A stretch of 32,000 nt of DNA, taken from positions 30,001 through 62,000 of the forward strand of contig CAZXEQ010000007.1 in assembly GCA_964640155.1 (NCBI GenBank). The letters run 5' to 3'. Positions 1 through 32,000 of the stretch are shown here, piece after piece. This DNA comes from an uncultured bacterium. Lineage in GTDB: Bacteria; Auribacterota; JACPWU01. The translations under genes and the position numbers were made by a program. The notes beneath the pieces were generated by a model. It saw nothing but the letters and a program-made list of their open reading frames with translations. It did no database searches and was not told where the DNA came from. Numbering within the stretch: the stretch's first letter is position 1; every line of letters starts with the position of its first letter.

Positions 1-960
1 GTCAGACGACTTTTGCAAGAATCGCGAGCAGGTTCAGGAGGACCGGGAGAAAGACGTTCGCCAACTCCAGAAGATTTAGGTTCCATGGAAAGAGAAGATT
101 TTATTTATCCGCCCGGTTTAGGTCCCGATCCAATTAGACCTAGAGAAAGTGATATGGGGTTAGGCGTACAACCGTTGAGTCCAGATGCACTGCAGCAAGC
201 AGACCGTATCCAGCCAGGCCGTCCAGAGGGTTCGGGTCTTGTAGAACCCATTCGAACAGAAAATATTCTTCAATATCAAGTGACACCTTTGGAGGGTCGT
301 GATGGCGACTTGACTCCAGGAGGAGCAGGTTTTCGGATGATTCAAGAAGATACAGGTTCTTTGGGGTCAGGATTAGGAGATTGGAATTTAGGAGGTGCTG
401 ATTTTCAAATGGGAGGACTGGAAGACTCAAGGAATTTGGGAACAAGTGTTTCTCTTTTAAATCTTTTAATTTCTGGTTTAGAGAGATCTCCATCACAACC
501 TGATTTTCAAATGAATCGTTTGATAGATGAAAGTCGAATGACGGTTCGAGAAGGCTTAAGAGGTCCAGATATCAGTGGAGTAGAAATTCCTGATCGTGGC
601 AGTATTGAATTGTCGGGAGATATTTTACACCTTATGGCGGGTGGCTTAATGGATAGCAGAGGATTGGGTGCAGATATGACTTTAGGAGTAGCAGGAGCAG
701 GGTTTGGTTTGGGTATTTTCAATTTTGAAAATGCGACACGTCAGACAGGATCTACGACAAGAACATCAACAATTAATTTTGTTTCTTTATTTCTTTTAGG
801 CCCTGAGCCTTTACGAGGTGAACGTGGAGGATGGGAGGATTTTCGTGGAGAACAAGAGCAAGAAGGTGCTGAAGGAACGCCTGAAGAAATACAAGAACAG
901 CCTGCCATATTCTCAAGTCGTACTGAAAGACAAGAAGGGAATCGACATATTGTTACTGAA
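1..960 (+). other. Acidic Gly/Pro/Glu-rich low-complexity segment of the giant ORF with degenerate short repeats. Probably disordered.
   Basis: The translation includes PPGLGPDPIRPRESDMGLG and SGLGDWNLGGADFQMGGLEDSRNLG, followed by QPDFQMNRLIDESRM, then GGLMDSRGLGADMTLGVAGAGFGLG, and finally RGEQEQEGAEGTPEEIQEQ. DFQM occurs twice and L-x-D-[SE]-SR occurs three times. There are no Lys and no Cys codons. Confidence 0.5.
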
Positions 961-3900
961 GATACAATGGTAACCCGTGATGGCCGGACCACACGTACGC
1001 ATACAGAAATTACAACAGAAACTACAACCGATGCACAAGGTCGTGAAAGAACTCAAACAACGGTTCATCAGGTAATTGAGACCGAAGATCGTAGAGTTTC
1101 AAGAACATTTGTAACCGGGCCTGATGGACGAGTGACCGTTGCCACAGAGAGTCGAAATCTTAGAACAGGTGAGGTGGAATCAAGTCCAGCCTCTCCATGG
1201 CCAGAAGGAACGACAGTGACAACAAGGCAAGGTGAAAATGGTCCTGAGGTTGTGGTTACATTCCCTGCACATCCAGTGACTTCTACCAATGATCCTCATG
1301 TCGGACAACAGCGACAACTTCAAATTATTTACAACTCAGATGGAACAAGAACTCAAGTAGAAAATTATCGTTCAGCTGATGGGCGTACGACAACAGTTAG
1401 AGAAGACTATGACATCAATGGACGCTTTCAGCGGACAACCACTTCGGAAGGGCTTCCAGATGGGACTCGAATCAATACGAATGAACGTGGTGAAGCAACG
1501 GTCACACGTCCAGGCGCTCCTGAGCCGGCCCCTGCAAATCGTCAAGGTGTTCGTTGGACAAGAGAGCGTACACAATTTGGTTATGATGAACGTGGTCGTG
1601 TGGTATGGCAGTCCCGAGAGACAAGAGATAATTTTTCTTCTACAGTAACCAAGGTTGTCAGTCGCATGGCGTATGATCAATATGGCCGAGAGCGCGACAG
1701 GCAATCCAGCACTTTTGTGAATGGATATGATATTTCAGGTCTTGACGGAGAAGAAATTCTTAATCCAGTTGCTGATCCCAATGATCCTACAGGCAGAAGA
1801 CTGATTTCATTTGAAGTGCGTATCAATGGACAAGTCCATCGTGTTCAAAATATTCAATATTGTGGTCAAGGTGGAAATCAGATGTGCGGATACACCGTTC
1901 GAGATGCACGGGGTGGTGTTGTGATACAAGTCGAGAAAGCTTATGACGGACCTAATGGGGCTCTCTCAAGTACTCGTATTTTACAAAATGGGCAGTGGAC
2001 TACAATTCGAATGAATTATGATCCTCAGACGATGCGGCTTGCAAATTATGAAGTAGAAAGAAATGGACGTACAACTCGCATGACGGCTCATTATGATTCC
2101 CAGACAGGTCGAGCCGATGGTTGGGATGTTGCAGTCAATGACCAACCTACGATGCAGATACGTACCACAGATGATGGACAAGGTAACACCGTAACCACCA
2201 TTCGCAATGCCCAAGGAAATGAAATAGCGAGAATTGCTGTTGCCCGTGATGGAAACAATGGAAGAATTCGCTCCTATACTATTACGCAAGGTGGACAGTC
2301 TACAGTTTATGAACCTCAATACGAAGGTAGTCGCGTTATAGGCGCTCGTATTAATGGTCAGAATGTTCCGTTAGCTGAAGCCAATTCCAGATTTGCTACT
2401 TTGTTAGGCGGTTTTGGTATTCCATTCCCAGGCTCTTTAGGAAGTTCTCAATTGATGGGGCCTGATACAGCTCTTCAAAATACAGGTTGGAATATTGATT
2501 TTGTGAACACAGTTGAAGATCGCTCTACTCATACAGAGCGAGACGCACAGGGCAGGGCTGTTCGTGAAGAATCTCGCTGGAGAACCAGTACTGCAGGACC
2601 CGGTGTTGAATTTAGAAGTGTTGAAGATAATATTGTTTATAACGGCCTAGGTCAAAAAGTAGCTTCGCGTTTGATCAATGATACGATCGGTTTTTCAATC
2701 CCAGGTGTGGGTGCTGGGCATTGGGAATCTATTCGAAGAGATGCTCGTGGTAATCTTCTCTCAGGACGTTTTATTTCAGATAGTGGGCAAGTTGTGGACC
2801 TTCAAGCTGATTTTAATGGCCAAGATAATCTGACAGGTTACTCGATGACCATTGCACGTCGAGATGGAACACAGGTAAGACTCAATGTAGATGTTGATAG
2901 TTTGGGTCGTCCTATTTCTATTGAAATGACTACGCGTGATCGTCAAGGAAATCAACTTATGCAAGCCTGGACGATTTCCTATGATGAGCGTACAGGTCAA
3001 TCCACCTACAATATGCTGCAAACTCGGCTCACTACGCGACAAGGTGTTTCTTTTGTAGCACGTTATGATGAAAGAACACAGGGTGTTTCGAGCATCGAAA
3101 TTGTTGGTGCAAATGGACAAAGCATGGGGACTCTGACACGCACGGGAACAAATCCTGATGGGAGTATGGAATTTGACGTAACACGTGGCGATATGCTTTT
3201 GGGAACCATGCGTGTGACAATGGATAGCAATGGAAATTTCACCAATTTACGAGTCACTCCTCTGGAAGTTTATCTGGTGGGTGAAGAGGCCCAACATGCT
3301 GCTAATTTTTCTGCTCTTACGTCCATAGGTGCCATTTTTATAGCCGTAGCCATGGGAGGTGCAAGTTCTCCAGGCCGCTTCATGAATAGTCTCATCAATT
3401 CGCGCAATGATCAAACGGCAGTGTCTCAAATGAGAGCGCTAGGACTGGGAATGCCTCAAATTCTCAATCAACATTCTCAAACACAACAGTATTTTGGTTA
3501 TGACGAATCAGGACGATTAAATTATAAACATACCATTACAACCAAGCAGGGCGTTTTGGGCACTTTTGAAAATTGGGAGCGAACCACTTATGATGGCCTT
3601 GGCCGAGTTCGTGAAACCATTCGTCGTAATCGTGTGAATGCGGTTGAGTTGGGCAATGGACAATGGCAAGAGGGTTCTATCCGTAGAGATGCTCAAGGAC
3701 GTATTATTGAAGGTATTGTTATGATGGGAGACAATCCGGTTCGCATTCATGGAATTATTTATGGACCGGATGGAGGAGTTTCAGGCTATCAAATAAGTTT
3801 TGTTTCTGAGGGCATGCAAGTTACAGTTACTATTGGAGCGAATGGTATTCCTACTTCGTATTCTTATATAACTCCAGATGGAACCGGTAGTACGCGTGGC

Positions 3901-6900
3901 ATTCGTTGGAGTGGAAGCCCTGCTTCTCCAGGCTCTCAAAATATTACAGATCCCACTCAGAGGCCAGATGGTTTGGATAATATGGCATGGGCCAGGGGGT
4001 CAAGATGGATTGATCAAAATGCACAAGATCGTCTGTTCAATCAAGTGATGGGCAGAATGGTGGGAGATTTAAATAATGCTGCTGCATTAAACAATGTTCA
4101 ATGGGTTCCAGGTACAGTGACACGTGATGCTCAAGGGCGTGTGACAGGTGGAGTTATGGTCGTGGATGGTGTTCCCATTGCGATTAATGGCATTCAGTAT
4201 GACGATAATGGGCGGGTGAGTTGGTACAGTTTGGCTTATTATTGTCCCGATATTTTAGGTGGTAATGTTCCAAATGGACTTGTGCGTGAGAGAAGAGTGG
4301 AAGTCATTGCAGAAGATGGAAGAAATAATCTTCTTGAGGATCGGCTCATGAGCGTTCGAGATTTTTCAGGGGCACCACGAATGCCTGCCCCCGAACGTGC
4401 TTACGGTGGTTATGTAGATGCGACGCGATTAGAAGATATTGCCATTCTTTGGAGAGATGGACAATGTCTCCTGCCCCAACTTAGATTTCAAAATACGGAC
4501 CGAACTGTCACTGAAACCAATCAATATGATGATCATTGGCGGGTGGTGGTTGTAAATCGACGAACCACAGAAGCGGGCAAGCCTCGCTTTGTTTCTAACA
4601 GTGTAGATTTTCAAGAATGGAATGGTCTTAATCAAGTGGTTCATCGTTATAATGTGACCAGAGAAACCGGAATGGTCAGTGGACGGGCGGGAACAGCAGA
4701 AAATTCTGCAACCGTTTTAATAAATGCGACTACCACAACAACCTCAGATTCCTATATTCAGTATGATGGTTTTGGACGTGAATGGCATACCTCTACGCAA
4801 AGTTGGAGTTCAGAGCGACCTGGGCTTACCTCGCAAAGTGAACGCTATGTTACGCGTTATGATGTTTATGGAAGTCCTGCAGAAGGTTTTGAGAGAAGTC
4901 GAACCTTTGGGACCATGAGAATTCAAGAAAGAGAAATGCAGGGAGTTCAAAGAGATGCGCAGAACCGTATTACGTCTGGCTATTTTGATGATACCCAAGG
5001 TCGCAGACACTATTTTAGAAATATTCAATACAATGAAAGAAATGAACCTATTGCCTGGGAAGAAGCAGTTGCTTATCAACAAATGATCTTTGGTCAAGAT
5101 GCGCAAGGTAATTCCACTCAGGAATATCGTTATCCAACTGCTGCTGAGGCAAGTTATACACGCCAACAATTAACTCCAGAAATGAGAAGAAATGGGACAG
5201 CTCTTGGTGTTTTTATTAACTGGAATGAAGAAAGCTCCGGCTCATTTCTAAATGTATATCGTTCTGATGGAACTTTGGCTGCAAGTTTCCGTTCATCCGT
5301 TTCCAATGATCCTCGCCGTCCAGCTGTGACAGTCACCAGTACTGATGTTATGACGTTTGATCGCTTTGGTCGTGCTTTGAGTGTGCGTAATTGGAAACAT
5401 GAAGAGGGAGGTCGAGACCCAAGACAGGGTGGAACTTACAATGGAATTACAACCAGGGATATTCAGTTAGATGAAAATGGCCAGGTATCTGGAATGACTG
5501 CCTGCAGTAGAAATGGACAATGTATACAAGTGCGGTTTTTGGATGGTCAGACTTATGTTGTTTTGCCCAGTGGGAGTACGGTTAATATAGGTTTGTTTGG
5601 AGATTTTGGCGGCGGGTTTGAACGTGGAACAGAGAATATAGTTCGCGCACTTCTGGGTGGGACTTCTCGCATAGGCGTTATGGATGATCGTTCCATGTAT
5701 GCTGCAATTCGTCAGTATTTGATGAACGATAGTGGATGGTTGCGCGGGGTAGATGGTGAAACTGTAGAAATGATGACACAACTTTTGGTGATGATACTCA
5801 GTAATATTCGAGATAACTCTCCACGTAATGCGCAAGGCAATCCTATTTTGTCAAATGATCGAGCTTTCTTTACTCGTATTTTAAATGAAGCTTTTCAGAG
5901 AATATTTGGGGCTTCTATCAGTGTGGCTTCTTTGGCTGAAATTGCAAATGCATTGGCGGGTTATGTTCAGAATCCTCAGTACGGCCTTACCGGTTACAAT
6001 GCCGGATACCAAAATATCTATGGAGGTAGATGGAGAGCAAATTATGGCATAAGATTTAGCGAATATCAGGTGGATGATCAGGGCAATCCTACTTCCATGA
6101 ATCTTTGCTCTACCCGGACAGGGCATTGTGTAAGGTTAGAAAATCAAGGAGGCTCGCTTCGTTTGGTAGGTAATAACGGGGCTATAAGCATGGAACATTT
6201 TAGAAGTATGATGCAGTTTATGTGGTTTGGAGCAGGTATAGGTTTCTTAGAAGATTTGTTAGGTCAACTTAGTGGAGGACGTAGAACAGCAGCAGATCGG
6301 GCCACTTTTGAAAGAGCTTTGGTTGTGCGCGATTTCCCAAGAGAAGCTATCAATGTTATGTTACAAGTTTTTGATACAAACCGTGCGGGCGGAGCAAATG
6401 CCATGCGAGAAGCTTTAGGTGCCTACTTTATGAGAACTCTTGGAATCAATTATGAAGATGCTGTCGGTATTTTACAAACTTTGTGCGGAGGTCTTGGCTC
6501 TACTATACCAACTCCAGAAATTCTTCGTTTGACAGACAACAGAGCTCTCCTTTTACGCGGTAATAATTATGTGAATAGCACCACTTATTCTGAGAGAACT
6601 TTTGTTCGTGATAGCTTTGGAAGAGAAATCGCGACATTTTCTCATACAGAAACTGAATATGGATTGGGTGACGAAAGGCGAGTGGTGGGTCGTGAAAGGC
6701 CTACAGATTCAGTAACCTTCCAGAACTATGGAATGGGAGGAGAGGTTACAGGCCGATTCACTTATAATCGTATTGTAAGTCCACCGGATGGCTGTCGCCG
6801 CTCAGATGGTCTTTGTGAGGGATTCGTTTATCTCTATAGCTCTCAGGCTCGTTCTGATATTCGCTACAATAGTAATTTTCAAGAAATTGGTCGTATAGAA

Positions 6901-9900
6901 CGTACAGAGCGTGAATATAATCCGACAGATACAGATCCAAATAAACGTCGTCCCGTGGTAGAGACTAGAAGCGTTTGGAATGTTCAATATAATGCTTTTG
7001 GTTGGGAAACTGAATATCAATATGTTCGTATCGTTTCGGGCATTCCTCTACAGTACAATCCACATCAAGCAGCTGCAGCAACTACTTCAGGAAGTACTTC
7101 TAGTAGCTATGATGTCGATAATCATCAATTACAATGTATTGGAACCCCTAACAGCGATGGTTCTTGTCGTACAGGTTCAGGAGTCGAACGGGGTAGGATG
7201 CGCATTGTTTATGATGCTCATGGCAATCAAATTGAACAGCAACATTTAGATCTTCAATTTGAATTTCCTCCTACATCCAGTGATACTGGCATTGTAGGTT
7301 GGGAGTCTATCCCAGGTCTTCCGGCTGTCGATGATATCTTCGGTCGATGGTTAGAAACCACAGAATTTGCAGATCGTTATGATTTTACGGATCGCGCTCA
7401 TCCTCGAGCTAAAACCACTCATGTTATTCATCAAAGATTCAATGATGTCGGCCGTATCACAGAGGAATGGACTTCTGAGTTGGGTAGAGATCCGGATCCA
7501 AGTCGAGTAGCACGCGATATTGTTTATGATGCTGCAGGCAGGCGTATCTTTTCTCGCACACAGTCCACATCGACGGCCAATGGTCAGCAAACCAGCACGA
7601 GCTCCATCACTCGATCTTTTTATGACTTTTATGGCCGTATGAGAAGATCTATTACTCAGTCAAATAGTTCTTCTCGTAGTACGGATGAAGATGTTGGATC
7701 AACAAGTCATTCAAATACCTATTCACAAACCCTTATCGATGCAAACGGGCATTCTCAGACTCGTACTGAATCTCAACAAACATCTCAGCAATATGATAAT
7801 CGGGATTTGGGCGATCATTTATTAGAAATGATTTCTGATTATCGCTTCTGGCTGAGAATTGCTTCGGCAGTTGCAGGAACAATTATTGGCTGCCCGATTT
7901 GTTTTTCACTGCTTATTGAAGCTGCGATCTTGGTAGTTGAGGGAGCTCGTGGAAATCTCAAAGGTCGTGAAGGTTGGGCTGTTTTGATGGCCTTTGCAAA
8001 TGTTGCATTATCGGCTGCGGGGAGTGCGATTGGAGGCAGTAATTTGCTTGCAGGAGGTTTTGCGTTTCAAGCCACTGCAAATGCGGGCAGAATTGCAGCT
8101 CAAACAGCCATTAGTCTTGCAACGAATACAGCTGAGCAACTCATTGGAGGTATCGTCAGAATTTACGTTGATAAATTAGTAAACAATATTATTTGCGGTA
8201 ATGAAAGCGGACAGGGTTGCGGCAAGGAAGCAGGTCGAGCTTTTCTAAGTGGTTTGATCAATGCAGTCATTATGGCTCCCGTGAGTGCTTTGGGAAGCGC
8301 GGCCAGTGGAGGTAATTTTGGAAATGCTCTTTTAAGATCAGGTGTTTCAAAAGCAATTGGTGTGTTCACAAAAACTATGTCGGTGATAACAAAGCCCTAT
8401 GAAGATAAAGATTTTGAAGGAATGTTAGAAGACAGTGGTTCTAATAAGGGTGAATGCAAACAGGGCGCTACCTTTGATCAATGCCGTTCGATGAAGGAAG
8501 GTAATGATGCGCATGACTTAATGTGGAATGCGATTGGAACAGTTGCTAATTCTCTGCTGGATCGCTTTGTGTTCAACCCCATGCAACAGGCTCAAGCAAG
8601 GCAAGATTATGCAGATCGATACATTCGTCAAAGGATGGATTTGGCGATGGAAATGAAAATGAGAGATTTTGATACATGGAAACAGCTCAATAGCATTCAA
8701 AGAGAGCCTGATCAGGACCGTCGTATCAATCAATTGCAGGCTTTCTTAAGAGACGAAGCAGTTGGACGCTTTGATCTTTCTAGAAATCAGGCACGGGATC
8801 TTCCTTCTTTAACAAGATTTCGTGCACAGTTAAGAGATTTAGCCACTGCATTCAATAATTTATTAAATCAATTTAATAATACAGATAGCGTTGTTGAACG
8901 TAATCGTATTTTAGGCAATATGGGTGTTATCTCTGGCGTAATGGAAGCGTTTGTTCATATGGGGCAAAATTATTTAGATTCAGATGGAAATATTGCTGCT
9001 GAATATGCACGTGATCCTGCCTTTAGAAATGCTATTTCCGCAGTTCAAGTGGCTTTAGATAGAGTGGTGGATGCGATTCGTAGAGGTGATTGGGGTGAAG
9101 CGTCTTTCAGATTGACGTATGAAGTAAGGGGACTTATCAATACGGTTGAATCCTTGCGTGTTTTAAGACGAGAAACAAATGAAGGCTTAAGGACGTTGAC
9201 CCAACAATATCAAACAATGTTACAAAATCATCCTGAAATGAGAGCTCAAATGGCAGAGTTTGGTCAACTTCTCGACGCCATCAATGATTGCATGAGTAAA
9301 GAAGGAAATATGGACATTGATCGTGCGGTCGCCTTAATGGGAGTGGCTCGTCAGGCATTTGGTGGTTTTTCAGATTTGGCTGACGCAGGGCGTCTGTTAA
9401 GAGGTTTAGAATCAGCTTCACCTGAAGGTCAGACGGCTGCCAGCAGCCGACGAGCAGATTTAAATGCAGCGGTGAGCTTGCTTCAAGGAAGACTGGATGC
9501 CATCATGGATTTGGTTCCTGAAATTCGTGAGGGACGAGTGGATCAGTCAAGATTTGCGGCTCTTTCAAGAGAAATTCTTCAAGCTAGAGCGGTTATTACT
9601 GCAGTTCAGGGATTATCTCAAATTACTGAAGCCAGACGTACCTTGGATGCAACTGCTTCTGCGATTGGAAGTCCTACTACTGCCAATGCCGATGCAACTC
9701 GTCGTTTGGAATTGGCCCGTCAGGCTTTGGATCAAGCCGAAAATCGATATGAAGCTGTATTAAGAGAAATAAGAATAAACCGAGAAGGTCAGCGTGATCT
9801 AACACATATTGATTTGGCTAGAGCTGAAAATAACATCACAGACGCCAGAACATTTACAGGCATTGGAGAAGCTTTAGGAGCTTATGCAGACTTTAGTCGC

Positions 9901-12900
9901 AATCAAGAAAGGTCTGCGGCTTTACAACAACTTAGCCAGACAGAACATCATAATTATCCACTGGCTTTAAGTCGTATTGAGGATGCTTTTGGTTTACTGA
10001 TGAGAGGAACTCCGGCTGGGCGTGCAGAAGCTCAAGCTCGATTGTCTCAAGCAGGAGCAGCTTTAGCTCAGTCACAGGATCCAGGTCCTGCCAGTGGAGA
10101 GCTAACAAGACGTAGTTTAAGAACTTTGGGAGAATCATTAAATACAGTTGAATCAGGAAATCCATTATTTCAATCTCGACATCAAGTGAGAGATTCTATT
10201 GCTCAAATGCAAGCTGCGGGTTTAAGAACACAATTGTTCGAATCTTCAAGAACAGATAATCGTGTTGCGTTGACACAAACGATTCTTAGGCTTTATGGAG
10301 ATCCCGGAGCTCAATTCCCATTAAATCAACCTTGGGAAAGAGTGGCTCAAATAGCATTAGGGAATGGGCCTTTCTATAATGGCGGATTGGCTGAAGCGAT
10401 TCGTGCTAACACAGGTGTAATGCAAGGAGCTCATCCGGCTTTAAGTGAGTATACAGCTTTTATTGATCAGACTGTAGATCGCATGATGAATACTCAAGAC
10501 CATAATGTTTTGAATGACAGTGGACGAGCCCTCTCCTTAGCAAAATCAGCCATGCATGTTGCGATGAGAAATCTTGCAGCCCCTCAGTGGGAATCCAGTA
10601 ATCGTTATGTTCAAGCCAGGAGCGAATGGTCACGCGACGTGATGGCGCATATTGGTCGCTATGTGGATGCGATGGGCCGGGCAGGAAATCCGTCTGTCGA
10701 AGATTTCATGCAATCAAGGCAAGAAGGTCCTCAAGGCTATCAAGATGTAGAGCGAGCAGGCTCAGCCCAGAGAGAATCGGAAGGAAGATATATTGGTACA
10801 GCAACTCGTGCTCAGGAAATTTATGGCCTTTTGGCTGCTCAACCAGAATTAGAGCGTTCTATTCGAGTGACCATGCGTTGGGTCGATCAGGAAGGCACTG
10901 CTAATCCTTTCCGAATGGTGATGCCAGGAATGCCTTCCTCTCCCGTTTATTTGCCGCAAGAGCAGCCTGGAGAATCAAGACTTGATGTGCATATTGAAGT
11001 GATTGATCCTCTGTTGGTGGGGACCAATCCTGAGACCCAAAGAGATCCTTTGACACAAACAGAATATCAAGTGAATCGTACAACAGGTCAAAGATATCTT
11101 GCTTCATTCTCGGATGGTCAAGTTGTGATTAGAAATATGACTGAAAGAAATGAAACTCAAGAGACTGGAAGGACCATAGTTCGTGGTCCTGAAGGTAGAA
11201 TTGCTCAGGTCACAAATTTTTCAACATCGATGAGAATCGAAAATTCATCGAGCCAGACAGCTCAAAATGTATCAACAGTTACAATCACTTATCCAGAAGG
11301 TGCACCTGTTCATTCTCCTCAAACAGTGACACGGACAACCAATGCCGATCGCTCTATGACGATGACATTATCCGATGGCAATAGAACGGTACAAATTCCT
11401 GCGCCTAGAGGCAATTATAATTATGCCCCTATGAATTTAACAACAGAGGGAGTCAGCATTCAGGAAAGTGGAAGACAAAATCCGACATTTCTTTATGATG
11501 CAGAAACGGGTGGGTCGGCGGTTGTTTCAAGATATGATGATCGTGGGGTTCCACAACAAATTTCGTTTACAAATAGGGATGGTAGCTCAAGAGATATTCG
11601 TGTTACTTCCAGTGAATCAACAGGCTTTGGTTTTGAAGAAAGAGATAGCCAAGGCAATGTTCTTCAAACTAGATCTTATTCAGATACCAGAGGCCGGGCT
11701 TTGGATTTAAGACTCACAGCCAATGGATTTACACTTCAGTCTCGCGATTCTCGAATGCCTATTGGTGGATTCGATGCAGCGACTGCTTCATTCCTAGAAT
11801 ATGACTGGACAGGACGTCGCTTAAGTGGTGTTCAAAGAATTCAGGAGCATTTACAAGCTGATGGTACCAGGGTGCGAGATCTTACCAATACGCAATTTAC
11901 CTATCGAGACAATGACTCCAGTGTTGAAGTCAGAAGCTTAAGAGGACGTCGGGTGGCTGCTGACGGAACGATTAGCTATAGCCAAATCATGCCTGTTCAA
12001 ACCATTTCTAGTATGGGAGAAGCTAATGCCCGAGTGATGCCTGGAGGCGGAGTAGAACTGACAGACGCCAGTGGTGTAATTTACAGAGATGGAATGACCC
12101 GAGATCCTAGCACAGGTCAGGAAACCTCTTACAATCAGGCTGTTTATCGGGACTTCCGTATTTATAACGCAGCAAGTGTTGTTACGCTTACTCCAGAACT
12201 TCAAAGAGATGCTGCAGGTTTTGCCAGACGCGATGCCCAAGGTAAAGTCATGGGAGTTGAAGGTCATGACACGATTCATGCTGTGACTTATGACGCAGGA
12301 CTCATTACCTCTATTGATCATCGTCCGCTTGCTGAAGCTAATCAAGCTTGGGGAATGCGCGTTGCATTTGATGGCGACAGAGCTAATTTCACATTTACTG
12401 GTGCAGCTGCTCGTGGCATGCTTGCAACTCATGGTACAAGTTTGAATGGTGTGACTCGCGCTAATGCTCGAATCGTCGAACGAGGTGATGGCGGTTTTGC
12501 TGTCCAACGTCGTGATGGGGAAAGTTATACTGATGTGTTGATTGAACGCATTAATACAGAGCCAGGAGAACATCAAGGCGAGCATACGAGAGATACTGTA
12601 GAACCTGGGCATCCCACGATGGATTTTGATCCTGAGGGACGTCCGATCAATTGTGTGCGCACTACTTTTGACAAAGTGACTATTTATCGAGGCATACAAT
12701 GGGTTCCTGCTGGACCTCAAGGTTATAACATTCGAACAGGGTATATTCTGGAAACACAAGCCAATGGGCACACCATTGAAACAGTCTATGAGAGAGTTCG
12801 TTATAATGATCGTGGGCAGCCTGTTGCGAGAACGATTTATCGTACCGAAAATGGTGTTAGGACTGATCAAAGTGAGGAAATTGCTAGAAATCACAGAGAA

Positions 12901-15900
12901 ACAGTTGAGAGGATGACCAAAAATATCGAAGATATCGGTAGTTGGTACCAAGCTCATCGTGGACTTATTCCGGCTCAGAGATCTGCTGAAATTGACGCCT
13001 TACTTGCCATGCCCATTGATGGAGAACATGGCTTAGTGAATATTGATATTCAAAGTTTTACGGAAGAAGTTCGGGGAGTTGACAAGACGGGTGAAGATTT
13101 ACATGGCCGATACATGACTCCAGAGGTTTTAGGTCTTATTGATCGTACAGCTCAAGCTTTAAGAGACACTCCTTCTCTCTCAGGAATTCCGCAAGCACGA
13201 AGAGCTGAATTTGAAACAGCCCTGAATGCGAATCGTGCAGATATTTTAGGAAATTTAGCTGAAGTTCTTACCATTATTCGAGAACATCGAGACTTACCTG
13301 TCCAAGCGCTGGAGCCTACGCGTGTTGCTTTAAATAGAGAAGAGACGTTTAGACAAGTGGCAAACCGCTATGGCCAGGTTCAGTCCATGCGTGACGAGGC
13401 AAGTAGCTATGCTACTTATCAAACATCATCCATTCCTGATGCAACAATTCGTGGAGAAGTTCAGGCTGCTATTAATACCATTGGTAGAAATTTAAAATTT
13501 GCTGCAGATCGATATGGAGATGAACTCAATCGTGCATTGGAAGATCTTCTTAGTGGCGATTTTTCTCGAACTGAGCAATATCTTGGAAATCCAGAACAAA
13601 GACGTCGTGGTTCGCTAGATGTCTTAAAGGGTGAGTACGATTTGGCCGCAGATCATTTGTTGAGAAATGCCGGTAGAGCGGCCGAACTTTATCGCGCTTT
13701 GAACGCAACATCAACTGCTCGAACCACCGTTCAATGGAATGGCCGGCCGGTTACACGAGAAAGAGCTGGCAATATTTTAGCAGCTTTTAGAAGTGGAATA
13801 GGCTTAATGGCTCAAGGGTCTGATTCTTTAAGGCAATCAGATGACACAGTGCGTCATGCGGGTGTGGCTATTTTAGAAAGAGGAAATACAGGTGTCAGAT
13901 TCTTAGAATTAGGCGACCAATATATTCATACAAATGTTGCTACACAAGATCGAGGGCTTTATGAACGAGCCATGGGTCTTTTTGATCAAGGTTTGGCTTC
14001 TTATAATAGTTCTGTGGGTCGTTCTACTCCTTATGATTCAAGCATTATACAAAGAGTTTATCGGCTTTTGGGTGATGGACAGGGAATTACCGGTTTCCTT
14101 TCTTCAGCACGTACTTTATCCGATCTTTCAACAAGCCGTCGTGAACGTGTTTCAGCCCAAGATTTTGAACGTCTGGCTAGTGGTTTACATACAGCACATG
14201 ATACAGGTGCAGCTATTACCTCAGAAAATTATCAGGGGCTTTTGAGAACAGGACAAGATCTTGCAAATCGTGTTCGCGCCCAATATCAATTAGCTTTTGC
14301 AGCTTTGGGTGAACATGGATTAACTCGAGAAGTTACTGCTGTTTTTGATATTGCCGAAGGGATGGGAGAATTTACAGGTCGTATTGCAAGTCTTGCGGAA
14401 GGGATTCAGCATTTGACTCGTTTCTACAGCCCAGCCGCGTCCGATCAGTTTTCTGTTGTAATACGAGCGTCTGAAGTAACTCAAGATTTAAATGCGACTA
14501 CTGTACGAATGGCTGGATTTATCCGAGAAGGATTGGCTCAGACAACTTATCTGAGTACACGCTTCTTAGCTCAACCTGGAGCGATTGACGTTAAAGCTCT
14601 TCGAGAGGATCGACGTTATCAAGCCCTTGAGGGAGCTGTTCATAATGTTTCCGTAGGTCAGAGAATTTTAGAAAATGAAGCAAGGTTTAGCCAAGCGCCT
14701 CCAAGAGGTCTTGATCGCGGAATATCCATCGAAAGTGTGTTTTCTCAAGATTCTGCTCAAAGACTTGAAAATGCTCTTTCAAGAGTTCGTGCAACACCTG
14801 AGGAAATAGCCAGCTATCGATCTGTTTATAATGAAACGTTAAGATTTCATCGAGAATCTTTGCAGGCCTATGCTCGAGGGGATGTCAATAAAGCAGACAG
14901 TCTTTCTCAAGCGGCTGGAAAAGGATTCTCTATTCTTGAAGAGTTGACGGGTCTGGTTCGTGAGACTTTGACTGAACGAGGCAGTATCATTGCTGGAGAA
15001 TATGTTTCAACAGAACCCAGGGGAGCGCAAGGGGTTTCTGTACGGACTTATTGTTCTACAGCTCCGTTGGCTTTGGCCAAGGTGAGATATTTGAATGTTG
15101 CTGTCGCTTCGTTTATGGCTAGAAATTATGATCGCATTGAAGATTTTACGGCTGCTTTTAGAGAGGCTTATCGGGAAGGTCGTGAAATATTGAGGGCCGA
15201 ATTTATACGTGCAGGTCGCGTTGAGCTTAATATTATGCGTACGACCGATCGCGAAGGAACTGTCACCTGGCAGATTCAATCAGGCCGACAGGGAATTCAA
15301 CGTTATCTGGATCGAGGTGGAGAAGGTCTAAGAATTTTAGCTCGCGGTCTGACGCGGGAAGCAGTTGGACAATTCCAAGGTGTGGTGGTTCATTATTTTA
15401 ATAATATCGATCAAGCCCGCAGGGATTTAAGAACCACAGAACAGACGCATACTTCCGTTGAAAACTTAAGAAATCTAGGACCGCGACTTACGACTGAAGA
15501 AACAGCACTGAATCAAGGGAAAGCTAATATTGTTGATTCAAGATTAACTCATGAGAGAGTTCTGAATCGTCGTGCTTTGGCTTTATTGAATGATGGACGT
15601 TTTAACGAATCAGATAGAACTTTAAGAATTTTGAGCACTTATCAACATATTACTGCGACATTCATGAATGCAACAGCTAGACGATCAACTACAGGTGGAG
15701 TAGAACTTATCTACAGTGGAAGTAATAATTTAAAAGATCTCAATGGTCATAAATTACCTCCAGACCAAGCGATTGTTTTAGCTAGGGAAAATGCAGATCA
15801 TACCATTGTTTATGCTCCTGAAGCTCGTACACAGTTAGCTCAGATGCAAACAACTTATTTAGCTCAACACTATACTTTGAATGATCTTTATCATTCATCA

Positions 15901-18900
15901 GCTTTTGCAGTTTTAACCTATGTAGTAGCGATGGCCAATTTAGAAGACGCTGTTGTTCGGGGAGATGATGTAGCAGCTCAAGAGGCCTCAGCTCAAGCTG
16001 ATGCTTGTGCCAATCCTTCTGATGAATCGGGGCTTATTGCGTCTGCAATGGCGCGTGAAGGTTTGGGAGAACTCAATAAGGGGACCAATGCGGTTCTTTT
16101 TGATGTAGACGGGGGTCCCCATAATATCGCAGGCGTTCTTCAAGATTTGGATCAAAGATTTGAAAGAGGCATTCAGCTTTTTGTGGATAGACAATACGAC
16201 AGAGCTTCTTCTGAGTTCAGGGAAATCGGACAGAATTATCAAACTTTGACAGCTTATGTAAATAACTTTGGTCAATTGGATGAAACAGGATTCAGAGAAG
16301 GTCAAGGCAATATGCAGTCCATACGCAGGTTGTTAGCGACCTTGAATATCACGGTTCCAACGGGACCTCTTCAAATCACACCAGAGCTTATCACTCAGGT
16401 TCTTCGTGCTTGGGAATCCAATCCTGCTCATGAAAGCAATCTTGTTCTTAAAGCAGGCTTAGTTCGCTTCACAATGCTTGTTCATATTCGACAAGGAATG
16501 GCCCATTTACAAACAGCTCGTGAAGCCATGATGCGTGGAGATTGGATTTCGGCTAGACACTCGACCACAAGGGCTACGCTTTCTCGGGAAAATGTGCAGG
16601 AAAGAGAACGTACGCTGCGAAATGACACTCTTCAAAGAGAGTTTTATGAAGGTTGGGATGAGCAAGTTGGAGGAAACACTGTTCATCATAAAGGCTTTAA
16701 TGAAATACGAGATGAGATTGCTCGTGAGCAGTCCACCTCGTCTACAACACTTTCTGAAAGAGAAGCCTTAGGCGAGAGATTAGGACTAGGACAAGGGGCG
16801 GTGATTAGAAGTGGAACGTTGGCGAATTTGCGTAGCAATGCAGCTGCAAGAAATGCGGCAGTGGAAACCTTGTCCGTTCGGGCAGGAGTCATTGGACTCT
16901 TAAATTCAGAATTAGGAGCACGAGGTCGTATCTTAAATTCGCTGAATACTCTTCTTTCTCGGGATCATCTCACAACGGCTCAAATGGATAGAGCTGATCG
17001 TATGTTGGGAGTCGTTTCAGTTTCAAGGGATAGGGCTAATTCTATTGATCAAGCTTATAGCGAGGGGCGCATACGACTTGATCGTACTCATACCGATGAG
17101 GAAGGGCATGTTGAACGTAACTATACAGACAGGACAGCTCGTGGACGCCTTGTAATCGATCTGCGTGATCCCAGTGGGCAGTCGGTTCAAATTGAATTGG
17201 CTCAAGTTCGTTTCGGGGTTTCTCAGAGGGAAGGTGTGAATCAATGGGTTAATTTTGGGGTCAATCCTTCAGGGGTTGGAACAGGTGATGTCACAGCGAT
17301 AGGAAATGCAATGGCCCCATTTGCCTTTAATGCTCAGATGGATCAGCTTGGAAGCTCGGCCTATCTTTTCCTTCAAAGAGAATTAAATTTTACTCAGGTT
17401 TTCCAACAAGGGGAACAACATGGATGGGAAACAGTTCCTCTTCAGTCCTTTGATAAGCTTAACGCTTATAACAATGCCTTTAATGCTGTTTCAGCCAGAG
17501 ATCAGGTGACTTTTGCTGCAACGACAGGACATCCAATAGCGGTAGGAGCGATTACGACGGCTGTCGCAGAAGTGACGAGTTCACAAGCCTATCAAAATGC
17601 GGCTTCTCTTGCGCGACAGGGAGCCATGTTCATTATGTTGGGTAATTTTAAAGCAGCTTCAAATATTTATCAGGAAGTAGCTTCTCAATATCAGGAGATG
17701 GGGACGTATGAAGTTCAGCGAAGCGCAAATATTCAAAGACAAGATGCTTTGAAAGCGGAAGTCATTAATAATCCTCATGGGAAGACAGCAGAGGCGCTTC
17801 GTTCATTAGGTTTATTGGATGCGAACGGGCGTATTCAGTTTGGCTCCAACGGAAGTCCAGCCGCATTGAATCAATCTTTATCCCGTTTTTTACTTGTTCC
17901 AGATCTTGCCAATACAGCAAATGCAAACACGCTTTTGGGTGATGTTATTTCTCCTAGCACTGCAGGTCTGATTCGTACAAGTCTGACGCAACAAGGCCGC
18001 TTTTCTGAAAGTAATCTTCGAGATGCCCAAAATATGTTGGCAAGTTTGATCTTAACTCAGCGTTCTAATACGGAATTGACTCAGGCTTTAACTGCGATGA
18101 ATAGTGGAGATCATACGGCGGCAACAAAGCATATGGAGCATGCTCAAGTTCTTACCCAAGCTTCATCACATATAGCTGCATTAGTGGGTATCCCAACTGG
18201 TAGTTATCGAATGGGTTCTACAGGGCCTCTTCGAACGGCAACTCAGGTGGTTACAGCTGTTGTGGCAAAGGTACGTGAACTGATAAGCACAGACAGTGCC
18301 ACTCGAAGGGCTGAGATCAATGTAGAACTGGGTGCGATGCAAGCGGTCATTACAGCGAGGCAGACGGTAGATCAGGGGTTAGCAGATGCGCAGCGCACGC
18401 CCACCAGTGCAATTATTCAAGAGGCGACGCAAGGAGATCGCGAAGCTTTGATGAATTCTTTAGGGCTACAAGGAGAACAAAGAACAAATTTTGAACATTT
18501 GATTGAAAGATATATCGCTAATGAAGAAAGTGGGAAAGAGGCTACAGCGGTAGGTGATAGACGCCGAGAGTTAGAACATCAACGTTCTCAAATTGTGGAT
18601 CAAATTTCTCAAACAATAAGTCAAGCTTTGACAAGAATGAACATTAATAATGTGTCTGATTTGGAGCGCCATACTGCAGGACGACCTAATCATATGACAA
18701 TGCTGAGAAGTTTTGTACAGATTACAGAACTTCAAAGAAAAGTTGAGCGCGGAGAAACTTTGACTCAGGCAGATATCACGACCTTAAGAAATGCCGTGCA
18801 AAATTCGGCAAATGCAGGAACATCGCCAAGGGCTTTTTATGAGAGGTTTACAGATGGTGTCCAACATGGGTTTGGATCTGCTAGGCAAAGTCTTGTCAGT

Positions 18901-21900
18901 TCATGGAATAATCTTATCGCAGGTAACATTACCAGTGCTTTCAGAGATTTAGGTGTGACTTATGGAAGATATTTAAAAGCTGCGTTTTTGGATACATTCG
19001 TGGGTTATTTTCGACATGTTATTTTAGGTGGTGTCACAGAAGGCATTGGTTATGGAGCCCGTATGGTTTGGGGGCTTGGAAAATGGGCTGTGGCTTCTGC
19101 AACCGCTAATCGTCCGGATAATTTTGATTATTGGGTTTATGTTGAAGAAGGTAGAGACACGCGCGAAGTACAATCTACTGTTCTGGATACCTCAGGCTTA
19201 CGTGCTGCAGAAAAAATTTCTCGTTCGGGTCAAGGAGATACAGTGGGTATTGGAGGTCAAACCCTCGAAGAATTCATGAATAGCTCTCAAAGTTTAATGG
19301 ATAATATTCAAAGTCAGCAGGGCCAAATTGAAACTCTTCGTCGTCAGCCTATGACAGAAGCTAATCAGCAAGCCCTCACTTCAGCTTATATGGACCTTCG
19401 TATGACTGTCGGAAAATTTACTGATGGGCATTTAAGCTATCAGATTCATTCTGCGTTGGTCGATGCTCATTACGATAAAGTAGATGCTCAGAACCGCATT
19501 CGACATGAAGAATATCTAAATAATGGTAATGACACACGTTCTCTTCAGAATTTGGCTAATATGGCTCAAGAGGTTCAAGAGAATGGTCAAACAGCTTTAA
19601 ATACTCTTGCAGTAACGCGACAAGAAACTTCACGTGCCATGAATCTTCAGGAGATGGACAGTGCATTTTCAAGAGGTGAAGGTAGAGTGGGAGAATTTAT
19701 CGCCAATGCTCAAAGAGTGCATGGGCTTAATAATCTCATCACTCAGGCTTATGATATGACGAAAAGCCATGGCGGATTTATGGACCTTTATCTTGAATTT
19801 CAAGATGCTTGCACGGGATTTGATGCGCACAATGGAGCAGTTGCTTTACGTAGGTTGAGCACGCAGGCCGAAGGTATGCTTTCTACTTATCAAAGAACGC
19901 AAATCGTCAATCAAACTGCTTTTGAAGGCCTTTCATCAAGCATGCAGGATCGAGTGACTCAACTGAATGCAGCTATCAAGTCAGGTGAAACAAGATTTGC
20001 CATTGTGCAATTTGTTGTCATTGATGTTGGATTAACTTTAGTGACAGCAGGAGGAGGTTTGGGTATACGTGCGGCAATTAAGGTAGCTTCCGAAGCTGCA
20101 ATGGAATCTGTAGCAAGAAGACTAGCAACACAAGGTGTTGAAGTTATATTGAAGGATGGAGCTAGGATAGCAGCCAGAGATCTTGTGAAGGAAGTAGCCC
20201 AAATTGGTTTAGGAGATGTTATTCGGTCAGTAGCATGGCGTGAAGCAGTGAGAGCAGTAGGTACTTATGCGGGCCAATACGTGTTGGCTTTTGGGCGAAG
20301 CCTTTTTACCCATTATTTTGCTAAAGAAGGTGCTGTTCGACAAGGTTTGGAAAGATTAGGGAAAACGGTAGGCAGAGAGGCTGTTCCCCAAGGTGCAAGC
20401 CGTTTACAAAAAGTTTTGAGTCATTGGGGTGAGCAGCTTCAGCGTATCAATCCACTTCGCGGGGCAGGTGCTGGTTTTGAACGTTCAGGAGTGATTGAAT
20501 TATTGGGCTCCATGCGACATGGTGCTCACACGTTTGCGATGTTGGAATTCATTGGCCCCATTTTAAATCCGATTATGAATCATACTTTGAATCCTGTTCT
20601 CAATCTTGTTGTTGATTTAATGAATCGTGCTGGAATTCAAGTGGGTCATATGCATGAAGCTCCTTCTGTAAGTTTTGGACAGTTGATAACGCTCAGAGGC
20701 TTGGAAGCTCATTTAGGACGTGTGGCAGATGCCTATATGAGTGGTTTGAAAATGGGTCCTCTCTTTTCTTTTCAAATACCCGGCCATATTTTTGCCGTGG
20801 GAAGTGTAGGTTTTAGATTAGCGGCAGGGGGTTTTTATGGAGCACTTGAGCCGATGATGCGGCGCGTTGGAGCGCAGGCTTTGGGCAAATCTGTTTCTCA
20901 GGCGGTAAGAGGTGTTCTCTGGCCAGCAATTCGTAGAGAGGTTGAAGGAGGGGCAACAAAAATTCTTTGGGGTAGAGTCGCTCAACGTGCAGCTCTTTCG
21001 GTGATTACAGGTCCTCTTGCTATGAGTGGTTTTATGGCTCAACAGGTAAATGGTCTTCTGATGTTCAAGGTCGCGGAGGTGGGTGTTGAATTTTCAGTTC
21101 GAACATTCTTAGCGCTTTCAAATACAATTGGAGGAACGCAGTTCACAAGCGAACAGATAGAGCACATGGTCGCAACAGCGAAAGAATATTCTTTCCTATT
21201 GGTTCCAACGATGACCCGTCATATGGAATCTGGATTGGCAGCCATGCGATTTGCAGATACGATGCTAGAAGGTGTTCGTGGTCAGGATGGGTCTGTTCAA
21301 GTCCAATCGATGACTGAAAGAATTGCGAATAGAGTAAATGAAATGACGGGTGTTCTTACTGCTCATGTTACAAAGATGCATGAGGCTACAAATAGTGATC
21401 AGTTTAATGCTGCGAGTGAGGCTTTACGTGCGGAATTGGAAAAACAAGGTATTGAAGCACCTGCAGAGCTTCAACAAGCTGAAAATGCTTGGAGAGAAGC
21501 CCAAGCAAATTCAGTTGCTCCAAAAGAAGGTGAATCTCTTCCTGCTCCTAATCGAGAAGCAGCTAGAGCACCTAATCTCGATGCTTATAAAGAGCGCGTT
21601 TCTTCCTTGAATGAGCCTTTAAGAAGAGCCGTTGAAGAGGGAGGAACAAAAGATTTACGCTTGATTCAACATATTTTAGAAGGTAGAACGGGTGCTGCTG
21701 AGCAGATTTTAAATGATCTCTTATTATCTAGACCCGGTGATGCTATTTCTGCACTGCAAGGTGTGGCAAAACTTTTTGAAGCTGCACGTACTCACATGGA
21801 AGAATCTGGGATTCACATGAGTGCGGAAGCCTTTGTTCAAAGTGTAGATCCTGGAGGTAGCGTAAGACATTTAGTGGAAATAGCCGCTCGAGAAGGTTTG

Positions 21901-24900
21901 GCAAATGGTCCTCATTCAGAGTTGTTGTCTACGCTTACTCATATTATGGAAGCGAGCCGAATGACAGAGCGTAGTGACGAGCGTGGCATGCGAAAAGCAA
22001 ATGAAGCTTTATCTAAGCTTGTTGAGAGAGTTGACTCTGAATTGATTGGAGATGCTCAGAAAATTAATGATGAACGTGTAGGTGGAGCTGAAGAAAGAAA
22101 AACTAATCTTACAGAAGCTCAAGAGTTTGCAAATAGAGAAGCCGAACATATTTTAAATGTTCAAGAGGCAGCTAGGGCTGCTGCTGTTTTAGGAATGGAA
22201 TCTTCATATGCCATGTCTACGCATGAGAGAAATGCTCGAGAAATAGGAGAAGGCCGGTCTATCGTAGATCGTGCTTTATTGAATGAAAAAACAGGGGCTC
22301 GTTATGATCGCTTTGTGGCTGCTTCGAAAGAAGCTGTTCAAAGAAGTCGCGTATTTGATAAGGCGACAGGATCTCTTGCCTCAATTCCTTTTGCTCAAGT
22401 ATTAAGGGTTCATTTAGCAAATCCAGAAGGAGCACAAAGAAATATTGCTGCTGCTCGATTGCTTCAGAATCACGTACAAGGTTTAGTTGCAAAAGAGGGT
22501 GGAGCAGTACGTGTGGTAGTAGGTTTTGTCGCGGATGCTTTATCAAGATCTGGACGAGAAGGTGCTTTAGGCTCGGGAATGGGATTCCGTGATGGAACAA
22601 TTGGCATTGAAGGTCAAGAAATGATGGGTGGACAAAGGGGTGAATTAAGAACGGAGCTTCAAAAAACTTTGGCTGCTGTTTCTGAAGTCATGCGTCTTCT
22701 TGAATCTAACGGCGGCACCGTAACAGTGGGTGAATATCGACGTCTAATTGAAAAAGCTACTCCATCACAAAGAGACTTGATCAATGCCATGGTCGATGTG
22801 AGGTTAAGTGGAATTGAAAATGTTGAACAGGTTTTGGGTGAAGCTTCTGCTCGTTTGGGTGATCGATTAAGCGACAATCAAGACATGAATTATCTTTTGA
22901 ATGTTTCAGCCATTATAGGATTGAAAGAAACTGCTTCGCTTGCAGAAGTTGTTGAGACAGCCAGTAAAATTAAAGATTCAGAAGTGGTAGGAAGACTTCT
23001 TGGATTTGGAGATAATGCAAAAGCGGCTATGGAGGTTTTAAAATCCCTAACGGGTATTCGAAACAAAGCATTGGCTGAAGAGGTCGGAAGAACCAGCTTG
23101 GCCGATGTGAGAAGAGCGATTGGCTCAGGAGAATTAAGGTCCCTGATCCAGAATGCTTATCTTCGTTTGAGTGAAAGTTTGAAGGGAAATGAAAAGGCTT
23201 GGCAAGAAGCTTATCGTGAATCTACAGATATTGCGAGCTTGAATGAAAACAGCAAAATTTCTGAAATTGTAGCATTGGGTGAAAATGTTTTAGGTGAAGA
23301 TTTAGCTTATCGTTTGGCTGCAGAAAATGTCTTGTTTGTTATTGAGGGTGGAAGGGGTTTTAATCTATCTGCTACACGTGCTTTAGCTAAGGAGCTCGCT
23401 TCTCTTGTTGAAGGGGGTAGTTTGAACCGATTGTTGACCTTATCTGAGGTAACTGAATTGGCCGCAGTTCGTTCTGAGAATAAACAAAATGGCCATGAAG
23501 CGATGGTTGTTCGCATGGGTGAAATGTTAAGAGAAAGAACAACTGAGGCTCGAGCCATTTCAGAACAAACAGGGAAAGTGGTAGAGGCTCTTGTGCAATT
23601 GTCCAGAGAGCTTTCAAAACCTGGCGTGAGCGCAACCCAGCTTCATGTTGCAACGTTTATGCGCGTGGCCGCAGCTGCCGGACTCTCTTTAAGTTCTGTG
23701 ATTCTTTTAAGCAGCTCTAAAATCAGTGGAGCCGTGGCAAAATTGATTGAAAAAATGTTGAAAGGAACTTCGATCGAGCTTCTTACAGAAGGCGCGAGAT
23801 ACAAGATAGGAGAAACGACCTTAGAAACTTCAAGAGAAATTAGCTTGCAGGATATGGCTGATTTAATCGATCAATTTGCAGAGATGCCTTCTTCTTTAAG
23901 CCAAACTCAGCAAGATCGTTTGAATGTAATCAGTGAGACTTTGGGTAAAGAGCGAATGGAAAGAGACTCCAATGTTCAAGCAAGAGAACAGATGGAAGCA
24001 GATCTTCGTACTCTCGAACATAGACAAGAAAAGGGAAGTGCTGTAGAGGATACAAGAAGACAGATTCAGGAGTTGAATCAAAAGATTACGCAAGCCGATG
24101 GCAGAATTACAACTTTAGAAACAGAAAGCAGTGCCATCGTAACAAATGCTCAAGTCGATGCTTCTCTGAATGGCTTCTCTCGTCAAGTAAATGAGATCAG
24201 TGAATCTGTAGCGAGAGAAAGTGCGACCCGGGACATGAATGTTTTAGAAAGACAACAGTTGGAAGCGGAAGTTGGGGTTGCAGGAGGTAATAGAACTGAA
24301 GCTTTGGCCAAGATTCAGGAACTAAATCAAAAAATTACAGAAGCAGATAACAGAATTTCACATCTGGAAGCAAAAAGTCTTCAACTGAGTCGTTTCAGAG
24401 AACTGGGGTTAGAAGTGATTCGGGATATGTATCGAAGAATTGCTTCTGAATCAGCAACACTTTCAACCCTTGCGACGACACGTCAATATCGACAAGCTCT
24501 TGAGAGAATGCTGAGTGAAAGAGCTCCTCCGACGCAAGAACAAAAATTCGCGATTGCACTTGCCTTGCGTGAATCCCTTTTTGGAGGAAGGGATTCTATT
24601 GGCGCTCATGAAGCACAAGCCTACTTTGAAGTTGCTATGGAATTTTTATCTCCAGATGGCAAAGGCGGATTAAAACCTGCACAAAAAAGATTGTTTACAG
24701 AACTTCTTCTTGGGAATATTCCTGTGGTGGGCACCGGAGGTGGAAAAACCTTAGGTCTTGCGGCTTGGGCTGTGGCGCGTGCCTTAATGGATCCTACCGG
24801 TAGCCGCATGATCATCGTAGACACCGCTGCAGCATCAGGAAAGTATGCAAGTTCTGAGACAGAAGGGACCATAGGCGCTTCTTATGCAGAAGTCTTTAAA

Positions 24901-27900
24901 TTAGGAGGTCTTGAGGCTGTAGATGGAGATGCATTGGTCAAAGAGAATAATATTGAAAGATTGGTTGAAAAGTTGGAGTCTAGCAAGGCCACTGTCATTC
25001 TTAGTTTAGATGCATTAGGTCATTTGGGAAATCGCTTTGCAGGTGAATTGGGTGGACGTCTGAAAAGAGCTTTAGAGAGACAAGAAGCTGCTGTTGATGA
25101 AATTCAAAACTTGGCTACTCCCAATAGCTATATTATCTCAGGCTCAGGAAAACGTGTTACTTCAGCCCAAATCGAACGAATCACAAATTTAAGAAATCTT
25201 TTATTAGGTGAAGGTTGGATGACGGGAGTTGCTCGAGAAGGTACGCGTCTTCAACCTTTAGACATGGCACAATTTGAAAACGTGAGAGAAAATGCTGAGG
25301 TGAAAGCCTATGCAATTAATGAAAATACGGGTGAAGTCTTTATTAATAAAGGAGCGCTTGAAGCGCTGAAAGGTTTTACTACTTCTGAGATTAGCTCTGT
25401 GCTTAATGCAGAATTGGCGGACGGGCTTCATGATACTGTTGAAATTGATAATAATGGGACCATTCGTCCTAGAAGCGGTGGAAAAATGACCGATCAGACT
25501 TTGAGTGATTTTAATCGTGTCATTGCTTTGGGTTTGAAACTCAATGAATCACGAGCTGCAATGGGAGAAGAGGGAGCTAGAAATATTCCTGAAGTAAGGA
25601 TTGAAGAAATACAGATTAATCAAACGACTTCTCAAACTTCGATGGTAGAAATGATAGGCCTCTTTAGAAGCGTGGTGGGAACTACAGCAACACTTGGCCC
25701 TGAAGTGGAAGCCATTGTACAGGCTTATATGCGAGGAAAAATTGTTGATATATCTCCATCCGAATTTGCTCCTCGAGATTTCGTAAATATTTTACCCTCG
25801 GGTCAAACATTGGAAAGTATGGCCAGAAAGGCTGTGGGGGATTATTTTGAAACGGGTCGGGCTGTTTTAACAGGAGTTGTAGGGGCCGAGCAGACTCGAT
25901 TTGTGGAGCATGTTCGTGAGGCCTTTAGAGAAAGGATTAATGCAGAGGCTGTTTCCGAAGGTTTGACAGGAGAATCTCTTGCTCGCAGGGTGAGCGAAAG
26001 AATGGCAGCACTTGAAGGAACTGGGGGCACACTCAGAGTTATTGATGGAAGAACGGAGTCTAAAACGATTAATGACATCGCTAGAGATATTGGACCTAAA
26101 CGTCTCTTTGTTATAACCAATGAGCAAGGTTTTGTGGGGGTCGACTATAAAGGATTTAATGAAAAAGGGGGAGATCGCGGTATTAATCTTTACGCATGGG
26201 GTTCGGAAAGCTTAGGTGTTAATTTACTCCTTCAGTTGAAAGGAAGAAGCGGTCGAAACGATACCTCCACTGAGCGTTTTTGGTATGTAGATGATGCGGC
26301 CTTGGCCAGAAATTTAGGTGATGCCCGAAGTTATGCCCAAGATCTAATCGACAGTTGGAAGGGTTCTGCGTTTGAAAGACAAGCATTAGAGAAATTTAGA
26401 GATGGTCGAGAGATGGATCAAACAGAGCAATTGGTTGTTTCAAATATTTGGCAATCGGCTCTTGGCAAATCTCGCGCTTTGAAATTTATTGCAAGTGAAG
26501 TCAGTCGTTCTCGATTTACGAATGAACCTTTGAAAAATTTGAGAGATCGATTTACAGAAGGTTCTAAAGAATACAATATTATCAACAAACTTTATGAAGA
26601 GGTTCTCAATCCTGCTTCCGAACTTTCAGAATCTGCAGCCATTCATTTGGGAGATCGCTTCCGTTCAGGTCGAGAAATATTGGAAGACACAGTGTCAGGT
26701 GCACGAAATGATGCCATACGCGTTTTTGAAGTTTTGAGAGCGACGGAAGGACTTTCACCAGAAAGTTTGAGAACGATTGATGCCCATTTAGAAGCGCTTA
26801 AAGGTTTGGATAACTTGAGTGAGATTAGATCAGCAACGCGGCAGTCTTGGAGTGGTGCTCGAGATAATTTAAGAGACTATGTGGCAGCGACTTTAAGCCT
26901 TGCTGAAGGTGTATTGGCTTTTAGAGGTTTGACATCGCCTGAGAAGATGAGTGAAAGAGGTCAGAAAGTGGCTGCGGCTGAAACACGAGTTAGGGACGTT
27001 TTCACTGAAACTTCATCAGGTGGTAAGGTTCAAGCGACAGATGCAGAACTTCGAAGAGCAGGGGTCGAATTTGTGGATGGTGGGGCACGCGGTAGTGCGA
27101 CCTATTCAAAAGTTTATGCAACTCAGCAAGCCTATCAAGTAGCTCAAAATGATGAGCGAGATCAACAAACACGAGCTCTTCGAGATGTTCTTGCTCAAAT
27201 TCGAAGTGAGGCCGCAACACCTGCATGGCCTAAAGATGCAGCAGCTCGTACGGCAAGATTAACGGCCATTGCTACAGAACGTTCACAAAAAGCTGGAGCT
27301 ACGGATGTTAATGCTGCGGCGAGTGCTTTGGTTACGCAAGTTCAGTCTTATTTAAATACAGACAGTTCTGCATTGAGTGAAACGGGTCTTTCAGCAATTG
27401 CAAGTGTAACTCTTTCTCAGGTGATGGAGTCTGGGATTCAAAGTGGTGGACAAACGATTACCTGGTCTCAGGCAACAGATGCTCAAAGACAAATGGCGAT
27501 TGAGGGTGTAGCGAAGCAATGTAATGTGAAAGTTGATCAAGTGAGCAGTCTTCTCACTCAAGATCGATCCGAATTAAGAACTTCGCAAACCAGAAGAGTA
27601 GCTCAAGCTGCAGAAACATTCGCTCAATTTATGGAATCAGAAGATATTGAAGCGAGTTCTGAAAAAGATGTTTTAAGTAAGGCTATCGAGGTAGGTCGGC
27701 AAAACGGTCTTTCTATTGCTGAAGTTTTTACACTCCTTAATCCTACGCTTTCAGCAGAAGAAAGAGAATCTGCTTTGCGTAATCTTATCACAAGCCAAGC
27801 TTTGGAAGTTGCATCGATGAAAAACACTACCCCTGAAGAGCGTCAAGCCCTGTCTGAACGTTTGAATAGTTTAAATGCTCTTGTTGCTTATATCAAAGGT

Positions 27901-30900
27901 GGGAAGCAAGTAAATTCTCAGGAGGCGACAAATGTTTTATTCCAGAGCCTTTTGGATGGAGTCGCTTCTCAAAAACTTTCGTTAAAAGAACGTTATCAAG
28001 CCGCACGGGCTGTTTTGAAACTTTATCCTGTAGCAAAATCCATGGGCATGTCTGTTGATGCACGATTAGCTGTTTCAATGATTCAAGAAGCTATGACTTT
28101 TGCTCAGAACATTTCAACAACGGCAGAAGGATTAGGTGTTTTGGCTCAAATTGAAAATAATCTTCTATGCTGTATTGCAGAAGCCGCTCAGGCTTTAGCC
28201 GGCCAGAAAGTGGTGAGTATTGAAGTGGGCACTGTTTTGAAACAAGTAAGAGATATGATGAAAGAAGGGGCTAAGCAAGTTCGTGAGAAAGAACTTCAAG
28301 CAGCTCAGCAAAGTGCGAGTGAAGGAAAATTTGCAGCAGTGGCTTCCGCTTTAAGTAGAGCTGAATATGCTCAAGCTTTGACTGAACATGTGGAAGGAGC
28401 AGCTGCAGCTACAACAACCACAGGAACATCGACTTTAGACTATACAGAGTTTCAACAGGGAGTTGCTCCAGCTCTTTTAGATGTGATGGATAAGCCCATA
28501 TCCGATGAAGTTCAAGAAGGGCGAGAAGCACAAGTTCATGCGACAGTTGCAGGGAAGATGAAGAAGGCCAGGAAGCCTAAGAAAATCACGCTCTTGGCTG
28601 CTCGTTTAGCGATTGCTACTGAGGATAGATCCAAACAAGACGCCACAAATTTCTATGCAGATCAAAAAGTTGTCAAAATTCTTGAAACAATTGCTAAGCA
28701 GCAGGTAAGTGCTGTTCAAGAAACGGGGACAACTCAAGTCAAAGGTTTAGTAGATAAAGTTCTTTCTATCTTCAGAAGAGATGAGAAAAAACAATTTGTT
28801 ACAGAAGGTGCAGAACTGGTTCGTCGTCTTCAGGACCGCTTGAAAGAAATTAATCCTGAAACTCCTGAATATCAAGATATGGTTCGTCGCTATGCAGCCC
28901 AGATGAAATCCATGGTCATGGTGGGTGCTGCATCTGTTATTCGTGAAGCAGGGGCAGAATTAGGCGTTGTGAATGTGATTATGAAAGCGAAAGCTGATGG
29001 GAATAGTTATGATATTTTAATTCAACTTAAAGATGGTCGAGAACTTGAGTTAAACAAAGTTCTGAATGAAAATTCAGAACTATTTAAGTCTTCTGACGAG
29101 ATTCGTAAATTGAATGCGGCTTTGCGTTCAAAGATGAAAACGACTTTACCTGCCATTACTAAAGATTTGATGAAGCGTGTTCAAGACAATAAAGGAGAGA
29201 TCGATGATGAAACCATGTTTATGGCCACAGTAGCAGCCAATTTAGCCTATTACTTTGGAACAAAGGATCTAAGAACATTCCATCATACTCAGATGCTTTC
29301 TGGAAATCTTTTGGCGCGTGATTGCATCTTAGATATTGGAACAGGACAAGGGAAATCAGCAACCGCTATTATTGTGAATTATATTCGTGCTTTATCGGGT
29401 CGTACCTCCTTTCAGATTGTGACCACGGGAGATTTTGCTTTGGATAATATGAATGAAACCAAGCCAGCTTTCGATCTTTTGGGAATAGATAGTCGTGCTG
29501 TTCGTAGAAGTGAAGCGGATAAGATGAAGCATTTAGAAAATGAAGTGGAAAACCTTCGTTCTCAATTGGATGAATTAGCGACTTCTCATCAGAACATGAT
29601 GGGGTCGATGAATCAAACATTGGAGAGCTGGACCGCGAAATTGGCTGAGTTGCAAGGCAAGGCAGGCTTTGAAGCTCATGTAGAGAATCTGCAGAAGAAA
29701 GTCGAAAATTTGAAAGCTCTCATTCAACGTGCTTCAAGTGTGACTGAGATAGATGAAGCCTTGAGGGCCGATATTGCAAGAGATTATTTGCTTGAAAAAG
29801 AGATGAGCGATTTAGATCGAGAAGATGAAGCTTTGGGGCAAGATAATAAGACTCAAGAGGCTTTGGGTAAAGTAAGAGATTTGGCTCCTATTCTGATGAA
29901 AAGGTTTGATGCGAAGAAGAAAGAGTTAGAGATGACGCCTGGTCAAGAAGAAGCTATTGCAGAGATAGATGCACAACGTCAAGCCTTAGAGCAGCTTCTA
30001 ACTTTGAAAAAAGGCCGATTAAATGAATTGCCAGAAGAGTTAAAAAATGAAGCAGCTTTGAATGAATGGAAAGATCGGCTTAAAAAAGTTCTTAAGGATG
30101 AAGAGTTGGCTTCTCGTCTTACTTTCATTATTGAGCCTCTTCTCAAACAAATTCATCTTTCAGATCAGAGAAAAAATCTTAACCAGATTGCAGAACAATT
30201 GGGAAATAAAGATAAGTCAACTAGGGCCAGAATAGAGGCTTTTGAAGCAAGTCTAAATCAGAGAATTACTGAAAAAGAAGCGGCTATCGAAGCTCTTAGA
30301 GAATTAGAAAATAAAGGTATGGAAGCTAAGCGGCTTGCTTTTACTGCTCCTGGTGTGACCTATATTGGCATTGGAGATTTGGCTTTTGAAAAATTAGGCG
30401 ATCGCGCTCGTAAACTCAGTGAGAGATTCTTCCCTCAAGGGGGCAAGAAGCTTCATAAAGCCAATGTGGATGAAGTGGATAGTGTTCTTGAGGATCAGGC
30501 GTTGATGGATTATGTGATGGCGCAACCTTCAGGAGACTTAAGTGCTATAGAGAAAGAAATGTGGACTTTTGCTGGAAGTGTATCAGAAGAAATAAGACCT
30601 TTTGGACTCGAGAGAAAAATAGGACTTCAAAAGGAAGAGATTCAAGCACAAGAGACAGAACAAGTTGTTGGGGCAAAGCTTACTCTTTTCACCAAGGATA
30701 AAAATAACGATGTCTTAAGATTGACCAAGGCGGGCCGTCAAAGAGCCATGGACGCTTATAATGTGTTACGTCAAAAAATGATGGGACGCAAAGAACTTCC
30801 TTCTATGCCGGAGTTTATCAAGATGGTTGAAAAATCATTGAAAGCTCGTGAGCTTCGAAAGAGAGGCGAAGATTATGAAATAGATGATGCCAGCGGTAGC

Positions 30901-32000
30901 ATTCGATTGATTGAAAAAACAACAGGAGGTATCAATGATCGTCGTGATAGTGCCTTAGGTATTGCCTTGGATGTTTTGAATTCGGATCGTGTAAGGACAT
31001 TAGGTGATAATCGTACCAGTGCTAAGATCAGTGGTGGAGACGTGATTAAGGAACTTTTTGAAGGATTCAGCGGATACAGTGGATCTGTCGATACACGTGA
31101 AGCCAGAAAAGAATTTGAAAAAGGATTTGGAAAGAAGAGTACTCAATTTGTCAGAATTCCTAATTATTCTGCAAGTAAACGCAATATTCTTGCTCCGAAA
31201 ATTTTCAAAAACGATAATGCAGCACAAGCTTGGTTAGAAGAACAGGCGAGAGAAGTTATGCAGCATACGACTGCGATTATCACTTTACGAAGTGTTAAAC
31301 AAGTCGAAGATTTAGCCGCTAAAATGGAAGGGAAAAAAGAATTTAAAGGTAAAGTTCTTATTTTTAGAGGTTCAGAAAATGATGAACAAAGACGTCTGCT
31401 TTTAGCTCAAGCCAGTGAACCAGGTTATGTTTTAATACAAACTATGATCGGGGGTCGTGGAACAGACTGGGGCTTGGCTGATTTTGGATTAACAAAGGAG
31501 ATGTTGGATGAGGCTTTAAAAGGAAAGGGTCTTTCTGAAGGTTTAAGAAAAGCTCAGTTGGATCAATTAGAGGGTATAACCAAGAAATTAGCAGGAAACA
31601 CAGCTAAATTGACACCTGCTGAAGTCACTCAAGCTCGGAATATGAGTCAGACAGAGTTGCAGTCGCAGGATGATCGCTTGAACGAGCAGGTAAATTTTCT
31701 AGAAGAGTTTAATAAGACAGGCGAATCTCTTGATCAAGCCTTAGAGACGGCAAGAAAACAGAAAGGGCTGGCTGAAAAAGCTTTTAATGCTGCGTCTGCT
31801 AATGCTGCGCCTGCGGAAATTAAAGTGGAATTATCGTTAGGGCGTTGGCTTGCTTCTCGACGACTAGAGGTTTTAGAAGCACTTCAGAAATCAGGTCAGT
31901 CTGTGAATGAAGAATTAAAAAATGCAAGAGAAGCAAAAGAAAAGGCTAGCAGAAAACTTCTTGTTCGTGATTTAGAAAAGTTTTTTGAAAATCTTACAGA
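1..32000 (+). CDS. Internal fragment (partial at both ends) of a giant multidomain protein with at least 10,666 codons. It contains YD/Rhs repeat blocks, two hydrophobic clusters, long helical regions and two SecA-like ATPase modules.
   Basis: Manual codon-by-codon translation of frame +1 found no stop codon from nt 1 to nt 32000. For unbiased sequence, (61/64)^10666 is about 1e-222. All other frames are fragmented, with a longest ORF of 339 aa. Codon structure is clear, with a strong G at codon position 1 and A/T-biased third positions. Recognisable protein motifs (YD repeats, Walker A/B, SecA motifs) all fall in this frame. No start or stop lies inside the window. Confidence 0.93.
3307..3363 (+). 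other. Isolated hydrophobic segment (candidate transmembrane or buried helix) inside YD block I.
   Basis: The translation is FSALTSIGAIFIAVAMGGA, 19 uncharged residues, flanked by polar sequence (EEAQHAAN upstream and SSPGRFMNSLINSRND downstream). Confidence 0.35.
5560..6540 (+). other. Non-YD insert of about 325 codons within YD block I. It looks alpha-helical and its function is unassigned.
   Basis: YD motifs are absent here. The composition changes to Ala/Leu/Met/Phe-rich helical sequence, for example MYAAIRQYLMNDSGWLRG, MMTQLLVMILSNIRDN, FFTRILNEAFQRIFGASISVASLAEIANALAGY and HFRSMMQFMWFGAGIGFLEDLLGQL. It contains the CSTRTGHC loop at 6106-6129. YD-like sequence resumes at about 6600 (FVRDSFGRE). 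Confidence 0.4.
7555..7800 (+). other. Ser/Thr/Gln-rich low-complexity linker directly upstream of hydrophobic cluster I.
   Basis: The translation runs RTQSTSTANGQQTSTSSITRS, then TQSNSSSRSTDEDVGSTSHSNTYSQT, then QTRTESQQTSQQYDN. Confidence 0.5.
7846..8313 (+). other. Hydrophobic Gly/Ala-rich cluster I, with 3-4 candidate transmembrane segments.
   Basis: Three segments stand out:
- FWLRIASAVAGTIIGCPICFSLLIEAAILVV (7846-7938)
- WAVLMAFANVALSAAGSAIGGSNLLAGGFAF (7975-8067)
- AFLSGLINAVIMAPVSALGSAASGG (8239-8313)
An amphipathic stretch, RIAAQTAISLATNTAEQLIGGIVRIYV, lies between the second and third. This is hydropathy judged by eye only. Confidence 0.6.
8400..11040 (+). other. Helical region I of the giant ORF. 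No enzymatic motif recognised.
   Basis: The sequence is Ala/Leu/Arg/Gln/Glu-rich and poor in Pro and Gly, with amphipathic periodicity, for example RFRAQLRDLATAFNNLLNQFNN and RTLTQQYQTMLQNHPEMRAQMAEFGQLLDAINDCM. There is a TPR-like GDWGEA at 9085-9102. Confidence 0.5.
11041..12870 (+). repeat. YD/Rhs-type repeat block II, about 600 codons.
   Basis: The YD-type motifs in this block are LYDAETGGSA, RYDDRGVPQQISFTNRDGSSRD, ERDSQGNVLQTRSYSDTRGRALD, EYDWTGRRLSG, RRDAQGKVMGVEGHD (from 12229), TYDAGLITSIDH and RYNDRGQPVARTIYRTENG. The Thr/Arg/Gly/Asp-rich composition returns here. Confidence 0.7.
12900..19980 (+). other. Helical region II, about 2,350 codons, with recurrent isolated TPR-like hairpin signatures.
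   Basis: The composition is predominantly helical. The G-[DN]-aromatic/hydrophobic-x-x-A motif, preceded by a hydrophobic helix end, recurs at:
- GDFSRT 13555-13572
- GDVNKA 14878-14895
- GRFNES 15595-15612
- GDDVAA 15961-15978
- GDWISA 16537-16554
- GNFKAA 17641-17658
- GDHTAA 18106-18123. Confidence 0.5.
19996..21075 (+). other. Hydrophobic cluster II, with several candidate transmembrane or membrane-associated segments.
   Basis: Four segments stand out:
- FAIVQFVVIDVGLTLVTAGGGLGI (19996-20067)
- FAMLEFIGPILNPIMNHTLNPVLNLVVDLM (about 20533-20622)
- LFSFQIPGHIFAVGSVGFRLAAGGFYGAL (about 20761-20847)
- AALSVITGPLAMSGFMAQQVNGLLMFKVA (20989-21075)
This is hydropathy judged by eye only. Confidence 0.55.
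21230..24600 (+). other. Helical and coiled-coil region III. No enzymatic motif recognised.
   Basis: The sequence is Ala/Glu/Leu/Arg-rich and helical. Lys content starts to rise here. It contains the tandem duplication listed separately. Confidence 0.45.
23929..24378 (+). repeat. In-frame tandem duplication of a coiled-coil unit. There are two copies with a period of about 267 nt (89 codons).
   Basis: - Copy 1: ISETLGKERMERDSNVQAREQMEADLRTLEHRQEKGSAVEDTRRQIQELNQKITQADGRITTLETES (23929-24129)
- Copy 2: ISESVARESATRDMNVLERQQLEAEVGVAGGNRTEALAKIQELNQKITEADNRISHLEAKS (24196-24378)
The cores IQELNQKITQADGRITTLE (24064-24120) and IQELNQKITEADNRISHLE (24313-24369) are near-identical. They are also visibly similar at the DNA level. 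Confidence 0.7.
24601..26295 (+). other. SecA-like motor ATPase module 1, with an NBD1 - PPXD-like - NBD2 arrangement.
   Basis: The motifs are co-linear with E. coli SecA:
- LFTELLLGNIPVVGTGGGKTLGLAAWAVARAL matches [35 protein letters not shown] (Walker A GTGGGKT at 24730-24750).
- SRMIIVDTAAASGKYA matches [16 protein letters not shown].
- AAVDEIQNLATPNSYIISG matches [22 protein letters not shown] (Walker B at 25093-25107).
- HDTVEIDNNGTIRPRSGGKMTD matches [24 protein letters not shown].
- NQTTSQTSMVEMIGLFRSVVGTTAT matches [26 protein letters not shown] (GTTAT at 25678-25692).
- QLKGRSGRNDTSTERFWYV matches [20 protein letters not shown] (26233 onward). Confidence 0.8.
26296..29208 (+). other. 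Helical linker between the two SecA-like modules. Its first part may correspond to a SecA helical-scaffold-like region.
   Basis: The composition is helical. The sequence directly after motif VI is RFWYVDDAALARNLGDARSYAQDLIDSW, and a little further on NIWQSALGKSRALKFIASEVSRSRF. It occupies the position of the SecA scaffold helix, but the similarity is weak. A GKFAAV TPR-like motif lies at 28324-28341, and the basic patch KKARKPKK at 28561-28584. Confidence 0.4.
29209..32000 (+). other. SecA-like motor ATPase module 2, truncated by the 3' end of the window before motif VI.
   Basis: - LRTFHHTQMLSGNLLARDCILDIGTGQGKSATAIIVNYIRALSGRTSFQIVTTGDFALDNMNETKPAFDLLGID matches [73 protein letters not shown] (Walker A GTGQGKS at 29338-29358).
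- VTYIGIGDLAFEKLGD matches ITYGTNNEYGFDYLRDN.
- HKANVDEVDSVLEDQA matches [16 protein letters not shown] (VDEVD at 30466-30480).
- GEDYEIDDASGSIRLIEKTTGGINDRR matches [26 protein letters not shown].
- FSGYSGSVDTREA matches [13 protein letters not shown] (31069-31095).
- YVLIQTMIGGRGTDW matches AVTIATNMAGRGTDI (GGRGTD at 31450-31467). Confidence 0.88.
29491..30345 (+). other. Lys/Glu-rich coiled-coil insertion of about 285 codons that splits NBD1 of SecA-like module 2.
   Basis: It lies between the LLGID strand (ends at about 29490) and the VTYIGIG motif (from 30355). E. coli SecA has only about 18 residues at this position. The sequence is heptad-like and charged, for example KMKHLENEVENLRSQLDELATSHQNMMGSMNQTLESWTAKLAELQGK, then LQKKVENLKALIQRA, then ITEKEAAIEALRELENKG. 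Confidence 0.6.

Follow-up and report, generated by a model that had tools for sequence, protein, structure and literature searches.

The question raised by this locus is why a giant bacterial protein should use almost no lysine over some 10,000 residues and then regain a normal lysine content in its C-terminal part. The DNA considered here, hereafter the window, is a stretch of 32,000 nucleotides from an uncultured bacterium. Positions 1–31998 of its forward strand are read as a single open frame of 10,666 amino acids with zero stops, lying wholly inside the ORF of a giant gene (C7:15802-69177) that encodes 17,792 residues. The host genome has 2.4 Mb and 38% GC, and its proteome, assembled from long ORFs and not from gene-caller output, contains 7.3% Lys and 4.6% Arg.

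An initial annotation, made by reading the letters, had counted ten Lys in the first 2,660 codons of the window, and this count is exact (codons 551, 646, 886, 1176, 1182, 1527, 1799, 2315, 2471, and 2654). The first Lys is the AAG at nucleotides 1651–1653, leaving codons 1–550 without Lys, and the motif KKARKPKK does lie at 28561–28584. Arg, described as one of the commonest residues in codons 1–2660, accounts for 9.85% of them and ranks second after Gly. Lys remains sparse up to about 20 kb, at about one per 90 codons, and is abundant in the 3′ part, with 44–49 per 500 codons beyond 28.5 kb. For 2,660 residues, a count of no more than ten Lys has a probability of 1e-71 against the genome background (K 7.3%), and still 1e-30 when the 5th-percentile protein is taken as the background; compared with its own genome, the start of the window is far from typical in its Lys and Arg usage.

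Two elements of that first description need revision. The start of the window is not a boundary, as the Lys-poor zone begins 4,315 residues upstream of it, at protein residue 419, and extends to residue 10,551 (K 0.6%, R 8.8%); within this body Lys is purged and Arg doubled. Of the Lys-free runs, the longest (1,503 aa) is upstream of the window, and the others include runs of 597, 566, 515, 489, and 417 aa, with codons 1–550 being part of the 597-aa run. The Lys gradient that had been proposed along the protein is real as a rise toward the C-terminus, not as a steady slope: change-point analysis finds breaks at protein residues 10,551, 12,374, and 14,251, and K increases stepwise from 0.60% to 2.30%, 4.26%, and 9.07% (Table 1). 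The Lys at codon 2654 and the 12 Lys of codons 2501–3000 are due to the Lys island listed in the table. When the rare Lys were considered as processing sites, the 61 contexts compared had no common motif.

Table 1. Features of the window, in nucleotide positions, with the corresponding protein residues where given
Feature	Position	Strand	Basis or details
Beta-rich YD/Rhs-like part of the Lys-poor body	1..7881	+	protein residues 4734-7360
Zone of close Cys pairs, 3-10 residues apart	1861..8484	+	shuffling test
Three Gly/Ala-rich hydrophobic helices interrupting the desert	7882..8295	+	protein residues 7361-7379, 7393-7411, 7480-7498
Island of 12 Lys, in and just after the hydrophobic cluster	7960..8682	+	protein residues 7387-7627
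More helical part of the Lys-poor body	8683..17454	+	to protein residue 10,551; K ~1%, R ~9.6%
First intermediate tier	17455..22923	+	protein residues 10,552-12,374; K 2.3%, R 7.7%; change-point analysis
TM-like helix	19996..20052	+	protein residues 11,399-11,417; hydropathy
Second intermediate tier	22924..28554	+	protein residues 12,375-14,251; K 4.3%, R 7.4%; change-point analysis
Start of the Lys-rich C-terminal part	28555..31998	+	K 9.1%; opens with KKARKPKK; continues past the window to residue 17,792
Divergent SecA-like motor	29077..31557	+	Pfam
SecA_DEAD (PF07517)	29077-29520	+	Pfam, E 5e-21
SecA_PP_bind (PF01043)	30685-30945	+	Pfam, E 1e-5
P-loop_SecA (PF21090)	31198-31557	+	Pfam, E 2e-4

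A first explanation would be nucleotide bias, a foreign origin of the gene, or an influence of the habitat, for example alkaline pH, on every exposed protein. The gene has indeed a higher GC content than the genome (42.6% vs 38%), and some relatives in the phylum come from alkaline lakes (PMC12057145). However, the GC3 of the giant (0.282) is that of the genome (0.291), the extra GC is confined to codon position 2, and both the base use at four-fold sites and the choice of Arg codons are the same as in the genome (AGA, 31% vs 30%), therefore the selection acts on amino acids, as the initial annotation had judged. Its accompanying remark that the two ends are alike in nucleotide composition is correct for GC3, flat at 0.24–0.34, and not for total GC, which falls slightly from 45% to 40%; this drop is a result of the amino-acid change and not its cause. 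Moreover, Lys-rich and Lys-poor parts coexist in one ORF, and the 158 proteins with a signal peptide have the same composition as the cytoplasmic ones (K 7.15%, R 4.4%). Nucleotide bias is refuted, and the probability left to this group of causes is very low. Any 300-aa segment with four or fewer Lys occurs in only 29 of 882 ORFs, and the Arg-rich ones among them are giants or orphans.

Other general causes were considered and rejected. Avoidance of A-rich codons or of slippery A-runs is ruled out, given that Asn, also encoded by A-rich codons, is enriched in the Lys-poor body, that AGA usage is normal, and that another giant of this genome, of 16,172 aa, is Lys-normal. A joint depletion of the nucleophiles Lys, Cys, and His does not hold, as Cys is low in all the giants regardless of Lys and His is inconsistent. 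Amino acids differ in biosynthetic cost, and cheap residues are enriched in the body, yet so is Arg, a costly one, which speaks against economy. As for an easier export through Sec, the opposite swap is predicted, because Arg is the disfavoured residue in the early mature domains of E. coli proteins (PMC5468347).

The reading of the 5′ part as a YD protein, also due to the initial annotation, is supported by motifs, by an AF2 model, and by Foldseek, which all point to hairpins of the YD/Rhs type. The whole beta-rich segment comprises protein residues 419–7360 (K 0.45%, R 8.2%). For window positions 1288–3300, AF2 run on the single sequence predicted a beta-hairpin meander with blocks at pLDDT 70–83, and every top Foldseek match of this model is an Rhs, teneurin, or Tc BC protein (E 1e-12 to 1e-7, with 1e-12 against 8qjd, 7q97, and 6fb3); since the TM-scores are low, 0.1–0.2, these matches do not demonstrate a closed cocoon. 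Further on, at window positions 7780–9900, the model consists of long helices (pLDDT 70–84 at model residues 345–665), for which the fold search returned generic helical repeats only and no specific PDB match. The likeness to Rhs/YD proteins, namely T6SS Rhs effectors, the BC component of Tc toxins, and teneurins, is in the local type of beta-hairpin repeat and in the presence of YDxxGR-like motifs. The giant differs from them in that its array spans about 7,000 residues, in that Pfam RHS_repeat (PF05593) has no match in it, nor any genome-wide at 1e-6, and in that the DPxGL core end is missing: the motif PxxxxDPxGL is absent, and no DPxG[LWIVFM] occurs anywhere in the protein. No Pfam family at all is matched at E ≤0.01 in protein residues 1–14,000.

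This fold invites a passive explanation, in which networks of Arg-Tyr and Arg-Asp contacts in YD/Rhs hairpins favour Arg and the poverty in Lys simply follows. It agrees with the Arg included in YD-type motifs (YDxxGR) and with a fold search that leads to Rhs and teneurin proteins. Against it, only 23 strict YD motifs occur over some 9,000 aa, and canonical RHS sequences are not poor in Lys: 12 such stretches from related genomes have K between 2.1 and 9.6% (5.5% when pooled), those of the low-GC relatives reach 4–9.6%, and the Lys content of the giant is ten-fold below that of the canonical Rhs proteins of related genomes. In addition, the helical part of the giant and the body of another giant that carries TolC-type domains are equally Lys-poor.

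More direct evidence comes from the residues that have changed during evolution. Homologues of the Lys-poor body were found neither in 40 relatives nor, at near length, in a word-index search of 5.8 billion proteins; an exhaustive HMMER search with window codons 1–1200 against 1.84 billion representatives gave one weak 50-aa match only, and among look-alikes in the ESM Atlas nothing was usable. The word-index search for longer proteins, whose range ends at 5,000 aa, gave nothing with the SecA module. Because no orthologue of the giant's own Lys-poor body was detected, the substitution test rests on two sister proteins, two other large proteins of the genome with Lys-poor bodies, compared with the same-genus genome G001. 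Their heads are 56–71% identical and their Lys-poor bodies 34–43%, and the bodies remain Lys-poor. Where Arg was replaced, Lys took its place at 9 of 128 sites in the bodies (7%) and at 16 of 41 in the heads (39%; Fisher P=4e-6). The replacement of Arg by Lys is suppressed in the bodies, five-fold at changing sites, which is a further point against the passive structural explanation; the latter is now very unlikely and largely refuted. These heads open with a signal-like helix, hence their sidedness is ambiguous.

The phenomenon is not restricted to one protein, as at least seven other large proteins of this genome have Lys-poor, Arg-rich bodies unrelated in sequence to the giant. BLAST of the giant against itself and 21 other giants revealed no more than two short duplications inside it and connected none of the Lys-poor bodies with one another, and the N-terminal leader domain common to the other giants is absent from the 17,792-aa protein. 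Of the 12 large switch points in Lys content, four have a hydrophobic helix at a distance of 30 aa or less, where 0.58 would be expected (P=0.002); no such helix is found at the giant's N-terminal switch (residue 418), nor at five other switch points. In the giant C1:3, a UDPGP nucleotidyltransferase domain occupies the Lys-rich head, directly before the helix at the switch point, and in C1:14609 TolC-type OEP domains are placed within the Lys-poor body. Whether homologous giants have the same polarity had been posed as a check, and a protein of 19,512 aa from another family of the phylum (genome G006) does have it; the C-terminal ~6,000 aa of this protein are collinear with the present giant. 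Its first 11,513 aa (K 2.5%, R 6.6%) are unalignable with the present giant, and the collinearity of weak matches in the Lys-poor part had no enrichment above shared composition. K jumps from 2.5% to 7.3% at a switch located 29 aa past a helix centred at residue 11,484, which matches in position the helix 11,399–11,417 of the present protein, and the genes flanking this second giant have K 7.1%.

The initial annotation further proposed that the 5′ and 3′ parts work in different compartments, and this is very probably so, given the helix at a conserved position between them, the Cys pairs on the Lys-poor side, and the ATPase on the Lys-rich side. The topology was derived from a hydropathy heuristic (Kyte-Doolittle) and not from a trained predictor. 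Apart from the cluster at residues 7361–7498, hydropathy peaks are few outside those at residues 11,399–11,417 and 12,618–12,636, the latter being a weak hydrophobic segment in the second tier (window 23653–23709), and a further helix is placed at residues 16–34; a TM helix at the junction at protein residue 14,252 is ruled out by a hydropathy of 0.3. The 36 Cys form 12 close pairs; 0.72 would be expected, and 5,000 shuffles never gave more than five. The pairs are confined to the Lys-poor part, 11 of the 12 being in protein residues 381–7600 (examples are 5354/5362, 6568/6574, 6769/6776, 6998/7005, 7112/7122, 7364/7367, 7465/7473, and 7552/7561), and they are probably short disulfide loops. 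As judged from the predicted domains, NTP-dependent functions appear in Lys-rich parts, and TolC-type domains and paired cysteines in Lys-poor parts. These independent markers together suggest a membrane-anchored giant whose Lys-poor stretch forms the body outside the cytoplasm, probably on the cell surface. Two features fit this layout less simply. If the three-helix cluster, which has Kyte-Doolittle 19-residue means of 2.49, 1.68, and 1.75 and low AF2 confidence, crosses the membrane, residues 7499–11,398 would be cytoplasmic yet Lys-poor; and after the helix at 11,399 Lys stays at 3–4% for about 2,800 residues, whereas the G006 giant jumps at once.

The 3′ part had been described as a motor, and Pfam matches identify it as one of the SecA type (Table 1), with no SecA scaffold/wing family reported by Pfam in the giant. 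The C-terminal ~3,500 residues hold this SecA-like ATPase, TPR, and helix-hairpin-helix, and the SecA-like module is common to giants of 5,000–19,500 aa in eight other genomes of the phylum. The architecture resembles that of the SecA giants reported by West-Roberts et al. 2023 (bioRxiv 10.1101/2023.11.21.568195) in the very long N-terminal part predicted outside the cell, in the TM helices near the C-terminal third (the two peaks given above, by the heuristic), and in the combination of a divergent SecA DEAD with a preprotein-binding module devoid of scaffold/wing, in a sequence that is mostly unannotatable. Those giants belong to Omnitrophota and other phyla, while the present one is from a different phylum and, unlike their "Dockerin-type" and "Archaeovorin" classes, has no dockerin/cohesin, carbohydrate-active, glycosidase, or peptidase domains detected by Pfam. 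Lys/Arg composition was not analysed in that work or in a 2026 Omnitrophota preprint.

Long Lys-free stretches are known as lysine deserts (Szulc et al. 2023, PMC10665810; review PMC13696103), and the present protein shares with them these stretches, the conservation of the state, and the compensation by Arg. Its runs of up to 1,503 aa far exceed the absolute definition of at least 150 Lys-free residues, the longest one covers 8% of the protein (1,503/17,792) where the relative definition asks for at least 50% in one region, and the depletion goes beyond nucleotide composition in a genome with K 7.3%. Described deserts are mostly eukaryotic proteins of the ubiquitin system, small toxin chains, or proteins of high-GC Actinobacteria, with GC as a confounder, whereas this one involves about 10,000 residues of a probably extracytoplasmic part, in a genome of 38% GC where no tagging system is seen.

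The initial annotation had likened the depletion to toxin chains that escape ubiquitin-dependent degradation, and evasion of ubiquitin- or Pup-type tagging would apply if the body entered the cytosol of another cell or dodged pupylation in its own. The signature is akin to that of ricin A, cholera toxin A1, and pertussis S1 (PMC13696103), and, as in the ERAD-evading A chains of AB toxins, parts working in different compartments differ sharply in their use of Lys and Arg, beyond GC. On most other counts the analogy is not supported: Pfam finds no enzymatic domain in the Lys-poor zone, and the 14,000 aa yielded neither a toxin domain nor an enzymatic one; the zone consists of ~10,000 residues of structural repeats, a scale about 50 times larger; no Pup ligase occurs in the genome, which is 97% complete; the close Cys pairs, and the TolC-type domains of a sister giant, indicate the envelope; and no link to a eukaryotic host, or entry into its cytosol, is seen. 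We regard this explanation as highly improbable.

The reading that we favour, and consider fairly likely, is that an exposed extracytoplasmic body is selected against lysine, while a cytoplasmic C-terminus is Lys-normal. The exposed body would be made of degenerate beta-hairpin arrays of the YD/Rhs type followed by helical bundles, and the Lys-normal C-terminal ~3,500 residues would be cytoplasmic. Purifying selection would strip Lys from the former and Arg would take the positive-charge positions, as the remaining sequence evolves very fast; at least seven further large proteins, unrelated in sequence, would follow the same rule in their exposed bodies. The epsilon-amino group of lysine may be a liability for such a huge exposed chain, as a target of Lys-directed proteolysis or covalent cross-linking, and a 2-MDa molecule would be lost to a single hit at any position. 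Avoidance of proteases or chemistry directed at Lys outside the cell had already been suggested for this locus, and it appears to be the best cause at hand.

Two more specific versions of this cause can be formulated, both of them doubtful. One is resistance to foreign Lys-specific endopeptidases of the habitat; as one cut ruins a 2-MDa chain, the selection per site would be far above that on small exported proteins, which are in fact unaffected. The purging of Lys alone, with Arg doubled, would guard against enzymes of the Lys-C type and not of the trypsin type, and the bodies evolve fast, like many surface molecules in conflict. However, nothing points directly to such proteases in the habitat, enzymes of the trypsin kind, which cut after Arg too, are no less common, and the rare Lys retained have no shared sequence context. 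The other, also improbable, is that the surface cohort avoids Lys so as to be spared by a weapon that the cell itself displays against other cells, either a cross-linker of the transglutaminase kind or a protease specific for Lys. The only Transglut_core match of the genome (26 bits, above the Pfam cut-off) sits inside the Lys-poor body of the giant C1:80311, the purge spans a cohort and not one family, and Lys should be nearly eliminated, as it is, where every free epsilon-amine can serve as a substrate. Conversely, this match covers the C-terminal half of the Pfam model only, most bacterial members of the transglutaminase superfamily either are proteases or have no known activity, Gln, as the other substrate of transglutaminases, is enriched and not depleted, and no protease of the Trypsin_2 family was detected in the genome.

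Giant bacterial proteins are nearly unannotatable, as exemplified by the ~14,000 residues that here match no family, and a rule telling exposed and cytoplasmic parts apart by composition would provide a first map of them. The Lys-purge rule holds even where the sequence has turned over completely, and the selection against a single amino acid that maintains it can be measured. The idea of the lysine desert, so far tied to ubiquitin or Pup tagging and confounded by GC in bacteria, is extended to a low-GC and probably extracytoplasmic setting; as neither tagging nor GC applies, a different Lys-directed hazard at the surface is indicated. It is conceivable, if rather unlikely, that near-absent Lys with Arg compensation is a signature, readable from sequence alone, of the outermost, conflict-exposed proteome in lineages that construct giant machines on their surface, because their cells deploy or face a Lys-directed weapon, be it a transglutaminase-type cross-linker or a lysyl protease. 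If this were true, the poverty in Lys would be a form of self-immunity, and the K/(K+R) profile would read the topology of giants that are otherwise unannotatable.

The window is a single open frame throughout, and its codon 1 is residue 4734 of a 17,792-residue ORF (C7:15802-69177), hereafter the giant. The genome that encodes it (G000; 2.44 Mb, 14 contigs, GC 38%) contains over ten ORFs longer than 4,000 aa. In a Pfam search, no family matched residues 1 to ~14,000 of the giant, and its C-terminal part returned a divergent SecA motor (SecA_DEAD 5e-21, PP_bind, P-loop), followed near the C-terminus by a TPR stretch, as well as an HHH_3 domain, listed in the table below.

The initial annotation had counted only 10 Lys codons among window codons 1-2660, and translation returns exactly this number; likewise, the first 550 codons are without Lys, the first AAG is at 1651, Arg is common over codons 1-2660 (9.85%), and KKARKPKK is at 28561-28584. 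Given the genome background (Lys 7.3%, Arg 4.6%), the binomial probability of 10 or fewer Lys in these codons is 1e-71. The Lys share, K/(K+R), has a median of 0.63 and a minimum of 0.18 in a crude background proteome, made up of 1,268 long ORFs (200-3,000 aa) collected with no gene caller; at 0.04, the flagged stretch is atypical of its own genome, lying below that minimum. The depletion thus stands, but the window start is not its boundary, as the zone begins upstream at residue 419: residues 1-418 have normal Lys (7.7%), residues 419-10,551 hold 0.60% Lys and 8.75% Arg, and Lys then climbs stepwise to 2.3%, 4.3%, and 9.1%, with change-points at residues 10,551, 12,374, and 14,251. Upstream of the window, 1,503 consecutive residues are free of Lys, the longest such run in the giant.

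That GC bias is not the source, as first proposed, agrees with GC3 (0.282 in the Lys-poor part, 0.291 in the genome ORFs), four-fold-site base use, and the relative use of the six Arg codons, all matching the genome; only GC2 differs (0.477 versus 0.361). Total GC declines slightly along the window because the amino-acid content changes, GC3 and synonymous use being those of the genome. Avoidance of A-rich codons as such is ruled out, given the enrichment of Asn and the ordinary frequency of AGA.

The giant is not the only purged protein of G000, even if just 29 of 882 ORFs include a 300-aa window with at most 4 Lys. Seven further large proteins, here the cohort (table), have bodies with 0.8-1.7% Lys and 7.6-10.4% Arg, adjoining parts with 5.9-9.8% Lys and 3.4-5.7% Arg; one, C7:7521, is encoded immediately upstream of the giant, and a Lys switch of the same kind occurs in C6:66069. 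BLAST detected no similarity between the giant's Lys-poor body and the cohort bodies, nearly all of which lack Pfam matches. Signal-peptide proteins (n=158, simple heuristic) resemble cytoplasmic ones in Lys (7.15%) and Arg (4.4%), which excludes both a general adaptation of exported proteins and a habitat effect such as alkalinity. A simple fold habit is excluded because twelve canonical RHS-repeat stretches from related genomes hold 5.5% Lys when pooled. A surface protein longer than 2,315 aa that is transcribed divergently (L003:3-6947:-; G000 C7:3-6947), with TIG/IPT, beta-helix, and GDSL-lipase domains, is poor in both residues (21 Lys and 42 Arg in 2,030 aa) and represents a second way of being Lys-poor, uncompensated by Arg, among the likely surface proteins of G000. 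Most G000 giants start with a Lys-rich N-terminal leader domain of ~480 aa (motifs LLQDIHC and TGGFHTQ; no Pfam match), present in at least 15 copies, generally near the N-terminus behind a hydrophobic helix where checked in G000, and absent from the 17,792-residue giant. Across the phylum, 20 of 79 genomes contain it, with roughly 2-21 matches each, in open frames up to 24,620 aa.

Coordinates of features in the giant and in related G000 proteins
Feature	Coordinates	Giant residues	Remarks
Cohort proteins	C1:14609, C8:69768, C1:3, C1:80311, C7:7521, C1:229450, C6:116531		seven proteins
Leader domain	L008:3583-5553:- (G000 C1:233032-235002)		
Leader domain, further copies	C1:12414-14324, C7:7662-9131, C1:41240-42670, C2:263410-264867, C7:105266-106651		
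Three Gly/Ala-rich hydrophobic helices	window 7882-8295		glycine-zipper-like; between beta-rich and helical parts; hydropathy
Duplicated 55-aa segments	window 3637-3801 and 4075-4239	5946-6000 and 6092-6146	
Second duplicated pair		12,712-12,776 and 12,801-12,859	
HHH_3 helix-hairpin-helix	L002:5243-5407	~17,148-17,202	ComEA-like; E 4e-10; 3' of SecA-like motor, near C-terminus

The studied giant is absent from the fragmented assembly of a same-genus genome, G001, and substitutions were compared in the two cohort proteins with orthologues there. Identity is 56-71% in their Lys-rich heads and 34-43% in the Lys-poor bodies, where G001 retains 0-5 Lys per 200 aa despite the divergence; replaced Arg became Lys in 16 of 41 cases in heads versus 9 of 128 in bodies (Fisher P=4e-6). 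Given the low identity, the persisting scarcity of Lys, and the suppressed Arg-to-Lys replacement, the bodies change rapidly while Lys specifically is kept out.

Five markers agree in placing the Lys-poor parts outside the cytoplasm. In the studied giant, the Lys-rich part carries the ATP-driven SecA-like motor; in the C1:3 giant, the Lys-rich head includes a UDPGP nucleotidyltransferase domain, directly before a strong hydrophobic helix at the switch point; in the C1:14609 giant, TolC-type OEP domains lie within the Lys-poor body; 12 close Cys pairs, 11 of them within residues 381-7,600, occur in the studied giant against 0.7 expected (maximum 5 in 5,000 shuffles), as expected of short disulfide loops where the compartment is oxidising; and a hydrophobic helix lies no more than 30 aa from 4 of 12 large cohort switch points (0.58 expected, P=0.002). 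These sequence features support an extracytoplasmic location short of proof, because a helix is missing at several switches, among them residue 418 of the giant, the giant's topology could be altered by the three-helix cluster, and sister-protein heads open with a signal-like helix. The giant's cysteines are almost exclusively pairs 3-10 residues apart over residues 398-7561 (in the window, 1861-8484) and singletons past residue 7,561; such pairing is familiar from proteins passing a narrow outer-membrane channel. In the paralogues C1:229450-235092 and C6:66069-68840, a Lys-rich head gives way to a Lys-poor tail at an internal signal-like segment, resembling a signal peptide in one (…AMA/QP) and a lipobox in the other (…VTGC), which suggests internal export or lipidation signals.

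The Lys-poor body has a beta-rich part (residues ~500-7,300, with sparse YDxxGR-like motifs) and a helical one (~7,600-11,000). Single-sequence AF2 models window 1288-3300 as regular hairpin meanders (blocks at pLDDT 70-83, overall mean 56), and all Foldseek matches are Rhs, teneurin, and Tc-toxin shells (E down to 2.5e-12); as TM-scores are low, the model supports a repeat type of this kind and not a cocoon. Window 7780-9900 is modelled as long helices (pLDDT 70-84), for which the PDB offers no specific match. Directly after or within the three-helix cluster is an island of 12 Lys, the two spanning window 7882-8682; here the desert is interrupted by the helices and the loop behind them, which bears Lys and a Cys pair, and cluster and loop could form a membrane-inserting module. 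BLAST against itself shows that the giant is not repetitive overall, the sole clear internal duplication of the Lys-poor body being two segments 42% identical (table). No relatives of this body were detected with window codons 1-2,000 in 40 related genomes, with codons 1-2,660 in a near-length index, or with codons 1-1,200 when 1.84 billion representatives were searched exhaustively.

From eight further genomes of the phylum, the SecA-like module retrieved giants of 5,000-19,500 aa, most of them Lys-normal over their full length. The sole relative of the same architecture, 19,512 aa (contig C42 of G006, a genome of another family; loci L039-L042), is collinear with the studied giant at five points across the C-terminal 6,000 aa, offset by only 77-79 residues at position ~11,500, and resists alignment over its N-terminal 11,513 aa. 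These hold 2.5% Lys and 6.6% Arg, and Lys jumps to 7.3% 29 aa past the helix equivalent to residues 11,399-11,417, from which we conclude that the polarity asked about in the initial annotation recurs; flanking genes have 7.1% Lys. This relative has a comparable cluster of six helices (residues 5,658-5,992), one cysteine, at residue 2, and only 0.5% His.

The cause of the purge we can only infer, whichever reading is taken. Toxin-like evasion of tagging systems, raised initially, is unlikely: G000, rated 97% complete, has no Pup ligase, no toxin domain was found in the giant, and the Lys-poor bodies are probably located in the cell envelope. Ease of export is rejected, as it predicts the opposite swap; Arg is disfavoured in E. 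coli early mature domains (PMC5468347). Self-immunity to cross-linking is kept alive by the only transglutaminase-like domain of G000 being in a Lys-poor body (C1:80311), although that domain is matched in part. A purge of Lys alone would also agree with resistance to lysyl proteases, a speculative reading. G000 has no Trypsin_2 (HtrA/DegP-type) match, which 12 of 14 control genomes have. A single damage event would ruin a 2-MDa chain, so that giants would be purged and small exported proteins spared.

Lysine deserts and compartment-specific Lys/Arg bias have been described in proteins of the eukaryotic ubiquitin system, in AB toxins, and in Actinobacteria (PMC10665810; PMC13696103), GC content being a confounder in the last. 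SecA-bearing giant proteins were described for Omnitrophota (West-Roberts et al. 2023, bioRxiv 10.1101/2023.11.21.568195), and neither that report nor a 2026 Omnitrophota preprint includes a Lys/Arg analysis. Compared with the known deserts, what is new here is the low-GC genome, the probable extracytoplasmic setting, the scale of ten thousand residues, the cohort of proteins, and the measured substitution bias.

Follow-up and report, generated by a model that had tools for sequence, protein, structure and literature searches.

Block I, a region of aa 321-2597 (positions 961-7791) in the 32-kb window (the whole stretch of DNA analysed here; all features below lie on the + strand), is a genuine repeat region of beta-hairpins, internally duplicated and carrying YD-type turn motifs; any kinship to the Rhs/YD repeats is remote and stays below profile thresholds. 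The reading to which we lean, with modest confidence, is that of an extracytoplasmic beta-hairpin scaffold belonging to a giant multi-pass membrane protein with a cytoplasmic C-terminal SecA-like ATPase, that is, a remote YD offshoot and not an Rhs toxin cassette. An earlier note on this DNA had described a cocoon-scale YD/Rhs block without the canonical Rhs terminal signatures, a reading that our analysis partly supported.

A single ORF in frame +1 spans the window (1-31998; 10,666 codons) without any stop codon, the other reading frames containing 444-866 stops each, and GC3 is 0.28 along its full length. Both ends are open, so that the window holds an internal fragment and the protein is longer than 10,666 aa. 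Since frame 1 is uninterrupted through all 32 kb, the ORF continues for more than 24 kb past block I, as had been claimed. The only Pfam matches above threshold in the window, SecA_DEAD (E 3.7e-21) and SecA_PP_bind (E 8.7e-6), were both found towards the C-terminal end, where profile matches, including P-loop_SecA (22.1 bits), delineated a divergent SecA-like ATPase (29077-31560) with a Walker A motif (GTGQGKS at aa 9780), a preprotein-binding domain and NBD2. Matches of this region to canonical SecA were weak (24-26% identity), and no SecA_SW (scaffold/wing) match was found in the window, which ends about 170 aa past NBD2. Hydropathy reaches 1.5 or more at eight peaks of the giant protein, candidate transmembrane segments that group at aa 2628-2765 and again from aa 6666 onwards. 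The first of these clusters forms a hydrophobic helix cluster directly after block I (aa ~2615-2770, 7843-8310; peaks of 2.49, 1.68 and 1.75), with a K/(K+R) ratio of 0.5 vs 0.04 in its flanks. A second region that is beta-rich in composition, block II (aa 3641-4300, 10921-12900), carries the motifs RRDAQGK and PTMDFDPEGR.

The protein, probably a membrane protein with a SecA-like motor, agrees in architecture with published giant SecA-domain proteins (West-Roberts et al. 2023). Giant multi-pass proteins with divergent SecA domains have been described as Omnitrophota "Archaeovorin"/Dockerin-type proteins and as PF07517-only giants, with many transmembrane regions and RHS-like antiparallel beta structures (West-Roberts et al. 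2023, 10.1101/2023.11.21.568195; Nielsen & Lui 2026, 10.64898/2026.06.07.730766), and their SecA part has a preprotein-binding domain without the scaffold/wing domain (West-Roberts et al. 2023). Shared features are the single ORF exceeding 10,000 aa, the clusters of hydrophobic helices, SecA_DEAD and SecA_PP_bind as sole above-threshold Pfam matches towards the C-terminus, the near absence of sequence relatives, and large unannotated beta regions that, in the published giants, are said by the authors to share features with RHS repeat proteins. In contrast, Pfam detected no glycosyl-transferase, HEAT, dockerin or TSP3 domain in the window, and the YD motifs and lysine depletion seen in block I go unmentioned in both studies. 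The published giants are further characterized by a T2SS-like neighbourhood, which would lie outside the window, as no neighbouring gene falls within it.

Block I stands out by its turn motifs. YDxxG occurs 12 times in aa 321-2597 vs a mean of 0.56 in 1000 shuffles (maximum 5) and only twice in the remaining 8,389 aa; DxxGR occurs 19 times vs 1.44 expected by shuffling, and the loose turn motif [DN]x0-2G[RNQK] 60 times vs 18.9 +/- 5.1. The strict count is close to that of E. coli RhsA (11 in 1377 aa), but the density is only about 60% as high, and the motifs are spaced by 25-32 aa vs ~21 in canonical repeats. The strong enrichment in YD-type motifs was confirmed; of the dozens announced earlier, strict motifs make up about a dozen, and dozens are reached only with the loose motif. 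Self-comparison by BLAST gave 28 off-diagonal similarities within the block vs 1-5 in shuffles, and its composition is rich in beta-formers. Four double-YD modules could be aligned with each other: module 1 at aa 520-590 (1558-1770; YDERGR and YDQYGR, 30 aa apart), module 2 at aa 1159-1229 (3475-3687), module 3 at aa 1580-1650 (4738-4950) and module 4 at aa 2501-2571 (7501-7713).

The four paralogous units of about 45 aa reported previously were recovered where they had been placed, and alignment shows that these 45-60-aa RDAxG units are true paralogues: unit 1 at aa 900-960 (2698-2880, modelled as four strands), unit 2 at aa 1216-1276 (3646-3828), unit 3 at aa 1362-1422 (4084-4266, containing IQYDDNGRV) and unit 4 at aa 1641-1701 (4921-5103). 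Units 2 and 3 share 42% identity (aa 1213-1267 and 1359-1413; E 3e-13), the match of unit 1 to the unit 2 region extends over 91 aa (33 bits, E 3e-6) and that of unit 3 to unit 4 over 68 aa (28.5 bits, E 1e-4), composition shuffles scoring 25 bits at most. The fifth, weaker copy proposed for block II is not supported: it consists of the RRDAQGK motif only, and the four-unit HMM scored it at -0.3 bits, within the null (maximum 1.8).

Motifs do not fill the 6.8 kb as was first stated: linkers, a hydrophobic segment and two helical bundles interrupt the block. It opens with a Thr/Arg-rich beta-hairpin array (aa 321-495, 961-1485) of successive 7-15-residue strands with tight turns. A second array (aa 630-800, 1888-2400; pLDDT ~56-83, all strands) is internally duplicated (aa 595-674 vs 674-775, E 4e-7). 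The block also includes a poorly modelled stretch at aa 495-628 and a Gly-rich linker at aa 807-904. A hydrophobic Gly/Ala-rich segment lies in mid-block (aa 1103-1121, 3307-3363; mean Kyte-Doolittle hydropathy of 1.82 over 19 aa). Further on, two tandem modules, each a four-strand meander followed by a helical bundle, form a non-YD insert (aa 1813-2015 and 2016-2165, 5437-6495); the meanders are paired by BLAST (aa 1815-1859 and 2016-2061, E 2e-4), and the bundles (approximately aa 1874-2015 and 2064-2162) are predicted from the secondary structure of a low-confidence model.

Profile searches placed this region at the edge of detection. Nothing reached threshold with the Pfam RHS_repeat and RHS core or the NCBIfam YD-repeat and Rhs-core profiles, and hmmscan of intact block I returned no match even at E<=10; with the same tool, E. 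coli RhsA was matched over 14 stretches (E 1.5e-68) and its core detected. The earlier note had named a lack of significant RHS/YD profile matches as a refuting result, and by that standard this outcome counts against its reading; tandem matches above the curated cutoff, which define the Rhs/YD-repeat family (PF05593, TIGR01643), are lacking in block I. When the block was scanned in 60-aa segments, RHS_repeat was the only Pfam family matched repeatedly, at three independent sites and always below the cutoff of 22 bits (12.5-16.7 bits): double-YD modules 1 (13.2-13.4 bits, E 0.11-0.13), 2 (the best match, 16.7 bits, E 0.0098) and 4 (12.5 bits, E 0.21). It was matched in none of 74 control segments elsewhere in the giant protein, nor in block II scanned in the same way. 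A profile built from the double-YD modules, all four included, retrieved only Rhs proteins from 177,635 PDB sequences (E 0.6-2.7), in alignments where the hydrophobic-x-YDxxGR context agreed with the canonical repeat core; hhalign against RhsA repeats gave 58% probability over an 11-residue motif core only, and the profile of the 45-aa units retrieved no Rhs protein. No Rhs relative was found by phmmer against PDB sequences, by tblastn against plasmids or in a search of 5.8 billion proteins. In genome and metagenome collections the sole relative was a 222-aa fragment (P0004, 37-40% identity), which conserves both YD motifs of module 3 as well as unit 4.

In the single-sequence AlphaFold (AF2) model of aa 321-1100, all of the chain was folded as beta-hairpins (pTM 0.32). 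Block means over 10 residues gave pLDDT values of 72-87 for the first 160 residues (aa 321-480), the best-modelled part, and values below 40 for aa 520-590, which hold the clearest YD motifs of the model. The regularly spaced outer helices of the beta-helix tubule published for Omnitrophota giants are absent from it. Foldseek against the PDB returned YD shells as all of the best 20 matches (E 4e-13 to 2e-8), namely teneurins, RhsA, Rhs cores, Tse15 and TcdB2-TccC3, about seven orders of magnitude ahead of beta-propellers, with TM-scores of ~0.1. Against viral structures (BFVD), the same model matched MORN repeats and tail fibres, so that the PDB ranking may only reflect the longest beta-hairpin repeat available. 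The model of aa 1401-2600 was unusable (pLDDT 33), and over half of block I is therefore assigned its fold only from internal similarity and composition. The structure prediction called for in the earlier note thus yielded a hairpin strip for which YD shells rank first, but no sign of closure; "cocoon-scale" is justified by length, whereas closure into a cage finds no support in the TM-scores, the pTM, the non-beta inserts or the second model. Taken together, the sub-threshold matches, the PDB profile and Foldseek lead us to favour a remote YD relationship.

The statement that canonical Rhs terminal signatures are missing proved correct. Neither PxxxxDPxGL nor DPxG[LIVMW] occurs in the 10,666 aa, the same regular expression recovering PVTNTDPLGL from E. 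coli RhsA, and Pfam and NCBIfam profiles detected no Rhs core (PF03527/TIGR03696), DUF6531, PAAR or toxin domain over this length. No PAAR/VgrG-linked region was present in the window. Block I is followed by no C-terminal toxin; the hydrophobic helix cluster comes next, and the reading frame then runs on for more than 8,000 aa. That an ordinary Rhs/polymorphic-toxin cassette is present here, with its core, cleavage site and toxin simply missed, is hardly credible, and we regard it as effectively refuted within the window: it could appeal to a YD motif count equal to that of E. coli RhsA and to one string close to the autoprotease motif, PTMDFDPEGR (PxxxxDPxG-R, aa 4205-4214), but this string lies in block II, outside block I, is expected ~0.1 times by chance, has no NCBIfam Rhs-core match and looks like another DxxGR turn. 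Compared with the Rhs and TcB-TcC cocoons (RhsA 7q97, Tse15 8uy4, TcdB2-TccC3 6sup), block I has in common the YDxxGR core with a hydrophobic residue two positions earlier, the beta-hairpin architecture, a place for these shells among the top structural matches and 12 vs 11 strict motifs (RhsA). Unlike them, it has no RHS_repeat at threshold and none of the core, DUF6531, protease or toxin, its motifs are more widely spaced, and it lies within a much longer ORF.

Two other readings concern the fold itself. In one, the ~1,900 beta residues would form a true closed cocoon of the teneurin or TcB-TcC type around a segment of the protein's own (aa 1103-1121 or the bundles at aa 1874-2162), kept as an uncleaved cargo or plug. 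Teneurins show that a YD shell can lack the DPxGL protease and can be part of a large membrane protein; like them, block I is a YD-type hairpin sheet within a large membrane-anchored protein, without DPxGL self-cleavage or released toxin, and they are its top Foldseek matches (E 4e-13). Its length falls within the range of TcB+TcC shells, its best structural matches are closed shells, and its non-beta inserts could sit inside. We nevertheless consider a closed cocoon quite unlikely: the modelled part (TM ~0.1, pTM 0.32) shows no closure, the beta regions are cut into 5-6 pieces by long linkers, aa 1401-2600 were modelled at pLDDT 33, and the plug, core and protease signatures are absent. Pfam matched no FN-plug, NHL propeller, ABD or Tox-GHH, all present in teneurins, and neither Pfam nor NCBIfam matched the SpvB/TcdB mid domains; moreover, block I differs from teneurins in its sub-threshold RHS_repeat, its low TM-score, its longer hairpins and the linkers and helical bundles that interrupt it. 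The other reading, less improbable although still unlikely in our view, is a beta-hairpin repeat without YD/Rhs descent, such as the Omnitrophota "antiparallel beta-helix tubule" or a MORN-like sheet, that converged on the DxxGR turn, the only feature it would share with YD repeats. The lack of any profile match at threshold, the limitation of the similarity with RhsA repeats to 11 residues, the hairpin period of 25-32 aa vs 21 and the BFVD matches are consistent with it, as are the beta-helix tubules of ~1,500 aa, RHS-like yet novel, described in such giants (West-Roberts et al. 2023). Against it, RHS_repeat is the sole recurring Pfam family, at three independent sites and absent from the control, the PDB profile search yields Rhs proteins only, and the hydrophobic-x-YDxxGR context agrees with the canonical core.

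For the extracytoplasmic scaffold that we favour, the location is suggested by the paired cysteines, the lysine depletion and the transmembrane cluster following the block. All eight close Cys pairs (C-x2-9-C) of the giant protein fall within aa 621-2828, five of them inside block I, and K/(K+R) is 0.04 in block I vs 0.58 in the SecA-like part. Because both flanks of the hydrophobic segment at aa 1103-1121 are Lys-poor and contain Cys pairs, this segment probably does not cross the membrane. The single ORF, the motif enrichment, the paralogy of the units, the absence of Rhs signatures and the beta-hairpin model of aa 321-1100 are established here, whereas the remote YD homology, the outside location and a scaffold or adhesion role are inferred. 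Block I would have expanded through ancient internal duplication of three module types, the double-YD modules, the 45-60-aa RDAxG/IxY units (each corresponding to two hairpins) and the meander-plus-helical-bundle modules. Its hairpins, sharing a DxxGR-type turn with YD repeats, would build a long antiparallel sheet as in YD shells, and the block would most likely be a very distant branch of the YD-repeat superfamily. It runs directly into the transmembrane cluster and is distinct from an Rhs toxin cassette. On the cell surface it may form a rigid shell or tube, stapled by disulfides, that serves in display or in contact with another cell, and not in the encapsulation and release of a toxin.

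A bolder extension, which we hold to be very unlikely, is that block I, perhaps together with block II, forms a YD-type cage or tube, tethered to the membrane and not cleaved, with its hydrophobic and helical inserts kept inside, and is threaded out of the cell by the C-terminal SecA-like motor of the protein itself, as a cis-acting device for encapsulation and delivery in cell-cell attack. The near-total replacement of Lys by Arg would then be protective, sparing the exported part modification or proteolysis directed at lysine.

The region rich in YD-type turn motifs (block I, aa 321-2597 of the frame +1 translation, nt 961-7791) was strongly enriched in these motifs. We counted 12 YDxxG in it, against a mean of 0.56 and a maximum of 5 in 1000 shuffles, together with 19 DxxGR (shuffle expectation 1.44) and 60 loose turns of the type [DN]x0-2G[RNQK] (18.9 ± 5.1 in shuffles); YDxxG occurred just twice in the other 8,389 aa. 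The E. coli RhsA control carries 11 YDxxG in 1,377 aa, the density in block I being about 60% of that of this classical Rhs protein. The earlier note had spoken of dozens of YD motifs, and although the enrichment stood, that count did not hold for the strict motif, so that its observation is confirmed in part. Neither PxxxxDPxGL nor DPxG[LIVMW] was found in the whole 10,666-aa translation, while the control returned PVTNTDPLGL in RhsA, which bears out the reported absence of the canonical Rhs terminal motif. The sole PxxxxDPxG string of the protein, PTMDFDPEGR (aa 4205-4214, window 12613-12642), lies in the second beta-rich region (block II, aa 3641-4300) and ends in R, not L. About 0.1 strings of this type are expected by chance, no Rhs-core profile matched around it, and it is probably another DxxGR turn.

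Profile HMM searches gave nothing significant for the intact block I, with no match to RHS_repeat, RHS core, YD-repeat or Rhs-core even at E ≤ 10; with the same tool, RhsA matched RHS_repeat (E = 1.5e-68) as well as RHS core, DUF6531 and Ntox34. When block I was cut into 75 overlapping windows of 60 aa, RHS_repeat was the sole family matched by three windows, at aa 501-560 (13.2 bits), aa 1161-1220 (16.7 bits, E = 0.0098) and aa 2481-2540 (12.5 bits), all below the cutoff of 22. These three sites are independent, and each is the leading YD motif in a double-YD module, a pair of YDxxGR motifs. A control scan of 74 windows of aa 3641-5900 recovered neither RHS_repeat nor any recurring family. 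A profile built from the four double-YD modules had exactly three matches at E ≤ 10 among 177,635 PDB sequences, all of them Rhs (8h8a, 7q97 and 8h8b, E 0.6-2.7), and hhalign related it to the RhsA repeats with 58% probability over an 11-residue core only. The profile of the 45-aa units showed no relation to PDB sequences or to the RhsA repeats, and an HMM of the E. coli RhsA repeats gave weak matches on the block (best 7.5 bits, aa 2397-2414). The sensitive tests thus show, at the level of sequence, a faint but specific RHS_repeat/Rhs signal in block I.

We detected 28 off-diagonal self-similarities across block I, versus 1-5 in shuffles. The four double-YD modules (aa 520-590, 1159-1229, 1580-1650 and 2501-2571) each contain two YDxxGR separated by 30-32 aa. 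The four RDAxG units described in the earlier note, starting at aa 900, 1216, 1362 and 1641, turned out to be real paralogues: units 2 and 3 are 42% identical (E = 3e-13), and similarity extends over 91 aa between units 1 and 2 (E = 3e-6) and over 68 aa between units 3 and 4 (E = 1e-4), the top score in the shuffled-sequence control being 25 bits. Each unit resembles two hairpins, with an RDAQGR turn followed 25-27 aa later by a Y(D/N/G)xxG turn. The fifth, weaker copy proposed in block II was not recovered, since it amounts to an RRDAQGK string scoring -0.3 bits with the four-unit HMM, inside the null distribution. A further pair of modules, each combining a meander and a helical bundle (aa 1813-2015 and 2016-2165), emerged from internal similarity and from the model of aa 1401-2600. 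Block I is thus a mosaic of duplications, which are old, since no DNA-level tandem repeats remain in it.

The AlphaFold2 single-sequence model of aa 321-1100 had a mean pLDDT of 56.5 and a pTM of 0.32, with 10-residue block means of 72-87 for residues 1-160 and about 56-83 for residues 310-470. It consists near-exclusively of consecutive beta-hairpins, unit 1 forming four strands; the stretch of double-YD module 1 was poorly modelled. In a Foldseek search of the PDB with this model, the first 20 matches were YD shells (E 4e-13 to 2e-8), including teneurin-2/3/4, fly teneurin, RhsA (7q97), the Salmonella bongori and Advenella Rhs cores, Tse15 and TcdB2-TccC3, followed by DDB1 propellers at 6e-6 and worse. 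The TM-scores were around 0.1, and these are therefore matches of the local hairpin pattern only, not of a closed shell. Among viral models, the best matches were MORN-repeat proteins and tail fibres, so the query acts in such searches like any long hairpin repeat. For aa 1401-2600, AlphaFold reached a pLDDT of 33 and yielded two helical bundles only, and this part was left out of the fold search. We extended the predicted fold to the remainder of block I because of its internal similarities to the modelled part (e.g., aa 526-585 with 1165-1224 and aa 876-991 with 1193-1304) and its uniformly beta-former-rich composition. At such TM and pTM values the model gives no sign of closure, and the "cocoon" of the earlier note is unproven. 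The note's reading as a YD/Rhs-type block without canonical ends is partly supported, by the YD-like motif and the local fold, but not as family membership by profile thresholds. We conclude that block I is related to YD shells in build, and probably also by remote descent, and that it is without everything that makes Rhs proteins toxin-delivery devices.

Relatives were very scarce. Block I had no match, Rhs or otherwise, in a word index of 5.8 billion proteins. A HMMER search with aa 830-2029 against 1.84 billion representatives retrieved a 222-aa metagenome fragment and one spurious low-complexity protein, nothing else. This fragment (P0004), the sole relative found, is encoded on the 1,042-bp JGI metagenome contig Ga0255800_10452432 (sample 3300023220); a query made of P0004 aligned with the block segment retrieved only P0004, and neither the block nor this alignment uncovered a related locus in genome, metagenome or viral contig collections. 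We also obtained nothing with blastn against phages, and no match and no Rhs relative with tblastn against 72,556 plasmids. When all PDB sequences were searched by phmmer, with the block and with aa 2181-2597 as queries, there was nothing meaningful and no Rhs relative. The fragment is 37-40% identical to aa 1477-1692. Its conservation of double-YD module 3 and of unit 4 speaks for constraint on these motifs. On its contig (L002 1-1042), the frame changes around nt 322, before the homologous frame, and a stop occurs at nt 990, corresponding either to an assembly error or to a decayed copy.

Frame +1 of the plus strand is free of stop codons over its 31,998 bases (444-866 in each of the other frames). 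The window thus lies inside one gene, whose length exceeds 10,666 codons. In the Pfam search of the whole window, above-threshold matches were obtained only near the 3' end, to SecA_DEAD (E = 3.7e-21), whose region has the Walker A motif GTGQGKS at aa 9780, and to SecA_PP_bind (E = 8.7e-6). P-loop_SecA scored 22.1 bits near the same end, below threshold, and the NCBIfam search of the window gave no relevant match. Hydropathy indicated clusters of hydrophobic helices at aa 2628-2765 and from aa 6666 onward. Giant bacterial proteins are almost wholly unannotated. Those described by West-Roberts et al. (bioRxiv 10.1101/2023.11.21.568195), mainly from Omnitrophota, combine a huge ORF and hydrophobic clusters with a divergent SecA motor without detectable wing domain, and are otherwise unannotated. 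The window shares with them the huge ORF, the hydrophobic clusters, the divergent SecA motor with no wing domain detected in the window, and the scarcity of annotation. A 2026 preprint (bioRxiv 10.64898/2026.06.07.730766) describes a group of giants with PF07517 as sole Pfam domain, most of them unique in sequence. Block I is best filed with the RHS-like beta regions of giant proteins that carry SecA domains.

Composition provided information on the location of the block. The whole translation has 28 cysteines, of which 16 are arranged in eight close pairs (C-x2-9-C). Every pair falls within aa 621-2828 (window 1861-8484), and five of them sit at hairpin turns in block I (C621/C629, C1835/C1841, C2036/C2043, C2265/C2272 and C2379/C2389); the other 7,800 aa have isolated cysteines only and one adjacent CC. 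Such a distribution points to hairpin turns stapled by disulfides in an oxidising compartment. Lysine is nearly absent from block I (9 K versus 228 R) despite AT-rich third positions (GC3 0.28), and arginine codons are mixed (AGA and CGN), so this is no recent mutational drift. K/(K+R) stays at 0.03-0.09 across the N-terminal ~5,700 aa (window 1-17100), except for the transmembrane cluster at aa 2601-2850 (0.5), and climbs in steps until it reaches 0.58 in the SecA-like part (aa 9501-10666, window 28501-31998), which has to be cytoplasmic in order to use ATP. The metagenome relative is lysine-rich, with 17 K and 7 R versus 1 K and 24 R at the homologous positions of the window. The pattern looks like a compartment-specific "lysine desert", and the more surprising feature of the protein may be this lysine-free, putatively exported half. 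Because of the cysteine pairs, the lysine depletion and the hydrophobic helix cluster that directly adjoins its end, we read block I as an exported, membrane-tethered beta-hairpin scaffold, for which we infer from the published class of giant proteins a possible role in adhesion or contact.

On present evidence, block I is not a new toxin-delivery system, and the result is a modest one for Rhs biology. If it is indeed a very remote YD-type array, YD-shell architecture would extend past toxin cassettes and teneurins, and a cell-surface shell or tube would become a concrete structural hypothesis for giants that are believed to act in contact with prey or host cells. Standard RHS profiles would then miss such regions, and windowed or structure-based searches would be needed.

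Several other features were observed along the protein. A Gly/Ala-rich hydrophobic segment, FSALTSIGAIFIAVAMGGA (aa 1103-1121, window 3307-3363), lies midway through the beta block. We rejected it as a membrane span, both flanks looking extracytoplasmic by their "outside" signature (lysine depletion and cysteine pairs); a buried core, a re-entrant element and a membrane-active element are the candidates. The region preceding block I (aa 1-320, window 1-960) is lysine-free and rich in Gly, Pro, Leu and Glu, with recurring GLG and DFQM strings; it had no family match and is probably a disordered linker. Two coiled-coil-like units of about 65 aa each, arranged in tandem (aa 7974-8043 and 8063-8126, window 23920-24378), are 43% identical (E = 3e-10). 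A second P-loop, GTGGGKT (aa 8244-8250, window 24730-24750), precedes the SecA-like domain by about 1,500 aa. It falls in a stretch without any Pfam match (aa 8151-9000) and may belong to a second, still more divergent ATPase module. The longest antisense ORF (minus strand, 11938-12957, 339 aa, ATG start) was judged spurious, being without meaningful Pfam match. The coding strand is rich in purines, with a GC skew between +0.1 and +0.26 all along the window, and the ORF probably arises from this bias.

Follow-up and report, generated by a model that had tools for sequence, protein, structure and literature searches.

Introduction

Single polypeptides of tens of thousands of residues pose an unsolved problem: how do bacteria make, fold and export them? 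At present, nothing but the SecA-like domains found inside such proteins points directly to an export mechanism dedicated to them. Previous work on giant proteins of Omnitrophota and actinobacteria described divergent SecA DEAD and preprotein-binding domains that follow transmembrane anchors near the C-terminus, and proposed that they serve to export either the giant protein they belong to or accessory proteins (West-Roberts et al., 2023; bioRxiv 10.1101/2023.11.21.568195). An earlier note on the locus studied here, made from its letters alone, had read two tandem SecA-type motors out of one uninterrupted reading frame. Are these two regions indeed SecA-like motors, are they copies of one another, and what would such motors do inside a giant protein? 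We addressed these questions in a 32,000-nucleotide stretch of DNA from an uncultured bacterium, hereafter called the window. The arrangement as such had been taken for one that matches no described system, which does not hold, since SecA domains in giant proteins have already been reported (West-Roberts et al., 2023). The basic arrangement is in the literature and nothing is overturned here; what appears to be new is the heterologous tandem, the clade of the first motor (module 1), which Pfam does not see and which has a possible scaffold helix, and an insertion in the first nucleotide-binding domain (NBD1) of the second motor (module 2).

Results

The window lies inside a giant gene

One reading frame runs through the whole window:

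1..31998, + strand: stop-free open reading frame in frame +1, 10,666 codons, open at both window ends

None of the 10,666 codons in frame +1 is a stop (0/10,666), and the other five frames have 444–866 stops. The ORF belongs to a giant gene, whose two ends lie outside the window together with all neighbouring genes. The full ORF extends beyond the window; West-Roberts et al. (2023) used a threshold of > 30,000 aa. Overall, the window is probably an internal piece of the gene for a giant membrane-associated protein of at least 10,666 aa, of the type described from Ca. Omnitrophota; this grading blends a very secure identity of the two motors with a much more tentative role in export. No tandem DNA repeats of note and no Rfam matches were found in the window. 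The only antisense ORF (11938–12957) had no meaningful family match; it probably just shadows the giant ORF. A PDB sequence search gave no match for aa 1–8180, and Pfam and NCBIfam gave none for aa 1–7800. The Rhs-type repeats that had been placed upstream of the motors were not found: besides the lack of matches in aa 1–7800, there was neither a YD motif nor any internal repeat (chunked BLASTP, E ≤ 1e-3).

The motors had also been described as lying downstream of membrane segments. A simple Kyte-Doolittle hydropathy scan, which is not a topology prediction, found candidate hydrophobic helices at aa 1103, 2628–2765, 6666 and 7885, of which the last two are as follows:

19996..20052, + strand: candidate transmembrane helix, aa 6666–6684 (FAIVQFVVIDVGLTLVTAG), Kyte-Doolittle 19-residue mean 1.98
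23653..23709, + strand: last candidate membrane segment before the motors, aa 7885–7903, weak (Kyte-Doolittle mean 1.68)

Both modules lie downstream of the last hydrophobic segments, and coiled-coil-like sequence occupies the stretch between the segment at aa 7885–7903 and module 1. The described order is confirmed in that the modules follow candidate segments, and the segments themselves amount to just a few candidate hydrophobic helices from this simple scan.

Module 2 is a recognisable SecA homologue

The motor nearer the window end was recognised directly from its sequence, and all motifs that had been listed for the two modules were located where they had been placed:

29080..31998, + strand: module 2, recognisable SecA homologue with NBD1 (including an insertion), the preprotein-crosslinking domain (PPXD) and NBD2 up to motif V, ending at the window edge
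29338..29358, + strand: Walker A, GTGQGKS, aligned with SecA TGEGKT
29509..30318, + strand: insertion of 270 aa in NBD1 between motifs Ia and Ib, rich in Glu/Lys/Leu/Ala/Gln, coiled-coil-like
30460..30498, + strand: Walker B, ANVDEVDSVLEDQ, including VDEVDS (motif search, SecA alignment)
30685..30945, + strand: PPXD core, aa 10229–10315 (Pfam SecA_PP_bind, 26.7 bits against a gathering score of 23.5)
30868–30984, + strand: PPXD string EDYEIDD...TTGG..DRRDS
31066..31095, + strand: motif III-like FSGYSGSVDT, with SGYSGS where SecA has GMTGTA
31435..31473, + strand: motif V, IQTMIGGRGTDWG, including GGRGTD (motif search, SecA alignment)

Pfam assigned SecA_DEAD (3.7e-21) and SecA_PP_bind (8.7e-6) to module 2, and phmmer aligned it colinearly with E. 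coli SecA at 1.7e-17, in agreement with the earlier reading of this region as a SecA-type motor. A SecA HMM built here matched module 2 with an E-value of 1.1e-28 over aa 9694–9836 and 10107–10493, and the best database matches were canonical SecAs at ~25% identity. P-loop_SecA scored 22.1 bits against a cut-off of 27 and so stayed below threshold. The PPXD core aligned with the SecA PPXD. In SecA, this domain is the polypeptide clamp and a SecA-specific addition to the helicase core. The 270-aa insertion is the gap that separates the two SecA-matching stretches, and it gave weak matches to the coiled-coil families SKA2, Med9 and FlaC_arch. Motif VI and the scaffold/SEC-C regions of module 2 lie beyond the window end.

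Module 1 is a cryptic SecA-like motor

The upstream motor was divided as follows, with conservation given for the family alignment of module 1 and its relatives (A1):

24541..26319, + strand: module 1, cryptic SecA-like motor, aa 8181–8773, with N-terminal helices, NBD1, a PPXD-like insert and NBD2
24730..24750, + strand: Walker A, GTGGGKT, with GK(T/S) in 8/8 covering A1 sequences
25087..25110, + strand: Walker B, AAVDEIQN, D186 and E187 nearly invariant in A1
25126–25149, + strand: IISG-like strand (motif search)
25129..25638, + strand: PPXD-like insert between motifs II and III, model residues 197–366
25672..25698, + strand: motif III, VVGTTATLG, G380 invariant and T384 nearly invariant
26107..26154, + strand: motif V region, FVITNEQGFVGVDYKG, including TNEQGFVGVDY, E528 and G530 nearly invariant
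26230..26262, + strand: motif VI, LQLKGRSGRND, with Q565, R569 and R572 conserved

As a single sequence, module 1 matched nothing in Pfam, NCBIfam or the PDB. Its relatives are rare (10 were found), and all named ones belong to Omnitrophota. When the family profile was compared with 24 SecAs by hhalign, it matched with 96.9% probability (E 1.3e-10, 363 columns) in a colinear alignment that runs straight through the PPXD. In addition, searching the PDB with A1 returned SecA or SecA2 as all of the top 6 matches (2e-5 to 1.3e-4). An AlphaFold2 model of module 1 had a pLDDT of 76.8; the module 1 models rest on an 11-sequence alignment, with pLDDT of 74–77. When module 1 was compared with SecA at the level of predicted structure, the top 32 Foldseek matches were all SecA or SecA2, the best at 1.5e-15, and the first non-SecA match was XPD at 2.6e-7. 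Identity between module 1 and SecA is 12–17%. These profile-profile and structure matches, with ATPase motifs conserved in the family, uphold the earlier reading of module 1 as a SecA-type motor with ordered motifs, and we consider it very likely that both modules are SecA-like motors.

Scanned singly, the relatives of module 1 gave weak matches to the generic DEAD, ResIII and Helicase_C_2 families. A generic DEAD or an XPD/DinG-type helicase as the identity of module 1 was rejected: SecA came first in the profile search against the PDB, in Foldseek it led XPD by ~8 orders of magnitude, and the insert corresponds to the PPXD. Pfam profiles and generic helicases had been proposed as the check on both motors; module 2 came through by sequence, and module 1 only at the profile-profile and structural level.

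The PPXD-like insert of module 1 is ~170 aa long, with an outgoing and a returning beta strand (E197–205 and E358–366, DSSP on the model). Taken alone, it matched SecA 261–348 with a score of 29.5 (E 0.0048), compared with a maximum of 17.3 in 20 column-shuffled controls, and I308, P310 and G314, which are not ATPase residues, are conserved within it. The evidence for a PPXD is weaker for module 1 than for module 2. The earlier statement that both modules keep a preprotein-crosslinking-like insert is borne out by Pfam SecA_PP_bind for module 2 and by the profile and insert searches for module 1.

Conservation of the ATPase motifs

The Walker A lysine and the Walker B Asp-Glu are retained in both modules, as are the motif VI arginines in module 1, where the alignment of the motif VI region to SecA NQLRGRSGRQGD has high posterior confidence. 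The GRGTD signature is lost from the motif V region of module 1. Across module 1 relatives that are 22–25% identical, the Walker A GK(T/S), the Walker B DE, motif III and the motif VI Q/R/R are kept. Furthermore, no columns of A1, whose overall identity is ~25%, are better conserved than those of the catalytic residues in motifs I, II and VI, a pattern such as purifying selection on ATPase function would be expected to leave. This intactness of the catalytic residues (for motif VI, in module 1 only) and their standing within the module 1 family speak against the idea that one or both modules are decayed relics without an enzymatic role, kept as structural spacers in a fast-evolving giant protein. 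Such decay would fit the very long branches and very low identity to SecA, the missing GRGTD in module 1 and the SGYSGS in place of GMTGTA in module 2, but we regard it as very improbable.

The two modules are not visible duplicates

Both modules are internal to a single ORF of at least 10,666 aa and, as the earlier note had it, have no gene boundaries of their own. Its view that the motor is duplicated found no support: BLASTP detected no similarity between the modules (E > 2), and the module 1 profile matched module 2 just around Walker A (E 0.018), although each module is detectably related to canonical SecA. A recent tandem duplication was rejected on these results. Judged from sequence comparison, modules 1 and 2 appear to be two deeply diverged lineages, with no visible tandem duplication. 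NCBIfam SecA models matched neither module at E ≤ 0.01.

The tail of module 1 may contain a scaffold helix

The model of module 1 was extended into the sequence that follows NBD2:

26293..26910, + strand: helical tail of module 1, model residues 585–790 (extended AlphaFold model)

The extended model had a pTM of 0.69, and pLDDT in the tail was ~72–92 except for a disordered gap at residues 691–705. The tail includes a confident helix of 42 residues (nt 26419–26544) and further helices. With the extended model, the Foldseek alignment to full-length SecA grew from ~640 to ~880 columns and the target-normalised TM-score to 5eul_A rose from 0.39 to 0.52, while the alignment to the truncated SecA-N68 target stayed at 675 columns; the best matches were SecY-bound SecA conformations. 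On the strength of this model, the 42-residue helix may be the counterpart of the SecA helical scaffold. The scaffold, wing and two-helix finger of module 1 are not detectable by sequence and are suggested only by the model: the tail profile gave an E-value of 0.71 against SecA (hhalign), with no sequence support for scaffold or wing, and SecA_SW (PF07516) matched neither module 1 nor any of its relatives. SEC-C (PF02810) had no match after module 1, which carries little weight, as the motif is also missing from some genuine SecAs.

In SecA, the scaffold, the wing and the two-helix finger are the elements that dock on SecY and push the chain. That they are not detectable by sequence is one of several features that would suit SecA-derived ATPases co-opted for a job away from SecY, such as work on the cytoplasmic part of the giant protein by unfolding, remodelling or mechanical pulling, or an SF2-like action on nucleic acids. 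The extreme divergence, with no match to NCBIfam SecA models, the loss of GRGTD in module 1 and the large coiled-coil insertion within NBD1 of module 2 point the same way, and large effector proteins of Amoebophilus likewise contain SecA-like, helicase-related domains (PMC3482391). However, the PPXD is kept in both modules, with conserved residues, the modules come directly after candidate membrane anchors, and the extended model of module 1 is closest to SecY-bound SecA. We judge co-option to be quite unlikely.

Linker and relatives of module 1

The two modules are separated by the following stretch:

26911..29079, + strand: inter-module linker, ~720 aa, Ala/Gln/Ser/Thr-rich and partly helical

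The linker had no relatives at E ≤ 0.001 and no Pfam match, and pLDDT in the extended model is low after residue 795, that is, in the linker. All module 1 relatives with a name stem from Omnitrophota MAGs, Ca. Gygaella obscura among them, and the relatives sit inside proteins of 1.3–7 kaa; the closest is 56–58% identical. One of them, P0127, carries a Peptidase_C39 domain and another adjoins T2SSF genes, which matches the giant-gene class of West-Roberts et al. (2023). The clade also occurs in large proteins without an annotated SecA domain. Protein-guided locus searches in genome and metagenome contig collections found no relatives.

These findings bear on whether the giant ORF encodes a polyprotein that is cleaved after translation, with the modules released as soluble or membrane-attached SecA2-like ATPases acting in trans. 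The missing gene boundaries would then be just apparent. West-Roberts et al. (2023) argued for cleavage from the widespread protease domains of giant proteins, and both the Peptidase_C39 of P0127 and the long, low-confidence linkers without relatives around the modules agree with it. Against it, the window contains no protease domain and no recognisable cleavage motif. Cleavage is compatible with the main explanation set out below rather than exclusive of it, and we consider it unlikely.

Discussion

A possible private export motor

The part of the protein after the last candidate membrane segment carries the two SecA-like ATPase modules, ~720 aa apart. Each has the layout peculiar to SecA: two lobes forming a DEAD-like motor, and a domain of the preprotein-crosslinking type inserted between motifs II and III. 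From the homology, domain order, motif integrity and conservation observed, we infer ATPase activity, a polypeptide substrate and use of SecYEG, and also a cytoplasmic location of the motor-bearing part, because ATPases need ATP. Tethered to the membrane, the modules may clamp and push polypeptide chains, and could form a private motor of accessory-Sec-like type that exports the giant protein itself, its copies or partner proteins and probably feeds the housekeeping SecYEG channel. We hold this export role to be plausible and still short of probable. The motors are encoded > 8,000 codons into the gene and so are made last; they would be of no help in co-translational export of their own N-terminus, and self-export would have to be post-translational or to act between copies.

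A bolder reading, which we consider rather unlikely, is that module 1 represents a previously unrecognised, database-invisible SecA-like clade with a scaffold-like tail, scattered through large Omnitrophota proteins including supposedly SecA-less ones, and that its pairing here with a second, unrelated-looking motor would make a built-in hetero-dimeric self-export engine.

Comparison with known systems

Like the giant proteins of West-Roberts et al. (2023), the protein studied here is encoded by a very long single ORF with candidate membrane segments, and SecA_DEAD and preprotein-binding domains follow the anchors without a Pfam scaffold or wing; a position towards the C-terminus is relative only, the true C-terminus being outside the window. 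The Omnitrophota affiliation of the named module 1 relatives, with their C39 peptidase and type II secretion neighbours, is a further likeness. In contrast to those proteins, there are two tandem motors that are not detectably related, the module 1 clade is unseen by Pfam and NCBIfam, the predicted structure of module 1 suggests that a scaffold-like long helix is kept, module 2 has the 270-aa insertion in NBD1, and the 10,666 aa seen yielded none of the enzymatic domains that characterise the Archaeovorin or Dockerin types. A PF07517 architecture cluster of 20 proteins (Nielsen and Lui, 2026) falls in the same group of known systems.

With canonical SecA (PDB 2FSF, 1TF5 and 5EUL), the modules share the order of NBD1, PPXD inserted in NBD1 and NBD2, as well as motifs I, Ia, II, III, V and VI in order (motif VI of module 2 being beyond the window). 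Similarity is significant by sequence for module 2 and by profile and structure for module 1. Unlike canonical SecA, they are not a stand-alone protein of ~900 aa (family range about 800–1000 aa), are at most 25% identical to it, show no detectable SecA_SW or SEC-C and no NCBIfam SecA match, and depart from it by the large NBD1 insertion (module 2) and the lost GRGTD (module 1).

SecA2/SecY2 is an accessory system for serine-rich giant adhesins, and mycobacterial and clostridial SecA2 are represented by PDB 4UAQ and 6SXH. The concept of an extra, divergent SecA paralogue for particular, often very large surface proteins is shared with our locus, and SecA2 structures were among the top structural matches. 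However, SecA2 is a separate gene product and the motor here is fused to its presumed cargo; we found no evidence of a specific kinship of either module to SecA2 clades. Giant proteins of > 7,000 aa on 'Hodor' megaplasmids are accompanied by their own SecY, SecG, SecE and trigger factor (bioRxiv 10.64898/2026.02.21.707213), which lends support to the notion that giant cargo requires export capacity of its own. Where our locus has a fused SecA-like motor, the Hodor plasmids encode channel subunits in genes of their own, and they also differ in lineage and in having signal-peptide-bearing cargo.

Pfam-based surveys probably under-count SecA-like motors, given that domain databases miss an entire clade of them. 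The claim that the motors of giant proteins are without a scaffold may fail for the module 1 clade, and a single chain can carry two very different motors. The modules are defined and expressible, as aa 8181–8970 and aa 9694 onward.

Amino acid composition also differs along the protein. Lysine is nearly absent from the N-terminal 7,000 aa, and its content is back to normal in the part that holds both modules. This near-absence of lysine, a giant 'lysine desert', may reflect an adaptation of the portion that would be exported.

Two SecA-like modules within one giant reading frame

Frame +1 of the + strand contains no stop codon over all 10,666 codons of the window (444-866 stops apiece in the remaining five frames across the whole window); thus, the window covers an interior stretch of a single giant gene and includes neither of its ends. 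Its G+C content is 0.40-0.45, with a positive and steady GC skew. Scans of the window revealed no DNA tandem repeats of note and no Rfam matches, and the only sizeable antisense ORF (11938-12957) had no meaningful family match. Two SecA-type modules had been claimed for this ORF in an earlier note, and both were confirmed, module 2 by Pfam and phmmer and module 1 by profile comparison and Foldseek; the observation in that note stands, and its interpretation was partly right. The features are as follows:

nt 24541-26319 (aa 8181-8773), + strand: module 1, with profile and structural likeness to SecA
nt 29080 to window end (aa 9694-10666), + strand: module 2, with Pfam and phmmer SecA matches
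nt 29509-30318 (aa 9837-10106), + strand: NBD1 insertion of module 2, the gap between two SecA-matching stretches

Judged by its sequence, module 2 is a recognisable SecA homologue. Pfam matched SecA_DEAD (3.7e-21) and SecA_PP_bind (8.7e-6; 26.7 bits, gathering score 23.5), P-loop_SecA reached 22.1 bits (under the cut-off of 27), and none of the NCBIfam SecA models matched. When PDB sequences were searched using phmmer, module 2 was colinear with E. coli SecA (1.7e-17) in two stretches, covering SecA residues 73-140 (Walker A and motif Ia) and 152-503 (motif Ib, Walker B, the preprotein-crosslinking domain PPXD, motif III and the second RecA-like lobe, NBD2, to GRGTD). Its best matches in database searches were ordinary SecAs (~25% identity), and the module is readable up to motif V only, as the window ends before motif VI. 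The 270-aa insertion, which is rich in Glu, Lys, Leu, Ala and Gln, splits the first lobe (NBD1) between motif Ia and motif Ib and looks coiled-coil-like. To our knowledge, canonical SecA has no equivalent insertion at this point of NBD1; in module 2, the insertion may serve as a stalk, mediate dimerisation or act as a regulatory arm.

Module 1 is a very divergent SecA-like motor

Searched as a single sequence, module 1 had no match in Pfam, even with the threshold relaxed to E <= 10, and none among PDB sequences. Only 10 relatives were recovered when 1.84 billion representative proteins were searched exhaustively with HMMER; all are fragments or internal portions of proteins of 1.3-7 kaa, and those with a taxonomic name belong to Candidatus Omnitrophota, including Ca. 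Gygaella obscura. In the alignment of module 1 with these relatives (A1), which are 22-25% identical to the window sequence overall, conserved ATPase columns include Walker A GK(T/S), Walker B D-E, motif III, E528/G530 of motif V and Q565/R569/R572 of motif VI, and I308, P310 and G314 are conserved inside the insert. Functional ATPases would be expected to show such a pattern; that the modules are inactive relics is a very unlikely alternative.

The six top matches of the A1 profile among PDB sequences were SecA or SecA2 (2e-5 to 1.3e-4), followed by a DEAD helicase at 0.054. Profile-profile comparison with 24 canonical SecAs gave a probability of 96.9% (E 1.3e-10) over 363 columns, which start at Walker A, span the PPXD and motif III and reach into NBD2. 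Furthermore, the insert without any ATPase motif matched SecA 261-348, which is the PPXD, with a score of 29.5 (E 0.0048), and the highest score from 20 column-shuffled profiles was 17.3. Using the AlphaFold2 model of module 1 (pLDDT 76.8), the top 32 Foldseek matches in the PDB were all SecA or SecA2 (best 1.5e-15), and the earliest other helicase was XPD (2.6e-7). Collectively, the profile, insert-only and Foldseek results identify module 1 as a SecA-like motor that has diverged strongly and contains a clamp domain resembling the PPXD. Together with the A1 conservation, they bear out the motif reading of module 1 in the earlier note, and the PPXD-like insert proposed for both modules was found in each (SecA_PP_bind in module 2, the insert-only match in module 1).

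SecA_SW matched neither module 1 nor any of its relatives, and the profile of the module 1 tail did not match SecA (E 0.71). In an extended model (aa 8181-9100; pTM 0.69), however, a 42-residue helix (aa 8807-8848) is predicted confidently and is followed by several helices to ~aa 8970. With this model, the Foldseek alignment to full-length SecA structures grew from ~640 to ~880 columns and the target-normalised TM-score for SecY-bound 5eul_A rose from 0.39 to 0.52, and the alignment to the C-terminally truncated SecA-N68 stayed at 675 columns. The module 1 clade may therefore keep a scaffold.

The modules represent separate lineages of a known kind of system

Pairwise comparison of the two modules found no similarity, and the module-1 profile matched module 2 only in the surroundings of Walker A (E 0.018). 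A tandem duplication is thus not visible, and the proposal that the motor is 'duplicated' is not supported. Kinship with canonical SecA was detectable for each module separately. Since they lack mutual similarity and each is related to canonical SecA, the modules are, on sequence grounds, two deeply separated SecA-like lineages within one chain. The 720-aa linker between them yielded no relatives.

No module-2-type region was found in the module-1 relatives using a SecA HMM built here and precomputed Pfam annotation. Three large Omnitrophota proteins (4,235-7,074 aa) each carry a module-1-type domain:

L001, 2085-14792: P0125, no Pfam annotation
L003, 10001-28966: P0127, N-terminal Peptidase_C39 as the sole Pfam annotation, no Pfam SecA
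L004, 10001-31223: P0130 (Ca. Gygaella obscura), HATPase_c and Response_reg, no Pfam SecA; two T2SSF genes lie directly upstream

Thus, the cryptic module 1 type also exists by itself, in large proteins of Omnitrophota that would count as SecA-free and, because these three lack a Pfam SecA annotation, Pfam-based tallies of SecA-like domains in giant proteins are probably too low.

The arrangement had been thought undescribed, which is wrong: divergent SecA DEAD and SecA preprotein-binding domains are reported to be encoded by the majority of giant genes in Omnitrophota and by some in actinobacteria (West-Roberts et al., 2023). There, the domains follow membrane anchors close to the C-terminus and make up a clade on a long branch, separate from the normal SecA of the same organisms; the authors suggest that they could serve to export either the giant protein or accessory proteins. 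These domains come without a Pfam scaffold/wing domain, and by sequence no scaffold was detected in module 1 either. A 20-protein PF07517 architecture cluster occurs among Omnitrophota long proteins (Nielsen and Lui, 2026), and SecA-like helicase-related domains were noted in large Amoebophilus effectors (PMC3482391). In function, the closest analogue is accessory SecA2, where very large surface proteins have a motor of their own; the same point of private export is made by megaplasmids on which giant surface proteins are accompanied by dedicated SecYEG genes (bioRxiv 10.64898/2026.02.21.707213). The system is thus of a known kind, and the new increments are the heterologous tandem, a database-invisible SecA-like clade that possibly keeps a scaffold, and the NBD1 insertion.

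The upstream region and a possible export role

Residues 1-8180 (window 1-24540) matched nothing in Pfam, NCBIfam or PDB sequences, and self-comparison of the giant protein detected no internal repeats at E <= 1e-3. Rhs or YD repeats were not found either, and the 'Rhs-type repeats' reported earlier were not substantiated. Most giant proteins consist of repeats or known enzymatic domains, and ~8,000 aa upstream of module 1 without a detectable domain, PDB sequence relative or internal repeat is therefore unusual. Residues 1-2500 and 3500-4500 are rich in Gly, Thr, Ser, Asn, Asp and Val, with Tyr present, which suggests a beta-rich extracellular structure; between and after these stretches, the composition becomes Ala/Leu-rich.

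A simple hydropathy scan identified candidate membrane helices at aa 1103-1121, 2628-2646, 2660-2678, 2747-2765, 6666-6684 and 7885-7903. The last two precede module 1, in agreement with the proposal that the motors lie downstream of membrane segments and with the order published for giant proteins, in which SecA-related domains come after membrane anchors. Three of the candidate helices cluster at aa 2628-2765 (window 7882-8700 = aa 2628-2900), and right after them 9 Lys in aa 2784-2894, the sole local Lys concentration of the N-terminal part, could correspond to a short loop in the cytoplasm. Residues 7904-8180 (window 23710-24540), which separate the last hydrophobic segment from module 1, are coiled-coil-like and contain the motif QELNQKIT(Q/E)AD(G/N)RI twice (aa ~8022 and ~8106); aa 7973-8000 weakly match aa 8062-8089 (46% identity over 28 aa, E 0.01).

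Because of their ATP requirement, position after hydrophobic segments and normal lysine content, the modules would be cytoplasmic. Their most likely role would be that of membrane-tethered ATPases for exporting the giant protein or its partners, clamping polypeptide and pushing it. Homology, domain order, motif integrity and conservation were observed directly; location, activity, substrate and channel are inferred. Less probably, the modules are ATPases repurposed for a task other than export. The motors are translated after >8,000 residues of the giant protein, and could therefore act only post-translationally or on other copies, which is a real difficulty for strict self-export; release of the modules by proteolytic processing is a further, less likely reading, which would be compatible with an export role.

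Lysine is depleted in the N-terminal part

Lysine is extremely depleted in window 1-21000 (aa 1-7000), with a gradient up to ~nt 28500. The first 7,000 aa contain 63 Lys (0.9%) and the first 2,500 aa only 9, with Lys-free runs of up to 567 aa and Arg steady at 8-11%; the Lys share climbs to ~4% over aa 7000-9500 and reaches 9-10% in the region of module 2. The Lys-poor and Lys-richer parts have the same third-position G+C (0.29), and a base-composition effect is therefore ruled out. Lysine composition of giant proteins is not mentioned in West-Roberts et al. (2023; bioRxiv 10.1101/2023.11.21.568195) or Nielsen and Lui (2026), and among published concepts the 'lysine desert' (PMC10665810) comes closest. 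The depletion could shield an exported part from Lys-directed proteases or chemistry, or could be an adaptation to high pH. The module-1 relatives are biased the other way (Lys 3-18%, Arg 0-7%).
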